A DNA stretch of 64,000 nucleotides from assembly GCA_965203435.1 (NCBI GenBank), contig CBDBCU010000002.1:458526-522525 (forward strand). The letters run 5' to 3'. Both the position numbers and the translations under genes were made by a program. This document shows, in pieces, positions 1 to 64,000 of this stretch. Under the pieces are notes generated by a model that searched no databases, was not told the DNA's origin, and saw only the letters and a list, made by a program, of their open reading frames with translations. How positions within the stretch are numbered: the first letter of the stretch is position 1; each line of letters starts with the position of its first letter. This stretch comes from Dehalococcoidia bacterium (GTDB lineage Bacteria; Chloroflexota; Dehalococcoidia; Lucifugimonadales; UBA3495).

Positions 1-2037
1 AATAAGTTCCCGCAGGCCGGGGGGGGAAAGGCTGTAAAGTTCTGCCCAGATCGGATCGCCTACCGGCCCGAAGTTGCCCAGCCGGCGCTGCATCAAAATC
101 AAATCGCCCTGGGCATAATCCGGCAGTTGCAGGACGGCGAGGCAGGTATCGCCCAGCCGTATCCGGTGATTGCCGAATGTGGCGTAGGAACCGGGGTTAT
201 ACACCTCCGGCGGCAAAGTTGCGATGTGGTGGGGGAAGAGCCGCACCCCCAGCCAGGCATCCCGGCTCTCCGGCGGGCAGTTTTCCTGAACAAAAACCAG
301 CCGCTTGTCGTTGCGATAGACAGCATAATCGGCGCGGATGATGGGTTCGCCGGCGATGGCTTGGCGGTAAATTTCCCGGTAGGCGGCGACGGCGGCCGGC
401 GTCATCTGCTCAGCATTCAGCGGCCGGGCGGTAATCAGGGTGTTGTTATAAAAGCGGCGGCGGTAGGCCGAATTAAAAGCCAAATCCGGCCGATGCGGTT
501 CCAACTGATAAATCAGTTCATAATCGGCATTGCGGCCGGAAGCCAACAGCAAGCGCCGCCCGGCCCGGGCCGGCAAAGTTTCCAACTGCCGCCGCTTGGC
601 CCGCACCGTCAAGGTCTCTCCGGGATGGCGCGCCAGCAGCCGTTGCAAGGCATCCCGCTGCGCCAACTCCCAATAATCCAAATCATACTGCGTCCGCAGC
701 TGCTCTGGGGTAGCGCGATCCACCAGAAAGTTGAAATAGATATACTGCAAGGGATGGAGCTGGATCAGCTGAAAAGCCAGCAATCCCAAGCCTAGCCCGG
801 CCAATCCGCAGATCCCGGCCGGCCAGAGCCGCCGGCCGGCCAGGGATGCCAGCAACCAGCCGCCGCCCAGGGCCGCCAGTAGGCAGAATGGCCCATAGAC
901 GAAGTAGAAATGCCGCCAGCCGCTGTAGATGATGGAACCCAGCAGGGCGGCGGCCAGCGGCGGCAGCAGGAAAGCGGCCAGCAGCAGCAGTTGCAAACGC
1001 AGCGGGCCGTTGCGAAAAGCCAAGCCGGGCCGGCGCAACGCCTTGACCGCCACCGCCGCCATTCCGGCCAAGCCCAGCAGCAAAACCAGCGGCGGCGTGG
1101 TAAGACTGAACCAGGTCGGCAAGTAATGCGGCGGCAGTTCGTTGGAAAAAAGCGCTGCGCCCTGAAACAACTGCCGTACTACATTGGGATGATGGACCGT
1201 CAAGTTGAGACTGGCCGCCAGATAGCCGATGGGGTCGATCCAGGCGTAGGGGGTTAGGGCGTAAAAAGTCAATCCGGCGGCCAGGGCGAACAGGCCGGCG
1301 GTCCGTAAAATGCCTTTCCGTTCCGGCCTCCCTCCGGCATAAAACCCGTCCAATCCCCGCATTGCCAACACCGCCGGAATCAGCATTATCCCGACAATGC
1401 GGAGGTTGGTCAGTACGCCCACCGCCGCGCCCAGCAGGATAAAAGCCCCCAGGGTATCCTTGCGGAAAGCCCGTTCCAGCAGGTAGAGGGCAAGGACAAA
1501 CATAGTGAGAAAGGCGGGGTCTTTGCTGTTCAGATAGGATTGGGCGTAGAGGCGGGGATGCAGCAGAAAGAGCAGCAGGGCGAAAAGGGCGATCAGCCGG
1601 CTGCCGAACAGCCGGTAAGCCAGCAAGTAGCAAAAGAAAGCGCCGATAATAAAGAGCAGGTGATTGAGGGTCAGCCGCAGGCGGTGGATTTGGTAGTAAT
1701 CGGCCGCCGGCCCCAATAGCCCCTCGGCCAACAGCAGCGGCAACTCCCAAGCCACGCCGTAATAGCGGTCGGAGGGTATCAGCTGGGGGGCACCACTATC
1801 GGGCGCGGCCAGGATGCCGTTGTAATCAGCCCGGCCGCGGATATAATCCCAATTGGCCCGGGCAATGGCCCGCTGAATCGGATCATCCTGATTGATGCCG
1901 TAATCCCCAGCCAGGGCAATGCCGGCCAGCAGAAACAGGCTACAGATTAGCCGGCCGCAATGATCGGCAAAAAAATTCCCGACCGCCCGGCGCCGGCCGG
2001 CAAATCGGTAGGGCAGCGGGCGCAGCGGCGGAAACAT
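1..2037 (-). CDS. GT-C fold (PMT_2/ArnT/GT39-like) polytopic membrane protein, paralog A; 3' end lies beyond the left window edge
   Basis: Absent from ORF track (no stop inside window). Manual translation from ATG 2037..2035 gives MFPPLRPLPYRFAGRRRAVGNFF...LAGDYGINQDD...WELPLLLAEG...HRLRLTLNHLLFIIGAFFC, colinear with the 2072..4438 product down to ...PPGLRELI at nt 1. 2037 nt = 679 whole codons. Confidence 0.8.
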   Translation of the reverse strand, partial: MFPPLRPLPYRFAGRRRAVGNFFADHCGRLICSLFLLAGIALAGDYGINQDDPIQRAIARANWDYIRGRADYNGILAAPDSGAPQLIPSDRYYGVAWELPLLLAEGLLGPAADYYQIHRLRLTLNHLLFIIGAFFCYLLAYRLFGSRLIALFALLLFLLHPRLYAQSYLNSKDPAFLTMFVLALYLLERAFRKDTLGAFILLGAAVGVLTNLRIVGIMLIPAVLAMRGLDGFYAGGRPERKGILRTAGLFALAAGLTFYALTPYAWIDPIGYLAASLNLTVHHPNVVRQLFQGAALFSNELPPHYLPTWFSLTTPPLVLLLGLAGMAAVAVKALRRPGLAFRNGPLRLQLLLLAAFLLPPLAAALLGSIIYSGWRHFYFVYGPFCLLAALGGGWLLASLAGRRLWPAGICGLAGLGLGLLAFQLIQLHPLQYIYFNFLVDRATPEQLRTQYDLDYWELAQRDALQRLLARHPGETLTVRAKRRQLETLPARAGRRLLLASGRNADYELIYQLEPHRPDLAFNSAYRRRFYNNTLITARPLNAEQMTPAAVAAYREIYRQAIAGEPIIRADYAVYRNDKRLVFVQENCPPESRDAWLGVRLFPHHIATLPPEVYNPGSYATFGNHRIRLGDTCLAVLQLPDYAQGDLILMQRRLGNFGPVGDPIWAELYSLSPPGLRELI

Positions 2038-2044
2038 AAGCCGG

Positions 2045-2053
2045 ATTATAGCA
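2045..2053 (-). promoter_or_regulatory. extended -10 box TGCTATAAT, exactly 7 nt upstream of the paralog A ATG (leaderless-type start)
   Basis: attatagca on + strand = TGCTATAAT on - strand. Same motif and N7 spacing recur at 4446, 34200 and 37079. Confidence 0.6.
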
Positions 2054-2071
2054 TAAGGGGGCGGCCCCGCC

Positions 2072-4438
2072 TTACCGCCCGGCCGACAAATTTACCGACC
2101 ACAATTCCCCTTGGCCGGGGATATACTGGCCGGTGCGGATGGTTTTGATGGGATAATCGGGCAGGGGGACGATTGCCACGCATTCCCCGCCGGGCCGGCC
2201 GCCGTAGGTATTCAGGGGAAAATCCCGGTTCTCAAAGTTGACGGATGGGGCGGCCGGCGGCAAATCCTCCGGCCGGGCCGGGTGGATATGCAGGAATACC
2301 GGGGTTTCGTATTCGTCTTGAGTGCAGGCGGCTTTGGCGTAAAGCAGGCGGTTACGGCCGGCCTCCCGGTCAAGGAAAACGGCGAAATCCTCCGACCCGG
2401 CCGGGGGTTGCCGTTGCCGCCGCCCCTGGGCAATCAGTTCCCGCAAGCCGGGTTGGGAAAGGCTGTGCAATTCCGCCCCTAGGGTTGTCCCGCCGGGTTC
2501 GTAATTGCCGCCGCTGCGCTGCATCAGGATCAGGTCGCCGTCCCCATCATCGGGCAGCTGAATGACCGCCAGGCAAAGGCCGTCCACCCTTACCCGCTGA
2601 TTGTGCCAGGGGGCATAAAAGCCGGGCTGCGGGAAATAGGGCGGCAAGGTTTCCGGCGTCGGCGGTAGCGGCTTAACCCCAAACCACACATCCGGCCCGT
2701 CCGCCGGGCAGTTTTCCTGAATAAAGGTCAGCCGCCGGCCGTCAATATAGACATCATAATCGGCGCGGATAATCGGCTCTCCGGCCGTGGTTTGGCGGTA
2801 TATTTCCCGGTAGGCGGCAATGGCGGCCGGCGTCATTCGGGCATCGTCCAACGGCCGCGCTACACTGAGGGTATTGTTATAAAGGCGGCGGCGGTAGCGG
2901 GAATTGAAAGCCAAATCCGGCTGATACGCCGCCGGCTGGCCGGCCAAAGTATAGTCGGCGCGGCGATGCACGGTGTCGGCGGTCAACTGCTGCCGGTCTG
3001 CCGCCGGCAGGATGTTTAGATGCCGCCGGCCGGTACGCACGGTCAGAGTTTCATTTGGATGGCTGTCCAACAGGTATTGCAATCCATCCCCCGCCGCCAG
3101 TTTCCAGTAATCCATCGCATACTGCGTCCGCAGCCGCTCCGGCGTCGTACGGTTCACCAGAAAGTTGAAATAGTCGGTCTGCAAGGGATGGATTTGCGCC
3201 ATTTGCAGCAGGGTCAACCCCAAGCCTACTCCGGCCAATCCATACAATCCGGCCGGCCCATAGCGCCGGCGGGATAAGGCGGTCAACAGCCAACCGCCGC
3301 CCAAGGCCGCCAGCAGGCAAAAGGGCGCATAGAGAAAATAAAGCTGCCGCCAGCCCTCATACTGATTGGATCCCAGCAGGGCGGCGGCCAGCGGCGGCAA
3401 TAGAAAGCAGGCCGCCAGCAGCACCAGGAAACGCCGCCGGGTGTTGCGGAAAACCGCTCCGGGCCGGCGCCAGGCCCTTACCGCTACCATTGCCAATCCG
3501 ACAAAGCCCAGCAGCAAAATCGGCGGCGGCGTGGTGATGGCAAACCAGACGGCGGCGTAATGCGGCGGCAATTCGTTGGACAATAGCAATTGTCCCTGAA
3601 ACAGCTGCGGCAAAACAACCGGATGATTTACCGTCAAACTCAGGCTGGTGATCAGGTAGTCAACGGGATTGGCCCAGGCGTAGGGGGTTACGGCATACAA
3701 AGTCAGTCCGGCGGTCAAGGCAAACACTCCGGCGGTTAGCAGGATGGGTTTCCGTTCCGGCCAACCGGCCGCCCCTAGCAAATCCAGTCCCCGCATTGCC
3801 AGGGCCGCCGCCAAAAGCCCTAGCCCCATAATCCGCAGGTTGGTCAATATCCCTACGGCTATTCCCAGCAGCACAAAAGCGCCGACGGTGTCTTTGCGGA
3901 AAGCCCGTTCCAGCAGATACAGGGCGATGATGAGCAGGGCGAGAAAGGGCAGGTCTTTGCTGTTGAGGTAGGAATGGGCGTAGAGGCGGGGGTGCAGCAG
4001 GAAAAGCAGCAGGGCCAGCAGGGCGATAAGCCGATGGTCGGTTAGCCGATAAGCCAGCCGCCAGCAAAAGAAAGCGCCAATGATAAAGAGCAGGTGGGTC
4101 AGGGTCAGCCGCAGGCGGTGGACATAGTAATAATCCTCCAAGCCCAGGATCCCCTCGGCCAGCAGCAGGGGCAGCTCAAAAACCACGCCATAAACCCGGT
4201 CGTGGTAAAGCTCGGTATCGATGCGGTCGGACTGCCCGAGGATGTAGTCCCGATTGGCTTGGGCAATCTGCCGCTGCGCCCGTTCATCGTAGTTAATGCC
4301 ATAATCCCCGGCCAGCACCAAGCCGGCCATTAGGAAAAGGGCGCAGATAATCAGGCCGCCGCGGTCCATAAGGAAGTTCCGCGCCGCCCGGCGGCCGCCG
4401 GAAACTTGCGGAACTATGCGGCGCAGCGGCGGGAACAT
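2072..4438 (-). CDS. GT-C fold (PMT_2/ArnT/GT39-like) polytopic membrane protein, paralog B, with two C-terminal two-Cys modules
   Basis: ORF track 2072..4555. Start moved to ATG 4438 (MFPPLRRIVPQ...) because all paralogs begin there right after a TGCTATAAT box. Many hydrophobic segments and a PMT_2-like pattern (YGVVFELPLLLAE...LAYRL...LHPRLYAHSYLNSKD). C-terminus ...CVAIVPLPDYPIKTIRTGQYIPGQGELW. Confidence 0.8.
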   Translation of the reverse strand: MFPPLRRIVPQVSGGRRAARNFLMDRGGLIICALFLMAGLVLAGDYGINYDERAQRQIAQANRDYILGQSDRIDTELYHDRVYGVVFELPLLLAEGILGLEDYYYVHRLRLTLTHLLFIIGAFFCWRLAYRLTDHRLIALLALLLFLLHPRLYAHSYLNSKDLPFLALLIIALYLLERAFRKDTVGAFVLLGIAVGILTNLRIMGLGLLAAALAMRGLDLLGAAGWPERKPILLTAGVFALTAGLTLYAVTPYAWANPVDYLITSLSLTVNHPVVLPQLFQGQLLLSNELPPHYAAVWFAITTPPPILLLGFVGLAMVAVRAWRRPGAVFRNTRRRFLVLLAACFLLPPLAAALLGSNQYEGWRQLYFLYAPFCLLAALGGGWLLTALSRRRYGPAGLYGLAGVGLGLTLLQMAQIHPLQTDYFNFLVNRTTPERLRTQYAMDYWKLAAGDGLQYLLDSHPNETLTVRTGRRHLNILPAADRQQLTADTVHRRADYTLAGQPAAYQPDLAFNSRYRRRLYNNTLSVARPLDDARMTPAAIAAYREIYRQTTAGEPIIRADYDVYIDGRRLTFIQENCPADGPDVWFGVKPLPPTPETLPPYFPQPGFYAPWHNQRVRVDGLCLAVIQLPDDGDGDLILMQRSGGNYEPGGTTLGAELHSLSQPGLRELIAQGRRQRQPPAGSEDFAVFLDREAGRNRLLYAKAACTQDEYETPVFLHIHPARPEDLPPAAPSVNFENRDFPLNTYGGRPGGECVAIVPLPDYPIKTIRTGQYIPGQGELWSVNLSAGR

Positions 4439-4445
4439 AGGGGGG

Positions 4446-4454
4446 ATTATAGCA
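4446..4454 (-). promoter_or_regulatory. extended -10 box TGCTATAAT, 7 nt upstream of the paralog B ATG
   Basis: attatagca on + strand. Spacer 4439..4445 is 7 nt, then ATG at 4438. Confidence 0.6.
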
Positions 4455-4553
4455 TATAGCGACCGCGTCTTTACCGTCGGGGCAGTGGCATCAGCCCGAT
4501 TTAAGGGGTATAATAGATTTAACCTGGCCCCGCCGGATAAGAAAGGAATTGCC

Positions 4554-5090
4554 ATGTCGGAACACGCGGCCCAACACTACGCCGGCATCAGTCGGCGGAT
4601 GATCCGCCAATCCCATTACGAACTGACGCGCCGGGGCGACCGGCTCCAAGCCTCGGAAAAGGCCGCCGGAGCCGTAGCCCACGCGGTCAAAGCCGTCGGC
4701 GAGGATCGGTTCTGGCGGCACGATTCTCACAATCGGCGGCGGGCCATTATTGACCTGGTGGCCGCCGAGTATGGGCAGTCGGAGCTGACGGCGTTGAACG
4801 CGATGGCCGACGAGTTGCACGAGAATTTTTACGAGGATCAGCTGGAGGACTGGCAGGTACAGGAACGCTTGACCCGGCTGACCCGCTGGCTGGAGTCGCT
4901 GGTAGCAACCCGCACCTTGCCCCCGAACCCGGATTTCGTCCCTTCGCCGGGGCAGCAGCGGGTTCTGGATCGCCTGCGGCTTACCCCTGAGGAAATTGAA
5001 GCTAACGAGGCCAAGGAGTTTCCGCCGCCGATGCCCCCTTTCGCGCCGGAGGACGAGGAATGGGAGGAGGAGGATGGGGAAATGGCGTAG
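4554..5090 (+). CDS. PaREP1-like (HEPN superfamily) protein
   Basis: ORF 4416..5090 trimmed to ATG 4554 (AAGGAA upstream). Motifs GDRLQASEKAAGAVAHAVKAV, WRHDSH and LHENFYED match my recollection of the PaREP1/PaREP8 family pattern. Pro/acidic C-terminal tail. Confidence 0.6.
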   Translation: MSEHAAQHYAGISRRMIRQSHYELTRRGDRLQASEKAAGAVAHAVKAVGEDRFWRHDSHNRRRAIIDLVAAEYGQSELTALNAMADELHENFYEDQLEDWQVQERLTRLTRWLESLVATRTLPPNPDFVPSPGQQRVLDRLRLTPEEIEANEAKEFPPPMPPFAPEDEEWEEEDGEMA

Positions 5091-5102
5091 CTGGGGGCCG
5101 GG

Positions 5103-5645
5103 TTAATCCGCATCCTCCGGGTCAAAATCCGGCGGCGGCGGGGGATATTCCGCCGCCCACCGGGCCGCAATTTCCGCCTCCGTCAAGCGCAACCGGCCGA
5201 TGCTCCGTTCCTGATCCGGAGTAGGCCGAAAATCGGGATTCGGCTCCCTCTCCAGCAGCTCGGTAAAAGTCGCCAGCAGGCCGGTCAGCAGCTCCAGCCG
5301 TACCGCTACTTCCCGAGCGCACATCCAGTCCTCGCAAATGTTCCTGCGTAGCTGGTCGGCGGCATCATGCATCGCATTCCACTCCGGCTGCCCGTACTCG
5401 TCCGCCAGCAGATGCACAATCCGCCGCCGGTAGTTATGGGAATCGCTCCGCCAGCAGCGGGCTTCCGCGGCCGCCTTGACCCCGTGGGCGACGGCCCCGG
5501 ACGCCTTGTCGCACGCCTGCACCCGGTCGCCGCGTTTTTCCAGTTCGTAGCGGGCCTGGCGAATCAGCCGCCGGCTGGTTTTGCGGTGATGTTCCACGCC
5601 CGGCAGGGCCGCGCCGCCGCCCTGGCCCTCAGGATTGTCCGTCAT
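5103..5645 (-). CDS. PaREP1-like (HEPN superfamily) protein, convergent paralog of 4554..5090
   Basis: ORF 5103..5702 trimmed to ATG 5645, preceded by GGAGGA. GDRVQACDKASGAVAHGVKAA, WRSDSH; same PNPDF...RLRLTEAEI...PPPPPDFDPED tail. Confidence 0.6.
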   Translation of the reverse strand: MTDNPEGQGGGAALPGVEHHRKTSRRLIRQARYELEKRGDRVQACDKASGAVAHGVKAAAEARCWRSDSHNYRRRIVHLLADEYGQPEWNAMHDAADQLRRNICEDWMCAREVAVRLELLTGLLATFTELLEREPNPDFRPTPDQERSIGRLRLTEAEIAARWAAEYPPPPPDFDPEDAD

Positions 5646-5712
5646 AACTTTTGATTCCTCCGGAGACAAGTTTTGCCCCATTGTAGCATATTCCAGGGAC
5701 ATTGCGGCCTAT

Positions 5713-5742
5713 TCATCCTTCAACAAGTTCAGGATGAGCGGA
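5713..5742. repeat. PAL-4 palindromic repeat (TCATCCTTCAACAAGTTCAGGATGAGCGGA)
   Basis: Same ~30-nt imperfect palindrome as at 9537, 10891, 27585, 28442, 40365 and 62919. Confidence 0.8.
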
Positions 5743-5911
5743 TGGGGCGGGATGGCATCTTTCAACAGACCCGGCAAACGCCGCCCTTGCCAACTATGGC
5801 ATAGGGCGGCGGCCGTGGGGTATAATTGTTGCCACATCCTTAATAAACCGGCCGCCGGGCGCAGTTCCGATTTGCGCCGCCGCGCCGCCATCCCGTCCCG
5901 GAGGAAAACCC

Positions 5912-7765
5912 ATGGCTTACCTGCCCATCGAGGATTACGGCATCATCGGCAATATGCACACCGTGGCTCTGGTGGGCATCAACGGCTCCATCGACTGGTT
6001 CTGCTGCCCGGACTTCGACTCGCCCAGCGTTTTCGCCGCCATTCTGGACGATGCCCAGGGCGGCCATTTCAAGATTGCCCCGGCCGGCGGCCAGGAGGAG
6101 ATTACCTACAAGCAGATGTATTGGCCGGAGACCAATGTGCTGGTAACGCGTTTCCTGTCTCCGGATGGCGTGGGCGAGGTCATCGACTTTATGCCGGTGG
6201 GGGAACGCGGCCGGCACGACCATAACGAACTAATCCGCCGGGTCAATGTGGTGCGCGGCGAGATGACCTTTCGGATGGAGTGCATTCCGGCCTTTAACTA
6301 CGCCCGCAGCGGCCATAAAATCACCCGGAACGAATCCGGGGCCCTGATGGTTTCCGACGAAGGGCTGAGCATTCAGCTGTCCACTTCCCTGCCGCTGGAA
6401 GCCCAGGACGGCGGGCTGGTCTGCGATTTTACCCTGCACCGGGGGCAGACCACGACCTTTGCCCTGGATGAAATCGGCAACAATGTGGGCGATCCCCATC
6501 CCTTTACCGAGGCGGAAAGCGAGCAGCTTTTCGAGGATACCGTGGCCTATTGGCGCAACTGGCTGTCCCGCTGCACTTACAAGGGGCGCTGGCGGGAAAT
6601 GGTGCAGCGCTCGGCCCTGGCCCTGAAACTGCTGACCTATGAACCGACCGGAGCCATCGTCGCCGCCCCCACCTGCAGCCTGCCGGAGGATTTGGGCGGG
6701 GTGCGGAACTGGGACTATCGCTATACCTGGATCCGGGACGCCGCCTTTACCCTCTATGCCCTGCTGCGGATTGGCTTTACCGAGGAGGCGGCCAAGTTTA
6801 TGCACTGGATCGAGGAACGGGCCAGCGAGCTGAACCCGGACGGCTCCCTGCAAATTATGTACGGCATTGACGGCCGCCATCAGTTGACCGAGGAAACCCT
6901 GTGGCATCTGGACGGCTACAAAGGCTCCAGCCCGGTGCGGATTGGCAACGGGGCCTATGACCAGTTGCAGCTGGACATTTACGGCGAGCTGCTGGATTCG
7001 GTCTATATCTACAACAAGCACGGCGCGCCCATTTCCTTTGACTTCTGGCAGCATCTGCGCCGCCTGACCGATTGGGTGGTGGAGCATTGGCAAGAGGAGG
7101 ATGAGGGCATTTGGGAAGTGCGCGGCGGGCGCAAGCATTTCGTCTATTCCAAGCTGATGTGCTGGGTGGCCGTGGATCGGGCGTTGCGGCTGGCCGAGGC
7201 CCGCTCTTTTCCGGCCGACCGGGCCAAGTGGGAAAAGACCCGGGACGAAATTTTTGAGGATATTATGGAAAAGGGCTGGAGCGAAAACCGCCAGGCTTTC
7301 GTCCAGTATTACGGCGGCGAGGCCCTGGACGCCTCGAACCTGATGATGCCCCTGGTCTTTTTTATGGCCCCTTCCGACCCGCGGATGCTGAAAACCCTGC
7401 AAGCCATCAACCAGTCCCCGGAACAGGGCGGGTTGGTGTCCAACAGCCTGGTCTATCGCTACCACCTGGAATCCTCTCCGGACGGGCTGATGGGCTACGA
7501 AGGCTCTTTCAACATCTGCACTTTCTGGCTGGTGGAGGCCATGAGCCGGGCCGGCCGCTACGATCCCCAAGCCCTGGATCAGGCCCGGCTGATTTTCGAA
7601 AAGATGCTCAGCTACGCCAATCATCTGGGCCTGTACGCCGAGGAAACCGGCCACAGCGGCGAGGGCCTGGGCAACTTCCCCCAAGCCTTTACCCATCTGG
7701 CCCTGATAAGCGCCGCCTGCAACCTGGATCGGGACATCGACAGTGCCGGCCTGGTGGACTGGTAA
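5912..7765 (+). CDS. glycoside hydrolase family 15 (glucoamylase/trehalase-like)
   Basis: 617-aa ORF. N-terminus [45 protein letters not shown] and ...[19 protein letters not shown]... are typical GH15. GGAGGA SD. Confidence 0.9.
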
Positions 7766-7802
7766 CAGGGGGGGATGGGCAAGGGGATATTCCCGCCCCC
7801 TA

Positions 7803-7899
7803 CCGTCATTCCCGCGTAAGCGGGAATCCCGACGGTACTGCCTTATGACGGTATTGTAGGCAGGCAACCGTGGGATTCCCGCTTACGCGGGAAGGACGG
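7803..7899. repeat. REP-1 composite element: two inverted GTCATTCCCGCGTAAGCGGGAATCC hairpins flanking a ~45-nt core
   Basis: ccgtcattcccgcgtaagcgggaatcc...cgacggtactgccttatgacgg...ggattcccgcttacgcgggaaggacgg. Confidence 0.85.
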
Positions 7900-7934
7900 T
7901 GGGGGCGGCCAGTACCGTCCTAAGCAGACCAAAG

Positions 7935-7969
7935 AATCCTGTCTATCCTGTTAATCCATGTTTGAATCC
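7935..7969. repeat. MITE-3 solo terminal repeat (AATCCTGTCTATCC...CCATGTTTGAATCC)
   Basis: Matches the right end of the full elements at 47004, 47274 and 60777. Confidence 0.7.
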
Positions 7970-8026
7970 GTTCCCCCGGGGCGAGGGAATGACGGCAAGC
8001 CGATTGTGTGGCACAATGGTACCCTT

Positions 8027-9307
8027 ATGTCTGCCGAAGTCCGCCCTGCTAAGGCCGCCGGTTTGCGCCGGTTTCTGCCCGCCGCCATGCGCTACGGGCA
8101 GTTCCGCTATTATTGGCTGGCCCTGCTGACCGGCGTCACCGGGCATCAGATGCTCTTTCAGTTCACCCTGGGCTGGCTGATGTTCGACTTGACCGGGGAG
8201 GAGGGCTATCTGGCCTATCTGGGCTTGGCCGTGGCGGCGCCGGCCCTGGCTCTGAACCTGCTGGGCGGGGTGATGGCCGACCGCCTGGAACCCCGGCGCT
8301 TGGTGGCGGCGGCGCAAAGCATTTCCGCCACCGTGATTAGCCTGCTGGCGGCGCTGGTGCTGCTGGGCCGGGTGGAGCCGTGGCACATCCTGCTGGCCGC
8401 CTTCAGCGCCGGCGTCTGCCAGGCTTTTGACCAGGCCAGCCGCGCCAGCATCTTTCCCCGATTGGTGCAGCGGGAGCATATCGCCAACGCCGCCGCTATG
8501 GAGTCCATCGTCTGGAACGGAGTGCGGGTCTTGGCTCCGGCTTTGGCCGGCCTGGTCATTGCCCGGCTCAGCATCGCCGCCTCTATGTTCCTCAGCGCCG
8601 CCTCTTTCTATGTGCTGGCGGCGGTGATTGCCCAGCTGAAACTGCGGGAACGGCCGCCGGCCACCGGGCGGGTGGTGCGGCAAATGGGCGAAAGCCTGCG
8701 CTATGTAGGCCGCCATCCCATCTTTCTCTATGTAATGCTGCTGACCTTTTGCAACAGCCTGTTCGGAATGGCCTACATCCTGCTGATGCCGGTATTGGCG
8801 GAAAAATCCCTGCTGGTGGCGGCCGACCGGGCCGGTTTCCTGCTGGGCGCGGCCGGCTTGGGGGCGATCGTCGGCAACTGGATTATCGGCAGCCTGCCCC
8901 GGGGCAGCCCTCGGGGACAGATAATCCTGGGCGGGGCGATGGCTTACGCCGTGGCTTTGCTGCTCTTTGCCCTGGCCGCGGGGCAGGCGCTGTATTGGCC
9001 GGCTATGGGCCTGCTGTTCATCGCCGGCGTAGCCTTTGCCCTGTATCTGGTGGGGGGATTAAGCACCTTGCAGGAATTGGTGCCGGATAACATTCGCGGC
9101 CGGGTGATGGGTTTGTACGGGGCCACTTGGAGCTTGGGGCCGCTGGGGTTGGCCCAATCCGGATTTATGGCCCAATACTTCGGCGCGCCGCTGGCGGTGG
9201 CGGCCGGGGCGGCGGTGATGCTGGCGGTAGCCCTGCTGATTTACCTGTTCCGCCCGGAGGTCCGCAACTTCCGCAGCGGGATGGAACTGGCGGCGCGGGC
9301 CGGTTAG
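8027..9307 (+). CDS. MFS transporter
   Basis: ORF 7958..9307 trimmed to ATG 8027. Multiple hydrophobic segments and an FRYYWLALL start typical of the MFS_3/EntS-like group. Confidence 0.8.
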   Translation: MSAEVRPAKAAGLRRFLPAAMRYGQFRYYWLALLTGVTGHQMLFQFTLGWLMFDLTGEEGYLAYLGLAVAAPALALNLLGGVMADRLEPRRLVAAAQSISATVISLLAALVLLGRVEPWHILLAAFSAGVCQAFDQASRASIFPRLVQREHIANAAAMESIVWNGVRVLAPALAGLVIARLSIAASMFLSAASFYVLAAVIAQLKLRERPPATGRVVRQMGESLRYVGRHPIFLYVMLLTFCNSLFGMAYILLMPVLAEKSLLVAADRAGFLLGAAGLGAIVGNWIIGSLPRGSPRGQIILGGAMAYAVALLLFALAAGQALYWPAMGLLFIAGVAFALYLVGGLSTLQELVPDNIRGRVMGLYGATWSLGPLGLAQSGFMAQYFGAPLAVAAGAAVMLAVALLIYLFRPEVRNFRSGMELAARAG

Positions 9308-9384
9308 GGCGTGTCCACGCTAATCCCGGGAATTATCCCTTGCGGCCGGGAGCTTGGCAGTATATTGGAAAGCCGTAGCCACCC

Positions 9385-9485
9385 TACTATGTCATTCCGA
9401 GCGTAGCCGAGGAATCTAAAAATCTTGAAATGGATTTCAGTGCGGGCATTTCAGATTCCTCGGCTACGCTCGGAATGACATAGTA
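9385..9485. mobile_element. MITE-2, ~100-bp element with ~30-nt terminal inverted repeats TACTATGTCATTCCGAGCGTAGCCGAGGAATCT
   Basis: tactatgtcattccgagcgtagccgaggaatct...agattcctcggctacgctcggaatgacatagta. Near-identical copies at 29382, 30615 and 41657. Confidence 0.85.
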
Positions 9486-9536
9486 AAGGGGTGGGCTATC
9501 CGAGGCATCAGTAATTAGCATGAACAAGCCCCGGTT

Positions 9537-9660
9537 TCATCCTTCAACCAGTTCAGGATGAGCGGAAAGGGGGCCGCCGGTTTCCGTCCTTCAACAAGTT
9601 CAGGATGAGCGGATAGGGGGGCCGCCGGGTTCATCCTTCAACCAGTTCAGGATGAGCGGA
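9537..9660. repeat. three tandem PAL-4 repeats
   Basis: tcatccttcaaccagttcaggatgagcgga occurs 3 times, separated by ggggccgccgg spacers. Confidence 0.85.
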
Positions 9661-9692
9661 TAGGGGAAACCGACTCAAATAAAGGAGGATTT

Positions 9693-10073
9693 ATGACGCC
9701 GCAGGACAATCCGCAGAACTACAATCCCTTGACGCCGCAGGAGCGGTACATCCTCGAGTTCAAGGGGACGGAACGGCCTTTCAGTGGGGAGTACGATGAC
9801 TTTTACCAGGAGGGAGTCTATCTCTGCCGCCGCTGCAATGCCGAGTTGTACCGGTCGGCGGACAAGTTTGACGCCCATTGCGGCTGGCCGGCTTTTGACC
9901 GGGAAGTCCCGGCGGCGGTGCGGCAGCTGCCCGACCCGGACGGCTTTCGGACGGAAATCGAGTGCGCCCACTGCGGGGGACACCTGGGCCATGTATTCTT
10001 TGGCGAGGGGTTCACTCCCACCAACGCCCGCCACTGCGTCAACTCCCTCTCCCTGCGCTTTGTGGGGGAATAG
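9693..10073 (+). CDS. msrB: peptide-methionine (R)-S-oxide reductase
   Basis: AAGGAGG SD. CRRC...CGWPAF...CAHCGGHLGHVF...RHCVNS are the MsrB zinc and catalytic motifs. Confidence 0.93.
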   Translation: MTPQDNPQNYNPLTPQERYILEFKGTERPFSGEYDDFYQEGVYLCRRCNAELYRSADKFDAHCGWPAFDREVPAAVRQLPDPDGFRTEIECAHCGGHLGHVFFGEGFTPTNARHCVNSLSLRFVGE

Positions 10074-10196
10074 GGGGATGGCCCTTTTCCCTGGGCTGGC
10101 GGCGGATCCGTCCGCTCACCCGGAAAGGGAAAGGGATCCGGAGTCAAGGCGATGGCCTATTTCTAACGAATTGCCAACCGTATTTCCCGCCCTCCA

Positions 10197-10250
10197 CCGT
10201 CCTTCCCGCGCAAGCGGGAATCTAGAACGGCGCGGCCTTATGATGCCGTA
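10197..10250. repeat. REP-1 half element
   Basis: ccgtccttcccgcgcaagcgggaatctagaacggcgcggccttatgatgcc. Confidence 0.6.
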
Positions 10251-10435
10251 TCCTTATCTGTCGGTCGTCAAAGACATCCCTGGCCTTTTCCTTGTAGTTG
10301 GGCGTGGGCTTGCCCGGCCCCACCTTGGCGGCGGTTTGCCAAGGGCGGTAGAAAGGGGGCAGGCCGGGAAGGACGGCTCCTAAGAAGGGGCGGTTCCTAT
10401 GTAAAATTGCCCGGAATTTTCCCGGGTCAAACCCC

Positions 10436-10464
10436 TTGACAATCCCCGGCCGCCGTTATATAAT
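10436..10464 (+). promoter_or_regulatory. consensus sigma-70-type promoter for the tRNA cluster (TTGACA-N17-TATAAT)
   Basis: TTGACA 10436..10441, 17-nt spacer, TATAAT 10459..10464, ~45 nt upstream of tRNA-Ala. Confidence 0.75.
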
Positions 10465-10508
10465 CATCCTTGAACCGGGGGATTATTCTCCATGGAGGGC
10501 AATAATCC

Positions 10509-10584
10509 GGGGATATAGCTCAACTGGGAGAGCGCGGCGTTCGCAACGCCGAGGTTGGGGGTTCGAGCCCCCCTATCTCCACCA
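10509..10584 (+). tRNA. tRNA-Ala (anticodon CGC), CCA encoded
   Basis: Manual cloverleaf: acceptor GGGGATA/TATCTCC with G3:U70, D arm GCTC/GAGC, anticodon loop TTCGCAA, T arm GGGGG-TTCGAGC-CCCCC. Confidence 0.9.
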
Positions 10585-10589
10585 AACCA

Positions 10590-10666
10590 GCCCCTGTAGC
10601 TCAGGAGGACAGAGCGGCGGCGTCCTAAGTCGCGCGGCGGGGGTTCGAGTCCCTCCAGGGGTACCA
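10590..10666 (+). tRNA. tRNA-Arg (anticodon CCT), CCA encoded
   Basis: Acceptor GCCCCTG/CAGGGGT, anticodon stem GCGGC/GTCGC, loop GTCCTAA, T loop TTCGAGT. The first loop base G is unusual. Confidence 0.8.
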
Positions 10667-10715
10667 TAACCGGCAAGCCTTTCCCAAGCCGGCGGTCGCG
10701 CCGGCCGGATAATGC

Positions 10716-10793
10716 AGGAGCGTAGCTCAGTCTGGCCAGAGCGCTGGTCTCCAAAACCAGTGGTCGGGGGTTCGAATCCTCCCGCTCCTGCCA
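10716..10793 (+). tRNA. tRNA-Trp (anticodon CCA), CCA encoded
   Basis: Acceptor AGGAGCG/CGCTCCT, anticodon stem CTGGT/ACCAG with loop CTCCAAA, T arm GGGGG-TTCGAAT-CCTCC. Confidence 0.9.
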
Positions 10794-10819
10794 TCCCTTT
10801 CCCCGAATATCGTACAGTT

Positions 10820-10848
10820 AGAGGGTCAGCCGGCCCTCTTTTCTTTTA
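10820..10848 (+). terminator. putative intrinsic terminator after the tRNA cluster
   Basis: AGAGGG-tcagccgg-CCCTCT hairpin followed by TTTTCTTTTATT. Confidence 0.55.
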
Positions 10849-10890
10849 TTCCGGCAACCGCATTGTCAGTTCCATTCCATTGCCATCCTT

Positions 10891-10920
10891 TCATCCTTCA
10901 ACAAGTTCAGGATGAGCGGA
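10891..10920. repeat. PAL-4 repeat
   Basis: tcatccttcaacaagttcaggatgagcgga. Confidence 0.8.
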
Positions 10921-10951
10921 ATGAATATCCCTGCCTTGGGAGGATAGCCTG

Positions 10952-12988
10952 ATGACTCAGCCTATGGCCCCGGATTTGGTGCGCCACTTGCAATCGGTCG
11001 GCGACCCGGCCCTGTCCCCGGACGGCTCCCTACTGGCCTTTGTCCATTCCCGCATCGACCCGGAAACGCTGCAAAGCCAGTCCCGGATCCGTTTGCTGAA
11101 CTTGGGGGACACTATTCCGGATGCGGCTGAGGCCGCGGCTATCCCCGACTTTACCGCCGGCCCCCGGGATGGATTGCCCCGTTTTGCTCCGGACGGCCGG
11201 ACGATTGCTTTTCTGCGCGGCCCGGCCAGCGGCCCCAAGCAGCTGTGGCTGATTGGCGTGGACGGCGACGCGGCCCGGCCGCTGACCCACCAGCCCGGCG
11301 GCGTCATCGACCTGGCCTGGTCTCCTGACTCCCGGCGGTTGGCTTATGTGGCCGATGAAAAGCCGGCCGATCCGGCGGATTCCGCAGATTCGTCCGGCAC
11401 TACTTGGCCCCAAGGCAGCGTAGTGCGGCGCATCCGCTACCGCTATGACGGCTTGGGCTGGCGCGGCGATTGCCATTTCCATATTTTCCTGGTTGACACG
11501 GACACCGGGGAAAGCCGGCAGCTTACCGCCGGCGATTGGGATGACTTTCTGCCGGCTTGGTCGCCGGACGGCAACCGCCTGGCCTTTGTATCCGGCCGAC
11601 GGGAGGATCGGGATGTCCGGGCCCGGACGGAGGCTTATGTGGTGGCTATTGACCGGCGGCTGGCTGAGGGGGAACGGAAAGTTGACGCGGGGTCGGCCGG
11701 GACGGATTGGACCGACGGGGCGGAATTGTGGTCGGGGGATTTGGGCAGCGTGGGGGCTTTGACCTGGTCGCCGGACGGCCGGCAGCTGCTGGCGGCCGCC
11801 TCGCCGCTGCCCGGCGGCTTGGGCTTGTGGCAAAGCCTGCTGTATCTACTGGAGCCGGGCCAAGAGCCGCAAGCCCTTACCGACGACGCTATCCGCCCGG
11901 TAGTGGGCATCCCGGCCATCAGTCCCAACCCGGAACTGGCCTGGTACTCCGATGGGCGCATTAGGTTTCTGGGGGAAAGCCGGGGGCAATCCTGGCTGAT
12001 GGAAACTACGGCCGCCGGCGGCCCGGTTAAGCGGTGGGGCGGCGGCGGAATGCAGAGCGCGGCCCTGGCCCTGGACGCCGCCGGCCGCCAAGCCGTCCTG
12101 ATTGCCAATACCCCTCAATCCCCCAGCAATCTGCTGCTGCTGGACGGGAATGATACCGCCGGACAGCTTTTGACCGACTACAACCGGGCTTATCTGGCGG
12201 AACATCCGCCGGCCCGGCCGGAAAAATTTATCCTGGAGCGGGAGGGTTGGGAAATTGAGTGTCGCCTTTACTTTCCGCCGGATTTTGACCCGGCCCGGCG
12301 GTATCCCCTGGTATTGGAAATTCACGGCGGCCCCAACGGCGCTTTCTACGATGCCTTTGCCCCCTTGCATCAGGTCTTGGCGACCAACGGCTATCTGACC
12401 CTGGCGGCGAACCCCCGGGGTTCCTCGACCTATGGGGTGGATTTTATGACGGCGGTGCTGGCCGATTGGGGCGGGGCGGATTACTTGGATTTGATGGCGG
12501 CGGTGGATGCGGTGGCGGCCCGGCCCTATGTGGACGCGGCCCGGCTGGGCATTCACGGCTACAGCTACGGCGGCTATATGACCGCTTGGACCATCGGCCA
12601 CACGAACCGCTTTCGGGCGGCGGTGGTCGGCGCGCCCTGCATTGACCTGGTCAGTATGTATGGCACTTCCGACATTGGCGTCAGTTTTGGCGAGGTGCAG
12701 TGGGGCGGTTCGCCGATGGACAATTTTGCCGAACTGGTGCGCCGTTCCCCCCTGACCTATGCGCCGCAGGTAGAAACGCCGGCCCTGCTGCTCCACGGCG
12801 ACGCTGACCATCGCTGCCCCATCAGCCAGAGTGAATCCTATTTTGTGCAGCTGCGGCGATTGGGCAAGACGGCGGAACTGGTCCGCTTTCCCGGCGGTTC
12901 CCATGCCTTTCCCCGCCAGGGCCACCCGGCCCTGCGGGAGGAATACTTGTCCCGGACGCTGGCCTGGTTTGAGCGGTATCTGGGGTAG
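10952..12988 (+). CDS. S9 family serine peptidase (prolyl oligopeptidase/acylaminoacyl-peptidase-like) with N-terminal beta-propeller
   Basis: 678-aa ORF. Repeated SPDG/WSPDG propeller motifs, nucleophile elbow GYSYGGYM, C-terminal LLLHGDADHRCP...GGSHAF. Confidence 0.9.
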   Translation: MTQPMAPDLVRHLQSVGDPALSPDGSLLAFVHSRIDPETLQSQSRIRLLNLGDTIPDAAEAAAIPDFTAGPRDGLPRFAPDGRTIAFLRGPASGPKQLWLIGVDGDAARPLTHQPGGVIDLAWSPDSRRLAYVADEKPADPADSADSSGTTWPQGSVVRRIRYRYDGLGWRGDCHFHIFLVDTDTGESRQLTAGDWDDFLPAWSPDGNRLAFVSGRREDRDVRARTEAYVVAIDRRLAEGERKVDAGSAGTDWTDGAELWSGDLGSVGALTWSPDGRQLLAAASPLPGGLGLWQSLLYLLEPGQEPQALTDDAIRPVVGIPAISPNPELAWYSDGRIRFLGESRGQSWLMETTAAGGPVKRWGGGGMQSAALALDAAGRQAVLIANTPQSPSNLLLLDGNDTAGQLLTDYNRAYLAEHPPARPEKFILEREGWEIECRLYFPPDFDPARRYPLVLEIHGGPNGAFYDAFAPLHQVLATNGYLTLAANPRGSSTYGVDFMTAVLADWGGADYLDLMAAVDAVAARPYVDAARLGIHGYSYGGYMTAWTIGHTNRFRAAVVGAPCIDLVSMYGTSDIGVSFGEVQWGGSPMDNFAELVRRSPLTYAPQVETPALLLHGDADHRCPISQSESYFVQLRRLGKTAELVRFPGGSHAFPRQGHPALREEYLSRTLAWFERYLG

Positions 12989-13000
12989 GCCGGCCTTTCC

Positions 13001-13546
13001 CTACCGCCCCGGCGGCTTTACCGGCGGCCGCTCCTCTATCGGCGGCCGGCCGTTAGCCAACCGATCCCGATCCGGGTCGCTGGTAGGCGTCTCCAAGGAG
13101 CGGATGCTGGCCTCCGTGGCGGCGTCGACATAGGGCGGCCGGTAATCGGCATCCAGCGTCGGAAGCAACGCCGCCACAAAATTCTCCGCCGATTCCAGCG
13201 CGAACCCCAGCGTTTTCGCGCCATACTCATGGCGGTAAAAGTTAAAGTGCGCGTCCCGGGCCAGGGAATAGAAGGCCATAACTTCAGCCCGGCCCAGTTC
13301 GGCGGTAAGGATTTCCGCGGCCCGGCGCAGTTTCCAGTCGGCTTCGTTGAACCAGCGGCGCTTTTCCGCTACGGTCTTGACCGCAAAGGCCGTGGCTCCC
13401 CAAATCTTTTCCGAGGCTTGCAGCAAGTCCCCGGCCGCCAGCTCCAGGCGGGCCGCCAGCAGCAGCTCCGCGCAGATTTCCCCATTGCGAATCGCCTCGG
13501 CGTCCGGCGAAGGGCCGGGGGCCGTATCCAAAGGCAAGGTCGTCAT
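13001..13546 (-). CDS. PaREP1-like (HEPN superfamily) protein, divergent third copy
   Basis: LAAGDLLQASEKIWGATAFAVKTVAEKRRW...DAHFNFYRHEY. Lacks the RxxxxH-like WR.DSH of the other two. Confidence 0.55.
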   Translation of the reverse strand: MTTLPLDTAPGPSPDAEAIRNGEICAELLLAARLELAAGDLLQASEKIWGATAFAVKTVAEKRRWFNEADWKLRRAAEILTAELGRAEVMAFYSLARDAHFNFYRHEYGAKTLGFALESAENFVAALLPTLDADYRPPYVDAATEASIRSLETPTSDPDRDRLANGRPPIEERPPVKPPGR

Positions 13547-13605
13547 AAAGTAGCGCCTCTCGTCAAGATAGGTCTATTGTAACACACCGGGCCGCCAGCC
13601 CTGCC

Positions 13606-14079
13606 TCAGAACCCGGGCCAGCCGGGCAAGGCGGCCGCCTGCCGAATCCATTCCGCCATTTGCGCCGCGTCAAAGCCGTCCTCGTAGATGTCAAACCAGC
13701 GGGCGTCCGGGTCTTTGCCGGCCCCGGGCGGCGGCGGTTGCAGGGCCGCGCCGTGCAGGAAAGTAACCTTTACATAGCGGGCAAAGACATGGTAGCTGAG
13801 AAACCAGCCCTGCCCGGCCACGCCATACCAGGGCGAGTTCCAGCGCACCGCCTTAAGCGCTTCCGGCACATTTTCCACGATAAGGGCGTCAAGGCGGCGG
13901 CCGAGGTCCCTTTTCCAACCGGGCATCGCCGCAATGTACGCCTGCACCGGGGCATCGCCATCGCCTTTGGCAATCTGCGGATTGCCGCCGGAGAGGAGGA
14001 CCACCGGGTTAGCGGCATCCGGGGCGGCGGCCGGCTTGTCGGACGATCGTTTTGATTTCCGGGTTGGACGGGCGGGCAT
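13606..14079 (-). CDS. DUF1801 (YdhG-like) domain protein
   Basis: ORF 13606..14157 trimmed to ATG 14079 (GAGGAA 7 nt upstream; the longer N-terminus runs into a REP-1 copy). WKRDLGRRLDALI...AVRWNSPWYG...YVKVTFLHGAAL pattern. Confidence 0.65.
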   Translation of the reverse strand: MPARPTRKSKRSSDKPAAAPDAANPVVLLSGGNPQIAKGDGDAPVQAYIAAMPGWKRDLGRRLDALIVENVPEALKAVRWNSPWYGVAGQGWFLSYHVFARYVKVTFLHGAALQPPPPGAGKDPDARWFDIYEDGFDAAQMAEWIRQAAALPGWPGF

Positions 14080-14101
14080 TATCATTCCTCTATAGTGGAT
14101 T

Positions 14102-14208
14102 GGATTCCCGCTTGCGCGGGAAGGACGGTAGCCGGGTGGGAAGGACGACGTAGGCAATGCTGACCGGCTAATCCGCCGCCCTGGTTCCCGCTTGCGCGGG
14201 AATGACGG
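14102..14208. repeat. REP-1 pair
   Basis: ggattcccgcttgcgcgggaaggacgg ... ggttcccgcttgcgcgggaatgacgg. Confidence 0.8.
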
Positions 14209-14236
14209 CAGGGTTCACGCGGGATAGATGGCAAGG

Positions 14237-14935
14237 CTAATCCCCCAGCGGCGGCAGTATCCTGGTCAGCCAGGGGATTAAATCTTGCAGCACCTCGAAA
14301 GGGATTTCGTGGCCCATAGCATACTCCCGGTATTCGGGTTGGTAGCCCTCGGCCGCGAGAAAGGCGCGGGTGGCCCGGGCCGTGGCCACATCAATCTGGC
14401 GGTCGCCGGTGCCGTGGGCAATGAATATCGGCTGGCCGCGGTCGGTGGCCGGCAGTCGGGGTTTCAGGATAGCCGGGTCAAAGACGGCGGCGCTCAAGGC
14501 AATCAGGGCGGCAAAGGTGTACGGGCGATCCAGGCCGCAGCGATAGGTCATCGTCCCGCCCTGGGAAAAGCCCAGCAAGGCCGCCCCGCCGGGAGCCGTG
14601 TTCAGGTGATCGAAAACTTCCTCGAAAAAGCCGGCCAGCAACTGCTCCGACTGCTGCCGGGCCGCTTCCACTTCCTCCGGCGCGGCGGCGTTTTGCCGGG
14701 GCATCCAGCCGTAGCCGAGGTGACCGCCGCCGAAGTCAAAGGGAAAGGGCGCATTGGGGCAGGCATAGACATAGCCCCGATCCGCAATGGCCGGAGCCAG
14801 GCCGGCCAAATCGCCCATATTAGCCCCGAACCCGTGCAGCATAATCACCAGGGGATAGCTGTTCGCCGGGTTGTAGTCGTCGGGAGTAACGGTGATGTAG
14901 TTGAGCTGCCGCCCTTGATGCTGTTCGCTTTTCAT
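14237..14935 (-). CDS. alpha/beta hydrolase, phospholipase/carboxylesterase family
   Basis: ORF trimmed to ATG 14935 (AAGGAAAGG upstream). VIMLHGFGAN, nucleophile elbow GFSQGG, FIAHGTGDRQI, GHEI. Confidence 0.8.
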   Translation of the reverse strand: MKSEQHQGRQLNYITVTPDDYNPANSYPLVIMLHGFGANMGDLAGLAPAIADRGYVYACPNAPFPFDFGGGHLGYGWMPRQNAAAPEEVEAARQQSEQLLAGFFEEVFDHLNTAPGGAALLGFSQGGTMTYRCGLDRPYTFAALIALSAAVFDPAILKPRLPATDRGQPIFIAHGTGDRQIDVATARATRAFLAAEGYQPEYREYAMGHEIPFEVLQDLIPWLTRILPPLGD

Positions 14936-14948
14936 TCCCGGCCTTTCC

Positions 14949-15293
14949 TTATTGCAATGGGTTTTCCAGGTCAAAACCGCCGTCATCCTCCGGCGTCAGC
15001 GGCCGGATGGCAGTCACCGCGCCGATTTCCAGGGGGCCGTAGATGTGGGGGTACAGTTCCCCGGAGCGGCTGGGTTCGGTTACTACCGGGGCGGACAGCA
15101 AAGCGGTATCCACTTGCAGAGCCAGCAAATCCGCCCGGCCGGCGTAAAGGCGTTGGGCTACCCGCAACATTTGCGCCGGGTCTTGCGAGCAGTGGATAAA
15201 GCCCTCGATAGCCAAACTTTCCGGGCGCAGTTGCCCGGCCGCTTGCGCCGCCGCCCAATCCTCCCGGTTGGTCAAGTGGTAGATGATGGGCAT
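14949..15293 (-). CDS. DUF952 domain protein
   Basis: ORF trimmed to ATG 15293. MPIIYHLTNREDW...GFIHCS...ELYPHIYGPL matches the DUF952 pattern. Confidence 0.75.
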   Translation of the reverse strand: MPIIYHLTNREDWAAAQAAGQLRPESLAIEGFIHCSQDPAQMLRVAQRLYAGRADLLALQVDTALLSAPVVTEPSRSGELYPHIYGPLEIGAVTAIRPLTPEDDGGFDLENPLQ

Positions 15294-15335
15294 ATTCCGG
15301 CTAACTCCCTTGCCGCCATTCCCGCCGTCCCGCAA

Positions 15336-15537
15336 CCGTCATTCCCGCGTAAGCGGGAATCCCGAACGGCGCTGCCTTATGATGCCGCAGACTCAGCAAT
15401 CAACCGTGGGATTCCCGCGTAAGCGGGAATGACGGTAAGGGACGGCGGGAATAAAGGTTTTGTAGGCCATTGCCCGGCCGTCAGTCCCGGATTCCCGCTT
15501 ACGCGGGAATGACGGTAGAGATGGGCGGGAATGACGG
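15336..15537. repeat. REP-1 cluster: one composite element plus extra hairpins
   Basis: ccgtcattcccgcgtaagcgggaatcccgaacggcgctgccttatgatgccgcag...ggattcccgcgtaagcgggaatgacgg, then a second ggattcccgcttacgcgggaatgacgg. Confidence 0.85.
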
Positions 15538-15566
15538 TCTCTATGCCATTGCTATCCCGGGCCGCC

Positions 15567-16382
15567 CTATTCCTGTTGCAACAGGAACTCGACCAGCGCC
15601 TCTACATCCGCATCGCTCAGGTTGGCTACGATGGCGGCGGTCATCAGGCCGGGGGTGGCCCGCTCGATGCCGGTGGCTACGAAACTTTCCGGGTCGACGA
15701 TGGAAGTGGTGATGTAGTCCCGGGCCGAGACGCCGGGCTGCCGGGTAGCGGCCTCGGTAGCGATATGGGTCAAGTCCGGGCCGATTATCCCTACCGCCCC
15801 GGGGACGCCCTCGATGGTGTGGCAGGTCATACAGATGCCGGCGCCGGTAAAGACGGCTTGCCCCTGGGCCGCCAAGCCGCCGGCCGCCGGCGCGGCCGGA
15901 GCCGCGGTTTCCGTCCCGCCGGCCGTTTCCGTAGTCCCATCCGCCGGCGCCGGTTCGGCGGCAACGGCCGCTACCAGCGGCGCGCAGCCGCCATGCTCGT
16001 GGTCAAAAAGGCAGGGTTCGGCATTGGCTTGCGCCCAGGCCCGCGGCGAGGGCGTGAAAGTGGCGAACAAGCCAATCAGGGCGAACACCACCGCAAAGCC
16101 CAACGCCAGCCCCCCCAGGAAAATCCAGGTCAGCAGGGGGTTGTCAAACTTCAGGTGCATATAGAAAAAGATGACCGCCGCGAACTTGATCGCCGACAGA
16201 ATCGCCAAGGGCGCAAGCGTCCAGCCCGCCCCCGCGTACCTGGGAATCCCCAGGAACCCATCCGGCGGCAGGATGATGACGAACTCGACGAGGGTGACGA
16301 CGAACAGAAATATGGCAATCGCCACATACTGTTTGAGGGTGGGATGGCGGGACTGATGCGCCGCCGCCGGGTCGCTGCTCAT
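15567..16382 (-). CDS. cytochrome c oxidase subunit IV (prokaryotic COX4 family) fused to a C-terminal class I cytochrome c domain
   Basis: N-terminus KQYVAIAIFLFVVTLVEF...AIKFAAVIFFYMHLKFD (COX4_pro pattern), Ala/Pro linker, then GQAVFTGAGICMTCH heme-binding motif. AAGGAG SD. Confidence 0.8.
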   Translation of the reverse strand: MSSDPAAAHQSRHPTLKQYVAIAIFLFVVTLVEFVIILPPDGFLGIPRYAGAGWTLAPLAILSAIKFAAVIFFYMHLKFDNPLLTWIFLGGLALGFAVVFALIGLFATFTPSPRAWAQANAEPCLFDHEHGGCAPLVAAVAAEPAPADGTTETAGGTETAAPAAPAAGGLAAQGQAVFTGAGICMTCHTIEGVPGAVGIIGPDLTHIATEAATRQPGVSARDYITTSIVDPESFVATGIERATPGLMTAAIVANLSDADVEALVEFLLQQE

Positions 16383-16403
16383 TGCGCCGCTACTCCTTGC
16401 CGG

Positions 16404-17105
16404 TTAGCCCAGGAAGGGCAGGATGGAATGGAGAACTTCGGTACCTTCGGGCAGGGCCGGGCCGGTGTCGAACCCGCCAATCAGGTACACCAGGGTGAAA
16501 ATGACAATCCAGACGATGTCGACGAAGTGCCAGTAAAGGCCGGCCAGTTCCACATCCAGGGCGGTGCGCGGCCCCAGCCGTCCCTTGCGGGCAATCCAAG
16601 CCAACGCCAGCAGCCAGACGATGCCCAGGGTCACGTGGGCGCCGTGAAAGCCGGTCAGGGTAAAGAAAGTGCTGCCGAACAGGTTGGTGTCAATCCGCAG
16701 GCCCTCGCTGCGGAACAGGTTGAACTCGTACACCTGAAAGCCGATAAAGATGGCCCCCAGAAAGGCGGTCATCAGCAGCCAGAACTGGATGCGGCTCTGA
16801 TTGCCCTCGTTGGTGGCGGCCAGGGCGCGCACCATCGCGAAACTGCTGCACAGCAGCACGAAAGTGCTGATGGTGGTTATCGGCACATCGATGATGTCGA
16901 CCGGATAGGGGCCGACCAGGCTCTGCCCCCGATAGACCATATAAGTGGCAATCAGGGAGCCGAAAAACAGGCAGTCCGACGACAGGAAAACCCACATCAG
17001 GAGTTTCCGGTGGTTAATGCCGGTAGTGGTCTGCTCCTCGGGATGTTCGCCGTGACCGCCGCCGCCGTGATGCTGCGGCGGGGCGTGTTCCGCTTGGTAA
17101 GCCAA
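16404..17105 (-). CDS. ctaE: cytochrome c oxidase subunit III
   Basis: 233 aa, TTG start after AGGAGGGG. ...FHGAHVTLGIVWL...LYWHFVDIVWIVIFTLVY. Confidence 0.9.
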   Translation of the reverse strand: MAYQAEHAPPQHHGGGGHGEHPEEQTTTGINHRKLLMWVFLSSDCLFFGSLIATYMVYRGQSLVGPYPVDIIDVPITTISTFVLLCSSFAMVRALAATNEGNQSRIQFWLLMTAFLGAIFIGFQVYEFNLFRSEGLRIDTNLFGSTFFTLTGFHGAHVTLGIVWLLALAWIARKGRLGPRTALDVELAGLYWHFVDIVWIVIFTLVYLIGGFDTGPALPEGTEVLHSILPFLG

Positions 17106-17163
17106 CTTTTGCCCCTCCTGATGGGTTCCTTGCCGCTGGGTTCCTCGGGACGCCGATGGATTC

Positions 17164-19122
17164 CTAGTGATGGGACTGGACGCCGGATTCCAGGATTAGC
17201 CCGCAGTAGGGGCAGAACTGGAAGGACGGCTTGGTCTGACTGCCGCAATGGGGGCAGGTCACCCCCTCTTTAGTGGCCGGCTCGTTGCTCCAGGCCACAA
17301 TGCCGATAAAGCAGATTATCCCGCCGATAAAGGGAATGGGAAAGCGGATATAAGGCCAGCCCACATCCACCAGCATCCCGGCCCCCAGAATCAGCACCCC
17401 CACCGCCGTTACCAGCGGCCAGTACGAGGGACTGGGCATATGTATGGTCGCCGGGTTCACCGGAGCCTCCGGCTCCGTGATGGGATTGCCCTCGGCCGCG
17501 GCGGCCCGCTTGACAATCCAGTAATGATCCAAGCCCCGCACCTGGGGGATTTGGGCGAAGTTGTAAGCCGGCGGCGGCGAGTCAATCATCCATTCCAGCC
17601 CGGGAGCGTCCCAGGGGTCATGGCCGGAATCCTTTTCTTTCCGCAGGCTGACCACCAGGTTCAGGATGAAAGCCAGGGTGCCGGCCAGCAGCACCAGATA
17701 GCCCAGGGAGGCCAGCAGGTTCAACCCATCCCAGCCGAACTCGCTGGCATAGGTGTAAATCCGGCGCGGCATCCCGTTCAGGCCCAGGTAGTGCATCGGG
17801 AAAAAGGTAATGTTCATCCCGATGAAATAGAGCCAGAAGTGGGCTTTGCCGATGCCCTCGTGCAGCAGTTTCCCGGTCAGCTTGGGAAACCAGTAATAGA
17901 CCCCGGAAAAGATGCCGAACAGGGCGCCGCCGAACAGCACATAATGGATATGGGCCACGATGTAATAGGTATCCTGCTGCTGATTGTCCGAGGGGGCGAC
18001 GGCATGGGACACCCCGCTGAGCCCGCCCACTACAAAGAGGGCGACGAACCCCAGGGAAAAAAGCATCGCCGTTTTCAGGTCAATGGAGCCGCCCCAAAGG
18101 GTGCCAATCCAGTTAAAGATTTTCACCCCGGTCGGCACGGCGATAAGCATGGTGGTGATGGTGAACACCGACACCGCAATCGGCCCCAGGCCCACGGTGA
18201 ACATATGGTGACTCCACACCGCCCAGCCCATTATGCCGATGACGATGCCGGAAAAGACCACGACCGGATAGCCGAACAGCGGCTTGCGGGAGAAAGTGGG
18301 CAGCACTTCGGAGACGATGCCCATCGCCGGCAGAATCAGGATATAGACCTCCGGGTGACCGAACACCCAGAACAGATGCTGCCACATAATGGGATCGCCG
18401 CCGCCTTCCGGGACGAAAAAGTTGGTGCCGAAGTTGCGGTCGAAGGTCAGTTCAATCAGCCCCACGGTGATGACCGGAAAGGCCAGCACCAGCAGCACCG
18501 AAGTCACCAGGGTCATCCAGACGAACAGGGGCATCCGCATCAGGCTCATCCCCGGCGCCCGCATATTGACGATGGTAACGATGAAGTTAAAGGCGGCGGC
18601 CAGGGAGGATACGCCCAGCACCTGCAAGCCCAAGGCCCAATAGTCCAGGCCGGCGTTGGGGCTGAAGGGCTTTTCGGTCAGGTTGGCGTAGGAAAACCAG
18701 CCGGCGTCCGGAGCCTGATTGGTCAGGAAACTGGCGTTGAGCAGCAGGCCGCCAAAGAGGAACACCCAGTAGCTGAACGCGTTCAGCCGGGGAAAGGCCA
18801 CATCCCGGGCCCCGATGGCCAGGGGGATGACGAAGTTAAAGAAACTGGCGCTCAGCGGCATCACCACCAGGAAAATCATAGTGGTGCCGTGCATGGTGAA
18901 CATCTGGTTAAAGGCGTCCGGGCTGACCAGGGAATTGTCCGGCACGGCCAGTTGCAGGCGGATGATGCCGGCTTCGATGCCGCCCAGGAGCAGAAAGATG
19001 AAAGCCGTCGTCCCGTACAGAACGCCGATGCGCTTGTGGTCAACCGTAGTAAGCCAGCTCCAGAGGCCGGACTGGCCGGCCGGGCGGGCAATTACGCCGG
19101 TAGTTTCGGCTGCGGTAGCCAT
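17164..19122 (-). CDS. ctaD: cytochrome c oxidase subunit I with extra C-terminal TM segments and a terminal CxxC-x10-CxxC zinc-ribbon-like tail
   Basis: 652 aa. WLTTVDHKRIGVLY, GHPEVYILILP, HHMF and the YVLFGG family signature. Tail CPHCGSQTKPSFQFCPYCG. Confidence 0.93.
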   Translation of the reverse strand: MATAAETTGVIARPAGQSGLWSWLTTVDHKRIGVLYGTTAFIFLLLGGIEAGIIRLQLAVPDNSLVSPDAFNQMFTMHGTTMIFLVVMPLSASFFNFVIPLAIGARDVAFPRLNAFSYWVFLFGGLLLNASFLTNQAPDAGWFSYANLTEKPFSPNAGLDYWALGLQVLGVSSLAAAFNFIVTIVNMRAPGMSLMRMPLFVWMTLVTSVLLVLAFPVITVGLIELTFDRNFGTNFFVPEGGGDPIMWQHLFWVFGHPEVYILILPAMGIVSEVLPTFSRKPLFGYPVVVFSGIVIGIMGWAVWSHHMFTVGLGPIAVSVFTITTMLIAVPTGVKIFNWIGTLWGGSIDLKTAMLFSLGFVALFVVGGLSGVSHAVAPSDNQQQDTYYIVAHIHYVLFGGALFGIFSGVYYWFPKLTGKLLHEGIGKAHFWLYFIGMNITFFPMHYLGLNGMPRRIYTYASEFGWDGLNLLASLGYLVLLAGTLAFILNLVVSLRKEKDSGHDPWDAPGLEWMIDSPPPAYNFAQIPQVRGLDHYWIVKRAAAAEGNPITEPEAPVNPATIHMPSPSYWPLVTAVGVLILGAGMLVDVGWPYIRFPIPFIGGIICFIGIVAWSNEPATKEGVTCPHCGSQTKPSFQFCPYCGLILESGVQSHH

Positions 19123-19173
19123 AGAGCTTTTCCTCTCCCTGGTCAGATCTGAGGGTTACGCCGGTTTCCGATT

Positions 19174-20370
19174 TTACTTCAGGCTGAGCAGATATTCCAT
19201 CAGGTCGGAAATCTGCCGCCCGCTGAGATTGGCCTGCCCGTCGGCGGTCTGGTAGATGTTGGCCCGAGAGGCCATCAGGTTGCCCGGCTTGATAATATCC
19301 GGGTTTTCCAGCCACTGCCGCAGGTTTTCCCGGTTCAGGTCGGCCAAGCCGGCGCCAAAGCGTTCCCGGGTCGCCAGGTCGGTCAAGTTGGGGCCGGGGG
19401 CAATGCCGGTTTCGGTGGTCATAAAGCCGGTTACCCGGCCCGCCACCACTTCCGGGCTGTCGGAGCCGTTGGCGGTGTGGCAGACCACACAGCCGCCCAC
19501 GCCGTTGAATACCTGCTGCCCGGCGGTAGCCTGGGCCGACAATTCCGGCGGCTGGCCGAAACTTTCCGCCCAAGCCAGGTAATCCTCCTGCGGCAGCACC
19601 TGCACCAGAAACTTCATCTGGGCGTGGGCCGTGCCGCAAAACTCGGCGCACTGGCCGTAAAAAGTGCCGGTTTCATCGGCTTGGAACCACATATAGTTGT
19701 TGCGGGTCGGCACCACATCCACCTTGCCGGCCAGTTTCGGCACCCAGAAACTGTGGATAACATCGTCGCTGCGGAGGTTAATCTGAATGGCCCGGTCGAC
19801 CGGAATCCGCAGTTCGTTGGCGGTGGTGATGTATTTGCCGTTGCCGTCGGCGTCGGGATACTCAAACTCCCACCACCACTGATGCCCCACGGCGGTAACT
19901 TCCAGGGTATCAGCCCCCCGCGGCGGCTGATCCAGGTCAAACAGGGTGATGACCGACCAGATGCCCAAGCCCAGGATGAGGATGGTGGGAATAACCGTCC
20001 AGGTAATTTCCAGGGCGGTATGGCCGTGGGTCTGCGGCGGCAGTTCATCCTGCCCGGGCCGGCGGCGGAACTTGATGATGGCGTAAATCAGGACGCCTTC
20101 CACCAGGACGAAAACGGCGACCATCACCCAGAGCAGGACGTTGAACAGGAGCAGCTGCTTTTCGGCGACCGGCCCGGCGGTGCCGAAAGTGGACTGCTTG
20201 GCGTCCGGGGCGCACGCCAGCAGCAGGAATAAAAGGGACAACAGCCCCAACAGGGCCAGTTGCCGGCTCCGGATGGGAAAGCTCCTCGGGATACGGATTG
20301 CGGATTTACCTTTGACATCCCCGGCCGCGGCGGCCCGGGAATCTGCGCCTCGCAAGGGCAAAAGCCCCAT
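19174..20370 (-). CDS. ctaC: cytochrome c oxidase subunit II with C-terminal cytochrome c domain (caa3 type)
   Basis: ORF 19174..20475. I prefer ATG 20370 (GGGGAG SD), but the start is uncertain. CuA motif CAEFCGTAHAQM, heme motif CVVCH, lipobox-like LLLAC. Confidence 0.85.
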   Translation of the reverse strand: MGLLPLRGADSRAAAAGDVKGKSAIRIPRSFPIRSRQLALLGLLSLLFLLLACAPDAKQSTFGTAGPVAEKQLLLFNVLLWVMVAVFVLVEGVLIYAIIKFRRRPGQDELPPQTHGHTALEITWTVIPTILILGLGIWSVITLFDLDQPPRGADTLEVTAVGHQWWWEFEYPDADGNGKYITTANELRIPVDRAIQINLRSDDVIHSFWVPKLAGKVDVVPTRNNYMWFQADETGTFYGQCAEFCGTAHAQMKFLVQVLPQEDYLAWAESFGQPPELSAQATAGQQVFNGVGGCVVCHTANGSDSPEVVAGRVTGFMTTETGIAPGPNLTDLATRERFGAGLADLNRENLRQWLENPDIIKPGNLMASRANIYQTADGQANLSGRQISDLMEYLLSLK

Positions 20371-20479
20371 TTGCCAACTCCCCTTGTTTGCTGGTCTGCC
20401 GGCGAAAGCGGCGGCTTGGGGCCAAGTTTCCCCAATGCCGGGAAAAACCTTACCACAGGAATTAAACCCTGTCAACGCT

Positions 20480-20488
20480 ATTATAGCA
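20480..20488 (-). promoter_or_regulatory. extended -10 box TGCTATAAT upstream of the cox operon
   Basis: attatagca on + strand, ~110 nt upstream of the preferred ctaC ATG. Confidence 0.45.
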
Positions 20489-20548
20489 GGAAATTAGGAA
20501 AGGATTTTTGGTCAATTTGGCAATTGCCCTTCCCGGCCGCCCTTTCTA

Positions 20549-20715
20549 CCGTCATTCCCGCCTGATTACCGCCATTCCCGCCCCTCTCTACCGTCATTCC
20601 CGCGCAAGCGGGAATCCAGCGGGGGCAACCGGAATTATCTTTTCAATACCGTTCTGGATTCCCGCTTGCGCGGGAATGACGGTAGCGGGAATTCCCATTT
20701 TCATGGGAAGGACGG
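20549..20715. repeat. REP-1 cluster with a composite element
   Basis: ccgtcattcccgcc..., ccgtcattcccgcgcaagcgggaatccagcggg...ttttcaataccgttctggattcccgcttgcgcgggaatgacgg. Confidence 0.85.
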
Positions 20716-20829
20716 TTTCCGCCGGCAATTGCCAATTTCCCCCGGGGCGGCGTATAATGGCAGCCTAACGGGTTTTCAGACCATCCGGCCGGGGACAGGC
20801 AATCGTCCCGGGCGTTAAGGGGGAATGGA

Positions 20830-21720
20830 ATGGTTGAAGTTTTGACCGGAACTTTTACGGTGAAGGCGGGCCACGCCCAGATGCTGAAGGGCGGGGTGAT
20901 TATGGATGTGGTGAACGCCGAGCAGGCGCGCATCGCCGCCGAAGCCGGGGCCGTGGCCGTGATGGCCCTGGAACGGGTGCCGGCCGACATCCGCGCCGAT
21001 GGCGGCGTGGCCCGGATGACCGATCCGGCGGTGATTCTGGAAATTATGGACGCGGTAAGCATTCCGGTGATGGCTAAGTGCCGCATCGGGCATTTCGTCG
21101 AGGCCCAGGTGCTGGAAGCCATCGGCATCGACTATATCGACGAGTCGGAAGTGCTGACCCCGGCCGACGAAACCCATCATGTCTGGAAACGGGATTTTCA
21201 GGTACCCTTTGTCTGCGGCTGCCGGGACTTGGGCGAGGCTTTGCGCCGCATTTCCGAGGGGGCGGCGATGATCCGCACCAAGGGCGAGGCCGGCACCGGG
21301 GATGTGGTGGAAGCCGTCCGCCACATGAGGGCGGTGCAGGATGCCATCCGCAAGCTGCAAACTATGCCGGCGGATGAACTGGTAGTGGAAGCCCGCAATC
21401 TGGGGGTCAGCCTGGAACTGCTCCAGCAGACCAAGGATCTGGGCCGCCTGCCGGTGGTCAACTTCGCCGCCGGGGGCGTGGCTACCCCCGCCGACGCCGC
21501 CCTGATGATGCAGCTGGGGGCCGACGGCGTCTTTGTGGGCAGCGGCATTTTCAAGTCCGGCGACCCGGCCCAGCGCGGCTATGCTATCGTCCAAGCCGTA
21601 ACCCATTACAACGACCCCCAAATCCTGGCCGATGTTTCCAAAAACCTGGGCGAGCCGATGGTCGGCCGCAGTGTCCAGGAATTGGAAAGCCGGGAACTGA
21701 TGGCGGCGCGGAGTTTCTAG
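20830..21720 (+). CDS. pdxS: pyridoxal 5'-phosphate synthase lyase subunit
   Basis: [28 protein letters not shown]-like N-terminus, ...[10 protein letters not shown]..., [14 protein letters not shown]. Confidence 0.95.
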
Positions 21721-22320
21721 TTGAAAATCGGGGTTCTGGCGGTTCAGGGCGATTTTGCCGAGCATATCGCCGTCCTGCGGCGGCTGGGCGTGGACGGCGT
21801 CGAGGTGCGCCTGCCGCCGCAGCTGGCCGCCGTGGACGCCTTGATTATCCCCGGCGGCGAAAGCACGACCCTGAGCCGGCTGATGAGCATTTATCACCTG
21901 CGGGAACCCATCGCGGCTATGGCGGCCCGGGGCCAAGCCCTGTGGGGTACCTGCGCCGGGATGATTATGCTGGCGCAGGAAATCGCCGAGGCCGACCCGG
22001 AGCCGCTGCGGCTGATGGATATTGATGTGCGGCGCAACGCTTTTGGCCGGCAGATTGACAGCTTCGAGCAGGCTTTGCCCCTGGCCGGCTTGGCGCCGGA
22101 ACCTTTTCCCGCCGTCTTTATCCGCGCCCCCATTGTTACCCGGGCCGGGCCGGCGGTAACGACCCTGGCGGCGTTGCCCAACGGCGGCCCGGCGGTGGCA
22201 GTGCAACAGGATAATCTGCTGGCTACCGCCTTTCACCCGGAATTGACCGGGGATGATCGGATGCACCGCTATTTTCTGAATATGGCGGCCGGCGGCTCCG
22301 CCGGGCAGCGGATGGGATGA
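21721..22320 (+). CDS. pdxT: pyridoxal 5'-phosphate synthase glutaminase subunit
   Basis: TTG start directly after the pdxS stop. IGVLAVQGDF..., IIPGGESTT, WGTCAGMI, FHPELT. Confidence 0.93.
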   Translation: MKIGVLAVQGDFAEHIAVLRRLGVDGVEVRLPPQLAAVDALIIPGGESTTLSRLMSIYHLREPIAAMAARGQALWGTCAGMIMLAQEIAEADPEPLRLMDIDVRRNAFGRQIDSFEQALPLAGLAPEPFPAVFIRAPIVTRAGPAVTTLAALPNGGPAVAVQQDNLLATAFHPELTGDDRMHRYFLNMAAGGSAGQRMG

Positions 22321-23384
22321 AACCGATGCAATCCTTCCGAATCAGCGATGCTTTGCGCTGCACCCTGCCGCAGCCGCCGCGGGGGCCGAACTTGGCTTGC
22401 CCCCGGGAAAGTCTGGCCGGGGTTATGCCGGGCCGGCAGAATGCCCTGCTGTGGAAAAGCGCCCTCTGGCAGTCCGCGGACCGGGTAGCTCTGGCCCAGT
22501 GGGATGGGTGGCGGCTGAACGGATTGGTCTCCGCCCGCATCCGCTGCGGCCGCCGGGCCTGGGAAATTGACGGCTTGTATTTTCCGGGCCGGGCCGGGTT
22601 GACCGCGGCAGCGGCGGCGGAAAACCGCAACGGGGCCGGCCTCCGGGCGATTCATCCCCGGGAGGACGAATCGGACGCCGCCGCCCTGGAACTGTTGGAA
22701 CAGCTGATTGCGGCGGTGGGCTGGCGTTCCGGAGAACGGATTTTTCTGCGCTTGGCGGCTAATTGCCCGGCTCTGCCGCTGGCCCGGCGCAGCGGTTTCC
22801 ATCCCTGCTTTAACGAAACCCTACTCGCCGGCTATGGCGGGATAATTGCCCATCCCGATTCCGGTGGTCGGCTGGATGCGGCGGTCAAAGGATCCCCGGC
22901 CGGGCCGGGTTCTGGGGACAGGATGGGCAACTTGCGGCCGCGGCGGCCGGCGGAGGATTACGCCCTGTTTCAACTCTTTTGCGCCAGTACCCCGGTGGCG
23001 GTGCGGGACGCTTTGGGCTTGACCTTTGACCAGTGGCAGGCGGCCCGGGAACCCCTGTTCCGGCAAGGAAACGGCGGCCGGGCTCAGGAATGGGTATCCG
23101 AGCATAAAGACCGCATCATTGGCTGGTTGGGTCTAGCGCAACGCCGCCGGGCAGTCGAAGCGATGGCTATGGTTCATCCCGACTACCCGGAACAGCAAGC
23201 CGCCCTGCTGAACGCCGCCTTATCCCGGCCCGGCGGACAGCGCTGGCTGATCCCGGAATACCGGGCGGCGATGGCCGACCGGCTCCTCGGGCAGGGCTTT
23301 CAGACCCAGGCGCAATACACTATGCTGGTTAAGTTGGCGGCCGCCCCGGCCCGCAGCTACGGGATGGCCGCAGTGGAGGCTTGA
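22317..23384 (+). CDS. hypothetical protein, possibly a degenerate tandem GNAT-like fold
   Basis: 355-aa ORF. ATGA overlap with pdxT and TTGA overlap with the next gene suggest operon membership. Only a weak GNAT-like C-terminal pattern (RIFLRLAANCPALPLARRSGFHP). Confidence 0.5.
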   Translation: MKPMQSFRISDALRCTLPQPPRGPNLACPRESLAGVMPGRQNALLWKSALWQSADRVALAQWDGWRLNGLVSARIRCGRRAWEIDGLYFPGRAGLTAAAAAENRNGAGLRAIHPREDESDAAALELLEQLIAAVGWRSGERIFLRLAANCPALPLARRSGFHPCFNETLLAGYGGIIAHPDSGGRLDAAVKGSPAGPGSGDRMGNLRPRRPAEDYALFQLFCASTPVAVRDALGLTFDQWQAAREPLFRQGNGGRAQEWVSEHKDRIIGWLGLAQRRRAVEAMAMVHPDYPEQQAALLNAALSRPGGQRWLIPEYRAAMADRLLGQGFQTQAQYTMLVKLAAAPARSYGMAAVEA

Positions 23385-25105
23385 AGTTGGTAGCAGCGCA
23401 TAAGTTGGGCCCGGGGGAACTGGAGCGGTTGCTGGAAGTGCTGCCGCAACGGGTTAAGGGCCGCCTGCTCAACGCGGAAAACCTGGCGGAACTGCTCGAG
23501 GTGGTGCTGGATTTGGGCCGCGTGCCGGAGGCCCGCTTTCCGGCCGGGGATGTAATCCTGGATGACCGGGAAGTCAGCCGGGAGGACCTGGACTATCTGG
23601 TGCAGCAGGTGGGGGAGTTCGGCGACGACAATCGGGCCGGGATGGAGCGCACCCTGCACCGCATTTCCGCCATCCGCAATCGCCAGGGGCAGGTGGTCGG
23701 CATCACCTGCCGGGCCGGGCGCGCCATATCCGGGGCCATCAAAATCATCGAAGACCTGGCCCTGGCCAACAAAAACATCCTGCTGCTGGGCCGGCCCGGC
23801 GTGGGCAAAACCACGATGCTGCGGGAAGTGGCCCGGGTCTTGGCCGATGAGGCCCGCAAACGGGTGGTCATCGTCGACACTTCCAACGAAATCGCCGGGG
23901 ATGGAGATGTGCCGCATCCGGCCATCGGCCATGCCCGCCGAATGCAGGTCGCCACGCCCACCCGCCAGCACGGGGTAATGATCGAGGCCGTGGAAAACCA
24001 TATGCCCGAGGTCATCATCATCGACGAAATGGGAACGGAGGAGGAGGCCGCCGCCGCCCGCACCATCGCCGAGCGCGGCGTGCAGCTGATTGCCACCGCC
24101 CACGGCAACACCCTGGACAACCTGATCCTCAATCCTACCCTGTCCGACCTGGTGGGCGGAGTGCAGGCAGTAACGCTGGGCGACCAGGAGGCCCGCTATC
24201 GGGGAACGCAAAAAACCGTCCTGGAGCGCAAAGCCCCGCCGACCTTTGAGGTCGTCGTGGAAATCCAGAGTTGGGAACAGGTAGCCGTCCACGATGGGGT
24301 GGCTAATGTGGTCGACCAGTGGCTGCGCGGCTATCCCATTGCCCCGGAAATCCGGGCTTTGGATGAAAGCGGCGCGGTAAAGCGGCTGCCGGGCGCGCCC
24401 CGGCCCAATACGGCCCCGCCGCCGCCCTGGAGTCAGGATTTGGACCGGACCGGCGGCTCCCGCGGCTTTGGCGGCCGGCGGCAAGGCGGCCGCTATGCCG
24501 ACCAGGGCCGGGACAGCTTTGCCGCCGATTACTATGACACCGCCCCGCCGGCCGCTGATGGCGGCGATATTGCTGAATCGGAAAGCCCGTCCCGCCGGTT
24601 GGAAGCCCAGGTTTTCCTCTTTGGCGTCAGCCGGGACAAGCTGGAAACGGCTCAGGCGGAAATGGGCTTGTCGCTAGGCATCGTCAACGAACTGCGCCGG
24701 GCCAGCCTGGTGCTGACCACCAAAACCCATTACCGCCGGGGGGCGCAGCTGGTCAAGTCGGCGGAATCCACCGGCACTCCGGTCTATGTGCTGCGGAAAA
24801 ATACCCAGCCGCAAGTGGCGGATTTTCTGCGGACGCTGGCTAAGGAGCAAGGCATTGACCTGCGCGGCAGCGCCGGCCCGCGGCGGCCGCGGGACGAAGC
24901 CGCCGCCCGGGAGACCCTGGATCAGGCCATGTCCGAAGCCGAGGCCGCGGCGCAGCGGGTATTGGACGGCGAGTTCAGCGTCCAGCTGCATCCCCAGCGG
25001 GCTTATGTCCGCCGCTTGCAGCATCTGCTGGCCCAGCGGTTCAACCTGGCCTCCACCAGCCGCGGCCGGGAGCCGGAGCGGTCGGTGCTGTTTTACCGGA
25101 CTTAA
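23381..25105 (+). CDS. AAA ATPase with C-terminal R3H nucleic-acid-binding domain (Ycf45/SpoIIIAA-like family)
   Basis: Walker A GRPGVGKTT, Walker B VIIIDEMG, IATAHGNTLDNL, C-terminal ...YVRRLQHLLAQRFNL R3H-like segment. Confidence 0.8.
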   Translation: MKLVAAHKLGPGELERLLEVLPQRVKGRLLNAENLAELLEVVLDLGRVPEARFPAGDVILDDREVSREDLDYLVQQVGEFGDDNRAGMERTLHRISAIRNRQGQVVGITCRAGRAISGAIKIIEDLALANKNILLLGRPGVGKTTMLREVARVLADEARKRVVIVDTSNEIAGDGDVPHPAIGHARRMQVATPTRQHGVMIEAVENHMPEVIIIDEMGTEEEAAAARTIAERGVQLIATAHGNTLDNLILNPTLSDLVGGVQAVTLGDQEARYRGTQKTVLERKAPPTFEVVVEIQSWEQVAVHDGVANVVDQWLRGYPIAPEIRALDESGAVKRLPGAPRPNTAPPPPWSQDLDRTGGSRGFGGRRQGGRYADQGRDSFAADYYDTAPPAADGGDIAESESPSRRLEAQVFLFGVSRDKLETAQAEMGLSLGIVNELRRASLVLTTKTHYRRGAQLVKSAESTGTPVYVLRKNTQPQVADFLRTLAKEQGIDLRGSAGPRRPRDEAAARETLDQAMSEAEAAAQRVLDGEFSVQLHPQRAYVRRLQHLLAQRFNLASTSRGREPERSVLFYRT

Positions 25106-25180
25106 TGGGGGCGGCCAATCGGCGCCCCCGGTTAATTCCTGGACAATTCCTTGTCCGATACCCTATCGAGAGGTGATTTG

Positions 25181-25495
25181 ATGGAAATAGTGGAATGGGC
25201 CAACCTGGTGCCCTTGCAGCTGATTACCTGGCTGGAATATATCGTCGTGGGCGGGCTGGCCCTGGCGGCGGTCTATGCCCTGTGGCTGAACTGGAAACAC
25301 CGGGGCAGCGGCGACGGCGAGGATTGGTTGGATACCGAAACCTACGCGGAACGGCGGGAGCGGGAAGCCGCCGCCAAAGCCGCCGCCCAACAGGAAACCG
25401 CCCCGGAACCGGAGCCGGCCACTACCGGCACGGAATCGTCCCGGCCCGATGCGGAACCGGAGCCGGCGTCGACCGAGCCGGGCGACGGGCGGTAG
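25181..25495 (+). CDS. small single-pass membrane protein, hypothetical
   Basis: ATG 25181 after GAGAGGTGA. One hydrophobic helix (WLEYIVVGGLALAAVYALWL), then an acidic Pro/Glu-rich tail. Confidence 0.5.
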   Translation: MEIVEWANLVPLQLITWLEYIVVGGLALAAVYALWLNWKHRGSGDGEDWLDTETYAERREREAAAKAAAQQETAPEPEPATTGTESSRPDAEPEPASTEPGDGR

Positions 25496-25498
25496 CCG

Positions 25499-26167
25499 GT
25501 GGACAATTCCTTGTTCATTGCCTTTGAGGGCGGCGAGGGCGCGGGCAAAACCACCCAGGCCGGCCTGCTCCACGCCGCCCTGCAAGAGTTGGGCCGCCCG
25601 GCCCGCCTGCTGCGGGAACCCGGCGGCACCGTCCTGGGCGAATACCTGCGGGATTACCTCAAAAGCGCGCGGCCGCTGACCCCGGAAGCGGAGTTGCTGC
25701 TCTTTGCGGCGGCCCGGGTCGAGTTGGCAGTCAACGGCATTAAGCCGGCCCTGGACGCCGGCGGCATCGTCATCGCCGACCGATTCGCCGCCTCGACCGT
25801 GGCCTATCAAGGCTACGGCCGGGGATTGGATTTGAGCCTGATCGCCGCCCTCAACGGCTTTGCCACCTTGGGCCGCCCTCCCGACCTGATTTTGCTGCTG
25901 GATGTGGCCCCGGCCCTGGGCTTGGGCCGCGCCGCCGGCCAGCAGACGGCTTTTGACGAAAACCGGTTCGGCGAACTGACCCCCCTGCACCGCAACGCTG
26001 AGGGCCGCCGTTTCGAGGATTTGGCCCTGGAGTTTCACGAAAAGGTGCGGCAGGGCTTTCGCGCCCAAGCCCGCAGCGACCCGGAACGCTGGGCGGTAAT
26101 TGACGCCGCCGATTCCATTGCCGCCGTTCAGCAGCAGGTATGGCGCAAGGTTAGGGAACGGCTGTAG
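25499..26167 (+). CDS. tmk: dTMP (thymidylate) kinase
   Basis: GTG start. FIAFEGGEGAGKTT P-loop, DRF..ST.AYQG motif. Confidence 0.92.
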   Translation: MDNSLFIAFEGGEGAGKTTQAGLLHAALQELGRPARLLREPGGTVLGEYLRDYLKSARPLTPEAELLLFAAARVELAVNGIKPALDAGGIVIADRFAASTVAYQGYGRGLDLSLIAALNGFATLGRPPDLILLLDVAPALGLGRAAGQQTAFDENRFGELTPLHRNAEGRRFEDLALEFHEKVRQGFRAQARSDPERWAVIDAADSIAAVQQQVWRKVRERL

Positions 26168-26281
26168 GGGTCGGATGTCAGCCGCCCGGTCAACCGGCGC
26201 CGGTTGACCGAGCCAATACGCCGTCAAGCCGCGGAATCGGTCATCCAAGGATCTTTGCCAACACAGCATCGGGAGGGTAAA

Positions 26282-26761
26282 ATGAACAATGAACGCCCCA
26301 GGAGGAATTGGGCTTGGCCGCCCTTGGTGCCGCGGCCGATTCTGGCGGTGGCTTGGGCCGGCTTTAACGGAATAACCGCCTTGGCCATAGTAATAGACCT
26401 GATTCAGGCCCCGGCGGGGATGCCGGCGTGGTCCGTCATCTGGGAAGCCATCGGCGGCGATGCCAGCGGCGTCTGCTACTGGGCCCTGCTGGGCAGCTAC
26501 CTTTACTCGGAGGTGATTACCATGATTCTCACCAAGTGGGCCAACCAGGCCCGGGTGGAACAGGCCTTGGAACAGGGTCGGTCCGAAGGCCGGACTGAGG
26601 GTCGGACTGTGGGCCGGGCCGAGGGCCGGCAGCGCGGCCGGACTGAGGAAAACCGCCGGTGGCGGGAATACCTCGAGCGCCGGGCGGCGGCGGAAAGGGC
26701 CGGCTTGCCCTTCTATGAACCGATGCCGGAGCCGCCGGATCCTTTCCTAGACGACCACTAG
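26282..26761 (+). CDS. membrane-anchored protein with (E/Q)GR-repeat and Pro/acidic C-terminal tail, hypothetical
   Basis: ORF 26204..26761 trimmed to ATG 26282 (GGGAGGG SD). Hydrophobic N-terminal half, then EQGRSEGRTEGRTVGRAEGRQRGRTEENRRWREYLERRAAAERAGLPFYEPMPEPPDPF. Confidence 0.6.
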   Translation: MNNERPRRNWAWPPLVPRPILAVAWAGFNGITALAIVIDLIQAPAGMPAWSVIWEAIGGDASGVCYWALLGSYLYSEVITMILTKWANQARVEQALEQGRSEGRTEGRTVGRAEGRQRGRTEENRRWREYLERRAAAERAGLPFYEPMPEPPDPFLDDH

Positions 26762-26800
26762 TCCCCCAAAGGAAACCGGCCACCCGCGGAGGGGATTGCT

Positions 26801-27052
26801 ATGATTTTGACCATGTGGGCCAACCAGGCTCGGGTGGAACAGGCTTGGGAAGAGGCCCTGGAACAGGGTCGGTCCGAAGGCCGGACTGAGGGTCGGACTG
26901 TGGGCCGGGCCGAGGGCCGGCTGCGCGGCCGGGCTGAGGAAAACCGCCGGTGGCGGGAATACCTCGACCGCCGGGCGGCGGCGGAAAGGGCCGGCTTGCC
27001 CTTTACTGAACCCCGGCCGGAGCCGCCGGAGCCTTTCCAGGACGACCGTTAG
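26801..27052 (+). CDS. TM-less duplicate of the C-terminal half of 26282..26761
   Basis: GGAGGGG SD. MILTMWANQARVEQ...GRSEGRTEGRTVGRAEGRLRGRAEENRRWREYLDRRAAAERAGLPF. The nucleotide sequence is nearly identical to 26522..26761. Confidence 0.55.
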   Translation: MILTMWANQARVEQAWEEALEQGRSEGRTEGRTVGRAEGRLRGRAEENRRWREYLDRRAAAERAGLPFTEPRPEPPEPFQDDR

Positions 27053-27067
27053 TTCCCCAAAGGGAAA

Positions 27068-27098
27068 CCGGCCACCCTTAAAGGATGGCCGGTTTTTT
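27068..27098 (+). terminator. intrinsic terminator
   Basis: CCGGCCACCC-ttaaa-GGATGGCCGG hairpin followed by TTTTTT. Confidence 0.75.
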
Positions 27099-27134
27099 AC
27101 TGGCAGTTTTGCCGGGGGAGCCACCGACAGCGGG

Positions 27135-27425
27135 CTAGTTGTCCGCCGGAACGGCAACCCGGTCCACGGCGGCAATGCGCTCGGCGATGACTTCCTTCAT
27201 CTTGCGGACGCGGGACAGGTCGGGGTAGGCGTTCCCCTCGGCCTTCTTGTCAAAGATTTTCTCCCCGTCCATAAAGACTTCCATGATGCCCTGGCCGCGC
27301 GGGGAAATCGTAATCGCCGCGTCCGGCCCATAGGCCCGGAAAAACTCGTTCGCCATCCACGTGGCGGTCGCGTGGTGCTGTCAAGGCACGCAGTAGGTAA
27401 TCTCCAGCTGGACCTTTCCTTCCAT
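27135..27425 (-). CDS. SelW/Rdx-family selenoprotein with in-frame TGA (Sec) at 27383..27381
   Basis: The track shows only the 73-aa ORF 27135..27356. In the same frame, upstream: ATG 27425 (AAGGAGG 7 nt upstream), MEGKVQLEITYCVP-TGA-QHHATATW, then MANEFF... The CxxU redox motif sits at the family-typical position, followed by ...GIMEVFMDGEKIFDKK. Confidence 0.8.
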
Positions 27426-27469
27426 GGCTAACCCTCCTTAACCGGTCGATTTGGGGTAAGGTCTAATCC

Positions 27470-27497
27470 ATTCTATACCAAATTATCCCTTTGTCAA
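27470..27497 (-). promoter_or_regulatory. promoter of the selenoprotein gene (TTGACA-N16-TAGAAT)
   Basis: tgtcaa 27492..27497 and attcta 27470..27475 on the + strand, in an AT-richer spacer. Confidence 0.65.
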
Positions 27498-27584
27498 CCC
27501 TTAATCGAAAATCCGATTTTCTTTGTTTTCGGCCTATCCGCTCCCCCGGAACTTGTTGCCGGGTCCCTCGAAGCCGGTCGCTGG

Positions 27585-27610
27585 GTCATCCTGAACTGGT
27601 CAAGGATGAC
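27585..27610. repeat. PAL-4-like palindrome
   Basis: gtcatcctgaactggtcaaggatgac. Confidence 0.6.
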
Positions 27611-27632
27611 CCCGGAAATCCCGCCCTCCCCC

Positions 27633-28412
27633 TTAAAACGCGGGCTGCCGCTTTTCCTTAAAGGCTTGGATTCCCTCTTGCGGATGGGGGGAAGTGGCGA
27701 AGTATTGGATAAAGTTGACGCTTTCCAAGGCGATGCCCTCCCGCAAGGGCAAGGATTGGCCGCGTTGGGTGACGGACTTAATCCGTTCCAAGCCGGCGCG
27801 GCTTTTAGGCCGCAACTGGCTCAGCAGCGTTTCCAGTTCGGCGTCCAGGGATTCCGGCGGGGCGGCGCGCAAGACCAGCCCCCAATCGGCCGCTTCAATC
27901 CCGGACAAGTGGCGGCCGGTGGTCAGCAGTTCCATCGCCCGTTGCATCCCGATGCGGCGGGGCAGGCGCTGCGTAGAGCCGCCGCCGGGCATCAGTCCCA
28001 AGTTGGCGTGCTGATCGCCAATCCGGGCATCCGAAGTAGCCAGGGCTAGATCGCAGGCCAGGAGCAGCTCCAGCCCCCCGGCCAGGACAAAGCCGTGGAC
28101 GACGGCAATAGTGGGAATTGGCAGTTCCTCCAGCTGCAACAGGCAGTCGTTCAGCAATTTCACATAGGGCGGCAGGCGGGACGTCTCGGCAAAGACGGTG
28201 TCAAAAAAGAGCAAATCGGCTCCGGCGCAAAAGGCCCGGCCCGCGCCGCGCAGCACCAGGGCTTTGACCGATTCGTCCCGGCCCACCTCAGCCACGGCAT
28301 CGGAAAACTGTTCCAGCAAGGCCGGGCTTAACGCATTCAGGGCGTCCGGCCGGTTCAAGGTCAGGGTAGCTACGGCAGCCGCCGTTTCCAGTTTCAGGTC
28401 GGTGTAGGTCAA
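27633..28412 (-). CDS. enoyl-CoA hydratase/isomerase (crotonase) family protein
   Basis: TTG start after GGAGG. LTLNRPDALNAL, RAFCAGADL, GFVLAGGLELLLACD. Confidence 0.9.
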   Translation of the reverse strand: MTYTDLKLETAAAVATLTLNRPDALNALSPALLEQFSDAVAEVGRDESVKALVLRGAGRAFCAGADLLFFDTVFAETSRLPPYVKLLNDCLLQLEELPIPTIAVVHGFVLAGGLELLLACDLALATSDARIGDQHANLGLMPGGGSTQRLPRRIGMQRAMELLTTGRHLSGIEAADWGLVLRAAPPESLDAELETLLSQLRPKSRAGLERIKSVTQRGQSLPLREGIALESVNFIQYFATSPHPQEGIQAFKEKRQPAF

Positions 28413-28441
28413 GATTTGCCTCCGGTTAGATTGGCGATAAT

Positions 28442-28469
28442 CCGCTCATCCTGAACTTGTTGGAGGATG
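28442..28469. repeat. PAL-4 repeat
   Basis: ccgctcatcctgaacttgttggaggatg. Confidence 0.75.
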
Positions 28470-28511
28470 GGGTACGCAATTGTTGATGCCGCGGATAGTC
28501 TAATCCCCCCA

Positions 28512-28880
28512 CCGTCATTCCCGCGTAAGCGGGAATCCCGCCATCCCCACCGTCATTCCCGCGTAAGCGGGAACCCCGCCGCCCCTACCGTCATTCCCGC
28601 GCAAGGGGGAATCTCGCCGCCCCTACCGTCATTCCCGCGCAAGGGGAATCCCGGCATCCCTACCGTCATTCCCGCGCAAGCGGGAATCCCGCCGCCCTTA
28701 CCGTCATTCCCACGCAAGTAGGAATCCAGCCGCCCCTTTACCGTCATTCCCGCGTAAGCGGGAATCCCGCCGCCCCCTTACTGTCATTCCCGCGTAAGCG
28801 GGAATCCCGCGGTGGCTTGCCGAGGCTGCGGCATTATAAGGCAGCGCCGTTCTGGATTCCCGCGTAAGCGGGAATGACGG
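28512..28880. repeat. REP-1 array: eight direct hairpin copies at 37-40-bp period, ending in one composite (inverted) element
   Basis: The unit accgtcattcc starts at 28511, 28549, 28587, 28625, 28662, 28700, 28740 and 28780. Spacers are only ~12 nt and near-identical (cgccgcccct). Confidence 0.9.
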
Positions 28881-28960
28881 TGGCGAGGCCGCAGTCAACC
28901 TAGTCTCCGGCAACCCGTTCCGGATGCCCCTTCAACCCGTTCAAGATGGGCGGTATAGCC

Positions 28961-29317
28961 CTACCGGTACATCGGCTTGAAAAAGCTGTGCAGAAAGTTG
29001 CGCTGATGCGCCCAGGAATGGACGCGCTTGACCACCGCCGCCGGGATAGCCTGCCCCTGCCGCTGGGTAATCCGCAGGGTTTCGTAGCCGCTCAACTCCG
29101 GAGGAGCGTCCGCGGTAAAAAGGGCCTCGCAACCGGCGCCGTCGATGAATACTTTCAGGGATTCGTAGCCGGTCACCCGCTTGTTGGGGGTCTGATAGAC
29201 ATACAGCTCGGTGCAGCCGTACAAATCCTCGACATGGTCGTTGCCGTTGCCGCGGCCGCCGCCCTGCCGCAACTGCCGGCGGCCGATGCCGTGGCCCCGC
29301 AAATCCATATTCTGCAT
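28961..29317 (-). CDS. hypothetical protein; N-terminus resembles the distal half of a GNAT acetyltransferase (possible truncated remnant)
   Basis: 118-aa ORF, AAGGAAGGG SD. RGHGIGRRQL...ELYVYQTPNKRVTGYESLKVF resembles GNAT motif A and the following strands. A MITE-2 copy lies just upstream. Confidence 0.35.
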   Translation of the reverse strand: MQNMDLRGHGIGRRQLRQGGGRGNGNDHVEDLYGCTELYVYQTPNKRVTGYESLKVFIDGAGCEALFTADAPPELSGYETLRITQRQGQAIPAAVVKRVHSWAHQRNFLHSFFKPMYR

Positions 29318-29381
29318 AAGCCCTTCCTTTGTATTGGCGGCCGCGGGTTGCGCGTAACCGAGGAATCCCGTCTAAAGGGAT

Positions 29382-29470
29382 GTCATTCCGAGCGTAGCCG
29401 AGGAATCTGAAATGCCCGCCCTTGACTCCCTTGCAAGATTTTTAGATTCCTCGGCTACGCTCGGAATGAC
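29382..29470. mobile_element. MITE-2 copy
   Basis: gtcattccgagcgtagccgaggaatctgaaatgcccgccc...agattcctcggctacgctcggaatgac. Confidence 0.85.
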
Positions 29471-29482
29471 CTAGGAGATTGG

Positions 29483-30391
29483 TTACGGGTAAATCGCCCA
29501 GCCGACCCGGTCCGTTTCGGCCCGGTAAAAGTGGCCGTCGGTGGAAGTAACATACAGGGTAGTCAGGGCCGGGCCGCCGAAACAGCAGTTGGTGGGGCGG
29601 TTGGCGGCGATGGGATGGGTTTCCAGCACCCGGCCGCTGGGGGAAAAGACATAAATCATCCCGCCGGGGCCGCCCAATTCCCAGCCGGCGGTGGCGATGA
29701 TGTTGCCCCCGGCGTCCAGGCACATTCCGTCAATGCCGCGCTGCGCCCCGGCGGCGTCGGCCCCGAAAGTGTGCAGGGTGCGGTAAGCCCCCAAACTGCC
29801 GTCGGCGTGGATGGGATAGGCCCGCAATTCCCGGTTCAAGTCGGGCCGGTCGCTGTTGCTTTCGGCCACATACAGGGTGTTCTGGTCCGGGGATACCAGC
29901 ACGCCGTTGGGCATAGTGGTGTCAAAGGTAACGCGGGATACCGTATAGCTGCCGTCCGATTGGGGGGCGGCGCACAGCACCGAGCGGTTATCCAGTTCCT
30001 CGACCTCGCTGGGATCGATATTGCCGCCGTTCCAGGGATTGGTGAACCAGATGCGGCCGCGGCGGTCAATCGCCAGGTCGTTGGGGGTATTGAGCTTTTG
30101 CCCGTCCACCCGGTCGGCAATCACCGTGGTACCGCCGTCCCGGTCAAAGCGGACAATGGCCCGGCCGCCGGAACAGCAGCCGAACAGGTTGCCCTGGGCG
30201 TCAAAGGCCAGCCCGTTGGTGTGATTGGTGGCGCCGCGATATTCGGCGATTTCCCCGGAAGTGGGGTCGTAGCGCATAATGCGGCTGCTGGGGATGTGGG
30301 TAAAGAGCAGAGCCGCGCCGTCCCACGCCGGCCCCTCGGTAACGCCGCCATAGGGACGGCGGAGCAACTCGAACTGATAAGGCCAAACCAT
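29483..30391 (-). CDS. SMP-30/gluconolactonase/LRE-like beta-propeller protein
   Basis: ORF trimmed to ATG 30391 (GGGAGGG SD). TEGPAWDG..., NGLAFDAQGNL, PNDLAIDRRGRIWFT, GIDGMCLDAGGNI. Confidence 0.85.
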   Translation of the reverse strand: MVWPYQFELLRRPYGGVTEGPAWDGAALLFTHIPSSRIMRYDPTSGEIAEYRGATNHTNGLAFDAQGNLFGCCSGGRAIVRFDRDGGTTVIADRVDGQKLNTPNDLAIDRRGRIWFTNPWNGGNIDPSEVEELDNRSVLCAAPQSDGSYTVSRVTFDTTMPNGVLVSPDQNTLYVAESNSDRPDLNRELRAYPIHADGSLGAYRTLHTFGADAAGAQRGIDGMCLDAGGNIIATAGWELGGPGGMIYVFSPSGRVLETHPIAANRPTNCCFGGPALTTLYVTSTDGHFYRAETDRVGWAIYP

Positions 30392-30493
30392 AATCGGATA
30401 ATCCCTCCCGTTCCGGCCCGGATTTTCCCCGGGCCCGCGCCGGCCATTATAGCAGAGGGAAAGGCGGTTTGCCAGGGGGCGGACGGACGCCGC

Positions 30494-30594
30494 CCGTCCT
30501 TCCCGCGTAAGCGGGAATCCCGAACGGTACTGCCTTATTATGCCACAGTCTTGGTCAAGCAACTGCTGGATTCCCGGGTAAGCGGGAAGGACGG
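30494..30594. repeat. REP-1 composite element
   Basis: ccgtccttcccgcgtaagcgggaatcccgaacggtactgccttattatgcc...ggattcccgggtaagcgggaaggacgg. Confidence 0.85.
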
Positions 30595-30614
30595 TAGTAG
30601 AGCCGCAACCAACC

Positions 30615-30715
30615 TACTATGTCATTCCGAGCGTAGCCGAGGAATCTAAAATGCCTGCCCTTGACTCCCGTACAAGACTTTTAGATTCCTCGGCTACGCT
30701 CGGAATGACATAGTA
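30615..30715. mobile_element. MITE-2 copy
   Basis: tactatgtcattccgagcgtagccgaggaatct...agattcctcggctacgctcggaatgacatagta. Confidence 0.85.
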
Positions 30716-30760
30716 AAGCCACAAGCCATCCGGGGCGTCAATAAATAGCGCGAACCCGGA

Positions 30761-33700
30761 TTAAGGCCCGGCCACTAAACCCACCGACCACAAATCCCCT
30801 TGCCCGGGGACAAATTGCCCCGTCCGCACTTTCTTGATGGGATAATCCGGCAGAGGAACCGCCGCCAGACACTTGCCATCGAAATGGCCGCCTTGCCGGA
30901 CAAAGGCAAAGCCCCCGTGGGCAAAGCCGGCCTCCCGCCGCTCCGCCGGCAAATCGGCTACATCCTGCGGGACGATATGCAGGAAAAAGCCGGCCGCCGT
31001 ATCATCAGCCGCGCAGGATTCCCGCAAGTAAAGCAGCCGGTTATCCCGCCAATACAAGGCGAAATAATCCCGGGCCGCCGGTTCAGTGCTGGACAAGGCG
31101 GCGTAGTCAGCCCGCAGTTGGTCATATTCGGGCGCGGCGACTAACTCCACCGACCACAAATCGCCTTGGCCGGGGATATGCTGCCCGGTGCGTATTTCCT
31201 TGATGGGATAGTCGGGCAGGGCAACGGACACTAGACACTTCCCATCAAAAGGGCCGCCCCAGCGGGCAAAATCAAAACCCCGGTGGGCAAAACCGGCCGC
31301 CCGCCGCTCTGTCGGCAAAGCGGCAACATCCTCCGGGATGATATGCAGGAAAAAGCGGGCCGCCGTATCCGCCGCCGCGCAGGATTCCCGCAAGTAAATC
31401 AGCCGGTTGTCCTGAACATACAGGTCGAAATAGCCCCGGGCCGCCGGCTGCTCAACGGTCAGAGCGGCATAAGTCGCCCGCAGGGATTCCGGGTCGACCG
31501 GCGGATACCAGTTGACTTCCCAGCGGCCGACTTGCCCGGTGCGGAGGGCGGCGATGGGATAATCCGGCAAGGGAACCGTGGCCAGGCATTTGCCGTCAAA
31601 ATGGCCGCCCCAGCGCCCAAAGGCAAAATCTAGGTTGTCCTTAGCGGCCGCCGGCCCGGCCGACAAAGCGGCGGCGGCCGGGAATATATGCAGAAAGAAC
31701 GGCTCGGCCGTATCCGCCGCCGTGCAGGATTCCCGGAGATAGGTCAGCTGATTATCCTGAATATACAGGGCAAAGAAGTCCCGGAGGTCGGGTTGAATAG
31801 CGGCCAAGGCGGCGTAAGCGGCCCGCAGGGGTTCCGGGTCGGCCGGCGGATACAGGTTCTTTTTCCAGACCCCGGCCTGGCCGGTGCGGATTTCGCGGAT
31901 GGGATAGTCCGGCAGGGGATATACCGCCAGGCAGTCCCCGCCGGGTCGGCCGCCTTGTACGGACAGGTGGAAATCCCGGTTATCAAAGCCGTCGCCCCGG
32001 AGTTCCACCGGCAAATCCGCCAAGTTCGCCGGGTAGATATGCAGGGTTACGCGGGTTGTATATTCAGCAGTGGCGCAGTTCTTTTTGGCGTAGAGCAGGC
32101 GGTTACGGCCGGCCGCCTGGTCCAGGAAAACCTCAAAAGCCGCCGGCCCGGCCGGGGGCGGCTGATTCTGTCGATAGTCGGCGATAATTTCCCGCAAGCC
32201 GCGGCGGGACAGGGGGTAAAGTTCCTCCCACAAGGGCAAGCCCGCCGTCCCCCCGTCGATCCAATGCTGCTGCCGCAGGATAAGGTCGCCGTTGGCATAA
32301 TCCGGCAGTTGGAGGACGGCCAGGCAAAGCCGGCCCAGCCTTACCCCGTGCGTCTTGAGGGTGGCATAGGCCAAGTTTGGTCCCAAAGGCGGCGGCAAGG
32401 TTTCAAGATGGCGGGGAAAAATCCGCACGCCGAACCAGGCATCCGGCTCCTCCGGAGCGCAGTTTTCCCGGACAAAAGTCAGCCGCGGCCCCTCCCGATA
32501 AACATTATAATCGGCGCGGATAATCGGCTCCCGGGCCGTAGCTTGACGGTAAAGTTCCCGGTAAGCGGCGATGGCCGCCGGCGTCATCCGGGCCGCGTGC
32601 AGCGGCCGCAGGGCAATCGGAGTGTTGTGATAAATTTGCCGGGGATAAAGGGAATTAAAAGCCCAATCCGGCTGGCTGGGCTTCGGCTCCCTTAGTTCAT
32701 AATCGGCGCGGCGGCCGGCCCTCAGCAAACGCCGCCGCGCCGCCGCCGGCAGGATTTGCTGATTTTCTACGAGCTTGCTGCTCCCCAATACGACCAGCGT
32801 CTCCCCGGGATGGCGTTCCAGCAGATACTCCAGCGTCCGCCGATAGGCCAATTGCCAGTGATCCATTGCGTACCGCGTCCACAGATATTCCGGAGTAGTC
32901 CGATTCACCAGAAAGTTGAAATAGTCATGCTGCCAGGGATGGAGCTGCATCATCTGGAACAGAACCAATCCCACGCCTAATCCGGCCAAGCCGTACACCC
33001 CGGCCCGCCCCGGCCGCCAACGGGAAAAGCGGCGCGCCAGCCCGCCCAATCCCCCGGCCGCCAGCAGGCAGAAAGGCGCATACAGGAAATAGAAATGCCG
33101 CCAGTTGTCGTACTGATTGGGGCCCAGCAGGGCGGCGGCCAGCGGCGGCAGCAGGAAAGCCGCCAGCAGCAGCCCGGCAAAGCGCTGCCGGGTATTGCGG
33201 AAAACCGCCCCAGGCCGGCGGCAAAGCCCGGCCGCCACGACCGCTATTCCCGCCAGCCCCAGCAGCAGCAACGGCGGCGGCGTGGTGATGCTGAACCAGA
33301 CCACAGTGTAATGCGGCGGCAGTTCGGTGGAAAGAAACCAATCGCCCTGAAACAACTGCCGCGGCGGAACGATCGGATGATTGACCGTCAAGTTCAGACT
33401 CGTCGCCAGGTAGTCCAGCGGTCCCGTCCAGGCGTAGGGGGTGGCGGCGTACCAGGCCAGCCCGGCCGCCAGAATAAACCCTCCGCCGCTCAACAGAATG
33501 TCCCGGCGCGCCGCCCCGTTTCCGGCATAAAACAAGTCCAGCCCCCGCAGGACTAATACTGCGGGAATCAGCATTGCCCCCATAATCCGCAGATTAGTCA
33601 GCAGTCCCACGACTATTCCCAGCAGCGCAAAGGCCCCGATAGTGTCCCGGCGGAAAGCCCGTTCCAGCAGATACAGGGCAAGGATGAACATAGTGAGAAA

Positions 33701-34192
33701 AGGCAGGTCTTTGGAATTGACGAAGGAATGGGCGTAGATGCGGGGGTGCAACAGGAAAATCAGCAGGGCAAACAGGGCCAGCAGGCGATTGTTGAACAAA
33801 TGGCAAGCCAGCCGGTAGCAAAAGAAACCGCCAACGATAAAGAACAGGTGGGTTAAGGTTAAACGGAGCTGGTGGATCTGGTAATAATCCACCAGGCCCA
33901 GGGCCCGCTCGGCCAGCAGCAACGGCAGCTCAAAGGCCACGCCATACAAGGCGTGGGGGTAGGGGAGCTCCTCGAAACTGTCCCCCTGGCCCAGGATGTA
34001 GTTCAGGTTGGCAAGGGCAATCTGCCGCTGCGCCATTTCATCGGTACTGAGGCCGTAATCCCCGGCCAGGAATAACCCGGCCAGCAGAAAAAGGGCGCAG
34101 ACCAACAGGCCGCCATAGGCGGCCAGAAAATTCCGCGCCCCCCGGCTAGGACCGGAATGGGGCGGCGATATGCGGCGCAGTGGCGGGAACAT
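30761..34192 (-). CDS. GT-C fold (PMT_2/ArnT/GT39-like) polytopic membrane protein, paralog C, with five C-terminal two-Cys modules
   Basis: ORF 30761..34225 trimmed to ATG 34192 (MFPPLRRISPP). N-terminal half colinear with paralogs A, B and D. The C-terminal ~590 aa are 5 repeats ending ...LPDYPI.(E/K/A).RTGQ. Confidence 0.85.
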   Translation of the reverse strand: MFPPLRRISPPHSGPSRGARNFLAAYGGLLVCALFLLAGLFLAGDYGLSTDEMAQRQIALANLNYILGQGDSFEELPYPHALYGVAFELPLLLAERALGLVDYYQIHQLRLTLTHLFFIVGGFFCYRLACHLFNNRLLALFALLIFLLHPRIYAHSFVNSKDLPFLTMFILALYLLERAFRRDTIGAFALLGIVVGLLTNLRIMGAMLIPAVLVLRGLDLFYAGNGAARRDILLSGGGFILAAGLAWYAATPYAWTGPLDYLATSLNLTVNHPIVPPRQLFQGDWFLSTELPPHYTVVWFSITTPPPLLLLGLAGIAVVAAGLCRRPGAVFRNTRQRFAGLLLAAFLLPPLAAALLGPNQYDNWRHFYFLYAPFCLLAAGGLGGLARRFSRWRPGRAGVYGLAGLGVGLVLFQMMQLHPWQHDYFNFLVNRTTPEYLWTRYAMDHWQLAYRRTLEYLLERHPGETLVVLGSSKLVENQQILPAAARRRLLRAGRRADYELREPKPSQPDWAFNSLYPRQIYHNTPIALRPLHAARMTPAAIAAYRELYRQATAREPIIRADYNVYREGPRLTFVRENCAPEEPDAWFGVRIFPRHLETLPPPLGPNLAYATLKTHGVRLGRLCLAVLQLPDYANGDLILRQQHWIDGGTAGLPLWEELYPLSRRGLREIIADYRQNQPPPAGPAAFEVFLDQAAGRNRLLYAKKNCATAEYTTRVTLHIYPANLADLPVELRGDGFDNRDFHLSVQGGRPGGDCLAVYPLPDYPIREIRTGQAGVWKKNLYPPADPEPLRAAYAALAAIQPDLRDFFALYIQDNQLTYLRESCTAADTAEPFFLHIFPAAAALSAGPAAAKDNLDFAFGRWGGHFDGKCLATVPLPDYPIAALRTGQVGRWEVNWYPPVDPESLRATYAALTVEQPAARGYFDLYVQDNRLIYLRESCAAADTAARFFLHIIPEDVAALPTERRAAGFAHRGFDFARWGGPFDGKCLVSVALPDYPIKEIRTGQHIPGQGDLWSVELVAAPEYDQLRADYAALSSTEPAARDYFALYWRDNRLLYLRESCAADDTAAGFFLHIVPQDVADLPAERREAGFAHGGFAFVRQGGHFDGKCLAAVPLPDYPIKKVRTGQFVPGQGDLWSVGLVAGP

Positions 34193-34199
34193 AGGCCGG

Positions 34200-34208
34200 A
34201 TTATAGCA
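34200..34208 (-). promoter_or_regulatory. extended -10 box TGCTATAAT, 7 nt upstream of the paralog C ATG
   Basis: attatagca on + strand. Spacer 34193..34199. Confidence 0.6.
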
Positions 34209-34218
34209 TACCCCCTTA

Positions 34219-34357
34219 CCGTCATTCCCGTCCTTTTCTACATTCCCGCCATCCCCTACCGTCATTCCCGCGTAAGCGGGAATCCCGCAGTGGCTTGCCA
34301 AGACTGCGGCATTATACGGCAGTACCGTCGGGATTCCCGCTTACGCGGGAAGGACGG
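34219..34357. repeat. REP-1 cluster with a composite element (core in inverted orientation)
   Basis: ccgtcattcccgtcc..., ccgtcattcccgcgtaagcgggaatcccgcagtggcttgccaagactgcggcattatacggcagtaccgtcgggattcccgcttacgcgggaaggacgg. Confidence 0.85.
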
Positions 34358-34379
34358 TTGTTATACGCCCTTGCCCGCC

Positions 34380-36977
34380 TCAGGGGGCCACCGCCAACTC
34401 CACCGCCCATAATTCCCCCCGCCCGGGTACATACTGCCCCGTCCGCATTTCCTTAATGCCGCCGGGATAGCCCGGCAAGGCAACGGACGCCAGACACTTG
34501 CCGTCAAAAGAGCCGCCATAGCGGGCAAAGGCAAAATCCAAGTTGGCAAAGCCGGCCGGCCGCCGTTCCGCCGACAAATCCGCAACATCTACCGGGACGA
34601 TATGCAGGAAAAAGTCGGCCGCCGTATCCTCAGCCGCGCAGGATTCCCGGATATAGGTCAAATGCCCGTCCCGCCAATACAGGGCAAAGTAGTCCCGGGC
34701 TGCCGGCGCCACGGCAGCCAGGGCGGCATAATCGGCCCGCAGTTGGTCGGGATCGGCCGGGAAATAGAGGACTTCACTCCAGCGGTCGGATTGGCCGGTG
34801 CGGATTTCCCGGATGGGATAATCCGGCAAAAGAAAGGCGGCCAGACACTCTCCGCCGGGCCGGCCGCCGTAATCGGGCAGTAGGAAGTCCCGGTTCTCGA
34901 ATCCCCCCGTCCAAAGATAAAACGGCAAATCCGCCAAGTTTTCCGGATAGATATGCAGCGTTACCAAGGTTTCATATTCGGCGGGAGAGCAGTCCCCTTT
35001 AGCGTAGAGCAGGCGGTTCTGGCCGGCGGCATCCGGCTCCCGGAAAACGGCGAAACTATCCGGCCGGGCCGGGCGGGGGCTGGCCCGCCGGGCCGCGGCG
35101 ACGCGCTCCCGCAATCCCGGCTGGGCGCGGCTGTAAAGGACCGCCCATTGGTCGCCCTCCGGCTGATCCTGGCCGATGATAAGGTCGTGGGGAGTAGCGT
35201 CGGGCAGTTGGAGGACCGCCAGGCAGGTATTATCCCAGCGCACCCCGTGACTGCGTAAGATAATAGTGGGTTCCCCTTCCCTTCCTCTTGCTGGCGCCGG
35301 CAGGAGAACTTGGGCAAAGACGCGCCGCGCCATATCCCCGGCGGCGCAGTTTTCCCGGATAAAAGTCAAAGTTCGGCCCTGGATATAAACATCGTAAGCG
35401 GCCCGGATGATGGGGGTTCCGGCCACCGTCTGCCGATAAAGTTCCCGGTAGGTTGCCACGGCGGCGGCGGTCATCCGGGATGCTTTCAGGGGTTTTACGG
35501 CCAGCAGAGTATTGTGGTAAGTCCGTCCCACCGGCAGCGCGTTAAAGGCCAAATCCGGATCGTTGCCCTGCCAAATGTAAAACATCGCATAATCCCCCTC
35601 GACGAACCCCTCCCGAAAACCCGGCTCGTCAGCCCAGACGCCCCGCACCGCCAGGGTCTCGTTGGGATGGCGTTTTCGCAGATAGTCTAGGGCCGTCGCT
35701 ACCGCCGCGTTGGGGGAACGAATCTGATACTGCGTCCGCAGATATTCCGGAGTCGTCCGGTCGACCAGGAAGTTGAAATAAAGATCCTGCAAGGGATGGA
35801 TTTGCGTCATCGCGAGGATAATCAAGCCCAAGCCAACCCCGGCCAGGCCGTACGCGCCGGCCGGCAAAACCGGCTTGGCGAATTGTCGGCGGCGGGCGCT
35901 CGAACGACAAATCCAATGCAATCCCCCGGCCGCCAGCAGGCTGAAAGGCGTATACAGGAAATAGAAATGCCGCCAATCGTTATACTGATTGGAACCCAGC
36001 AGGGCGGCGGCCAGCGGCGGCAGCAGAAAGCAAGCCAGCAGCAACCACCCAAAGCGCAATCGGGTATTGCGGAAAACCGCCCCGGGCCGGGTCAGGCTCC
36101 GGGCCAGGACCGCAACGATCCCGACGCCGCCCAGCAACAGTAGCGGCGGCGGCGTGGTAATACTGAACCAGACCAAGTTGTAATGCGGCGGCGTTTCGTT
36201 GGAAAGAATCCATTCGCCTTGGAACAACGACCACACCCGAGTGGGATGATTGACCGTCAATTCCAGGCTCGCCGCCAGGTAGTCCAGGGGATGGGTCCAG
36301 GCGTAGGGCGCGGCGGCGTACAGCGTCAGCCCGGCGGCCAGGGCGAACATTCCGGCCGTCCGCAATATGCTCCGCCGCTGCGGCCAATTCCCGGCATAAA
36401 ACAAATCCAATCCCCGCATTCCCAAGGGAGCCGCAAAGAGCATTATCCCCATAATCCGCAGGTTGGTCAGCAATCCCACCGCTATTCCCAGCAGGACAAA
36501 GGCCCCGATAGTGTCCCGGCGGAATGCCCGTTCCAGCAGATAGAGGGCGATTATGAACATACTGATAAAGGGCGCGTCTTTGGAATTGATAAAGGAATTG
36601 GCATAGATGCGGGGATGCAGGAGAAAAATAAGCAGGGCAAACAGGGCCAGCAGCCGATTGCCGAACAGCCGATAAGCCAGCCGGTAGCAGAAATAGCCGC
36701 CGATAATAAAGAACAGGTGGGTTAGCAAGGAACGGAGGTGGTGGATGTCGCCTTTATCGGTCAAGCCCAGGGCCCGCTCGGCCAGTAGCAGGGGCAGCTC
36801 AAAGGCTACGCCATACACCCGGTCGTGGTAACGCTCCGTCGCCACGCCGTCGGTCTGGCCCCGGATGTAATTCAGGTTAGCTTGGGCAATGCGCCGCTGG
36901 TTCGGCTCATCAATGTGAATGCCGTAATCGCCGGCCAGGGCCAGCCCCGCCAGCAGGAAAAGGGCGCAGACCAGCAA
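34380..36977 (-). CDS. GT-C fold (PMT_2/ArnT/GT39-like) membrane protein, paralog D, three C-terminal modules; as sequenced it is cut off from its native start by a G16 tract
   Basis: 865-aa ORF beginning at a TTG inside the first TM (LLVCALFLLAGLALAGDYG). The conserved N-terminus and promoter lie upstream in another frame (see 36978..37087). Confidence 0.8.
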   Translation of the reverse strand: MLVCALFLLAGLALAGDYGIHIDEPNQRRIAQANLNYIRGQTDGVATERYHDRVYGVAFELPLLLAERALGLTDKGDIHHLRSLLTHLFFIIGGYFCYRLAYRLFGNRLLALFALLIFLLHPRIYANSFINSKDAPFISMFIIALYLLERAFRRDTIGAFVLLGIAVGLLTNLRIMGIMLFAAPLGMRGLDLFYAGNWPQRRSILRTAGMFALAAGLTLYAAAPYAWTHPLDYLAASLELTVNHPTRVWSLFQGEWILSNETPPHYNLVWFSITTPPPLLLLGGVGIVAVLARSLTRPGAVFRNTRLRFGWLLLACFLLPPLAAALLGSNQYNDWRHFYFLYTPFSLLAAGGLHWICRSSARRRQFAKPVLPAGAYGLAGVGLGLIILAMTQIHPLQDLYFNFLVDRTTPEYLRTQYQIRSPNAAVATALDYLRKRHPNETLAVRGVWADEPGFREGFVEGDYAMFYIWQGNDPDLAFNALPVGRTYHNTLLAVKPLKASRMTAAAVATYRELYRQTVAGTPIIRAAYDVYIQGRTLTFIRENCAAGDMARRVFAQVLLPAPARGREGEPTIILRSHGVRWDNTCLAVLQLPDATPHDLIIGQDQPEGDQWAVLYSRAQPGLRERVAAARRASPRPARPDSFAVFREPDAAGQNRLLYAKGDCSPAEYETLVTLHIYPENLADLPFYLWTGGFENRDFLLPDYGGRPGGECLAAFLLPDYPIREIRTGQSDRWSEVLYFPADPDQLRADYAALAAVAPAARDYFALYWRDGHLTYIRESCAAEDTAADFFLHIVPVDVADLSAERRPAGFANLDFAFARYGGSFDGKCLASVALPGYPGGIKEMRTGQYVPGRGELWAVELAVAP

Positions 36978-37071
36978 CCCGCTGTAACTGGGGGGGGGGG
37001 GGGGGTAAAGTAGATGTCCTGCGGATAAGGCGGAAAATTTGCGGGGGGATATGGCGCGGCGGCGTAAGCAT
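36978..37071 (-). other. displaced native 5' coding segment of paralog D (ATG 37071), out of frame by one nucleotive with the main ORF
   Basis: ATG CTT ACG CCG CCG CGC... = MLTPPRHIPPQIFRLIRRTSTL + poly-Pro. 37071 to 36977 is 94 nt (3n+1). With 15 C the frame reads ...PPPPPSYSGLLVCALF, matching AAYGGLLVCALF of paralog C. Confidence 0.8.
36990..37005. repeat. G16 homopolymer (C16 on the coding strand) inside the 5' coding region of paralog D
   Basis: Counted directly: ...gctgtaact g gggggggggg ggggg taaag... Confidence 0.95.
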
Positions 37072-37078
37072 AGACGGC

Positions 37079-37087
37079 ATTATAGCA
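37079..37087 (-). promoter_or_regulatory. extended -10 box TGCTATAAT, 7 nt upstream of the native paralog D ATG
   Basis: attatagca on + strand. Spacer 37072..37078. Confidence 0.6.
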
Positions 37088-37159
37088 TAAAGCTACCGAT
37101 GGATTCCTTGCCGGCCGGGGGCAATTCCGGGGAATTGCTTATACCCGACTAATCCTCAA

Positions 37160-37315
37160 CCGTCATTTCTGCCGCTCGCCTACCGTCATTCCCGCGTAAG
37201 CGGGAATCCGGCGGTTGCTTGCCGAGGCGGCGGTATCAGGCAGTACCGTTCGGGATTCCCGCTTACGCGGGAATGACGGTAGAGGCGGCGGCCCATCCGA
37301 CTTGCCGGGACGCCG
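37160..37315. repeat. REP-1 cluster with a composite element
   Basis: ccgtcattcccgcgtaagcgggaatccggcggttgcttgccgaggcggcggtatcaggcagtaccgttcgggattcccgcttacgcgggaatgacgg. Confidence 0.85.
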
Positions 37316-37545
37316 CTGGATTCCTGCTTGCGGGGGAAGGACGGTAGGGGGACGGCGGGAATCCGGCAAGGCCGCGGACGCTGGATTTCCCTTGCGCGGG
37401 AAGGACGGTAGGGGGACGGCGGGAATCCGGCAAGGCCGCGGACGCTGGATTTCCCTTGCGCGGGAAGGACGGTAGGGGGACGGCGGGAATCCGGCAAGGC
37501 CGCGGACGCTGGATTTCCCTTGCGCGGGAAGGACGGTAGGGATGC
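37316..37545. repeat. 64-65-bp tandem repeat, ~3.6 copies, built from a degenerate REP-1 hairpin
   Basis: The unit ctggatttcccttgcgcgggaaggacggtagggggacggcgggaatccggcaaggccgcggacg starts at 37316, 37381, 37445 and 37509. Copies 2 and 3 are identical. Confidence 0.9.
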
Positions 37546-37624
37546 GCGGGAATCCCGGCAAGCAAGAACTGCCGCAAGGAATCCGTCAGAAACCGGCCCT
37601 TTCCCGCCGCCTTTCAGCCTTTGT

Positions 37625-37653
37625 TTGACAAAGAATGGCGTTAGCGCTATATC
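37625..37653 (+). promoter_or_regulatory. promoter of the SBP gene (TTGACA-N17-TATATC)
   Basis: TTGACA 37625..37630, TATATC 37648..37653. Confidence 0.55.
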
Positions 37654-37719
37654 TTTGCCTGCCCGGTCGACCGGAAACGGCCGGGGCGCGTCCCCAATTT
37701 AATGCGGAGGGGAATTATT

Positions 37720-39645
37720 ATGCGCTTTATGCCTTTCATCCGCCCCCGGCCTTGGATTATTCCGGCGGCGCTGCTGCTGCTACTGGTCGGCGTGGCCTGC
37801 GGCTCGGCGTCCGAGGAGCCAGTGCCGGCGCCCCCGGCCGGTTCCCAAGATGCGGCCCCGGCCGCCGGACAACCGGCCGCCCCGGCCGCCGCCGCGACCC
37901 CGGCGGCCGCCGCCGCGGCAGCGATGTCCCCCACGGCGGCCCCGGCGGCCCCGGCCGCCCGCAGCGTATCGCCCACCCCTACCACCGCCCCGGAACAGGC
38001 AAGGGTAGTCCCGGAAACCGCCGCCGTGGATGATGCCCCCTATGGCATCCTGCGGGTTGCCAACAAGGATTTGGGGCCGCCGCAATTCCTGCCCAAGAAT
38101 ATGGCCGTCCCCCAAGCCACCTATGTCAGCCCGGTCATCTTTGACGCCCTGTGGCGGGTCAGCCCCAGCCGGGAACTGCAAAACGACCTGCTGGAGGATT
38201 GGAGCCTTTCCGCCGACGGAACTACCTGGCGGCTCCAGCTGAAAGCGGGCATCCCTTACCACAAGGATTGGGGCACCGCCAATGTCAACGACCTGATGTG
38301 GGTGGTGAACCAGATAATGCTGGACGAAGGCCGTCATCCCGGCAAAACCAATATGCGCCGCATTTTCCAGCGGGAGGAAACCGAAACCACCGTCAACATC
38401 ATTGACGACCTGACGGTGGAAATCAACACCGGCACCCACCAGGCTTTTGACTTCATCTGGCGCTTTCAGCAGTTCGGGGCCAACAACTTCATCCCCATGG
38501 CCAGCAAAGCTTACGCCGACGCCGTGGGCGAGGAGCAGGCTACTCTGGAGGGCATCGGCACCGGCCCCTGGCAGTTCGTCGAGTTCAAGACCAATGAACG
38601 TTTCATCTCCGAGGCGGTGCCGGATCACTGGCACAAGCCCCCCTACTTTCAGGAACTCCACTACTACCAGATTGCCGAGGAATCCACCCGCATCGCCAAC
38701 TTCCTGGCCGGGGAATTGGATACGATGCAGACTTCCCTGGGGTCGATTCCCAACCTGCTCGACGCCCAAGGCGTCAAGTTTATGCGCTTTCCCGGGGCCT
38801 TGGAACTGCACATCACCCTCCACGGCCAACTCTATATCGACCGGGAGGGCGTGCCGGAACGGGATGCCAGCCTGCCCTGGATTTCGTCCACCGCCGATGT
38901 GAACTCGGCGGAATGGAAACGGGCCCGGGATGTGCGCGAAGCCCTGCGGATTGCCATTGACCGGGAATCCATCCTGGACAATGTGCTGGATGGCGAGGGC
39001 AATGCCGACAATCCCTATTGGCGCTGGACGGGCTACGAGCAGTTCTTTGACGATGAAATGCGGCAAGCCCAGCCCGAATACAACCCGGAGCGGGCCCGGC
39101 AGCTGCTGGCCGCCGCTGGCTATGCCGACGGCTTTTCCATTGATATGGCCCTCACCCAGCGTTCCTACCCCGGCACCCCCAAAGTGGGCGAGGCGGTGTG
39201 CGTGATGTGGGAGGAAATCAATGTGCGCTGCAATCAGCAGCGGATGCCGATGACCGCTTTCCGCCCCCACTTCGTCAACCGCACTTGGAAAGGCTACAAC
39301 ACCCACGACAACAGCCCCCAGGACGAACCCATTGACGCCTACAATCAGGGCGTATCCAGCAAGGGGCTGATTATGCGCGGCATGGAACATCCCTACCTGG
39401 ATGCCCAGGTCGAGGCCATGTTCGCCGAGCCGGACTTTGAGCGGCGGATGGAAATTCAGCGGGAAACGGCCAAGTGGATTTTGGAGAATGCGGTGCATTT
39501 CCCCATTGCATCCATCAATGTGGTCTGGCCGGTGGGGGCCGAAATTGACCTGTGGAACTTCGGCTGCTGCGCCCGGGACATCGCATCCAACCTGGAGTTT
39601 GCCCCCCACCGGGATCAGTTGGGCGGTGAACAGTTCCCCAAATAG
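37720..39645 (+). CDS. ABC transporter substrate-binding lipoprotein, family 5 (DppA/OppA-like)
   Basis: ORF trimmed to ATG 37720 (GGAGGGG SD). Lipobox LLLVGVAC-GS, ~60-aa Ala/Pro linker, then a long soluble domain of SBP_bac_5 type. No permease or ATPase genes adjacent. Confidence 0.75.
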   Translation: MRFMPFIRPRPWIIPAALLLLLVGVACGSASEEPVPAPPAGSQDAAPAAGQPAAPAAAATPAAAAAAAMSPTAAPAAPAARSVSPTPTTAPEQARVVPETAAVDDAPYGILRVANKDLGPPQFLPKNMAVPQATYVSPVIFDALWRVSPSRELQNDLLEDWSLSADGTTWRLQLKAGIPYHKDWGTANVNDLMWVVNQIMLDEGRHPGKTNMRRIFQREETETTVNIIDDLTVEINTGTHQAFDFIWRFQQFGANNFIPMASKAYADAVGEEQATLEGIGTGPWQFVEFKTNERFISEAVPDHWHKPPYFQELHYYQIAEESTRIANFLAGELDTMQTSLGSIPNLLDAQGVKFMRFPGALELHITLHGQLYIDREGVPERDASLPWISSTADVNSAEWKRARDVREALRIAIDRESILDNVLDGEGNADNPYWRWTGYEQFFDDEMRQAQPEYNPERARQLLAAAGYADGFSIDMALTQRSYPGTPKVGEAVCVMWEEINVRCNQQRMPMTAFRPHFVNRTWKGYNTHDNSPQDEPIDAYNQGVSSKGLIMRGMEHPYLDAQVEAMFAEPDFERRMEIQRETAKWILENAVHFPIASINVVWPVGAEIDLWNFGCCARDIASNLEFAPHRDQLGGEQFPK

Positions 39646-39700
39646 ACCACAAGCCGGCCGGCGGCCGGCGGCAGCGGCTGACCGGCATCAGCCAAAAATA

Positions 39701-39733
39701 CGGGGCGGGTTTGCTACCCGTCCCGGATTTTTT
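39701..39733. terminator. bidirectional intrinsic terminator between the SBP gene and hicB
   Basis: AAAAATA-CGGGGCGGGT-ttgct-ACCCGTCCCG-GATTTTTT, with an A-run on one side and a T-run on the other. Confidence 0.75.
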
Positions 39734-39754
39734 GCCGGCCGTTTTTCAACCCGC

Positions 39755-40186
39755 TTACGCCGCCAAATCCTCTACCACCAGACGGCAGCAGCCCAGCAGT
39801 TCCATGGCCCGGTCTAGCTGACTCCAGGGGGTAAGGCAGTCGGGATGCACCAGCTTTTTGATCGAAGCCTCCTGCAAGCCCAGCTGCTGTGCCAGGGCGG
39901 CGTTGCTGATGCCCTGCCGGCGCATAGCGGTATAAATGGACATCTTGGCCGCCACCAGCGGCGGCACCGGAATCAGTTCCTGCCCTTTCTTGACCTTGCT
40001 GGGGATGGGCATATCCTCATCGCACCGGATATAACCGCGCAGAGCCGCCGTCAGGCAGTCGTGGGCTTGGAACTTGGCTTCCGCGTAGGTGTCGCCCCCG
40101 GTGTTGGCCCCGTACACATCCGGAAAACGAACCGAGTAGCCGCCGTCGCTGCTCGGTTTGATCTTGCAGGGATAGGCGTAACGCAT
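39755..40186 (-). CDS. hicB: HicB-family antitoxin with C-terminal HTH
   Basis: MRYAYPCKIKPSSDGGYSVRFPDVYGANTGGDTYAEA...; C-terminal GISNAALAQQLGL HTH. Paralog of 60082..60516. Confidence 0.85.
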   Translation of the reverse strand: MRYAYPCKIKPSSDGGYSVRFPDVYGANTGGDTYAEAKFQAHDCLTAALRGYIRCDEDMPIPSKVKKGQELIPVPPLVAAKMSIYTAMRRQGISNAALAQQLGLQEASIKKLVHPDCLTPWSQLDRAMELLGCCRLVVEDLAA

Positions 40187-40188
40187 AG

Positions 40189-40449
40189 CTAGAACCTCCT
40201 CCGGTCGATGCCCAAATCCCGAAACATCCCCATCAGGGTGTCGATCTTAATCTCGCCGTGCTGCACTACGGTGCGGCGATTGCCCAGGTAAAAAGTGCCG
40301 TGGCTGCCCTTGCCCTCGCTGGGTTCGAACTGCCACTCCAGCCCGTTGCGCCGGGCGTAGCGGCGGGCGCTGGTTTTCCGCTCATCCTGAACTTCGTTGA
40401 AGGACGAGCGGAAAATCAGCGCCCACTGTTGGAACTCGGACCCGTTCAT
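40189..40449 (-). CDS. hicA: HicA-family toxin carrying an in-frame 20-codon PAL-4 insertion near the N-terminus
   Basis: ...GKGSHGTFYLGNRRTVVQHGEIKIDTLMGMFRDLGIDRRRF aligns with 60519..60725. Extra WALIFRSSFNEVQDERKTSA is encoded by 40366..40425. Confidence 0.8.
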   Translation of the reverse strand: MNGSEFQQWALIFRSSFNEVQDERKTSARRYARRNGLEWQFEPSEGKGSHGTFYLGNRRTVVQHGEIKIDTLMGMFRDLGIDRRRF

Positions 40450-40599
40450 CCTTCAACGAAGTTCAGGATGAACGGACTTCAACGAAGTTCAGGATGAGCG
40501 GAAAACCAGCGCCCGCTGTTGAACTCAGCCCCGTTCATCCTTCAACGAAGTTCAGGATGAACGGACTTCAACGGAGTTCAGGATGAGCGGAAAATCAGC
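40365..40599. repeat. PAL-4 cluster, ~2.5 tandem ~88-bp units, overlapping the hicA 5' end and its upstream region
   Basis: The unit cttcaacgaagttcaggatgagcggaaaaccagcgcccgctgttgaactcagccccgttcatccttcaacgaagttcaggatgaacgga is repeated. Confidence 0.85.
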
Positions 40600-40604
40600 C
40601 CCGG

Positions 40605-41516
40605 CTAGGCGGCCAGCAGGCCCACGCCGACCCACCAGTGTTTGCCCTTGCCGCGCCGCCGCCGTTGAAAGCCCTGGGCGGTCAGCTGCATTCCGAAAGT
40701 GCGTTGCGGCAGCGGCTGCCGGCCCTGTTCTTTACACCAGTCGAGATACGCCTGATAAAACTCCTTGGCGATAATCAGGGCATCATCACTCACGGCGCAG
40801 CGGGCGGCTACGAAGTCGGCGACCTGAGCCAGGGGCGAGGCGGCTTCCCCGGCGGCCGCGGCCAGTTCCGCGGCGGCGGCCCGAGCGGCGGCCGCTTCCC
40901 GTTCCGCCGCGGCTGCGGCGGCGGCTTTAGCCGCGGCGGCCGCTTCCTCTTGCGCCTTTTCCACCTGGTCGCTGCAAAACTGGAGCAGAGCCATATAGCG
41001 CTGCAAGCCGCCGAAATCGTCCCACAGCACTTCCTTGCCATCCAGAATAGACGCGTCCAGGGTGAAATCCACCGGCTTGACTTCGAAGCGATGCCGGTAG
41101 TCCGGGGGGCAGACCCAGACCGGAGAAAGCAAGTCCCGGCTCATAGTATTGCTGAGCAGGTACAGGGCGCAGCGGGCGGCTTTCAGGTCCGGGTCGGGGT
41201 CTTGGAGCGGCTGGCCTTTGTAGGTCAGCTCCATGGTGCGGTGGGTCTGGATGGCGGAAAAGGCGAAGGAGCCGCGGATCTGGTTGTTGATGCAGCGCAC
41301 CAGTTCCCGGTTGTCACCCAGTTGCAGGGGCGTATCCACTTCCACCGTGGCATCGTTCAGCGCCTTGAACTCCGTTTTGCCCGGCACATAGGCGGCGGTG
41401 ATGACGCCGCGCTGGGCGGCCGCCCACAGCGCAATGGACAGGGCCAGGTTCTCCTTGACCATCTTGATGTTCGATGCGGATGGCGCCACTTTGTTACCCC
41501 CTGAACTGCTGGTCAT
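40605..41516 (-). CDS. hypothetical protein: unknown ~190-aa N-terminal domain, poly-Ala/Glu linker, C-terminal domain resembling the extreme C-terminus of P4/D5-family phage-plasmid primases
   Basis: C-terminus VADFVAARCAVSDDALIIAKEFYQAYLDWCKEQGRQPLPQRTFGMQLTAQGFQRRRRGKGKHWWVGVGL fits the pattern (..C......s.ly..Y..WC...G..pls...fg..L...Gf...r...g....Gi.L). Confidence 0.55.
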   Translation of the reverse strand: MTSSSGGNKVAPSASNIKMVKENLALSIALWAAAQRGVITAAYVPGKTEFKALNDATVEVDTPLQLGDNRELVRCINNQIRGSFAFSAIQTHRTMELTYKGQPLQDPDPDLKAARCALYLLSNTMSRDLLSPVWVCPPDYRHRFEVKPVDFTLDASILDGKEVLWDDFGGLQRYMALLQFCSDQVEKAQEEAAAAAKAAAAAAAEREAAAARAAAAELAAAAGEAASPLAQVADFVAARCAVSDDALIIAKEFYQAYLDWCKEQGRQPLPQRTFGMQLTAQGFQRRRRGKGKHWWVGVGLLAA

Positions 41517-41656
41517 CCTGCGCTCCCATTCCCCCTTATCCCGGCCGCCGCGGCCGGACCAAGCCCATTATAACCGACTGTCCTCGGCCCTGAGCTTGGC
41601 CGTTGCGGTCAAATTAGCGCCGTTTTTGGCCTTCCGGGCCGCATTTCCCCCGCCAT

Positions 41657-41745
41657 GTCATTCCGAGCGTAGCCGAGGAATCTAAAATGCCCGCCCTTGA
41701 ATCCTTTGCCAGATTTTCAGATTCCTCGGCTACGCTCGGAATGAC
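41657..41745. mobile_element. MITE-2 copy
   Basis: gtcattccgagcgtagccgaggaatctaaaatgcccgccc...agattcctcggctacgctcggaatgac. Confidence 0.85.
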
Positions 41746-41793
41746 CTAGTGGAGGGACTGCTGACCGGCCCGGACTCAGCGAACACCGGCCGC

Positions 41794-42774
41794 CTACTGG
41801 TTAATGTCCATCACCACCTTGATGATGTTGTCCTGCCGCTGTTCGTACATATCGTACGCCTGCTGCACCTGGGAAAAGGGCAGGCGGTGGGTTATCATCT
41901 GGGCCGGGTCGCACCAGCCGCGCTGCCGCAGGTTCACCAAATCCTGAATCTGGCTGATGGGATCGCCGCTGCGCGCCCCGGTCGTGGGAATGATGATAGG
42001 CTGCTTTTCCATCAGCAGGTTATGCTCCAGCGGCACATACTGGTCGCTCTGGATGCCGAACAGGATGACCTGCCCGAACTGCTTGACCAGGCCGAAAGCC
42101 AGGTTAAAGGTGTCCGGATAGCCGGCCGCCTCAATGACCACATCCGCCCCCTGGCCCCGGGTCACTTCCATAACCGCCGCCCGCAAATCCTCCTGATCCG
42201 GATTGACGGTATGGGTGGCGCCCATGGTCCGGGCCTTGTCCAGGCGATAGTCCAGCAAATCGGCGGCGATGACATTCCGCGCCCCCATATTGGCGGTCAG
42301 CATGGTAAAGCTGAGGCCGATGCTGCCCTGGCCCAAGACCAGGACATTCTTTTGCAGCAGGGTGCCAATCTGCCGGCAGGAGTATAGCACGGTGCCGGTG
42401 GGCTGGCACATCACCCATTCGTCCAGCGGCCCCTCGTCCGGCAGCAGAATCATCCGGCCGGGATGGGAAACCAGGTATTCCATCAGCCCGCCGGTGCCGC
42501 GTTCCGGGATGACGATGACCCGCTGCCCTTCGTGATAGGCATCGGTGCGGCTTTCCACCACAACGCCGGCCAGTTCGTGGCAGGGCCGGCCCGGGGTCAT
42601 CGGATAGTTTTCCTCCGGCTCGATCGGCCCGTAGCCGTGGCGAATATCGCTGCCGCAGACGGAGACCCGTTCCAGCTTGATAAGGCACTGGCCGTCGCCG
42701 GCCTGGGGCATCTCCAGTTCCACGAAGTCAAACTGCTTGGGGGCGGCCAGACGGGCTGCTTTCATAGCGTTCAC
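41794..42774 (-). CDS. zinc-dependent alcohol dehydrogenase (MDR) family, threonine/sorbitol dehydrogenase-like
   Basis: VSVCGSDIRHG zinc-site region, GHELAG, nucleotide fold VLVLGQGSIGL. Confidence 0.88.
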   Translation of the reverse strand: MNAMKAARLAAPKQFDFVELEMPQAGDGQCLIKLERVSVCGSDIRHGYGPIEPEENYPMTPGRPCHELAGVVVESRTDAYHEGQRVIVIPERGTGGLMEYLVSHPGRMILLPDEGPLDEWVMCQPTGTVLYSCRQIGTLLQKNVLVLGQGSIGLSFTMLTANMGARNVIAADLLDYRLDKARTMGATHTVNPDQEDLRAAVMEVTRGQGADVVIEAAGYPDTFNLAFGLVKQFGQVILFGIQSDQYVPLEHNLLMEKQPIIIPTTGARSGDPISQIQDLVNLRQRGWCDPAQMITHRLPFSQVQQAYDMYEQRQDNIIKVVMDINQ

Positions 42775-42973
42775 TGCTCCGGCAAGTCTAGGATGGGCAA
42801 ACTCCGGGCGGCGGTAGCGCCGCGCCGGGGCCGTTCTGTCTGTATAATAAAGGCAAACTTGCCGCTGGGCAATACATCCGGCCTATCTAATTGGCAAATT
42901 TAGGGGATTGATTTGGGGAATTGGGGGATTTTGAGGGAAAATCCGGCCCGGCAAGGCCGTTTCCGCCGCCCTA

Positions 42974-43073
42974 CCGTCATTCCCGCGTAAGCGGGAATCC
43001 CGCAGTTGCTTGCCAAAACTGCGGCGGTATAAGGCAGTACCGTTAGGGATTCCCGCTTACGCGGGAATGACGG
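42974..43073. repeat. REP-1 composite element
   Basis: ccgtcattcccgcgtaagcgggaatcccgcagttgcttgccaaaactgcggcggtataaggcagtaccgttagggattcccgcttacgcgggaatgacgg. Confidence 0.85.
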
Positions 43074-43115
43074 TAGGGGGCGGCCGCGGATTGGGGCAAG
43101 AAGGACGGTTGATTG

Positions 43116-44423
43116 CTATATCCCATTGCCCGCCGCCAACCCCGCCCCCACCCGCGGCCGCCGCGCCAGCAGAAACAATATGCCGCCCAGAAAGTTCAGC
43201 CCGGCCAGCAGCAGAAAGGCCAGATCGTAACTGCCCTGAACATCCCGCATATAGCCGGCCAGCGGCGAGCCAATCAGCAGCAGCACATTCATCGGCACCG
43301 TGGACAAGCCCAAAATCCGCCCGAACGAGGCCCGGCCAAAGTATTCCCCCCGGATGGCCGTGGTCAGCGGATTGCGCCCGCCAAAGCCAATGCCGAACAA
43401 GATGGCAAACAGGTAAAAACTCAGCAGGCTGGCGGCTAAAGTCAGCATCACTATGGCCGCCGCCTGAATGCTGGAAAAGAGGAACAGCATCAGGTTTTTG
43501 GGCAACCGGTCGCCGGCATAGCCGCCAATCAGCTGAAAAACCATCGCCGTCGCCGTATAGACCGCCACAATCCACCCGGTCGTCTGCACATCAAAGCCCT
43601 TATCTTTCAGCAGCAGCCCCAAGTGGGTCATAATCGCCAGGATTACCATCGAGGTAAAGCCGTGGCCAAAGGAAATCAGCCAGAAAGCCGGCGTCCGCAG
43701 GGCTTGGGCGGCGGTCAAATCGCCGCTATCGGAAGTAGCGGCGGCCCGCCGCCGGGAGGATGCGGCGGATAATGATGACGCCGCCGCCGGAGCCGCGCCG
43801 TCCGGCAGCTGCCCATATTCCTGCGGCCGATTGCGGATCAGCCGGGTCAAGGGAAAGGCGATGATTAAAGTAAAGATGCCCAGCAGCAGGGCCGTCCCCT
43901 GCCAGCCCAATCGCTGCTGCGCCGGGTCAATGGCCCAGGCGATGGCCGGCACCAACAGCAGTGCCCCGATCCGGCTGCCCACATTAGCCCAGCCCATCGC
44001 CGTCGCCCGCCGCCGGGCAAACCAGTTGTTAAGGGTAGTCATCAACGGCAGCCAGCTGCCCAAGCCCTGGCCCAGAGCCATTACGATAAAGGCCAGGTAA
44101 AACATCCCCAGATTGCGGACGCCGGCAAAGAGCAGAAAGCCCACGCCCAAAATCAGCAGTCCGACTAGGATCATCCGCCGCGCCCCCAGGCGGTCGGTCA
44201 GATAGCCCTCGACCGGCCCCATCAGCCCGCCCTCGATGCGGGTAAAGGTCAGCGCCAATCCCAGCTGGCCCCGGCTCCAACCGAATTGGCTTTCCAGGGC
44301 CACCGACCAGACGGCCATAGCGTGGTACAGCGGCACCGTGGCGATGGTCATCGTAAAGCCGCTGATAGCCACCAGCCACCAGCCATAGAAAACCCCGCGC
44401 AGCCGCCGCGGCGTCGCGGCCAT
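43116..44423 (-). CDS. MFS transporter (oxalate/formate antiporter-like subfamily)
   Basis: ORF trimmed to ATG 44423 (MAATPRRLRGVFYGWWLV). 12-TM-like hydrophobicity with a central Ala/Ser-rich loop. Confidence 0.8.
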   Translation of the reverse strand: MAATPRRLRGVFYGWWLVAISGFTMTIATVPLYHAMAVWSVALESQFGWSRGQLGLALTFTRIEGGLMGPVEGYLTDRLGARRMILVGLLILGVGFLLFAGVRNLGMFYLAFIVMALGQGLGSWLPLMTTLNNWFARRRATAMGWANVGSRIGALLLVPAIAWAIDPAQQRLGWQGTALLLGIFTLIIAFPLTRLIRNRPQEYGQLPDGAAPAAASSLSAASSRRRAAATSDSGDLTAAQALRTPAFWLISFGHGFTSMVILAIMTHLGLLLKDKGFDVQTTGWIVAVYTATAMVFQLIGGYAGDRLPKNLMLFLFSSIQAAAIVMLTLAASLLSFYLFAILFGIGFGGRNPLTTAIRGEYFGRASFGRILGLSTVPMNVLLLIGSPLAGYMRDVQGSYDLAFLLLAGLNFLGGILFLLARRPRVGAGLAAGNGI

Positions 44424-44500
44424 CCCTCGGATCAATCCCAAAGCCCTGCCCCCACTATAACGGATGCGCCAGTTTAACACAGGAAAGGGCGGGGAGACGG

Positions 44501-44529
44501 TTGCAACCGGCCGCCATTCCTGCTAATAT
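44501..44529 (+). promoter_or_regulatory. higBA promoter (TTGCAA-N17-TAATAT), 6 nt before the GTG start
   Basis: TTGCAA 44501..44506, TAATAT 44524..44529, GTG 44536. Confidence 0.55.
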
Positions 44530-44535
44530 ATCCGG

Positions 44536-44832
44536 GTGATTGCGGATTTTGCCGACCAAGGTACGGAGGACATTTTCTACGGCGTGAACAGCGCCGCCGC
44601 CCGGCGTACCTGCCCGCTACCCTTGCATCCCAGTGCATGGAAAAAGCTGGAAAGGGTGAATGCGGTGGGGGAACTGGCGGATTTGGCTTGGCCGCCGGGC
44701 AATCGGTTGGAAGCTCTGCGCGGCGACCGGCGCGGCCAGCATAGCATCCGCATTAACGCCCAGTACCGGATTTGCTTTACTTGGGACGGCGCTGACGCCC
44801 GGGCTGTGGAAATCGTCGATTATCACGGCTGA
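44536..44832 (+). CDS. higB: HigB-type toxin (RelE/ParE superfamily, plasmid maintenance killer protein)
   Basis: MIADFADQGTEDIFYG...PPGNRLEALRGDRRGQHSIRINAQYRICFTW. Confidence 0.88.
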   Translation: MIADFADQGTEDIFYGVNSAAARRTCPLPLHPSAWKKLERVNAVGELADLAWPPGNRLEALRGDRRGQHSIRINAQYRICFTWDGADARAVEIVDYHG

Positions 44833-44867
44833 CCCGCCCGCCATCCCCTTAGCCAGGAGGATCCCCT

Positions 44868-45236
44868 ATGCCTTTGCGTATTCCGACCCACCGGGAACCC
44901 ACCCATCCCGGCGTGATGCTGCTCGAGGAGTTTCTGACGCCGCTGGGGCTGACCCCGCAGGACTTGGCGGCGGCTCTCTTGGTCCCGTACCCGGAAATCG
45001 CGGAACTTGTCGGCCGGCAGCGCGGCATCAGCGCTGAATTGGCTTTGCGGCTGTCCCGGTACTTCGGCAACAGTCCTGGCTTTTGGCTGAACCTGCAAAG
45101 GGTATGGGATATTTATCACGCCCAACGTTCGGAAGCGGCGGCTCTGGAACAGATTAAGCCGCTGACTTGGGCGGATATTCCCGAAGTAGAGGAATTGGCC
45201 GCGGAGCGGGCGGCCGCGGAAGTCGCCGCCGGCTGA
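44868..45236 (+). CDS. higA: HigA-type antitoxin (XRE HTH)
   Basis: AGGAGG SD. THPGVMLLEEFLTPLGLTPQDLAAAL...ELALRLSRYFGNSPGFWLNLQ. Confidence 0.9.
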   Translation: MPLRIPTHREPTHPGVMLLEEFLTPLGLTPQDLAAALLVPYPEIAELVGRQRGISAELALRLSRYFGNSPGFWLNLQRVWDIYHAQRSEAAALEQIKPLTWADIPEVEELAAERAAAEVAAG

Positions 45237-45309
45237 ACTTTGGCGGGCGGGGACAGCCGCCGGCCGCCCCTTTACATTCCCCGGCAACTTGTGCTTTAAT
45301 AATCCCCTA

Positions 45310-45915
45310 ATGGAGAAAGATCAGCAGCCCCCGGAAAGGGAACGGAAAAGAGAATCCATCTGGAGCGTAGCCGGGGGATGGCTGCCCGGGTATCTGCTCT
45401 TGTCTTTCACTTTGCTCTTTATCTGGACAGCCTTTGTCGCTTGGCTCGCGGTCGCCTACGGCTCTTATCGGGCCTTTGGCCTGCTGGTCGAGGCTGTCGG
45501 CATCAAAAGCTCCGCCGGCGTCCCGGGGTCTTTTGCGTTGTCCCTGGGCATCATCACCGCCGCCGATACGGGAGGAGGCGCTATCGTGGTAACTTACCGC
45601 TACTTGAACAACAAGTTCGTGGAACCCCTCCGCCGCCAGCTGCGGCAGGAGGGCATGGCCGAGGGCCGGGAACAGGGCCTTGAGGAGGGCATCGAGGTAG
45701 GCATCGAGCGAGGTATCGAGCGAGGTATCCAAGTGGGCCGGGAGGAGGGCATCCAGGCCGGCCGGGAGCAGGCCCGGGAGGAAGTGTACGCGCTCAAAAT
45801 CAGGACTATGGCGTGGTACACCCGGCAGCAAGTGGCCCTGGCCAAAGGCGAACCCTTCGACGAGCCGCCGCCTTTCAGCGAATTGTCCAACGGCAAAGAT
45901 CCGGCTGGGGAATAG
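45310..45915 (+). CDS. membrane-anchored protein with EG-x-x-x-G repeats and EPPPF tail, hypothetical (same architecture as 26282..26761)
   Basis: Hydrophobic N-terminal half, then QEGMAEGREQGLEEGIEVGIERGIERGIQVGREEGIQAGREQ..., then ...WYTRQQVALAKGEPFDEPPPF. Confidence 0.55.
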   Translation: MEKDQQPPERERKRESIWSVAGGWLPGYLLLSFTLLFIWTAFVAWLAVAYGSYRAFGLLVEAVGIKSSAGVPGSFALSLGIITAADTGGGAIVVTYRYLNNKFVEPLRRQLRQEGMAEGREQGLEEGIEVGIERGIERGIQVGREEGIQAGREQAREEVYALKIRTMAWYTRQQVALAKGEPFDEPPPFSELSNGKDPAGE

Positions 45916-45981
45916 CCGCCGCCGGGGACTTCCCCCTTGCCGCTCCATTCCCGCCGCCCTAGCGTCAATCCCGTCCCGAGA

Positions 45982-46104
45982 CCGTCATTCCCGCGCAAGC
46001 GGGAATCCCGAACAGTATTGAAAAGATAATCCGGCTGCTCTCTCTGCGCCGCCCTGGATTCCCGCTTACGCGGGAAGGACGATAGGGGGCGGCAGGAATG
46101 ACGG
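45982..46104. repeat. REP-1 composite element (GTATTGAAAAGA core type)
   Basis: ccgtcattcccgcgcaagcgggaatcccgaacagtattgaaaagataatcc...ggattcccgcttacgcgggaaggacg. Confidence 0.85.
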
Positions 46105-46167
46105 CAATAGCAGGGGATTTGCCCATTGCCGCTCCATCCCCGCCGCCCGGGCGTATAATGCCCGGCT

Positions 46168-47001
46168 ATGGGAACTTTTTATGTCGTCGGCACTCCTATC
46201 GGCAATTTAGAGGATTTGACCCGCCGGTCAGCCCGCATCCTGGCGGCGGTGGATTTGATTGCCGCCGAGGATACGAGGGTCACCCGCCGCCTGCTGAATC
46301 ACTTGGGCCTGCGGACGCCGTTGCTCAGCTGCCACCGCCACAATTGGCCGGCCCGGTTGCCGCAACTGCTGCAAGCCCTGGCAGCCGGAGATGTGGCTTT
46401 GGTAACGGACGCCGGGATGCCGGCGGTCAGCGATCCGGGGGCGGAAATAACGGCGGCCGTGGCGGCCGCCGGCTTTCCGATAGAAGTCATCCCCGGCCCT
46501 TCGGCGGTTACGGCGGCCCTGGCCGCCGCCGGAATGCCGGCCGACTCCTTTCTGTTCTTGGGCTTTCTGCCGCGCCGCCGCCATGAACGGCAAGCGGCCC
46601 TGGCGCAAGCCGCCGCCCTGCCTTATACCTTGGTCATTTTTGAGGCGCCGCACCGCCTGCGCCCGGCTCTGGCCGATTTGCAAGCCCTCCTGGGCGACCG
46701 GCAAATCGCCGTATGCCGGGAATTGACCAAAATTCATCAGGAAGTATGGCGCGGCGATCTGGCCGGGGCGTTGGATTATTTTACTGCGCCCCGGGGGGAG
46801 TTTGTGCTGGTAGTGGCCGGCAATACGGCCTCCGATATTGGTACGGCGGCGGTCGACCCGGACGCCGCCCGGCAGCAACTGGCGGAAAAGCGACAAGCCG
46901 GCCTCCGCGCCCGGGAGGCCGTTGCCGCCGTTACCGCCGCCACCGGCTTGCCCCGCCGGGAAGTGTACCAACTCTGGCTGGAACTGAAAGCCGGGGAGTG
47001 A
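46168..47001 (+). CDS. rsmI: 16S rRNA (cytidine1402-2'-O)-methyltransferase
   Basis: MGTFYVVGTPIGNLEDLTRRSARILAAVDLIAAEDTR..., DAGMPAVSDPG. TATAAT at 46154..46159, only 8 nt upstream of the ATG. Confidence 0.92.
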   Translation: MGTFYVVGTPIGNLEDLTRRSARILAAVDLIAAEDTRVTRRLLNHLGLRTPLLSCHRHNWPARLPQLLQALAAGDVALVTDAGMPAVSDPGAEITAAVAAAGFPIEVIPGPSAVTAALAAAGMPADSFLFLGFLPRRRHERQAALAQAAALPYTLVIFEAPHRLRPALADLQALLGDRQIAVCRELTKIHQEVWRGDLAGALDYFTAPRGEFVLVVAGNTASDIGTAAVDPDAARQQLAEKRQAGLRAREAVAAVTAATGLPRREVYQLWLELKAGE

Positions 47002-47003
47002 TG

Positions 47004-47128
47004 CAAACATGGATAGACCGGATAGACCGGATAGACAAGATTTTTTCGCTGGTCGAGCAAGGCGTTTCCTTTAAGAAAGAATCCTACATAGCGGACCCAA
47101 GAATCCGGTCTATCCATGTTTTGAATCC
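47004..47128. mobile_element. MITE-3 full copy (TIR GATTCAAACATGGATAGACCGGAT)
   Basis: caaacatggatagaccggatagaccggatagac...aatccggtctatccatgttttgaatcc. Confidence 0.85.
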
Positions 47129-47139
47129 GCCGCCCCTTA

Positions 47140-47260
47140 CCGTCATTCCCGCGTAAGCGGGAATCCCGAACGGTACTGAAAAGACCAGCCCATTGCCGTC
47201 CCGCCGCCGCCGGATTCCCGCTTACGCGGGAATGACGGTCGGGAGCGGCGGGAATAACGA
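47140..47260. repeat. REP-1 composite element, sandwiched between two MITE-3 copies
   Basis: ccgtcattcccgcgtaagcgggaatcccgaacggtactgaaaagaccagcc...ggattcccgcttacgcgggaatgacgg. Confidence 0.85.
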
Positions 47261-47273
47261 TAGGGGCGGCTAA

Positions 47274-47389
47274 ATCAAACATGGATAGACCGGATTTTTC
47301 CCCTTGCTTTGAAGGGCGTTTCCTTTAAGAAATGACCTTGCATGGCAGACATAAGAATCCGGTCTATCCGGTCTATCCATGTTTGAATC
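47274..47389. mobile_element. MITE-3 full copy
   Basis: atcaaacatggatagaccggatttttcc...aatccggtctatccggtctatccatgtttgaatc. Confidence 0.85.
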
Positions 47390-47445
47390 AAGTTGACTAA
47401 GGGGATAGTTTCCGGGTAAGCTGGGCGGCAAGGGGGTTAGCGGGT

Positions 47446-49464
47446 ATGCAGTTGCAGCGGATTGAGGACCTCCTGGCAACCCGGCGGCGGCCCGACAGCT
47501 TTACCCTCTTTCTGCTTTGCCTTTCCCTGCTGGGCGCGGGCTTGGCTCTGGCGCTGCACGGCGGCCGCGGCGTCCTGCTGGATTGGGATTCGGTAAATTA
47601 CATTTCCGTGGCCGACAGCCTGCTGGCCGGCGAGGGTTTCCGGCAGTTTAACGGGCTGCTGTATCGGGACTGGCCGCCGCTCTATCCCCTGCTGCTGGCC
47701 GCGCCGGGATTGGCCGGCGTTGACCCTTATCCCTGGGCCGGATGGCTCAATGCCCTGGCCTTTGCCTTGACCATTTTCGTCGTCGGCCAAGGGCTGCGGC
47801 GGCATTTGACTTCCCGGGGTCTGCTGCTGGGCGGCTGTCTGGCGGCGGCCCTGGCCTATCCCCTGACCCGGCAGGCGGCCTTTGCCCTTACCGAAACGAT
47901 TTTCATTCTGTTCACCCTGCTGGCGCTGCTGGCGGCGGAGCGGTTTCTGAACGCGGAACGGCGATCGGCTCTGCTGTGGGCGGCCCTGTTCACCGCCCTG
48001 GCTTGCCTGACCCGTTACCTGGGCTTGACCCTGGTCGTCGCTATTGTCCTGCTGCTGGCCCTGCAAAGCGGCGTCCCCCTACGGCAGCGGGCGCAGCGCA
48101 TTGGTCTCTATGCAATCCTCTCCTTGGCCCCGATCGGCTTGTGGATGTTGCGGAACTACCTGCTGTTCGGCGGTCTGACCGGCCGCCGCTCTTATGATGT
48201 ATTGACCTTTTCCGAATCCCTGACGCAAACCGGGGCGGCGCTGTCCGACTGGACGGCGTGGGGATTGCTGGTCTCCGTCGTATCCCCCTCCTGGTTGAGT
48301 ACGGCGCTGAATTTTCTGCCGGCGGCCATTCTGATGGTATTGGCCGCCGCCCTGATTTATGGACTGACGGCCGCCGGGCGCGGCGGAGGCCCGCCCCTCC
48401 TTGACTTACGGCCGCTCTATATCTTTGGCCTCTTTGCCCTCGTTTATCTAATCCTGTTCAATTTCGTGGCGCATCGCGCTAGTTTTGCCGCCGAGGACAA
48501 CAGCCGCTACATCCTGCCGGCTTGGTTGCCGCTTTTGCTGACCGCCTTGATTGCCCTGGATCGGCTAAGGCAATACATCAAGGAATGGGGGACGGATGAA
48601 AGCCGGTGGATTCTGGCCGGGCTGTACCGGGGGCGGTTTTGGCTGCGCGGCGCGCTGTTCCTGGCCTTTATCCTGTGGCTGGGTTGGCAGGTTTTCCTGA
48701 ACGGGCAGCAGATAGTACGGGCTTGGGACGGCCGGCCGGATAGCTATTCCGTCTGGGCCGAGGATGAAACCTTGCGCTATCTGCGGGAAACGGTCCGCCC
48801 GGATTCGTGGGAATGGGTACTCAGCAACCTGCCGGCGGCGACTTACATTTTTGGCGGCCGGTCGCAGCAGCAGGCCGAACTGCCTTACAACATTCCGGAT
48901 TTGCTCCAATGGATGGCCGCCGGCGATTTGGGGCCGGCCACCATCTATGTGGTCTGGCTTTACGGCTCTCCGGATGAGCATTATTACGGCTACGACCACC
49001 AGGATTTGCGGGATTTGCCCACGGCGGAGACGATGGCGGAATTTGACTCTGGGGTGCTGCTGCGGTTAAGGCGCGCGGCCGAGCCGGGCTTGTCTTACCG
49101 GGTAAATCTGCACGGCAACCGGGTGTTTTATCGGAAAAGCCCCTGCTTTCCCAGCGACGCTAATCCCGTTTTTTCCCTGCAAATTTACCCGGCGGAGGGG
49201 CAGAACCTGCCCGCCGACCGGCAGGAATACGGTTTTGTGGGCGAGGATTTCCGGCTGGAGGATTTCGGACGGCGGGAACAGGGCCGCTGTTATATGGAGC
49301 GAGAACTGCCATCCTATCCCATCCGCGAAATCCGCACCGGGCAGTATCGCATTGGCGCGGACGGCGCGGCGGTAAATATCTGGCAAGACGGTTTCCGCCG
49401 GGAAACCCTCCGGGAGCCGCTGCGCCCGGCCCGCCCCCGGCGCTGGTCCCGTTTTGGTAATTAA
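47446..49464 (+). CDS. GT-C fold (PMT_2/GT39-like) membrane protein, distant paralog E, with one C-terminal two-Cys module
   Basis: YRDWPPLYPLLLAAPG... is a typical PMT_2 pattern. The C-terminus NRVFYRKSPC...FSLQIYPAEGQNLPADRQEYGF...GRCYMERELPSYPIREIRTGQY matches the module of paralogs A-D. Confidence 0.85.
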   Translation: MQLQRIEDLLATRRRPDSFTLFLLCLSLLGAGLALALHGGRGVLLDWDSVNYISVADSLLAGEGFRQFNGLLYRDWPPLYPLLLAAPGLAGVDPYPWAGWLNALAFALTIFVVGQGLRRHLTSRGLLLGGCLAAALAYPLTRQAAFALTETIFILFTLLALLAAERFLNAERRSALLWAALFTALACLTRYLGLTLVVAIVLLLALQSGVPLRQRAQRIGLYAILSLAPIGLWMLRNYLLFGGLTGRRSYDVLTFSESLTQTGAALSDWTAWGLLVSVVSPSWLSTALNFLPAAILMVLAAALIYGLTAAGRGGGPPLLDLRPLYIFGLFALVYLILFNFVAHRASFAAEDNSRYILPAWLPLLLTALIALDRLRQYIKEWGTDESRWILAGLYRGRFWLRGALFLAFILWLGWQVFLNGQQIVRAWDGRPDSYSVWAEDETLRYLRETVRPDSWEWVLSNLPAATYIFGGRSQQQAELPYNIPDLLQWMAAGDLGPATIYVVWLYGSPDEHYYGYDHQDLRDLPTAETMAEFDSGVLLRLRRAAEPGLSYRVNLHGNRVFYRKSPCFPSDANPVFSLQIYPAEGQNLPADRQEYGFVGEDFRLEDFGRREQGRCYMERELPSYPIREIRTGQYRIGADGAAVNIWQDGFRRETLREPLRPARPRRWSRFGN

Positions 49465-49470
49465 CCCGGA

Positions 49471-49500
49471 ATTAACATGGATAGACAGGATTTACAGGAT
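49471..49500. repeat. MITE-3 solo terminal repeat
   Basis: ttaacatggatagacaggatttacaggata. Confidence 0.65.
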
Positions 49501-49538
49501 ATTTTTGTATCTGATTAGAACGGTACTGGCCGCCCCCT

Positions 49539-49660
49539 ATCGTCATTCCCGCCGCCCCCCACCGTCATTCCCGCGTAAGCGGGAATCCCGACGGTATTGC
49601 CCAAGACCGGCCTGCTACCCATCCGGCATTTCGGGATTCCCGCTTGCGCGGGAATGACGG
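49539..49660. repeat. REP-1 cluster with a composite element
   Basis: tcgtcattcccgcc..., ccgtcattcccgcgtaagcgggaatcccgacggtattgcccaagacc...ggattcccgcttgcgcgggaatgacgg. Confidence 0.85.
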
Positions 49661-49784
49661 TTTCTATTTGCAATAGCCTTGGAGACCCTGTTAATTCAGA
49701 CTTGCCGGAAAGGGGTTGACCGGGTAATCTGTAGGGCAAACCGTGGGGGTTGACAATTATCCCCCCAGCACAAAAGGAGTTGTT

Positions 49785-51458
49785 ATGCCCAACCTGAACG
49801 GAGGCCATCTTTTCATCCGCTGCCTGAAACAGGAAGGCGTGCGGCGGGTGTTCACCATTGTCGGCGACACCATCCTGCCCCTGGTGGACGCGGCCGCCGA
49901 TGAGGGCATTGAGTTTATTGACACCCGCCACGAGGGGGCGGCGATGCACATGGCCGACGGCTATGCCCGCATTACCGGAGAGCCGGCGGTGGCAATGTTC
50001 ACCGGCGGCCCCGGCTTTGCCAACGCCATCTCCGGCCTGCCGGCTATTTACACCTCGGAAAGCCCGGTTATCTTTGTGGCCGGCTGCGCCGAACTGCCGG
50101 AAAAGGGAATGACCACCTTTCAAGAAGTGGATCAGGTCGGGATGGCCGCCCCGGTAACTAAAGGTTCCTGGCTGATTCACGACCGCCAGCGCATTCCGGA
50201 GTTCGTCGCCACCGCCTTTCGTACCGCTATGGCCGGCCGGCCCGGCCCGGTGCATCTGACCTTGCCCATCGACATTCAAGACCAGCCCATTGCTGAGGAG
50301 GAACTGCCGCCTTGGCTGCCCTCCGAATATCGCAATATGGGCAAAGCCCACGGTGACCCGGCTTTGATTCAGCAGGCCGCCGACTTGCTGCGGTCGGCCC
50401 AGCGGCCGGTTATCATCGTGGGCAATCCGGCCCGCTACACCGCTACCCAAGAGCAGTTGACTGCCCTGGTGGAGGCCAGCGGCGTGCCGGCCTTTACCGT
50501 GGAGCAGGCCCGGGGGATGATTGACGATGAACATTCCCTATGTTTCGGCTATGCCGATGGCGCATTGAACGGGGCGGCCCGCCGTTTCCGGGAGGCGGAT
50601 GTCGTCCTGCTGCTGGGCAAGCGCCTGGATCATCGCTATCGCTACGGGCAGATTTTCAGTCCCGAGGCTAAACTGATTCAAGCCGACCCGGCTCCGGCGG
50701 AAATTGGCCGCAATCGCGGCGTAGCTGTCGGACTGCTGGGCGATTTGGGGGCCATTGCCGAGCAGTTGACCGCCGCCCTCAGCCGCGGCGGCGGCAAAAC
50801 CGATCTTTCCCCCTGGATTGCCCAACTGAGCCAAGACCGCGCCGCCTGGCTGAATCAGATGCGGGCCAACGCTGACGGCCAGGAACCCATGCACCCGGTC
50901 GATGTGTTCACCGGCATTGAGCATTTGATTGACGCCGACACTTTCATCATCCTGGACGGCGGCGACTATGTGCAGTGGGGTCGTTCCTATTTCAGTGCCC
51001 GAAGGCCGGGCCGGTTCCTGCGCTTGGGGCCGCTGGGCCACTTGGGCGGCGGGATTCCCTACGGTATGGCGGCCAAGCTGGCGCATCCGGAAAGCAAGGT
51101 GCTGGTCTTTTGCGGCGACGGCTCCTTTGGCTTTTATCCGATGGAGTACGACACCTGCATCCGGCACAACCTGCCCATCACCACCGTGCTGGGCAACGAT
51201 GCCACCTGGGGCATTGACAAGACCTTTCAGGTAGCCTACTACGGGCGGGCGGTAGGCACCGATTTGCGGTTCATCCGCTACGACCAGGTCGTGGCGGCCA
51301 TTGGCGGCTATGCCGAGTATGTGGAAAAGCCGGCGGAAGTAGGCCCGGCGGTGGAACGGGCCATAAACTCCGGCCTCCCGTCCCTGGTCAACATAGCCGT
51401 CCGCTCCGGAGCCAGCCCCCTGGCCGAGGCAATGATTAACCGGAGGACGGGGCGGTAG
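49785..51458 (+). CDS. thiamine diphosphate-dependent enzyme (acetolactate synthase large subunit/oxalyl-CoA decarboxylase-like family)
   Basis: ORF trimmed to ATG 49785 (AAAGGAG SD). GVRRVFTIVGDTILPLVDA, RHEGAAMHMADGYAR, ThDP motif CGDGSFGF...LGNDATWG. Confidence 0.85.
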   Translation: MPNLNGGHLFIRCLKQEGVRRVFTIVGDTILPLVDAAADEGIEFIDTRHEGAAMHMADGYARITGEPAVAMFTGGPGFANAISGLPAIYTSESPVIFVAGCAELPEKGMTTFQEVDQVGMAAPVTKGSWLIHDRQRIPEFVATAFRTAMAGRPGPVHLTLPIDIQDQPIAEEELPPWLPSEYRNMGKAHGDPALIQQAADLLRSAQRPVIIVGNPARYTATQEQLTALVEASGVPAFTVEQARGMIDDEHSLCFGYADGALNGAARRFREADVVLLLGKRLDHRYRYGQIFSPEAKLIQADPAPAEIGRNRGVAVGLLGDLGAIAEQLTAALSRGGGKTDLSPWIAQLSQDRAAWLNQMRANADGQEPMHPVDVFTGIEHLIDADTFIILDGGDYVQWGRSYFSARRPGRFLRLGPLGHLGGGIPYGMAAKLAHPESKVLVFCGDGSFGFYPMEYDTCIRHNLPITTVLGNDATWGIDKTFQVAYYGRAVGTDLRFIRYDQVVAAIGGYAEYVEKPAEVGPAVERAINSGLPSLVNIAVRSGASPLAEAMINRRTGR

Positions 51459-51551
51459 ATTAGACCCCGGCGCGGCTGATGCCAAAGTCCGCCCATTCCG
51501 GCCGGCAGGGGTGGGGGTGGGCGGATGTGGCAACCGTCCTTCAACCTATTA

Positions 51552-51716
51552 CTGTCATTCCCGCGTAAGCGGGAATCCAGAACGGTAATGCCTTATGATG
51601 CCGCATCCTAGTCGAGCAACATCTGGATTCCCGCTTACGCGGGAATGACGGTTCCGGGCGGCCGGGAATGACGGTAGCGAGGCGTGGGAATAACGGTAAG
51701 CAGTTGGGAAAGACGG
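51552..51716. repeat. REP-1 cluster with a composite element
   Basis: ctgtcattcccgcgtaagcgggaatccagaacggtaatgccttatgatgccgcatcc...ggattcccgcttacgcgggaatgacgg, plus degenerate gggaatgacgg copies. Confidence 0.85.
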
Positions 51717-51815
51717 TTGCTATAATGCCCTTGCCGGGCCAAAAGGCGATACGGCAAAAGAACCGGCATGGCAAAATTTACGGCAAAACAAAACCCTTTC
51801 CGGCTGGAGGCGGCT

Positions 51816-52061
51816 ATGAAAACCTATGTCTTTCAGGTAGTCATTGAACCCGACGAGGATCGCTGGCAAGCCTACTGCCCGGAACTGGTGCGGTACGGCG
51901 GGGCCACTTGGGGCTACACCCGGGAGGATGCGGAGAAAAACATCCGGGAAGTGCTGGCGATGACGCTGGAAACGATGGTGGAGTATAACTACGCCATCCC
52001 GGAAACGGCGGCCGAGAACGGCTTGGCCCCGGCGGGCGACTTGGTCGAGGTAACGGTCTAA
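51816..52061 (+). CDS. hicB: HicB-like antitoxin (UPF0150 family, short form)
   Basis: ATG 51816 after GGAGG. MKTYVFQVVIEPDEDRWQAYCPEL...GYTREDAEKNIREVL. Confidence 0.8.
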   Translation: MKTYVFQVVIEPDEDRWQAYCPELVRYGGATWGYTREDAEKNIREVLAMTLETMVEYNYAIPETAAENGLAPAGDLVEVTV

Positions 52062-52316
52062 ATGTCCATACCTTGGGGCCAGTTGCGGAGCTTGACCGCC
52101 CGTCAAATCGTGGCCGCTTTGCGGCGGGATGGCTTTGCGTTGGTTCGGCAAACCGGTAGCCACCGGCAATATATTCATCCCGACGACCTGCGGTTGGTTA
52201 CGGTGTCCTTTCACCGTCCCGGCCAGACCTTTCGCATCGACACCCTGCGGCGGATGCTACAAGACCAAGCCCGATGGACGGCCGCCGACCTGCGGCGGCT
52301 GGGTCTGCTGCGGTAG
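52062..52316 (+). CDS. hicA: HicA-family toxin (YcfA-like)
   Basis: ATG immediately after the hicB stop. LTARQIVAALRRDGFALVRQTGSHRQYIHPD. Confidence 0.85.
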   Translation: MSIPWGQLRSLTARQIVAALRRDGFALVRQTGSHRQYIHPDDLRLVTVSFHRPGQTFRIDTLRRMLQDQARWTAADLRRLGLLR

Positions 52317-52628
52317 CGGTGGCAAGGGCTGAAACCCGGAGTACGGCGAAAATACCCCGACCATTTCTTGGAGCAGTATAATCTCTCTGTATCGAAATGG
52401 CCGACTTGGTAAGCCGCCACCCATTCCCTTGCAACACTCCTACGCTTTCCGCCGTATATCAGCCTATATACCGCCCGGATTCGTCACCAAACCGGCTATA
52501 ACGGCAAATTGGAAATATGTTTGATTTATCTATTGACAACTATTGGCCGACCGGTTTATCCTATCCAATACAAATGCGCCGGCGCTGGCGCTTACTGGCG
52601 ACAACCCGAAACGGGAGGAGGCAAAGCT

Positions 52629-53906
52629 ATGCTGAAAATCGGGCATGAAGTAACCCGCCCGGGGCGCAACCTGGGCGAAGCCGCCGTAACCATCCCCATC
52701 CCGGAGGAACTGGAAACCGTCCCCGGCATTCCCCAGACCAAGCGGGAAGTGGACTGGTACGCCCGGGAGTATCCCCTGGAAACCATCAACATCACCGAGC
52801 GGGCCTCCCGGGACTGGGCCAACACCCTGCGGGATCAGCACGCCGAAATGCGGGAAATCCGCAAGGAGCATGAAAAGCTCAACCGGCCGCTGATTATGGC
52901 CTGCCGGATGACCGCCGACCTGGAACCCACCGCCCAGCCCAGCGGCGCGGATGTTTCCGAGCTCATTAAGAGCAAGGCCCGGGAACTGGGCTTTGTGGAA
53001 GTGGGCATCACCGCCTTCGACCACCGCTATACCTTCCAGAGCAAAAAGAACAGCACCACCTACTACGAGCATTTCGTCGCCCTGGCCTACGAGCAGGACT
53101 TCGAGCCGACCCAGACCATCCCCAGCGTGGATGCGGAAATCGTCCATTCCAGCACCTACCGCACCGAGGGCGCGGCCGCCCTGGAACTGGGCAACTACAT
53201 CCGCTCCCTGGGCTACCACGCCCAGGTGATGGGCTCCGGCGACTCCGCCGGCCCCTACATTCCCATGCACGTGGCCGCCGGCGTCGGCCAGCTGGGGGCC
53301 TGCGGCTACCTGCTCACCCCCCATGTCGGCTCCCGCTGCCGCCTGGTGGGGCTGACCACCGACGCCAAAGTCACCTATGACCAGCCGGTGGACTATGGCA
53401 TCCACGCCTTTTGCCAGGTCTGCCAGGTCTGCGTCAACCGCTGCCCCGGCCGCGCCCTGATGCGGGATAAGATCTGGTGGCGGGGGATTGAAAAGAACAA
53501 GCTCTACTTCAAGCGCTGCCGCCCGGTGATGGCCCGCTACCTGGGCTGCGGCATCTGCATGAAGGTCTGCCCCATCCAGAAGTACGGCCTCCAGAATGTG
53601 ATGGAACACTACGCCGTCACCGGCCAGGTGCTGGGCAAAGGCACCCACGACCTGGAGGGGTACGAGCTGGAGGGCAAGGGCTACTTCGGCCCCGGCGAGA
53701 TGCCGGTGTTCGATGCCGGGTTCTTTAATATGCCCCACGGCGGCACCGACGAGTGGGCTTTTGACCGCTTTAAGGAGCAGGCCAAGGCTACCGGCGGCGA
53801 TGTCAGCGACGAAATGTTGCAGGAACTGAAGGAGGACATCCTCAAGTCCCTGTTCCAGGCCACCGACAATGTGGGCATGATGGACGAGGACGCCGACTAC
53901 ATCTAG
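52629..53906 (+). CDS. reductive dehalogenase-family/epoxyqueuosine reductase-like protein with two 4Fe-4S motifs; no Tat signal seen
   Basis: ORF trimmed to ATG 52629 (GGGAGGAGG SD). ELIKSKARELGFVEVGIT, CQVCQVCVNRCP and CGICMKVCP cluster motifs. Confidence 0.55.
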   Translation: MLKIGHEVTRPGRNLGEAAVTIPIPEELETVPGIPQTKREVDWYAREYPLETINITERASRDWANTLRDQHAEMREIRKEHEKLNRPLIMACRMTADLEPTAQPSGADVSELIKSKARELGFVEVGITAFDHRYTFQSKKNSTTYYEHFVALAYEQDFEPTQTIPSVDAEIVHSSTYRTEGAAALELGNYIRSLGYHAQVMGSGDSAGPYIPMHVAAGVGQLGACGYLLTPHVGSRCRLVGLTTDAKVTYDQPVDYGIHAFCQVCQVCVNRCPGRALMRDKIWWRGIEKNKLYFKRCRPVMARYLGCGICMKVCPIQKYGLQNVMEHYAVTGQVLGKGTHDLEGYELEGKGYFGPGEMPVFDAGFFNMPHGGTDEWAFDRFKEQAKATGGDVSDEMLQELKEDILKSLFQATDNVGMMDEDADYI

Positions 53907-53943
53907 CCGGCAGTCCATCCTCCGGTCAGCACAACGGCCAAAG

Positions 53944-53982
53944 GCGGCCGGCAGTATTTCTACTGCCGGCCGCAACCTTTTT
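53944..53982 (+). terminator. intrinsic terminator
   Basis: GCGGCCGGCAGTA-tttc-TACTGCCGGCCGC, then aaccTTTTT. Confidence 0.75.
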
Positions 53983-54012
53983 GCCCGGCGGCCGGGCATT
54001 GGCTTATAGAAA

Positions 54013-54422
54013 CCGTCATTCCCGCGCTTTTCTACCATCATCCCCATCCCTCTCTACCGTCATTCCCGCGTAAGCGGGAATCCAGAACGGTATTGAAAAG
54101 ACAAGCCTACTACCAATCGGGCATTTCTGGATTCCCGCTTACGCGGGAATGACGGTGGGGGCGGCCGAGAATGACGGTAGAAAAGGGGCGGCCGTCCCGG
54201 ATTCCCGCTTGCGCGGGAATGACGGTAGAGGGCGGCCGGGAATGACGGTAGGGATGGGCGGCCGTTCGGGATTCCCGCTCACGCGGGAATGACGGTAGGG
54301 GGCTGCCGGGAATGGCGGTAAAAAAGGGCGGCCGTTCTGGATTCCCGCTTACGCGGGAATGACGGTAGCAAGGGCGGCCGGAATGACGGTGAGGGCGGTA
54401 AGGTTATGCGCGGGAAGGACTG
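54013..54422. repeat. REP-1 cluster: one composite element followed by four 70-bp tandem units
   Basis: ggattcccgct(t/c)(a/g)cgcgggaatgacgg starts at 54129, 54199, 54269 and 54339 (period 70). Each is followed by a degenerate gggaatgacgg half copy. Confidence 0.9.
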
Positions 54423-54441
54423 TAAGAATTGCCCCCCGGCG

Positions 54442-55722
54442 CTAAAAGAACCGCCCCCGAATCCGGCCCCGGCGGTAAGCAATGCGGAGGGCCAGGGCCG
54501 CGCCGCCGGCCAGAATCGCTATCCCGCTCAAAAGGCCCACTATCAGCCAGGGCTGCAAGGCAAAATCCGGATCCACATAGGACACCATAAGGCGGGAATC
54601 CGGTTGTTTGGGCCGCGGCGTATCCGCAGCGGATTGACTGCCGGGTTGATGGACGCCCTCCCGCAGTTCCTTGTGGCGTACCCGGCCCTGGTTTTCGACG
54701 AAAGCCGTGGCCGCGGCAAAATCGGCGGCATAAACCCGGAAAGTTACATTGGCCTGTTCCCCATCGGCATAGGTCAGCCAATACACCTCGTCCAATGCGC
54801 CCTCCCGCTGGGCCACATAATCCTTGAGCTGCGTCACCCGGTCGGCCACATTGGACACTTCCAGGGTAAAGCTGGCCCGGGGCGGATCGGACGGCCCCAA
54901 TCCCGGCGGCAGCAGGGTCAGCCGGATGGATGCCAATTCCACCCGCCGCTCCAGAAAGTTCCGCTGCCCCTGCCAGCGTTCCACCTCGGCCCGCACCCGG
55001 GCCAATTCCCGCTCCACCGCCAGAATTTCCGCTACGCTGCCGCTGCGTTCCAGCAGAGCCAGCAGGCTTTGCTCCTCCCGCATGGCGCTGTTCAGCCGGG
55101 CCGACAGGTCAATATGCTGCGCGGTAACATCCTCTTGCCCTAAAGTGCGGAACTGCACTTCGCCCAGGGATTCCAGGCGTTCCAGGGCCGGGAAAAACTG
55201 CGGCTGCGGCACGCGCAGGGTCAAATCGGCCCGAGGCGGTTCCGCCCCGCCGGCGCTGGACAGCTGCTCGACGAACCCGCCCAAATCCGCGGCAATGTTG
55301 CGGGCGCGGGTTACGGCCCGCTCCACAGAATCCGCCGCAATAGTCAATTCCGCGGTGGATATGATTTGGCGTACGGCAACTTGCCCGGTTTCCCGGCCGG
55401 CGGCATTGGCGGCGCGGTTCATCCCGGCCGCCGTGGCCGCCGGCATGGCCCGGGGGGCCGGGGTAGGGATGGCGGCCGCCGCATCCGATTTCGGAAAAGA
55501 CGCGACCGGGATTGCATTGCCGCTTTCCCCGTCGGCCCCATCCCTGGCTTGAATTGCGGCCGATTCCGTCCGGTCAAGACCCGATACTATCCCGGTCTGC
55601 GGCCAACCCGGAGCGGCCGGAGCGGCCGCCGTTGCCCCCTCGTCCGCGCCGGCGCAACCGATCAGCAGCATTAAAAGCGCCAGAGCCGTTGCCGCAAAAA
55701 CCCAAAGTTTCCCTGTTGCCAT
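54442..55722 (-). CDS. DUF4349-like lipoprotein with C-terminal TM anchor
   Basis: Lipobox LMLLIGC-AG. Coiled-coil-like ...DVTAQHIDLSARLNSAMREEQSLLALLE...ERELARVRAEVERWQGQRNFLERRVELASIRLTL. C-terminal helix WLIVGLLSGIAILAGGAALAL. Confidence 0.6.
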   Translation of the reverse strand: MATGKLWVFAATALALLMLLIGCAGADEGATAAAPAAPGWPQTGIVSGLDRTESAAIQARDGADGESGNAIPVASFPKSDAAAAIPTPAPRAMPAATAAGMNRAANAAGRETGQVAVRQIISTAELTIAADSVERAVTRARNIAADLGGFVEQLSSAGGAEPPRADLTLRVPQPQFFPALERLESLGEVQFRTLGQEDVTAQHIDLSARLNSAMREEQSLLALLERSGSVAEILAVERELARVRAEVERWQGQRNFLERRVELASIRLTLLPPGLGPSDPPRASFTLEVSNVADRVTQLKDYVAQREGALDEVYWLTYADGEQANVTFRVYAADFAAATAFVENQGRVRHKELREGVHQPGSQSAADTPRPKQPDSRLMVSYVDPDFALQPWLIVGLLSGIAILAGGAALALRIAYRRGRIRGRFF

Positions 55723-55867
55723 AGACTCCGCCCGCCTTGCCGGGAATAAGTTGAATGTGGCCCCAATTTTACTACAAAAAGGGATGGCGGCGGTATCCCG
55801 AAATTTCCCCGTCTTGATTCAGTTGCCTGGCAGGATGAACCCTTTGCCGTCATTCGCTATCCTCCCA

Positions 55868-55965
55868 CCGTCATTCCCGCGTAAGCGGGAATCCCGAACG
55901 GTACTGTCTTATGATGGTATTGTCGACAGGCAACCGTGGGATTCCCGCTTACGCGGGAATGACGG
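55868..55965. repeat. REP-1 composite element
   Basis: ccgtcattcccgcgtaagcgggaatcccgaacggtactgtcttatgatggtattgtcgacaggcaaccgtgggattcccgcttacgcgggaatgacgg. Confidence 0.85.
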
Positions 55966-56003
55966 TAGGGGGCCGTCAACCACCTTTCTATACAGACACC
56001 CAA

Positions 56004-56038
56004 AATCCTGTCTATCCTGTCTATCCATGTTTGAATCC
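56004..56038. repeat. MITE-3 solo terminal repeat
   Basis: aatcctgtctatcctgtctatccatgtttgaatcc. Same REP-1 + MITE-3-end arrangement as 7803..7969. Confidence 0.7.
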
Positions 56039-56207
56039 GTCTCCCTTTGGGCGGGCCGGGCGGTAAAGGGGCGGCGGAAATGGCGGTTTATACAGGCGAT
56101 TGCCCGGTGCCATTACGAATTACCCCTAGCCTTTTCGCAGATTTGGCGTTATTATGGGCATATATCAGGGCGCGACGGACCCAATCCTTAATGCGGAGGG
56201 GGAAATT

Positions 56208-57191
56208 ATGAACGACTACACCATCAGCATTGGTACTGTCGGCGGGGGCTTGTCGGTCAGCCCGGACGGGGGCGAAACCTGGAATCGCATCCGGGATCCC
56301 CTGCCCTCGGAAGGCAATGTGCGGGCCTTGACCGTCTATCCCGACGACCCGCAGCGCCTTATCGCCGGCACGGATGGCGGTATTTTCCGCAGCGACGACA
56401 ACGGCGTCTCCTGGCAGGAACTGGATTCCCCGATGGGCAGTATCCAAATCTGGTCGGTGGCCGTGGATCCGGAGGATGCGGACACCATTTTTGCCGGCAC
56501 CCGCCCGGACGCTTTCCGCTCCCGGGATGGCGGCAAAACCTGGGAACAGCTTTCCCTGGGCGTAACCCTGCCCTGTCCGGTGGGCATTCCCCGCACCACC
56601 AACATCATCGTCGACCCCCGGGATCATCGGACGGTGTGGGCCGGCATTGAGGTGGATGGCATTTACAAGAGTATGGACGGCGGCGACCGCTGGCTGCACC
56701 TGCCCGACCTGGGGCCGGATCCCTTTCACGGGGATATTCACGGGATGGCCCTGCGGCGGGCCGGCGGACGGACGGCCATTCACGCCACCACGCCCTTTGG
56801 CATTTCCACCAGCGTGGATGAGGGGGAAAGCTGGGATTTGCACGAGTTTCCCAAGTTTCACGCCGACGACCGCCGTTCCTACTGCCGGGGGATGGCGGTC
56901 AAACCGGACAATCCGCAGGTGATGTTCGTCGGCAACGGCGATTCCATTCCCGGCGTTACCGGAGCCATCCGGCGCACCACCGACGGCGGCCAGACCTGGC
57001 AGGCGGTCAATCTGCCGGTGCCGCCCAATTCGGTGGTTTATTGGTTCGGCGTCCACCCGGCACTGCCGGAGGTAGTCATCGCCGCCAGCCTGTACGGGTA
57101 TGTCTATCGCAGCGCGGATGGCGGCGACACCTGGGAAAAGCTGCCCAAAGAGTTCGGGGAAATCCGCGCCGTAGCCCTGACGCCTAATTAG
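56208..57191 (+). CDS. BNR/Asp-box repeat beta-propeller protein
   Basis: ATG 56208 after GGAGGGGG. Six S-x-D-x-G-x-(T/S/R)-W motifs: SPDGGETW, SDDNGVSW, SRDGGKTW, SMDGGDRW, TTDGGQTW, SADGGDTW. Confidence 0.8.
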   Translation: MNDYTISIGTVGGGLSVSPDGGETWNRIRDPLPSEGNVRALTVYPDDPQRLIAGTDGGIFRSDDNGVSWQELDSPMGSIQIWSVAVDPEDADTIFAGTRPDAFRSRDGGKTWEQLSLGVTLPCPVGIPRTTNIIVDPRDHRTVWAGIEVDGIYKSMDGGDRWLHLPDLGPDPFHGDIHGMALRRAGGRTAIHATTPFGISTSVDEGESWDLHEFPKFHADDRRSYCRGMAVKPDNPQVMFVGNGDSIPGVTGAIRRTTDGGQTWQAVNLPVPPNSVVYWFGVHPALPEVVIAASLYGYVYRSADGGDTWEKLPKEFGEIRAVALTPN

Positions 57192-57235
57192 GGGAGGGAT
57201 GCGGCCGGGCAATACCCGGATTAGTAGCCTGGTTT

Positions 57236-57267
57236 AAGGGGCGGGGATATTGCCAACCCCGCCCCTT
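57236..57267. terminator. GC-rich hairpin between convergent genes (possible bidirectional terminator; no clear U-tract)
   Basis: AAGGGGCGGGG-atattgccaa-CCCCGCCCCTT. Confidence 0.4.
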
Positions 57268-57296
57268 GGGTTAGCGATTTGCACGCTATCCCGGAT

Positions 57297-58400
57297 TTAT
57301 CCCCCCAGCATTTCGGCCAGATCCGGGGGCATTTGGATACCATGCCGCTGCTCAAAGGCGGCGACGGTTTCGTAGTCCTCTAGGAATGAACCCGCAATGT
57401 CCGCCCCTTTACTGAGTGCGACATTAAAATCTGCTCTGGCCCGCTCCCATTCGCCCAAATGCAACCAAGCCTCTCCGCGATAGTAGTAAGCCGCCGCATA
57501 ATCCGGGTCCAGGTTTATGGCGCTAGTAAGGTCTTGGATAGTGAGGTCCCACTCGCTTTTAAGCCGGTAAGTAAAGCCGCGATTGAAATAACCCACGGCG
57601 TAATCCGGATCCAGATCTACGGCTTGGTTAAAATCTGCAATAGCAAGGTCGATCTCCCCTATCGTCTGGTATGCCGCGCCGCGACCATTATAGGCTTCAA
57701 CCAGTTGGGGATTAAGAGCCAAGGCTTGGCTGAAACGTTCAATGGCCCCTGGATAATCCGCCCTGTCCAGATAAGACTGGCCGGCGCTGAAAGTGGCGGA
57801 GGCTTCCTGGTGGATGGCCGCGTACCGGATATAGCCGTGCAGGTCGTTATAGATAGTTTCAGCGGCAATGCCGTGACCCTGGCGCAGGTAGCGCAACAGC
57901 GGCGCTTTGCGCTGAGCCGGAATAACGACCACAATATCCGGCTCAATAAAGCCTTCCGGTGGGCGCACGAAAATGCTTTTCTGGGCGATGGCCCGGTTCA
58001 CCGGGCGGCTCGGCTCGTAGATGGAATCGGCAATCGCCGCTGACTTTTTCAGCAGAAGGACGCGGCCATCCTGGGAAGGGCTGCCATCGCAGGCAAAGAA
58101 CAGGGCAATGAGATAGTCGGCGGTAAAGTCAATCAGGTTGGTCTTGCCGCCGTAATGCTGGAGTTCGGTCAGAATTTCAAACGCATCCTTCTCGGTAGTG
58201 AACCGCTGCGCTTCCAACAAGCGTATTTCTTGCACGGCTTCGACTTGACCGCGCAAGTGGCCCGGTAGCTCGCGGTAGAGGCCGGAGGATACCTCGGGAT
58301 AGCACTGGGGTTCGCCCCGGAAAATGTAATCCCCGGCGGCGGCTTCCCGCGCCAAATTGGTAATTACTTCCAGGACTTCTCCCAAGGCATCGCTAGGCAT
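57297..58400 (-). CDS. FRG-domain protein fused to C-terminal TPR repeats
   Basis: ORF 57297..58577 trimmed to ATG 58400. DYIFRGEPQCY...LTELQHYGGKTNLIDFTADYLIALFFAC (FRG pattern), then ~4 TPR units (AIERFSQALALNPQLVEAYNGRGAAY...). Confidence 0.8.
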   Translation of the reverse strand: MPSDALGEVLEVITNLAREAAAGDYIFRGEPQCYPEVSSGLYRELPGHLRGQVEAVQEIRLLEAQRFTTEKDAFEILTELQHYGGKTNLIDFTADYLIALFFACDGSPSQDGRVLLLKKSAAIADSIYEPSRPVNRAIAQKSIFVRPPEGFIEPDIVVVIPAQRKAPLLRYLRQGHGIAAETIYNDLHGYIRYAAIHQEASATFSAGQSYLDRADYPGAIERFSQALALNPQLVEAYNGRGAAYQTIGEIDLAIADFNQAVDLDPDYAVGYFNRGFTYRLKSEWDLTIQDLTSAINLDPDYAAAYYYRGEAWLHLGEWERARADFNVALSKGADIAGSFLEDYETVAAFEQRHGIQMPPDLAEMLGG

Positions 58401-58569
58401 ACCGACTTTCGTCCTTACCCGGTTGCTGGCGCAGGGGCAACCGAGCGCCGCCGCGCTGCGGCAACCGCCGCCGCCGCACCGGTTGTTGGCCCGTCTTGCC
58501 GGACTTGCCGGAAGGCCCGGTTTTCGCCCCCGACGAAGGGCTGTAGTTGGTCGCGCTAATGGGCTGCAT
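58393..58569 (-). CDS. small basic ORF (58 aa), translationally coupled to the FRG-TPR gene
   Basis: GGAGGTGA SD 5 nt upstream of ATG 58569. MQPISATNYSPSSGAKTGPSGKSGKTGQQPVRRRRLPQRGGARLPLRQQPGKDESRYA. Its TAG overlaps the FRG ATG (tATGCCTAG). A paralog lies at 58753..58932. Confidence 0.5.
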   Translation of the reverse strand: MQPISATNYSPSSGAKTGPSGKSGKTGQQPVRRRRLPQRGGARLPLRQQPGKDESRYA

Positions 58570-58597
58570 TGTGTCACCTCCTGCCCAAGATACCCGG

Positions 58598-58626
58598 ATT
58601 GTCCCCCATTCCACTGCCTTTGTCAA
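58598..58626 (-). promoter_or_regulatory. promoter for small ORF 1 / FRG-TPR (TTGACA-N17-GACAAT)
   Basis: tgtcaa 58621..58626 and attgtc 58598..58603 on the + strand. Confidence 0.5.
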
Positions 58627-58646
58627 GGGCAAAACCGGCAATTCAA

Positions 58647-58766
58647 TCAGCCTTTACCCGGCCGCCCCACCCTTGCGGGAATAGCACCGGTTCCATCCCC
58701 GGCGGCGGCTTTCCGCGCCAGATTGGTGATTACTTCCAGGACTTCGCCCAGTTCATCGCTGGACAT
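58647..58766 (-). pseudogene. duplicated 5' fragment of the FRG gene (first ~25 codons, then divergence and a stop)
   Basis: MSSDELGEVLEVITNLARKAAAGD... versus MPSDALGEVLEVITNLAREAAAGD... of 58400. Ends ...GRPGKG-TGA at 58647. Confidence 0.65.
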
Positions 58767-58932
58767 ACCGAATTTCGACCTTGCCCGTCTGCGGGTTCAG
58801 AGTAAACTGAGCGCCGCCGCGCTGTTGCCGCCGCCTCCGCACCGGTTGCCGGCCCGTCTTGCCACAAGTCCGGCAGGGCGCAGTTTTCGTCCCTGCCCGA
58901 GGGCTGTAGCTGGTCGCGCTAATGGGCTGCAT
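58753..58932 (-). CDS. small basic ORF (59 aa), paralog of 58393..58569
   Basis: GGGAGGTGA SD. MQPISATSYSPRAGTKTAPCRTCGKTGRQPVRRRRQQRGGAQFTLNPQTGKVEIRYVQR. Its stop overlaps the ATG of the FRG fragment. Confidence 0.45.
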   Translation of the reverse strand: MQPISATSYSPRAGTKTAPCRTCGKTGRQPVRRRRQQRGGAQFTLNPQTGKVEIRYVQR

Positions 58933-58961
58933 TGATGTCACCTCCCGCCCTTGATAAGTTG

Positions 58962-58990
58962 ATTATCCCCCATTTCCCCGCCTTGGTCAA
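58962..58990 (-). promoter_or_regulatory. promoter for small ORF 2 (TTGACC-N17-GATAAT)
   Basis: ggtcaa 58985..58990 and attatc 58962..58967 on the + strand. Confidence 0.5.
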
Positions 58991-59037
58991 GGGTAAAACC
59001 GGCAATGCAATCGGCCTTTCCCCGGCCGCCCACCTGC

Positions 59038-59997
59038 CTACGGGTTAAGTTTAAGCCACACCGCGCCGGCATCCACGCCAAATCGCCGTAGCAGAGCCTT
59101 GGTACTCTCGGATACTTCGACGTTGCCGCGCCTTTGATTCAGATGAAGGCCGTTAGACAACCGACTCGGATTCCTAAAATCCGTGCCGTTGGTGTGCTGG
59201 CTGGTGGTGTTGACCACGCAAGTCGTTATCCCCCGCAGGACCGGACACTTATCGGCGGTCAACTGATTGGTTCGGATTAACCACTCAGCAGTCTCCCGCA
59301 GGGCCTGCCGCCAGCTTTGAATCGGCTTTTCCCTTTCCCCGGGAAAGAGAATCGCCATCGGTTTCGGACTGTTAAGCCTTTCCGGCGTGTAGAGGGATAC
59401 ATCTACCCAATCATCACCAGCGGGGACAGACGGTTGCGGGTTAACAACCGTTGCCGCCGGCGTCGGAGCAACCGCCACCACCGGCGGAGAAATAATCGGT
59501 TCCACTGCCGCCACTGGCTCTCCCGTTGCCAGGTTAGGCCGCCACAGCAGCAGCAGTTTCAGGGCAAGCTGGTGCGCGGGTTCGCCGGAAAGGGATACGC
59601 TCAACTTCCGGCGTTCACTGCCGGAAAAGTCGGAAACATCGTCAAGAACCCACCGATTGCCATCGGTCAGGCCGGCGTATTTCACCCGCTGCGTCAAAGC
59701 GTAGGTGAAAATCTGTTCCACGTTGCGCGGGGATTCCAGAGTTTCATCCAACCTCTTGGCTTCGATGAAAGCCTGCGGCTTGTCGCCGCCGCCCAGCAAA
59801 GCGTAGTCGGCCCGGCCGTTGCCGACGGTATACTCCGGCGTAACCAAGGCCGGATCGGCCGTGTCCCAGCCCAGGGCCCGCAGCAGCGGGTCAATCAGGG
59901 CGTAGCGGGTCAACGCTTCGCTTTGACTCAAAGCCGGGCGGTGCTGCTCGATCCGCCCTTGCAGCGTCGCAATCACCCCCACCAAATCGTCCAGCAT
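59038..59997 (-). CDS. HsdR_N-like (type I restriction enzyme R N-terminal, PD-(D/E)xK fold) domain protein with an unknown C-terminal domain
   Basis: GGAGG SD. SEALTRYALIDPLLRALGWD...GRADYALLGGGDKPQAFIEAKRL (D...ExK), Pro/Val linker, then an unassigned ~130-aa C-terminal domain. Confidence 0.65.
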   Translation of the reverse strand: MLDDLVGVIATLQGRIEQHRPALSQSEALTRYALIDPLLRALGWDTADPALVTPEYTVGNGRADYALLGGGDKPQAFIEAKRLDETLESPRNVEQIFTYALTQRVKYAGLTDGNRWVLDDVSDFSGSERRKLSVSLSGEPAHQLALKLLLLWRPNLATGEPVAAVEPIISPPVVAVAPTPAATVVNPQPSVPAGDDWVDVSLYTPERLNSPKPMAILFPGEREKPIQSWRQALRETAEWLIRTNQLTADKCPVLRGITTCVVNTTSQHTNGTDFRNPSRLSNGLHLNQRRGNVEVSESTKALLRRFGVDAGAVWLKLNP

Positions 59998-60081
59998 AAT
60001 GCCTCCGTTCCGCCGGTTCGAGCCCGGTTGCGGGCATTGTAGCCGGTAGGATATGATTGGTCAAATCCCGGCCCAACCCGG

Positions 60082-60516
60082 TCAGGCCGCCCGTTCCGCC
60101 GCCGGTTGAGCGCCCACCGCCGCCAGCGCCGCCATTACCCGGTCGATGGGGATGCTGTAGTTCAGGATTAGCAGTTGGCCGGCTTCCTTTTCGCTGACCC
60201 CCAAGCGCCGGGCCAAATCCGCCGTTCCCATACCCTGGGCCCGCAGGGCCGTATAGAGATCCAGCTGGGCGGCAATCAGCGGCTGCACGCCAACCAATTC
60301 CTGCCCCGCCGCCCGGGGGCTGGGCGTGGGCAGTTCCTCCTGACAGTCGATATAGGCGGCCAAGGCAACGACCAAGGCATCCTCGGCCAGGATGATGGCC
60401 TCCTTGAAAGTGTCGCCGCCGGTATGACAGCCGATTACATCGGGAAAGGAAACGATATAGCTCCGCTCGCCCTCGGTTTCATCGAGGACGATGCTGCACG
60501 GAAAGGTGTATTGCAC
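60082..60516 (-). CDS. hicB: HicB-family antitoxin with C-terminal HTH
   Basis: MQYTFPCSIVLDETEGERSYIVSFPDVIGCHTGGDTFKEA...; paralog of 39755..40186. Confidence 0.85.
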   Translation of the reverse strand: MQYTFPCSIVLDETEGERSYIVSFPDVIGCHTGGDTFKEAIILAEDALVVALAAYIDCQEELPTPSPRAAGQELVGVQPLIAAQLDLYTALRAQGMGTADLARRLGVSEKEAGQLLILNYSIPIDRVMAALAAVGAQPAAERAA

Positions 60517-60518
60517 TT

Positions 60519-60725
60519 TCAGAACCTCCTGCGGTCGATGCCCAATTGCCTGAGCATACTCAAAAGCAGCCCCGGCTTAATCTCCCCGTGTTTTACCTGG
60601 GTGCGCCGGCGGCCTAGGAAAAAGGTTCCGTGGCTGCCTTTGCCCCGCTCCGGGGCAAAGGAGCACTCCAACCCGTTGTTCCGGGCGTAGCGGCGGGCCC
60701 GCCGGACAAATTGTTGACCGTTCAT
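60519..60725 (-). CDS. hicA: HicA-family toxin
   Basis: MNGQQFVRRARRYARNNGLECSFAPERGKGSHGTFFLGRRRTQVKHGEIKPGLLLSMLRQLGIDRRRF. Confidence 0.85.
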   Translation of the reverse strand: MNGQQFVRRARRYARNNGLECSFAPERGKGSHGTFFLGRRRTQVKHGEIKPGLLLSMLRQLGIDRRRF

Positions 60726-60776
60726 AGGGCTATTGTAACCTTACCGGATACCGCCGTCAAAGCAACCCGGGCTGTG

Positions 60777-60903
60777 GATTCAAACATGGATTAACAGGAT
60801 AGACAGGATTCTTTTTATCGGCCCAGAGCGGTTATTGACGGTCAGTACCGTTCTATACCGACCAACAAAATCCTGTCTATCCTGCCCATCCATGTTTGAA
60901 TCC
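60777..60903. mobile_element. MITE-3 full copy
   Basis: gattcaaacatggattaacaggatagacaggatt...aatcctgtctatcctgcccatccatgtttgaatcc. The interior contains cagtaccgttc (= GAACGGTACTG, also in REP-1 cores). Confidence 0.85.
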
Positions 60904-60910
60904 GCCCCGG

Positions 60911-62815
60911 CTATTCCTCCAGGGTGGTGATGTCCCCCGGATCCAGTCCCAGCTCCCGGGCTTTCAGCAGGCGGCGCATTATCTTGCCGGAGCGGGTCTT
61001 GGGCAGTAGCGGCGTGAACTCAATTTCCGCCGGCACCGCTATCGGCCCCAAAGCGGTGCGAACCTGATTCCGCAGGGCGTCCACCATCACATCCGACGGA
61101 TCGTTGCCCACCCGCAGGGTTACGAAACCCTTGATGACTTCCCCCCGCAGTTGATCCGGCTTGCCGATAACCGCCGCCTCGGCCACCGCCGGATGGGACA
61201 CCAGGGCGCTCTCCACTTCCGCCGACCCGATGCGGTGGCCGGCCACATTCAGCACATCGTCGGCCCGCCCCACCACCATATAGTAGCCATCGGCATCGCG
61301 CAGGGCCACATCCCCGGAGGAATAGACCCCCGGGATCTGCTGCCAAGTGGCGGCGTAGCGTTCCGGGTCGCCCCAAACGGTGCGGGAAAAGTGGGGAAAG
61401 GGCCGGCGGATGACCAGAAACCCGCCCTTGTCCGGCTCCTCGATCGGCTGTCCCTCCCGGTCGACCACATCCAGCAAGGCCCCGGGCAGCGGCTTGCCGA
61501 CCCGGCCGGGCCGGGAGGCCATCGTAGCCAGCGTCCCCAGGCAAGGGCCGCCGGTTTCCGTCTGCCACCAGTTATCCACAATGTGCGCCCACTCGCCGCT
61601 ACCGCAGATATGTTCGTAAGCCCAGCGCAAAGCCTCCGGATTCAGCGGCTCCCCGGCGCAGGTCAAAAAGCGCAGCGAGCGCAGATTGTAGCCCTGAGCC
61701 GGCTCCGCCCCGTAGCGCATCAGCATCCGCACCGCCGTGGGGGCCGTGAAAATCACATTGACCCCATACTTCTCGATGATTTCGTAAAAGACGGCGCTGT
61801 GGGGATAGTCCGGGGCCCCTTCCCGAAAAATAGTAGTAGCCCCGGCCACCAGCGGCGCATAGACGATATAGCTGTGGCCGACCACCCAGCCAATGTCCGA
61901 CATACACCAGAAAACATCGGCGTCTTTCACATCCCAAAAGGTCTTGAAATGGTAATGAGTGCCGACCATATAGCCGCCGTGGACATGGACAACCCCTTTG
62001 GGCTTGCCGGTAGTGCCGCTGGTGTAGAGGATATAGAGGGGATCCTCCGCGTCCATCACTTCCGCCGGGCATTCGATGGCACTGGCCGCCAGCAGTTGGT
62101 CAAAATCGGTCTGGCCGGGGGACAATTCGGTTTGCTCCGGTTCCCGCCGCCAGAGGATAACGGCGGTCAACGAATCGCAGCCGATAACGGCCTCATCCGC
62201 GATGGATTTCAAGTCCACCCGGCTGCCGCGCCGGTAGCCCACATCCCCGGCAATCAGAACCTTGGCGGCGGCGTCCTGAATGCGATCCCGCAAAGAGCCG
62301 ACGCTGAACCCGGCATAGACCACGCTGTGGATGGCTCCAATCCGGGCGCAGGCCAGCATGGCGATAGCCCCCTCCGGAGTCAACGGCATATAGATGACCA
62401 CCCGGTCGCCTTTGCCCACGCCCAGGGATTTCAGCCCGTTGGCGCAGCGATTGACCTGCTGGGCCAAGCGGCCGTAGGTATAAACCTGTTCCGCGCCATC
62501 CTCGCCCAGCCAGATGAGAGCCGCCTTGTTCCGCCGCTCGGTCGTCAAATGCCGATCCAGGGCGTTGTAGCAGATGTTGGTCTGCCCGCCGAGGAACCAC
62601 CGAAAGTTGGGATAATCCCACTGAAAGACGGCATCCCAGGGGCGGAACCAGTGCAGCCCGGCGGCGGCCTCGGCCCAGAACCCTTCCGGGTCGGCCAGGG
62701 AACGGGCATAAACGGCGTCATAATCTTGCAGGGCGGCCTGCCCGGATACATGGGGCGGCGGCGGAATCTCCCCGGATTCCCGCAGCAGGTTGTCAATCTG
62801 TCCTTGCTGAACCAT
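60911..62815 (-). CDS. acs: acetyl-CoA synthetase (AMP-forming)
   Basis: ORF 60911..63031 trimmed to ATG 62815 (AAAGGAG SD; the longer N-terminus runs through repeats). PEGFWAEAA..., YTSGTTGKPKG, WWQTETGG, LPKTRSGKIMRR. Confidence 0.93.
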   Translation of the reverse strand: MVQQGQIDNLLRESGEIPPPPHVSGQAALQDYDAVYARSLADPEGFWAEAAAGLHWFRPWDAVFQWDYPNFRWFLGGQTNICYNALDRHLTTERRNKAALIWLGEDGAEQVYTYGRLAQQVNRCANGLKSLGVGKGDRVVIYMPLTPEGAIAMLACARIGAIHSVVYAGFSVGSLRDRIQDAAAKVLIAGDVGYRRGSRVDLKSIADEAVIGCDSLTAVILWRREPEQTELSPGQTDFDQLLAASAIECPAEVMDAEDPLYILYTSGTTGKPKGVVHVHGGYMVGTHYHFKTFWDVKDADVFWCMSDIGWVVGHSYIVYAPLVAGATTIFREGAPDYPHSAVFYEIIEKYGVNVIFTAPTAVRMLMRYGAEPAQGYNLRSLRFLTCAGEPLNPEALRWAYEHICGSGEWAHIVDNWWQTETGGPCLGTLATMASRPGRVGKPLPGALLDVVDREGQPIEEPDKGGFLVIRRPFPHFSRTVWGDPERYAATWQQIPGVYSSGDVALRDADGYYMVVGRADDVLNVAGHRIGSAEVESALVSHPAVAEAAVIGKPDQLRGEVIKGFVTLRVGNDPSDVMVDALRNQVRTALGPIAVPAEIEFTPLLPKTRSGKIMRRLLKARELGLDPGDITTLEE

Positions 62816-62918
62816 AGCAGCGCTCCTTTGTAGTTGATTGGCGGATTTGCGGCCGGCGGCTAATCCGCCGGCAATCGGCTGCCGGGAAGTATGTTGGCAA
62901 GCCGCAGCCAATTCCTTT

Positions 62919-62946
62919 CCGCTCATCCTGAACTTGTTGAAGGATG
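62919..62946. repeat. PAL-4 repeat, followed by a MITE-2 fragment (62950..62975)
   Basis: ccgctcatcctgaacttgttgaaggatg, then ccaagcgtagccgagggatctgaaatgcc. Confidence 0.75.
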
Positions 62947-62991
62947 CCCTTCCAAGCGTAGCCGAGGGATCTGAAATGCCGGCCCTAGCTA

Positions 62992-63252
62992 CCGTCCTTC
63001 CCCCCTTACTACCGTCCTTCCCGCCCTCCACCGCAATTCCCGCCCTAGCTACCGTCCTTCCCGCCTCCCACCGTCATGCCGGCTGTCCCTACCGTCATTC
63101 CCGCGTAAGCGGGAATCCGGCGGCGGTTGGACGGCAAAGGGCTGGTCTTTTCAGCACCGTCGGGATTCCCGCTTACGCGGGAATGACGGTGGGGGCCGCC
63201 GGTATTACGGTAGGGGGTGGCCGGTATGACGGTGGGGCAGCCGGTACGACGG
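62992..63252. repeat. REP-1 cluster with one composite element and many degenerate half copies
   Basis: ccgtccttcc x3, ccgtcattcccgcgtaagcgggaatccggcggcggttggacggcaaagggctggtcttttcagcaccgtcgggattcccgcttacgcgggaatgacgg, then ggtattacgg/ggtatgacgg/ggtacgacgg. Confidence 0.85.
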
Positions 63253-63303
63253 TAGGGGTCGCCGTCAATCTACGGCTACCCTCGGAATTACCGGGCCGGT
63301 TGC

Positions 63304-63600
63304 CTAAAGCCTTCCGCCGCCGGCGACCGCAATGACTTCCTGCGCCGCTTCCGGATCCAGCTTAATCCGCCCCTTTTCCGGCGGATACTCGATGACCAGC
63401 ACTTCCTCGACCGCCTCCGGCGGCAAGCCCCGGCGACCATTTTCCCGCGAAAAATCCAGCATCAGGGCAATGGCCTGCGCCAGGTTTTCCCGGGCCGCCG
63501 CTTTAGTCTTGCCCTGCCCGTTGGCCTCGGGAACCTCCAGGCAATAGGCAACATACCAATCCTCGTCCTGTTCCAAAACCACCGTGAACTCGTTGATCAT
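63304..63600 (-). CDS. hicB: HicB-like antitoxin (UPF0150 family) with EYPPEKGRIKL C-terminal extension
   Basis: MINEFTVVLEQDEDWYVAYCLEVPEANGQGKTKAAARENLAQAI... Confidence 0.75.
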   Translation of the reverse strand: MINEFTVVLEQDEDWYVAYCLEVPEANGQGKTKAAARENLAQAIALMLDFSRENGRRGLPPEAVEEVLVIEYPPEKGRIKLDPEAAQEVIAVAGGGRL

Positions 63601-63669
63601 CCGACCAGACCTCCTTGATGGCTATGCGCCTTTCTAACCCGGCCAGCAAAGACCGCCGGCCGCCGGGAA

Positions 63670-63861
63670 TCAGCGGCCAATCTCCGGCACGGAAAGGGTG
63701 CGGCAGATTTTGCGCGCAATCCCTTCCTTAATTTCCGAATGGCGCGGCACGCCGTCTTTGTCGCCCGTTTCCGGGTTAATCCCGAGGGAATGGTTGCCGC
63801 CCTCCCGCAGCCGGTAGCAGCCATGCCGCCGCAAGTGGCGCACCAGCGTGTTCAGATGCAT
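63670..63861 (-). CDS. hicA: HicA-family toxin (YcfA-like)
   Basis: MHLNTLVRHLRRHGCYRLREGGNHSLGINPETGDKDGVPRHSEIKEGIARKICRTLSV. Confidence 0.8.
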   Translation of the reverse strand: MHLNTLVRHLRRHGCYRLREGGNHSLGINPETGDKDGVPRHSEIKEGIARKICRTLSVPEIGR

Positions 63862-64000
63862 TCGACCACTACCACCTCCGGCGCCGCCTCCGGAGCCAGC
63901 TTAATCCGCCCCTTTTCCGGCGGATACTCCAGGGCCAGCACTTCCTCGACCGCCTCCGAAGTCAAATATGGGGCCAAATCCCGCCGGCTTTTCTCCTGCC
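63852..64000 (-). CDS. partial gene (5' end beyond the right window edge) whose C-terminus is paralogous to 63304..63600; probable second HicB-like antitoxin
   Basis: Manual translation: ...QEKSRRDLAPYLTSEAVEEVLALEYPPEKGRIKLAPEAAPEVVVVECI-TGA. The stop 63854..63852 overlaps the hicA ATG at 63861. Confidence 0.55.
   Translation of the reverse strand, partial: QEKSRRDLAPYLTSEAVEEVLALEYPPEKGRIKLAPEAAPEVVVVECI

Follow-up and report, generated by a model that had tools for sequence, protein, structure and literature searches.

A probable SelW-like selenoprotein gene of Dehalococcoidia, with an in-frame TGA conserved in 80 orthologous loci and public gene calls of 71-73 residues

A 73-aa open reading frame (ORF) lies at 27356..27135 on the minus strand of the window, the 64,000-nucleotide stretch of DNA from a marine Dehalococcoidia/SAR202 bacterium that was analysed here. 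The question raised by this locus is whether the 73-aa ORF is a complete gene, or the downstream part of a longer gene in which a TGA codon is read as selenocysteine (Sec). Its answer depends on where the gene starts, on which protein family the longer product would belong to, on how the codons on both sides of the TGA have been conserved, and on whether the RNA after the TGA can form a selenocysteine insertion sequence (SECIS).

Gene layout and protein family

The reading frame of the 73-aa ORF extends upstream to an ATG (27425..27423), contains one TGA (27383..27381) and ends at a TAG (27137..27135), all on the minus strand. Translation from ATG 27425 gives MEGKVQLEITYCVP, the in-frame TGA and then QHHATATWMANEFF..., and after the TGA the frame reads QHHATATW before it reaches Met24. 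The features of the gene are as follows.

27470..27497, minus strand: sigma-70-type promoter-like site, TTGACA (27497..27492), 16-nt spacer, TAGAAT (27475..27470), 11/12 matches
27433..27439, minus strand: Shine-Dalgarno sequence AAGGAGG, with 7-nt spacing to the ATG
27135..27425, minus strand: predicted full coding sequence of a SelW-like/Rdx-family selenoprotein, 96 codons including the Sec codon, and the TAG stop
27381..27392, minus strand: putative CxxU redox motif TGC GTG CCT TGA, Cys12-Val-Pro-Sec15, with the Sec codon at 27383..27381
27354..27356, minus strand: internal ATG (Met24), the gene-caller start of the 73-aa ORF, without a Shine-Dalgarno sequence
27059..27098, minus strand: intrinsic-terminator-like hairpin, 14 pairs at 27095..27065, core CCGGCCAUCCU/AGGGUGGCCGG, then UUUCCCUUU

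The original prediction had placed the start at ATG 27425, 23 codons upstream of the listed ORF, preceded by AAGGAGG at 7 nt and by TTGACA-N16-TAGAAT. All of these elements were found on the minus strand at the coordinates listed above, and the 73-aa ORF begins at ATG 27356, which is codon 24. It had also claimed that ORF callers shorten the gene to 73 aa, and public gene calls give 71-73 aa.

In a promoter scan of 1.2 kb (26700..27900), TTGACA-N16-TAGAAT was the single site detected, against a shuffle mean of 0.3. The leader between TAGAAT and AAGGAGG is about 30 nt long. TTGAC and TAnAaT-like hexamers were seen by eye at a comparable distance from the start in most orthologous loci. The terminator-like hairpin is located 40-70 nt past the stop codon. 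An 85-nt segment that includes it has a folding energy of -40.7 kcal/mol (z = -3.7), and none of 200 shuffles was as stable; a pattern scan did not call this hairpin. A T-run also follows it on the plus strand, and it may also end the convergent ORF 26801..27052. The promoter-like site and the terminator-like hairpin at the gene therefore make it look like a monocistronic unit, with a promoter-like site, a Shine-Dalgarno sequence and a terminator-like hairpin of its own.

A domain search with the full-length product, in which Cys was put in place of the TGA, matched Pfam Rdx (PF10262) above the family threshold, with 50.5 bits (E 2.5e-13, cut-off 22.6). The match spans residues 7-73 and profile positions 2-62 of 74. 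The 73-aa fragment, which has neither strand beta-1 nor the redox motif, scored 22.8 bits and covered profile positions 25-62 of 74; the N-terminal extension adds about 28 bits. The best NCBIfam matches were SelT/SelW/SelH models and were all below their cut-offs: TIGR02174 (CXXU_selWTH) was slightly short, with 32.7 against 34.2, and NF041051 scored 37.4 against 88. The six best matches in the PDB were 2oka, 2obk, 2fa8, 2p0g, 2ojl and 3dex (E 1e-8 to 2e-5), which are bacterial SelW-related or SelT/SelW/SelH-domain proteins; the SelW-related ones match at E 1e-8 to 8e-7. In the PDB alignments, ITYCVP-TGA-QHHATATWMANE aligns with ITYCTQCQWLLRAAWLAQE, which makes the TGA the second Cys of CxxC, and ITYCVP(TGA)Q corresponds column for column to ITYCTQCQ or IRYCTQCN of 2oka, 2obk, 2fa8 and 2p0g. 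Cys occupies the TGA column in the six solved homologs, giving a Sec/Cys pairing at the redox-active position.

These sequence comparisons establish the gene as a member of the SelW/Rdx family. The SelW/Rdx pattern of the original prediction was borne out by the 50.5-bit score of the read-through product, and the position that it had given for the TGA, exactly at the Sec/Cys site, agrees with the alignment of CVP-TGA to the second Cys of CTQC in 2oka, 2obk, 2fa8 and 2p0g. The stop-to-Cys comparison had been named beforehand as a test that could refute the selenoprotein, and in it the TGA falls inside the CxxC column.

The gene product resembles known bacterial SelW-like/Rdx proteins in its length of about 100 residues, in the CxxU/CxxC directly past the first strand (ITYC..U/C), in the W after the motif and in the pattern G.(F/M)EV..dG..i(F/W)d(K/R)K. 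Structure-based alignments gave 23-28% identity with the solved proteobacterial and actinobacterial Cys forms. The motif is CVPU here (CVSU or CVHU in relatives), whereas the solved Cys forms have CTQC, and the sequence after the motif is QHHATATWMANEFF here and QWLLRAAWLAQELL in those forms. The eukaryotic selenoproteins W, T, H and V are of the same Pfam Rdx family, with CxxU at the equivalent position. A structure was modelled with AlphaFold2 for P0001, a relative with W at the TGA codon, from a shallow set of relatives and with low confidence (pLDDT 59, pTM 0.39). The element order in this model is beta-alpha-beta-beta-beta-alpha, apart from one extra N-terminal strand, which lies in a 9-residue N-terminal extension of P0001 that is absent from the window protein. 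In a Foldseek search with the model, the top 10 PDB matches were all SelW-related, at E >= 0.19 and TM about 0.4, which is not significant.

Conservation across the TGA

Orthologs were scanned with one genome per species, which gave 80 loci with 66-96% protein identity. All 80 come from Dehalococcoidia, Chloroflexota or SAR202 MAGs, and the ortholog group was seen in no other genomes scanned. The TGA is present at the Sec codon in 80/80 loci, and all members are predicted Sec forms. The same upstream ATG is used in every one of these loci, and the flanking peptide MEGKVQ(L/I/V)EITYCV(P/S/H)-TGA-QH(H/L)... is kept in all of them. A GGAGG-like motif (GGAGT, GAGAGG and GGAGA are variants) lies 5-10 nt before the ATG in nearly all 80 loci.

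The 80 distinct 5' coding sequences differ at most degenerate codons among codons 2-14, and these differences are largely synonymous (pS 0.56, pN 0.06, pN/pS 0.11). Downstream of the TGA, pN/pS is 0.17-0.23. This shows purifying selection at the amino-acid level on the peptide predicted to be encoded upstream of the TGA. With pS of 0.56 and pN/pS of 0.11 in codons 2-14, a pseudogene or an untranslated leader is therefore excluded. Conservation of the 5' extension had been a point for checking in the original prediction, and both the upstream start and the N-terminal peptide proved to be kept in all 80 orthologs under purifying selection.

A search of a large protein collection found 442 relatives, and the best 120 of the 442 are nearly all fragments of 71-73 aa that begin at the same internal Met. 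Several of the fragment relatives are labelled "predicted Rdx family selenoprotein" by JGI. In the public assemblies that carry a nearly identical gene, it is called as 73 aa in all cases and has the same neighbours. The exact sequence of the 73-aa ORF of the window had no record in the look-up, and its nearest relative, P0010, differs by one residue. The 73-aa ORF in the public calls is an annotation artefact, produced when the UGA is taken as a stop.

Protein P0008 of the public collection, from a cluster of 16 members, has Arg (CVPRQHH) at the site where all genomes have TGA, together with several other odd substitutions. We take it for a sequencing error rather than a genuine Sec-to-Arg variant. 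Two of the loci, L034 and L045, lie on a single contig, CBDCEX010000018.1; one Dehalococcoidia genome therefore has a pair of paralogous SelW-like genes, separated by about 290 kb and each containing the TGA.

The hairpin downstream of the TGA

The original prediction had also placed a candidate SECIS after the TGA, as a CCACG/CGUGG stem. A conserved hairpin is indeed present after the TGA; the stem is another one, CGCCA/UGGCG. The two elements that came out of the comparison are as follows.

27351..27366, minus strand: core SECIS-like hairpin from RNAalifold, CGCCA (27366..27362), loop CGUGGA (27361..27356), UGGCG (27355..27351)
27345..27374, minus strand: possible extended SECIS, with a lower helix CACG (27374..27371) / CGAG (27348..27345) and an internal loop, weakly conserved

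RNAalifold was given 60 distinct orthologous sequences of 57 nt, and its consensus is a single helix, CGCCA/UGGCG. The 5-bp stem is paired in 60/60 sequences (300/300 cells). It begins 14 nt downstream of the TGA, and the internal ATG sits within the hairpin, where its A is the final base of the loop and its TG opens the 3' arm. The closing pair varies among the 60 sequences, being C-G in 47, U-A in 8, G-C in 4 and U-G in 1. This covariation links the third position of a Thr codon to that of an Ala codon, both of them synonymous sites; it is confined to one of the five pairs. The other four pairs are invariant, and three of them contain bases that Ala, Thr and Met codons dictate.

Synonymous constraint was seen over the same codons. 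GCC (Ala21) and ACG (Thr22) are four-fold degenerate, yet they show zero variation in 80 sequences, whereas the entropy of the other four-fold codons is mostly 1.3-1.95 bits. The hairpin codons 20-26 have pS of 0.27, compared with 0.56 (codons 2-14) and 0.75 (codons 27-40) in the flanks, and synonymous divergence is depressed across codons 16-26. In the loop, G (27360) occupies a synonymous site at which no variation occurs, and the next base is U (27359); these are positions 24 and 25 when the U of the UGA is counted as 1. The alignment of 80 genomes is a clean case in which protein-coding and RNA-structure constraints overlap on the same bases, and it could help to refine bacterial SECIS models.

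The lower helix of the possible extended SECIS is paired in 73% of cells and has zero two-sided changes. It is present in the minimum-free-energy fold of the window sequence in a slightly shifted register. The energies of segments of 20, 30, 51 and 71 nt were not significantly below those of shuffled sequences. The hairpin has an energy of -7.4 kcal/mol (z = -1.8), which was equalled by 12/200 shuffles, and its 71-nt context has z = -0.7. The folding energies are thus unremarkable, and the case for the hairpin is therefore a comparative one. An Rfam search of 27250..27450 with E up to 10 found no SECIS family, and its lone match was a chance chrB-a.

A further reading, to which we give little probability, is that Sec is inserted through another SECIS, either CCACG/CGUGG (27375..27371 paired with 27361..27357) or a different non-canonical element. 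The CCACG/CGUGG stem does appear in the minimum-free-energy folds of the 51-nt and 30-nt window fragments, 90% of its cells are paired across the orthologs, and BSepDB reports no canonical SECIS for 12.6% of bacterial selenoprotein genes (PMC13326102). We rejected it as the SECIS because 26 of the 60 distinct orthologous sequences break its central A-U pair without compensation. Its score is also not lowered by shuffling. The two stems overlap and are mutually exclusive, so that CCACG/CGUGG would exclude the covarying hairpin that is paired in every sequence, and it would leave the invariance of the third base of GCC without explanation.

The CGCCA/UGGCG hairpin, the preferred candidate, is similar to the SECIS of fdhF from E. 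coli, which is also a stem-loop in the coding sequence just 3' of the UGA and has a small apical loop with G-U. The loop bases of the fdhF element, G23 and U24, are close to positions 24 and 25 here. The hairpin differs from the fdhF element in that its conserved helix has just 5 bp and its loop 6 nt, a bulged U is not conserved, and the lower helix is poorly kept. The eukaryotic selenoproteins W, T, H and V depend on SBP2 and on a kink-turn SECIS that lies in the 3' UTR, whereas the candidate element here is a hairpin in the coding region directly after the UGA. One tentative explanation, which we think unlikely, is that SelW-like genes of SAR202/Dehalococcoidia use an unusually minimal, lineage-specific SECIS made of a 5-bp helix and a 6-nt loop, with neither a conserved bulge nor a conserved lower stem. 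Such an element might be written wholly into the invariant peptide (T)ATWMA and might be read by a divergent pair of SelB and tRNA-Sec. If this is true, the clade defines a distinct class of bacterial SECIS that is missed by standard SECIS models.

Decoding of the UGA and surroundings of the gene

Taken as a reading of sequence data, the locus is best described as a gene for a Sec-containing SelW-like protein in which the in-frame UGA is read as selenocysteine, with a probability of about 0.9. In the mechanism that we propose, SelB carrying Sec-tRNA(Sec) would bind the hairpin CGCCA-[CGUGGA]-UGGCG and would touch the loop G and U. This binding would occur with UGA-C in the ribosomal A site, and the delivery of selenocysteine would compete with termination by release factor 2. 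The protein would be a small thiol/selenol oxidoreductase with an Rdx fold, in which Cys12 and Sec15 could form a selenenylsulfide, as proposed for CxxU Rdx proteins.

The Sec trait is documented in the Dehalococcoidia/SAR202 clade. Dehalococcoidia bacterium UBA1141 has 49 selenoprotein genes in BSepDB and a second Dehalococcoidia MAG has 46, and both are among the ten richest organisms of this database, in which species are entered only when they have at least two of SelA, SelB and SelD (PMC13326102). Locus L077, with an ortholog that is 67% identical and keeps the TGA, comes from UBA1141, and this gives indirect support for Sec machinery in the genome of the window. A tRNA-Sec has been reported from Chloroflexi (PMC5389517), and the Chloroflexi tRNA-Sec is reported to have an 8/4 acceptor/T-stem configuration. 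One study, with SAR202 bins in its data set, reports SelA and SelB to be enriched in bins of sponge symbionts from various phyla (PMC5649159). In marine metagenomes, no other selenoprotein family is reported to be as abundant as the SelW-like proteins.

The Sec machinery was also searched for in the DNA at hand. No tRNA-Sec was found by ARAGORN in the 64-kb window and the 80 related 20-kb loci, or by Rfam in the window. tblastn with E. coli SelA, SelB and SelD (approximate query sequences) found none of the three in the window and 1.6 Mb of loci; a single match, in L065, proved to be LepA. The window and the loci cover about 0.5% of each genome, and this null result is therefore uninformative on the genomes.

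The UGA could also be decoded as something other than Sec, by a reassigned code (Trp or Gly), by near-cognate read-through of a leaky UGA-C or by insertion of Cys. A handful of database entries (P0001-P0007) translate the TGA codon as W, and termination at UGA is weak when the next base is C. The lack of matches to the Sec machinery in the window and related loci also fits such decoding. Against it, the W entries stem from contigs of less than 1 kb and look like gene-caller artefacts. Among long ORFs that show a coding signature, TGA is the stop of 36% in the 80 loci, about one third, and of 6/43 in the window; the code is therefore standard, and genome-wide reassignment of UGA, which was considered as a candidate, was rejected as unlikely from stop-codon usage. 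The codon lies exactly at the Sec/Cys site of the family. Downstream of it comes a conserved hairpin whose loop contains GU and whose distance from the UGA is canonical, and an ortholog is carried by UBA1141, which is catalogued as Sec-utilising with its 49 selenoprotein genes. On this evidence we consider non-Sec decoding very unlikely.

Least probable of all, and hardly credible, is the view that the 73-aa ORF (27356..27135) is the true gene, that the upstream 23 codons are an untranslated leader or a decayed remnant and that the TGA either ends translation or is the lesion of a pseudogene. In its favour, this ORF is the one in all public gene calls, and the fragment by itself barely reaches the Pfam Rdx threshold (22.8 vs 22.6). 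Against it, the fragment covers profile positions 25-62 only and has neither strand beta-1 nor the redox motif, purifying selection on the amino acids of the upstream 14 codons is strong (pN/pS 0.11, pS 0.56), the Shine-Dalgarno sequence is at ATG 27425 with none at ATG 27356, and the TGA is kept in 80/80 loci down to 66% protein identity, unlike a pseudogene lesion.

As a Sec-containing protein, the SelW-like gene product belongs to a type that has been described before, its lineage has already been recognised as selenoprotein-rich, and the gene leaves current understanding unchanged. Its value is mainly for annotation. The public calls inspected, of 71-73 aa, are without the catalytic CxxU motif, and analyses of the SAR202 proteome, pangenome and redox metabolism would therefore miss or misread the gene.

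Further hidden selenoprotein genes were also looked for. A scan for a Shine-Dalgarno sequence, a start and one TGA outside larger ORFs returned the SelW-like gene alone. BLAST for Sec/Cys pairs among the loci gave mostly off-frame artefacts, with nothing convincing after filtering, and a GC3-filtered list of in-frame TGA codons was too noisy.

The stops of the long ORFs in the window are TAG in 22, TAA in 15 and TGA in 6, and those in the related loci are TAG in 38%, TGA in 36% and TAA in 26%. TAG is unusually frequent as a stop for DNA of about 60-62% G+C, both in the window and in L001-L080. Low use of TGA might be tied to heavy use of Sec-UGA in the clade.

An enoyl-CoA hydratase gene lies upstream of the selenoprotein gene, and an SMP-30/gluconolactonase-family gene is also among its neighbours. 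Duplicated small ORFs, a thymidylate kinase and a SpoIIIAA-like ATPase lie downstream. The neighbouring genes give no functional clue to the selenoprotein. In two nearly identical public contigs, L082 and L084 (1..2712), compared with 27633..30562 of the window, the upstream enoyl-CoA hydratase and SMP-30/gluconolactonase genes are missing, and their place is taken by a gene with a ThsB-like TIR domain, which is a component of Thoeris defence, and by an ORF without annotation that lies beside EF-Tu. These contigs mark a strain-variable boundary at the selenoprotein promoter. The small ORFs 26204..26761 and 26801..27052 (plus strand) have no Pfam match and share a C-terminal module of 83 residues with 84% identity. 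This module has (S/T)EGR repeats and a proline-rich tail, and the two ORFs, which arose by duplication in place, are oriented towards the selenoprotein gene.

Two types of palindromic element occur farther along the window. At 28505..28891 there is a tandem array of about nine units of 37-40 nt, each with the palindrome GTCATTCCCGCG-TAAG-CGGGAATCC, and one additional copy in inverted orientation (28844..28891). It was considered as a CRISPR and rejected because the period is too short and unique spacers are absent; the array looks like a palindromic repeat cluster of the REP/BIME type. It yields spurious ORFs with the peptides 'SFPRKRESR' and 'IPAQAGI'. The second type is a separate 31-nt inverted repeat at 29382..29470, GTCATTCCGAGCGTAGCCGAGGAATC..., which is 97% complementary, and copies related to it give rise to the recurring 'HSERSRGI' ends of several ORFs. 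Two very large ORFs of 1154 and 865 aa lie in tandem at 30761..34225 and 34380..36977 on the minus strand. Their sole domain is PMT_2 (a dolichyl-phosphate-mannose-type glycosyltransferase) near the N terminus, and the remainder is unannotated.

Follow-up and report, generated by a model that had tools for sequence, protein, structure and literature searches.

A tandem two-cysteine module at the C-termini of GT-C membrane glycosyltransferases from a Dehalococcoidia bacterium

We analyzed a 64-kb stretch of DNA with a G+C content of 62.5% (hereafter, the window) and found five genes for GT-C membrane glycosyltransferases, all of which carry copies of one module at the C-terminus of the encoded protein. 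There are 12 copies of the module in the window, each of approximately 115–128 aa and containing two Cys residues spaced 41–48 residues apart, and the arrays start after the last hydrophobic segment of each host protein. The copies were counted by running a module HMM on the six-frame translations of the window, which yielded per-copy E-values of 1e-38 to 1e-51. The features are listed below by window position.

1..2037, minus strand: GT-C gene cut by the left window edge, with at least one module copy (type 1 module at 31-405)
2072..4438, minus strand: two-module GT-C gene (identical to P0027, 788 aa)
2075-2452 and 2453-2836, minus strand: type 2 and type 1 modules, respectively, of the two-module gene
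30761..34225, minus strand: five-module GT-C (PMT_2) gene, 1154 aa; ORF from 34225, likely start ATG 34192
30764..31135, minus strand: module copy 5 (C5) of the five-module gene, type 3, residues 1031-1154, Cys 1071/1119
31136..31507, minus strand: module copy 4 (C4) of the same gene, type 3, Cys 949/997
31508..31852, minus strand: module copy 3 (C3), type 3, Cys 834/880
31853..32203, minus strand: module copy 2 (C2), type 2, Cys 717/765
32204..32587, minus strand: module copy 1 (C1), type 1, Cys 589/634, LPDY present and RTGQ absent
32948..34192, minus strand: membrane GT-C core of the five-module gene (PMT_2; core HMM E 7.6e-210)
34380..37071, minus strand: three-module GT-C gene; body ORF from TTG 36977, ATG 37071 out of frame
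34383-34766, 34767-35117 and 35118-35474, minus strand: modules of the three-module gene
36990..37005, minus strand: C16 homopolymer in the 5' coding region of the three-module gene (G16 on the plus strand)
47446..49464, plus strand: single-module GT-C gene of a different subfamily (module 49018-49398, Cys 567/615)

These copy numbers (at least one, two, three, five and one) agree with those proposed in an earlier note on this DNA, once the two genes that it calls B and D are correctly assigned. For the five-module gene, the boundaries given there for the last three copies were reproduced, whereas those of the first two were not, as only the cores of these copies had been covered; the array extends approximately 57 nt past position 32530, at which it had been ended. 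The gene at 47446..49464 shares the module with the other four genes but not the core, for which BLASTP similarity to the other four was not significant. Within the window, two GT-C cores without significant BLASTP similarity to each other thus bear the same module.

We distinguished three module subtypes among the 12 window copies. Type 1 is always the first copy and keeps LPD(Y) and the Gln residue, with RTGQ being lost; type 2 is always the second copy, and the single copy of the 47446..49464 protein is closest to this type. Type 3, to which every later copy belongs, shows mutual identities of 55–71% and is the best-conserved type; the terminal copy is one of its members. The first copy had been described as a variant of the later ones, and an hhalign comparison bore this out (probability 98%, E 2.6e-13, both Cys in register). 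The two Cys are invariant, as had also been noted, and are kept in homologues: they were present in 12/12 window copies and in 89/89 diverse homologous modules. Across the latter, C41, C89 and P96 are invariant, conservation is 90% or more at L95, Y98, Q107 and W116, and the polar and aromatic motifs FFLH, N.DF, LPDYPI, TGQ and W are conserved even among very diverse copies.

To date the array, we compared the copies at the DNA level. Pairwise dS values between copies were 0.57–1.4, with dN/dS ratios of 0.26–0.5, indicating purifying selection and therefore an old and maintained array, in line with the earlier proposal of an old, maintained repeat expansion. The accompanying statement that the copies are diverged at the nucleotide level holds only in relative terms: the last two copies of the five-module gene (copies 4 and 5), which were the only ones detected as a DNA repeat when TRF was run on the window (period 366, 2.0 copies, 80% matches), are still 77–80% identical in DNA (72% in amino acids).

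For a census of homologues, we ran HMMER exhaustively against 1.84 billion cluster representatives. The family comprised 2,192 clusters at 50% identity with E-values up to 1e-3, and 565 with E-values up to 1e-30, and the number of copies per protein ranged from 1 to 10. Close homologues had lengths of 788, ~906, ~1020, ~1150, ~1260 and 1418 aa, corresponding to two to seven copies with a step of ~117 aa. For the retrieval of genomic loci, we used four type 3 copies as narrow back-translated patterns, a procedure that gives no measure of taxonomic range; the four loci retrieved with these patterns were all from MAGs of Dehalococcoidia (Chloroflexota). The expansion of paralogues, suspected from the five genes of the window, proved general in relatives: one Dehalococcoidia MAG contained five tandem paralogues in 20 kb, and a 4.4-Mb metagenome contig contained four paralogues in a row (four to five tandem genes in loci L001 and L005).

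The module had been reported as matching no named domain, and our searches agree. The window copies matched no family in a profile scan against Pfam-A (2025) and NCBIfam 20, no family recurred when the 89 diverse copies were scanned against Pfam and NCBIfam with E-values up to 1, and the best hit in a sequence profile search of the PDB had an E-value of 1.5. An AlphaFold2 model of copy 5, computed from the 89-sequence alignment, was confident (pLDDT 95.8, pTM 0.88) and showed one N-terminal helix followed by ~9 strands and three short helical turns; in a full-length model of the two-copy protein, the type 1 and type 2 modules likewise begin with a helix that is followed by strands, as in the isolated type 3 module. 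Foldseek searches with the module model gave nothing significant in the PDB (best E 0.12, TM at most 0.42) or in BFVD (best E 0.043). The weak PDB neighbours were Ig/FN3/cupredoxin-like sandwiches and accessory domains of glycosidases. Literature searches for an earlier description of such a C-terminal repeat in PMT_2 or GT-C enzymes of bacteria returned nothing relevant.

Two candidate identities were considered and rejected. The 35-aa Subtilosin_A model (PF11420) repeatedly matches GKC..PLPDYPI..TG, with no single stretch being significant in the cases inspected in detail; in some homologues the whole-protein Pfam threshold is reached, solely through the summed repeats. The matches to this bacteriocin family are almost certainly spurious. 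The C-terminal sorting domain of T9SS type occurs as a single copy on secreted proteins, whereas the present modules form tandem arrays on polytopic membrane proteins.

In GC-rich DNA, a compositional or gene-calling artefact could mimic a domain, and the window, with 62% G+C, does contain many spurious overlapping ORFs. This explanation can be regarded as already refuted, with a probability close to nil, given per-copy E-values down to 1e-51, thousands of homologues, purifying selection and a confident fold. The module is a real domain: it is old, conserved, predicted to fold with confidence and C-terminal, and its fusion partners include glycan enzymes of several kinds.

A different possibility is that the modules are inert spacers that bind no ligand, forming a rigid stalk of the Ig-like or Big type, which would fix how far the membrane enzyme stands from an outer layer of the envelope, or a ruler of glycan length. 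The variation in copy number, which goes up one unit at a time between 1 and 10, would suit such a role, as would the sandwich-like fold, whose closest weak matches are of the Ig/FN3 type, and the helical linkers between copies in the models. We nevertheless consider it unlikely. In 304 of the 305 proteins examined, the array is C-terminal and nothing sizeable lies past the last copy, so that a stalk would have no cargo to present; moreover, the terminal copy is of the best-conserved type, and the conservation of FFLH, N.DF, LPDYPI, TGQ and W exceeds the needs of a spacer.

We next consider the membrane part of the host proteins. Four of them scored 28.4–37.7 bits against PMT_2 (PF13231), for which the gathering cut-off is 26.1, and the protein encoded at 1..2037 matched the family core HMM with an E-value of 3.6e-198; the host cores match both the PMT and the PMT_2 profiles. 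With the membrane part of the full-length model of the two-copy protein (P0027, mean pLDDT 74.9), Foldseek returned STT3, AftA, ALG9, ArnT and PglB with a probability of 1.00 (E 4.5e-5 to 1e-3), and the model also matched Emb structures. The Pfam profile and the Foldseek matches of the membrane part together corroborate the placement of the module after a PMT_2 or GT-C core, which had been proposed from the letters alone. A GDYG..DE motif follows TM1 in four host proteins, and in 59 homologues the acidic residues of this first outer loop (D45, D51 and E52 in P0027 numbering) show a conservation of at least 90%. In comparison with PMT_2/ArnT-like GT-C enzymes, the hosts pass the gathering score, match GT-C structures and keep the acidic loop residues, whereas characterized members of that group are not known to carry this C-terminal array.

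The model of the two-copy protein contains 11 TM helices. Its N-terminus has 10 K/R in 65 residues, the predicted cytoplasmic loops are rich in K/R (for example, 7 K/R in 18 residues in the TM8-TM9 loop), and the long loop after TM7 has 0 K/R in 49 residues; this positive-inside pattern holds at every loop. Eleven helices, an N-terminus inside and loops rich in K/R on alternate sides would place the tail outside, and the loop bearing GDYG..DE and the C-terminal module tail therefore most likely lie outside the cell, a modelled topology that matches the extracytoplasmic position predicted earlier for the array. To our knowledge, solved GT-C enzymes with soluble C-terminal domains all have the tail outside, as proposed here. 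Given the invariance of the Cys pair, the predicted location outside the cell and an aerobic host with a cytochrome oxidase, it is plausible that the two Cys form one putative disulfide per module.

We also scanned 113 family representatives for fusion partners. PMT_2 cores were found in 28/113, and one representative had a Wzy_C O-antigen-ligase domain with ten module copies. Other GT-C-type families (GtrII, GT87 and DUF2079) occurred as single cases each, as did a polysaccharide deacetylase (Polysacc_deac_1, CE4), an arylsulfotransferase and a fragment of a glucose/sorbosone dehydrogenase (GSDH), and GDSL/SGNH domains were found in two cases; one of the retrieved Dehalococcoidia loci (L004) also encodes an SGNH-like protein bearing one module copy. 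The range of partners is therefore known only in part: approximately two-thirds of the scanned partner proteins gave no Pfam match over the N-terminal membrane region, an NCBIfam scan of these proteins gave nothing useful, and most of them have multi-TM N-terminal parts. As judged from their families, all recognizable partners are predicted to act on envelope glycans or lipoglycans at the outer face of the membrane. In the window itself, no glycan-synthesis operon was found around the module genes.

Because the module is mobile, C-terminal, tandem and, as judged from topology, extracytoplasmic, has conserved aromatic and polar motifs, and occurs on glycan-enzyme partners, we propose, with moderate confidence, that it is a multivalent module binding envelope glycans, which would tether the enzyme to a polymeric acceptor or to the wall. 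In such a mechanism, a putative polyprenyl-phosphate donor would supply the sugar that the 11-TM GT-C core transfers at the outer face of the membrane, and the C-terminal array of one to five modules might make multivalent contact with the polymeric acceptor, or with a wall glycan nearby, and would thereby keep the enzyme on its substrate. The copy number of the module may set avidity and reach, and the module subtype and the identity of the paralogue may set specificity. With regard to the autonomous fold expected of carbohydrate-binding modules, the module has a confident stand-alone model and is fused to GT-C, Wzy_C, CE4 and GDSL partners; similarity to known carbohydrate-binding modules was not detectable by Foldseek or in Pfam/NCBIfam.

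The match of the host cores to the PMT and PMT_2 profiles also raises the possibility that the modules recognize the protein to be O-glycosylated, for instance a secreted or S-layer protein, in a role resembling that of MIR domains in eukaryotic PMTs, and it is established that enzymes of the PMT family glycosylate proteins. However, PMT_2 also includes enzymes directed at lipids or glycans, such as ArnT, and the module is found on Wzy_C, GtrII, GT87, CE4 and GDSL proteins as well, whose known substrates are glycans or lipoglycans; we accordingly judge recognition of a protein acceptor to be improbable. The MIR domains of eukaryotic PMT1/2/4 are likewise lumenal or extracytoplasmic accessories of PMT-family GT-C enzymes and are implicated in substrate handling, but MIR is a single-copy beta-trefoil within a loop, whereas the module is repeated in tandem at the C-terminus and differs in its predicted architecture.

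Binding of envelope glycans, the reading that we prefer, appears to find its closest functional parallels in the periplasmic carbohydrate-binding modules of Emb/AftD and in tandem repeats, LysM among them, that bind the wall. In mycobacteria, the arabinosyltransferases EmbA/B/C and AftD, which are GT-C enzymes, likewise have beta-rich accessory domains outside the cell after the last TM helix. These domains are thought to hold the polysaccharide acceptor, and the cores of the enzymes are structurally related to those of the window (Foldseek matches 7bvc, 7bvf and 6x0o). The accessory domains themselves are not matched, as the module model had no significant Foldseek match in the PDB. In contrast to the Emb/AftD proteins, the present family has one type of module in 1–10 tandem copies, with two invariant Cys, and this module also occurs on enzymes other than GT-C. 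LysM, SH3b and choline-binding repeats resemble the module, as proposed here, in being small and extracytoplasmic, in varying in copy number on envelope-active enzymes and in providing multivalent avidity. They are unrelated to it in sequence and predicted fold, and are usually found on secreted or single-anchor proteins, whereas here the repeats stand at the ends of 11-TM transferases.

Tandem extracytoplasmic repeats often fix proteins to wall layers, and the occurrence of the module on enzymes of varied chemistry would be consistent with self-association into oligomers or with anchoring to an envelope layer, such as a sheath or S-layer lattice, in place of substrate recognition. A polytopic protein is already fixed in the membrane and would gain little obvious benefit, and we give this explanation a low probability.

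We regard the module, on the glycan-binding reading, as a previously unassigned domain family in a familiar accessory role with an unusual tandem C-terminal format, the hosts being ordinary members of PMT_2. Accessory domains decide the targets of GT-C enzymes, and few have been characterized outside mycobacteria and eukaryotes. Thousands of proteins would be better annotated once the module is defined, including some that now lie above the Pfam threshold for a bacteriocin family through an almost certainly spurious match. A definition could also add a new glycan-binding scaffold, and would aid work on the cell envelope of Chloroflexota-type bacteria, which is poorly understood.

The three-module gene contains, in its 5' coding region, the C16 tract listed above, which is the only homopolymer of at least 9 nt in the window; the other G/C runs stop at 8, and approximately 7e-4 runs of 16 are expected by chance. 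Because of the length of this tract, ATG 37071 is out of frame with the gene body, and C15 or C18 would restore the frame and a normal N-terminus. We compared orthologues of the gene (80–86% identical) at the tract. One has C11 and another C13 at the same site, and both are out of frame, with the gene called as truncated, while a third has C15, is in frame and reads ...PPPPPSYSGLLVC; over the four orthologous loci, including that of the window, the lengths are accordingly C11, C13, C15 and C16. Further intact orthologues read PPPP or PPPL at this site. Metagenomes scanned with the sequence flanking the tract gave no match. The pattern of tract lengths looks like slipped-strand phase variation of the three-module gene, although the length differences might also be errors of homopolymer assembly.

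Phase-variable glycosyltransferase genes with poly-G/C tracts in Neisseria, Haemophilus, Campylobacter and Helicobacter likewise have a tract in the 5' coding region that sets the reading frame. Those genes encode soluble Leloir enzymes of host-adapted pathogens, whereas the poly-C gene described here encodes a GT-C enzyme and comes from environmental bacteria, for which MAGs of Dehalococcoidia (Chloroflexota) are the only relatives with a name. If real, the switch would mean that the phase variation of surface glycosylation known from classical systems also occurs in free-living bacteria of the environment. A more far-reaching interpretation, which we put forward tentatively and consider rather doubtful as a whole, is that the module represents a new family of carbohydrate-binding modules with an unseen fold, specific to Chloroflexota-like envelopes, and that paralogue expansion, copy-number change and poly-C switching form a contingency system by which free-living environmental bacteria diversify their surface glycans, for example against phages.

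Finally, we inspected the regions upstream of the genes. An exact TATGCTATAAT, corresponding to an extended -10 consensus, precedes each of the four related paralogues and ends 7 nt before the ATG, which supports the start codons used; ATG 34192 of the five-module gene, for example, is 7 nt downstream of this sequence. The window contains four exact matches, all at these four sites, and six when one mismatch is allowed, compared with 0.28 expected. This arrangement suggests that the four related paralogues may be transcribed independently, possibly as leaderless mRNAs.

Homopolymers were also observed in Dehalococcoidia loci at other positions: a G24 tract splits a paralogue, a C21 tract lies just upstream of an SGNH-like module protein, and a GDSL-like gene adjoining a five-copy array has a C11 tract within its first codons.

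All four related GT-C paralogues are preceded by an exact copy of TATGCTATAAT, the extended –10 consensus TGnTATAAT, with the end of the motif lying 7 nt before the ATG in every case, and the shorter start codons of these genes are therefore supported. When one mismatch was allowed, six matches were observed in the window (0.28 expected), at the following positions:

2045–2055, minus strand, exact
4446–4456, minus strand, exact
34200–34210, minus strand, exact
37079–37089, minus strand, exact
5680–5690, one mismatch
30446–30456, one mismatch

These matches suggest that the four paralogues are transcribed individually, possibly as leaderless mRNAs.

The three-module GT-C gene (34380..37071, minus strand) contains a poly-C tract in its 5΄ coding region, the length of which differs among this gene and its orthologues at three related loci (L006–L008):

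window 36990–37005, minus strand, C16, so that the ATG at 37071 is not in frame
L006 1440–1450, C11, out of frame, gene called truncated
L007 1442–1454, C13, out of frame, gene called truncated
L008 1554–1568, C15, in frame

The tract looks like a site of slipped-strand phase variation; alternatively, the length differences may be caused by homopolymer assembly errors. In Dehalococcoidia MAGs, long G/C homopolymers were also observed within or beside other module-bearing genes or neighbouring envelope-enzyme genes:

L001 9055–9078, G24, GT-C paralogue broken into two ORFs
L004 8927–8947, C21, preceding an SGNH-like protein with a single module by approximately 50 nt
L002 12977–12987, C11, within the opening codons of a GDSL-like gene directly downstream of a five-module array

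By BLASTP, the GT-C core of the one-module protein (47446–49464) was not significantly similar to any of the four remaining GT-C proteins of the window, and it matched the LA_3751/LA_3752 putative glycosyltransferase family of NCBIfam below the threshold (29 bits, cut-off 200); relatives sharing a similar core (~33% identity) bear 3–6 modules. Among module-bearing homologues, a recurrent partner was an N-terminal region comprising several TM segments and the motif LFFFLH(Y/H)LGNQ (representatives P0159, P0160, P0168, P0217, P0262, P0270, P0279 and P0304), which may constitute a second unassigned membrane family, because no Pfam or NCBIfam family matched it. P0279 (2220 aa) was the sole protein with an additional domain, a CE4 deacetylase, beyond the module array.

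The GKC..PLPDYPI..TG stretch of the module weakly matched Subtilosin_A (PF11420, a 35-aa Pfam model), both in the five-module protein (window 31520–31588, residues 880–902) and in the homologues P0072, P0086, P0096, P0100 and P0179. In multi-copy homologues the summed score exceeded the Pfam threshold (e.g. 43.6 bits, cut-off 25), and these proteins may therefore be mislabelled as bacteriocin-related in public annotation.

Other genes in the window included the following:

17164–20475, minus strand, cytochrome c oxidase subunits I and II
40605–41516, minus strand, ORF with a Pox_D5-like (primase/helicase C-terminal) match (E = 5.6e-7)

The oxidase subunits, the first with a DUF7575 match at its C-terminus, indicate an aerobic organism, in agreement with oxidative formation of disulfides on the outside of the cell. 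The Pox_D5-like ORF may be a mobile-element or prophage remnant between GT-C genes. Three tRNA genes are clustered within 280 nt at 10509–10790 (plus strand).

Follow-up and report, generated by a model that had tools for sequence, protein, structure and literature searches.

The 64-kb window (the whole stretch of DNA analysed) holds on its minus strand a glycosyltransferase gene whose 5′ coding region is split by one long homopolymer. As the first-pass annotation stated, G16 occupies 36990..37005 of the plus strand, giving C16 on the coding strand. Ahead of this tract, also on the minus strand, lie an extended -10 element of the TGnTATAAT type, TGCTATAAT (37079..37087; an exact match, with no recognisable -35), and, 7 nt past this box, an ATG start codon (37069..37071) lacking a Shine-Dalgarno sequence. 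The head peptide read from the ATG, MLTPPRHIPPQIFRLIRRTSTL, is 22 codons long; therefore, the tract starts at exactly codon 23. Codons 2-22 (37006..37068, minus strand) specify an Arg-rich, cytoplasmic N-terminal tail, LTPPRHIPPQIFRLIRRTSTL, that matches the N-termini of the in-frame orthologs P0018, P0021 and P0032. Beyond the tract the body of the gene (34380..36989, minus strand) is intact in the +1 frame, ...PPPPPSYSGLLVCALFLLAGLALAGDYG, and open from VC through to the stop at 34380, a length of 863 codons; a mechanical ORF call gives it as 34380..36977, 865 aa from a TTG start.

The start context TGCTATAAT-N7-ATG had been described as conserved in the family, and it recurs at the ATG at 37071 and at paralogs starting at 4438, 34192 and 2037, all on the minus strand. 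Across the window and the related loci described below, the element stands exactly 7 nt before the ATG in 16 of 16 family genes. A generic sigma-70 scan of the window for -35/-10 pairs missed the promoter of the tract gene, because there is no -35. The promoter-ATG geometry suggests that the mRNA is leaderless. Upstream of the promoter is a REP-like palindrome pair, TTCCCGCGTAAGCGGGAA and TTCCCGCTTACGCGGGAA (37189..37273, unstranded), belonging to a 42-copy intergenic family. An Rfam search of the window returned three tRNAs only, with no match at the tract locus. A G-quadruplex on the G16 strand that blocks transcription is a speculative idea.

The body belongs to the PMT_2 family of GT-C glycosyltransferases: its profile, PF13231, matches at 37.7 bits where the cut-off is 26.1 (E = 3e-9), and is precomputed for all 120 homologs listed. 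The annotated product of the window's own gene, P0001, is 100% identical to it and lacks the N-terminus. From the tract onward the order is SYSG, a first transmembrane helix (TM1, LLVCALFLLAGLALAG), a DYG..DE loop, a multi-pass membrane domain (about 12 helices predicted within residues 30-470) and C-terminal beta-rich repeat modules. In an alignment of 41 sequences, the GDYG..D motif directly after TM1 has D57 and Y52 invariant and D51 at least 90% conserved; the acidic residues of this first extracytoplasmic loop are presumably catalytic. With a mean pLDDT of 61.8 and a pTM of 0.41, the AlphaFold2 model is too weak to carry a firm statement on the fold; Foldseek run with it returned AglB, PglB, STT3 and GPI mannosyltransferase I at probability 1.0 but with TM-scores of only 0.20-0.27. 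A sequence-profile search of the PDB with the tract-gene protein gave no match.

The GT-C family is massively expanded in the genomes that carry it: five paralogs lie in the window, and four stand in tandem in related locus L016. The tandem neighbor, paralog C (30761..34192, minus strand; start MFPPLRR at 34192), serves as an internal control, with no long homopolymer and 93 nt from ATG to TM1 core. That distance is exactly 93 nt in seven of seven tract-less paralogs, and 96-109 nt in the nine tract genes. The 5′ modules of tract-type genes are more conserved than the bodies.

The length of the tract alone sets the frame in which the 22-codon head enters the 863-codon body. The distance from the ATG to the first codon of the called ORF is 37071-36977 = 94 nt, or 3n+1, as had been calculated; therefore, C15, C18 or C12 fuses head and body, the first two being the lengths proposed earlier. 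With C16 the ATG frame reads PPPPPQLQRVAG... and ends after 53 codons, again as noted before, at a double stop, TGA TGA (36912..36907, codon 54 being the first), which closes the wrong-frame segment QLQRVAGLRPFPAGGAGPGRRLRHSH (36907..36989, minus strand). Repair to C15 makes the tract PPPPP and the junction ...TLPPPPPSYSGLLVC, a segment identical in the in-frame orthologs P0018 and P0021.

Such a run is exceptional in this DNA. It is the only homopolymer of at least 9 nt in the window, where the next-longest are 8, 7 and 7 nt and counts drop about four-fold per extra base (20 runs of C6, one of C7). An i.i.d. estimate with p(C) = 0.31 puts the chance of a G/C run of at least 16 in the window at about 6e-4. 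We considered whether the tract is a mere polyproline linker, and codon choice rules this out: proline is written CCG in 54% of cases and CCC in 39.5%, and Pro-Pro pairs elsewhere are CCG-CCG in 17 of 26 and CCC-CCC in one of 26. As CCG is preferred, and as no tract is interrupted despite variable flanks, the purity of the run does not come from proline coding.

The tract is not peculiar to the window. Eight related loci (L001-L004 and L014-L017) were compared at the DNA level; they come from independent metagenome assemblies (ERZ23495693, ERZ23495796, ERZ23495640, ERZ23495593, ERZ23495629, ERZ23495567 and ERZ23495595) of one re-assembly project, labeled PANK22-1, so that one pipeline is common to all of them. 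The label probably stands for the sponge metagenomes of Pankey 2022 in their re-assembly for the Reef Microbiomics Database (PMC13083261), a paper whose main text does not contain it. The source metagenomes of the relatives appear to be marine-sponge, and the bacterium of the window is probably sponge-associated; that it is a sponge Chloroflexota is a guess drawn from its GC content, the PANK22-1 label and the abundance of GT83 enzymes in sponge Chloroflexi (PMC6306507). It had been suggested to look at the equivalent codon of orthologous genes for a tract, and an uninterrupted poly-C run stands there in eight of eight. A plain frameshift pseudogene had been expected if no relative carried a tract; all eight do. 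With the window, the nine pure runs measure 16, 15, 11, 16, 13, 14, 11, 12 and 11 nt, and the tract is the only homopolymer of at least 9 nt within 163 kb. In the alignment of the nine loci roughly every second flanking column is variable, yet the run has stayed long and pure in lineages whose dS reaches about 0.7. Scans of the collections genome_contigs and metagenome_contigs with a protein pattern and the DNA pattern TCTGCGCCCTTTTYCTGCTGG gave chance matches only; therefore, these two collections hold no relatives.

Four of the nine loci are in frame and five, the window and four others, are out. Neither wrong frame is spared: three of the five (the window, L003 and L002) are at +1 and two (L014 and L004) at +2. 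This 5:4 ratio is biased, since loci were picked partly for truncated gene calls; a less biased protein census counts seven truncated against 20 in-frame among 27 tract-type genes. Gene calls that lack the N-terminus occur in tract-type genes only (five verified in DNA versus 20 in frame, and none of 94 tract-less paralogs; Fisher p = 2.9e-4). In-frame relatives show proline runs of 2, 3, 4 and 5, an in-frame length polymorphism. The 53-aa out-of-frame head peptide, used as a query for further OFF alleles, brought up no candidates.

What keeps these out-of-frame genes in being? One answer is that nothing does: the window gene would be a redundant member of a large paralog family, permanently inactivated by a plain frameshift. 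The many paralogs in the genome make redundancy plausible, and the assembled sequence is indeed out of frame, with P0001 annotated accordingly. The rest of the gene does not look like a relic. The tract is its sole lesion, the 863-codon body is intact in DNA of 62.5% GC, and promoter, ATG and head peptide are all conserved; neither multiple disabling lesions nor a dN/dS near 1 is seen, the values against orthologs being 0.26-0.39. The four further OFF alleles are likewise intact and constrained: over all five the bodies run from 863 to 1102 codons, dN/dS is 0.26-0.46, and the lowest value falls in a pair in which both members are OFF (window and L004). OFF and ON alleles can be close orthologs, as in L014/L015 (94% aa identity) and L003/L016 (90%). 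By these ratios the OFF-allele bodies are under purifying selection; gene decay is therefore rejected, and we regard it as the least credible of the readings considered here. A second reading accepts the frameshift and lets expression get round it: either tRNA-Pro slips by +1 on CCC-C in the ribosome or RNA polymerase stutters on the C/G run, so that the shift would be bypassed or tuned instead of switched in the DNA. For the second route, long homopolymers can cause transcriptional slippage. For the first, the window, L003 and L002 each need exactly a +1 shift, and among proline contexts CCC-C is the classic one for +1 shifts, which m1G37 and EF-P normally hold in check (PMC7577736, PMC12340085). 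Ribosomes would also be expected to stall at five prolines in succession, on the slippery run itself (PMC8129111). However, a programmed site should stay out of frame across orthologs, and in-frame genes make up 20 of the 27 tract-type ones; the out-of-frame alleles also need different shifts, +1 in some and +2/-1 in others. Recoding would at most make some OFF states leaky, and as the main account of the locus it is very improbable.

The more serious competitor is an error of homopolymer length: the real tract would be C15 (or 18) and the gene intact, with PPPPP as a linker, while sequencing, polishing or assembly would have produced the frameshift. One base fewer yields a protein that matches the in-frame orthologs over that segment, and any length lies within one base of an in-frame one, so that a consensus by itself permits error. 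Four of the five OFF alleles are among the longer tracts (13, 14, 16 and 16), as expected from length-dependent mutability, but also from mistakes in sequencing, PCR or assembly where G/C homopolymers are long. P0001, P0121 and P0122, at least 90% identical and on contigs of 0.8, 3.6 and 1.5 Mb, are all called truncated, which raises the possibility of systematic miscalling if these are long-read assemblies. P0122 probably shares a single 1,469,295-bp contig with the in-frame P0021. Against error stand the OFF alleles of five independent assemblies, which reach down to C11 (L002), a length usually reliable for consensus calling, and which fall in each of the two wrong frames; with identical tract flanks, L014 (C14) and the window (C16) lie on either side of the in-frame 15. 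Error also leaves the existence, purity and conservation of the tract unexplained. On balance we consider it unlikely, though the likeliest of the alternatives. It concerns the state of the window allele only, and is compatible with a general hypermutability of the tract.

We think it probable that the poly-C run works as a hypermutable contingency tract, switching a PMT_2-family GT-C glycosyltransferase on and off. The first-pass annotation had named it a candidate for slipped-strand phase variation, and the relatives strengthen the case: tracts of 11-16 C in eight of eight, mixed frames, intact bodies. Three features of a contingency locus are present, namely a repeat at the 5′ end, a frame set by its length, and ON and OFF alleles free of other lesions. 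Frequent, reversible length changes among the cells of one clone, which define phase variation, would be expected as well, as would a phenotype or protein level that follows repeat length. The proposed switch would sit in the juxtamembrane cytoplasmic tail of the enzyme. Transcription from the extended -10 promoter would give a leaderless mRNA whose 5′ AUG sets the reading frame; slipped-strand mispairing during replication would add or remove cytosines. With 3n of them (12, 15 or 18 here) the ribosome would pass through a proline run into TM1 and the catalytic membrane domain (ON); with 16, as assembled, translation would stop after 53 codons, and the gene would be OFF or strongly reduced, because the body then has no promoter-proximal start. 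A clonal population would thus be a mix of cells with and without the envelope-glycosylating activity. The anatomy and the allele comparison are direct observations; replication slippage as the cause, its reversibility, a phenotypic effect and the acceptor substrate are inferred.

A more elaborate version, which we hold to be improbable, makes the tract a graded, multi-state switch in a combinatorial system, rather than a binary one. Alleles of 3n length may be ON yet held back, as polyproline stalls the ribosome in an EF-P-dependent way; those of 3n+1 length, C16 among them, may be leaky, with tRNA-Pro slipping +1 on CCC-C of the leaderless mRNA; and 3n+2 alleles may be truly OFF. With several tract-type GT-C genes possible per chromosome, symbiont populations may then display shifting combinations of envelope glycans, which may serve, for example, escape from phages or from host phagocytosis.

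The contingency-tract reading would have consequences beyond the locus. What is known of repeat-driven phase variation comes almost wholly from cultured pathogens and gut commensals, and the tract gene is a comparably clear candidate from an uncultured GC-rich bacterium. If the reading is right, envelope glycosylation in symbiont populations would vary stochastically, with implications for host recognition and phage escape in the sponge holobiont, and tract length would become a PCR-sized marker with which to track switching across metagenomic time series. It would also follow that, in metagenome-assembled genomes, a gene called ‘truncated’ or a ‘pseudogene’ at a long homopolymer can reflect biology, not error, and that automatic polishing of long homopolymers may delete real states.

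The proposed switch is of a known type. Familiar examples are lgtA, lgtC, lgtG and pgtA of Neisseria, futA and futB of Helicobacter pylori, and wlaN and Cj1295 of Campylobacter jejuni. Poly-G/poly-C contingency loci in glycosyltransferase genes are established in host-adapted pathogens (PMC3068675, PMC8355987, PMC5084427). The likeness to the tract gene is close: a glycan-modifying enzyme has a long G/C mononucleotide run in the 5′ part of its coding sequence, run length sets the frame, several family members occur per genome, and the alleles of relatives are in and out of frame with ORFs otherwise intact. The enzymes differ. Those of the pathogens are mostly soluble or peripheral GT-A/GT-B proteins using nucleotide sugars, whereas that of the window is an integral-membrane GT-C (PMT_2) protein with an extracytoplasmic repeat domain. 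The pathogens are Proteobacteria and Campylobacterota whose genomes are AT-rich or of moderate GC and whose mRNAs are led by Shine-Dalgarno sequences, in contrast to 62.5% GC and an apparently leaderless mRNA here; and switching of the pathogen loci is shown by experiment, whereas that of the window's tract is proposed. The limited library of literature searched yielded no GT-C/PMT_2 example of homopolymer switching. More generally, genome-wide surveys present 5′-biased homopolymeric tracts as a regulatory device of prokaryotes (PMC2831843; for Bordetella, PMC1891110). Their tracts likewise lie close to the 5′ end of the ORF, so that a frameshift cuts the product short at an early point, but they come from sequenced isolates and are mostly shorter than about 10 nt, unlike the 11-16 nt of the window's family.

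Mycobacteria offer a GC-rich counterpart, exemplified by the C7 tract of glpK. Phase variation at homopolymeric tracts is described for the Mycobacterium tuberculosis complex (PMC10334774, PMC12263978). As in the window, frameshifts fall at C/G runs in a GC-rich genome, and leaderless mRNAs are common in mycobacteria; reversibility is a feature of the mycobacterial case. The mycobacterial tracts are about 7-9 nt long and in metabolic genes, whereas the window family's are 11-16 nt and in an envelope GT-C gene. The setting had been called unusual in advance; with switching documented in these GC-rich organisms (PMC10334774), that is only partly right, and what is new is the host lineage, the GT-C family, the leaderless context and the uncultured bacterium. 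A functional parallel may be drawn with a membrane enzyme that is switched by other means. The gtrABC operons of Salmonella and Shigella phages, which glucosylate O-antigen, are phase-variable. Here too a polytopic membrane glycosyltransferase, GtrC, which uses a polyprenyl-phosphate sugar at the outer face of the membrane, is turned ON and OFF (as is proposed for the tract gene), and several gtr families are possible per genome. GtrC is unrelated in sequence to PMT_2, and its switching is epigenetic, through Dam methylation and OxyR at the promoter instead of repeat slippage.

The window gene, paralog D, is a PMT_2-family GT-C gene on the minus strand and begins with TATGCTATAAT-GCCGTCT-ATG (ATG 37071..37069). 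Its first 22 codons, the head, encode MLTPPRHIPPQIFRLIRRTSTL and run into a tract of 16 C (37005..36990, G16 on the forward strand), followed by AGTTACAGCGGGTTGCTGGTCTGC. Past the tract, the ATG frame reads PPPPPQLQRVAG and ends at TGA TGA (36912..36907) after 53 codons; the +1 frame reads PPPPPSYSGLLVCALFLLAGLALAGDYG and then stays open for 863 more codons, the body, to a stop at 34380. The mechanical ORF (34380..36977, 865 aa) takes as its start a TTG within the first membrane helix (TM1). Upstream, the body frame has a TAA within the -10 box, and its first ATG, GTG or TTG is that TTG at 36977; the C16 state therefore leaves the body without a promoter-proximal start, as the first-pass annotation had claimed. 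The rest of its description of the locus (start context, G16, frames, TGA after 53 codons) is likewise correct in the sequence, and to the lengths of 15 or 18 that it expected to fuse head and body, re-reading adds 12. The longest other homopolymer in the 64-kb window is 8 nt, and homopolymer counts there drop about four-fold with each extra base.

A search with the repaired protein returned P0001 (865 aa, 100% identical, the window's own product) and many orthologs. Among the matches listed, homolog N-termini are of two types: type 1, tract-less (94 proteins), reads MFPPLR...AALNFL..HSGLL without a proline run; type 2, tract-type (20 in-frame proteins), reads ML(L/T)(T/P)LRHIPPQISRLIRR..(L/F), then P2-P5, then SYSG or SSPTC. 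Two homologs, P0018 and P0021, read ...PPPPPSYSGLLVC, exactly what the window gene would encode there with 15 C's. A further seven proteins have calls truncated at the N-terminus, starting within or after TM1, and one more ends at a contig edge. DNA was compared at eight related loci besides the window, all ENA metagenome scaffolds, and the tract that the first-pass annotation proposed to look for at the same codon position in related genomes is present, as an uninterrupted C run, in all eight. The run keeps the gene in frame in L001 (C15), L015 (C11), L016 (C12) and L017 (C11); it puts the body out by +1 in L003 (C16) and L002 (C11), and by +2 in L014 (C14) and L004 (C13). Flanks of the form TTA-Cn-AGTTACAGC are common to L014 and the window. 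The tract is the only homopolymer of at least 9 nt in each locus (163 kb examined), and the five DNA-verified truncated calls, window included, are all tract-type, each broken at the tract.

In the 5' module, about 100 nt before the tract and about 60 nt after it (window 36930..37110, compared with L014 and L015), the window gene shares 84-92% identity with L014; in the bodies the figures are only 62-78% for DNA and 64% for protein; bodies joined to type-2 heads fall in three divergence classes. Such a comparison suggests a promoter-head-tract cassette subject to gene conversion or exchange among paralogs, or to stronger constraint.

The plain frameshift pseudogene, which the first-pass annotation had set out as its alternative, is very improbable: OFF (out-of-frame) alleles retain intact bodies in 5/5 cases (863-1102 codons), and pairs compared across the membrane domain give dN/dS values of 0.26-0.46, the smallest coming from an OFF/OFF pair, window and L004. 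Tests of 5' length, recency, association and purity contradict it as well. The ATG lies exactly 93 nt from the TM1 core in 7/7 tract-less paralogs; in the nine tract genes this distance is 96, 101, 101, 102, 102, 103, 103, 108 and 109 nt. State differs within close OFF/ON pairs (L014/L015, 94% protein identity, dS 0.086; L003/L016, 90%), and so changes faster than the genes diverge. Truncated calls account for 5/25 tract-type genes (DNA-verified) against 0/94 tract-less ones (Fisher p = 2.9e-4; p = 1.4e-5 when two unverified truncated cases are added). Proline codons are mostly CCG (54%; CCC 39.5%), and Pro-Pro pairs outside the tract are CCG-CCG in 17/26 cases and CCC-CCC in 1/26; when the nine loci are aligned, about half of the columns flanking the tract are variable, dS between lineages reaches about 0.7, and interrupted tracts number 0/9. 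Read from sequence, these results, body intactness among them, are comparative signatures of a contingency locus.

Two further accounts of the C16 state were weighed. The main rival, that the assembled tract of the window allele is one base too long and its true length is 15, is unlikely but deserves a hearing: OFF alleles are commoner among longer tracts, and truncated calls are found for all three of the closest genes, which lie on contigs of 0.8-3.6 Mb. As a general account, error fits poorly with an OFF allele at just 11 C's (L002), with OFF alleles in both wrong frames, and with same-flank alleles on either side of 15 (14 and 16). Recoding, a rather improbable account, would make 3n+1 alleles such as C16 leaky, through transcriptional stuttering or +1 slippage of tRNA-Pro on CCC-C, a context for such slippage according to two reports (PMC7577736, PMC12340085); an obligatory programmed shift is contradicted by the in-frame state of most orthologs.

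A slippage-driven contingency (phase-variation) tract is the best explanation and a probable one, and the comparative tests on nine loci favor the slipped-strand interpretation of the first-pass annotation. To the observed anatomy and comparative pattern of the tract, a mechanism can be fitted. Slipped-strand mispairing within the C/G run, presumably at replication, would alter tract length reversibly; the frame would be set by a leaderless AUG; 3n lengths would yield a proline linker in a cytoplasmic Arg-rich tail, leading on into TM1 and the catalytic domain, and other lengths would bring termination within 32-66 codons, with a likely consequence for the cell envelope. In-frame relatives carry 2-5 prolines and differing post-tract residues; the segment is thus tolerant of length and sequence variation, and a coding repeat can persist there. 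The poly-C locus is a candidate contingency locus: three of five features of that class were tested, and all three were found.

The start context is common to the family. TATAAT-N7-ATG, with a spacing of exactly 7 nt, occurs in 16/16 family genes of the window and related loci, in most as TGCTATAAT, an extended -10 element; no Shine-Dalgarno sequence precedes the ATG in these 16 genes. The family's mRNAs are most naturally read as leaderless, translated from a 5'-terminal AUG. Type-2 genes are often called from an in-frame ATG within the -10 box (TATA-ATG-CCN-TNT-ATG; L001 1480, window 37078..37080), which adds an MPSM or MPFM prefix; as the -10/N7/ATG geometry is conserved, the three extra codons look like an annotation artefact.

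The repaired window protein matches Pfam PMT_2 (PF13231) at 37.7 bits (cut-off 26.1) and PMT more weakly; PF13231 is present in 120/120 homologs among the matches listed. A GDYG..D motif lies right after the first helix: across 41 aligned homologs Y52 and D57 are invariant, and conservation of D51 is at least 90%. The conserved acidic residues of GT-C enzymes occupy a position just after the first helix. An AlphaFold2 model of P0018, an in-frame ortholog 83% identical, is of low-to-medium confidence (pLDDT 61.8) and predicts about 12 helices, then beta-rich modules. In Foldseek, the helical part matches AglB, PglB, STT3 and GPI mannosyltransferase I (TM-scores only 0.2-0.27, at probability 1.0), and FNIII-like beta sandwiches match the C-terminal part; this predicted fold is consistent with, but weak evidence for, a GT-C assignment.

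The window holds four paralogs besides the tract gene: 2072..4438 (-), 30761..34192 (-), one starting at 2037 (-) that runs off the left end, and a more distant one at 47446..49464 (+). The 2037 paralog has a C8 in its coding strand (19..26, G8 on the forward strand), within a conserved S-P-P-G-L-R-E segment, and a T7 at 1969..1975, equivalent in position to the poly-C site; both are in frame, and they are the next-longest window homopolymers after G16. Family members (window 30761..34225, 34380..36977 and 2072..4555; P0003-P0015) have lengths of about 850 to 1547 aa and differ chiefly in how many copies they carry of a C-terminal module, about 110 aa long (motif FFLHI.P..DLP....GF.N.DF.F...GG.FDGKCLA.V.LPDYPI..IRTGQ), a predicted beta sandwich.

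In related loci the tract-gene neighborhood is rich in defense and toxin-antitoxin-like genes: a DUF3500 gene lies downstream in L003, L014 and L015, then runs of PaREP1, DUF6883 and DUF4926 genes, and L003, L015 and L016 have restriction-modification genes close by. In the window, ORF 40605..41516 (-; 303 aa), some 3.5 kb away from the tract gene, matches Pfam Pox_D5 (primase/helicase-associated; E = 5.6e-7) and may be a mobile-element or prophage remnant. A palindromic 18-mer, TTCCCGCKTAMGCGGGAA, has 42 copies in the window (0.02 expected), including 7809/7876, 28518-28874 (7 copies), 34265/34334, 37189/37256 and 54063-54359 (5 copies, 69-70 nt apart). Usually paired about 68-70 nt apart with loops in opposite orientation, at times in regular arrays, it is intergenic at the sites checked: a REP/BIME-like family, also flanking GT-C paralogs; in L002-L003, similar sequence lies upstream of the tract gene. 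Elsewhere, cytochrome c oxidase subunit I (17164..19122, -; cluster relatives 652-690 aa) is extended at its C-terminus, and the extension ends in a CxxC...CxxC motif resembling a zinc ribbon (CPHCGSQTKPSFQFCPYCG).

The comparison scaffolds are labelled PANK22-1_SAMN1229xxxx_METAG. The Reef Microbiomics Database paper, in which sponge metagenomes of 16 studies were re-assembled, cites Pankey et al. 2022 (PMC13083261); the label, absent from its main text, most likely denotes the Pankey 2022 sponge samples. That label, a GC content of 62.5%, the many toxin-antitoxin and restriction-modification genes flanking related loci, and the reported abundance of GT83-type enzymes in sponge Chloroflexi (PMC6306507) fit a sponge symbiont and prove nothing.

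Homopolymeric-tract contingency loci are known in Neisseria, Haemophilus, Helicobacter, Campylobacter and Bordetella (PMC5084427, PMC8355987, PMC1891110, PMC2831843) and, more recently, according to one report, in GC-rich mycobacteria (PMC10334774). Searches of one literature library turned up neither an SSR-switched GT-C enzyme nor an account of phase variation in sponge symbionts. The window candidate would have its mechanism in common with the classical loci; the enzyme differs, for it is a PMT_2 GT-C integral to the membrane, not a soluble GT-A or GT-B. New are the gene family, the apparently leaderless context, and the uncultured host, probably a symbiont. For a known mechanism in a place where it was not expected, this is a candidate with good support that can readily be tested.
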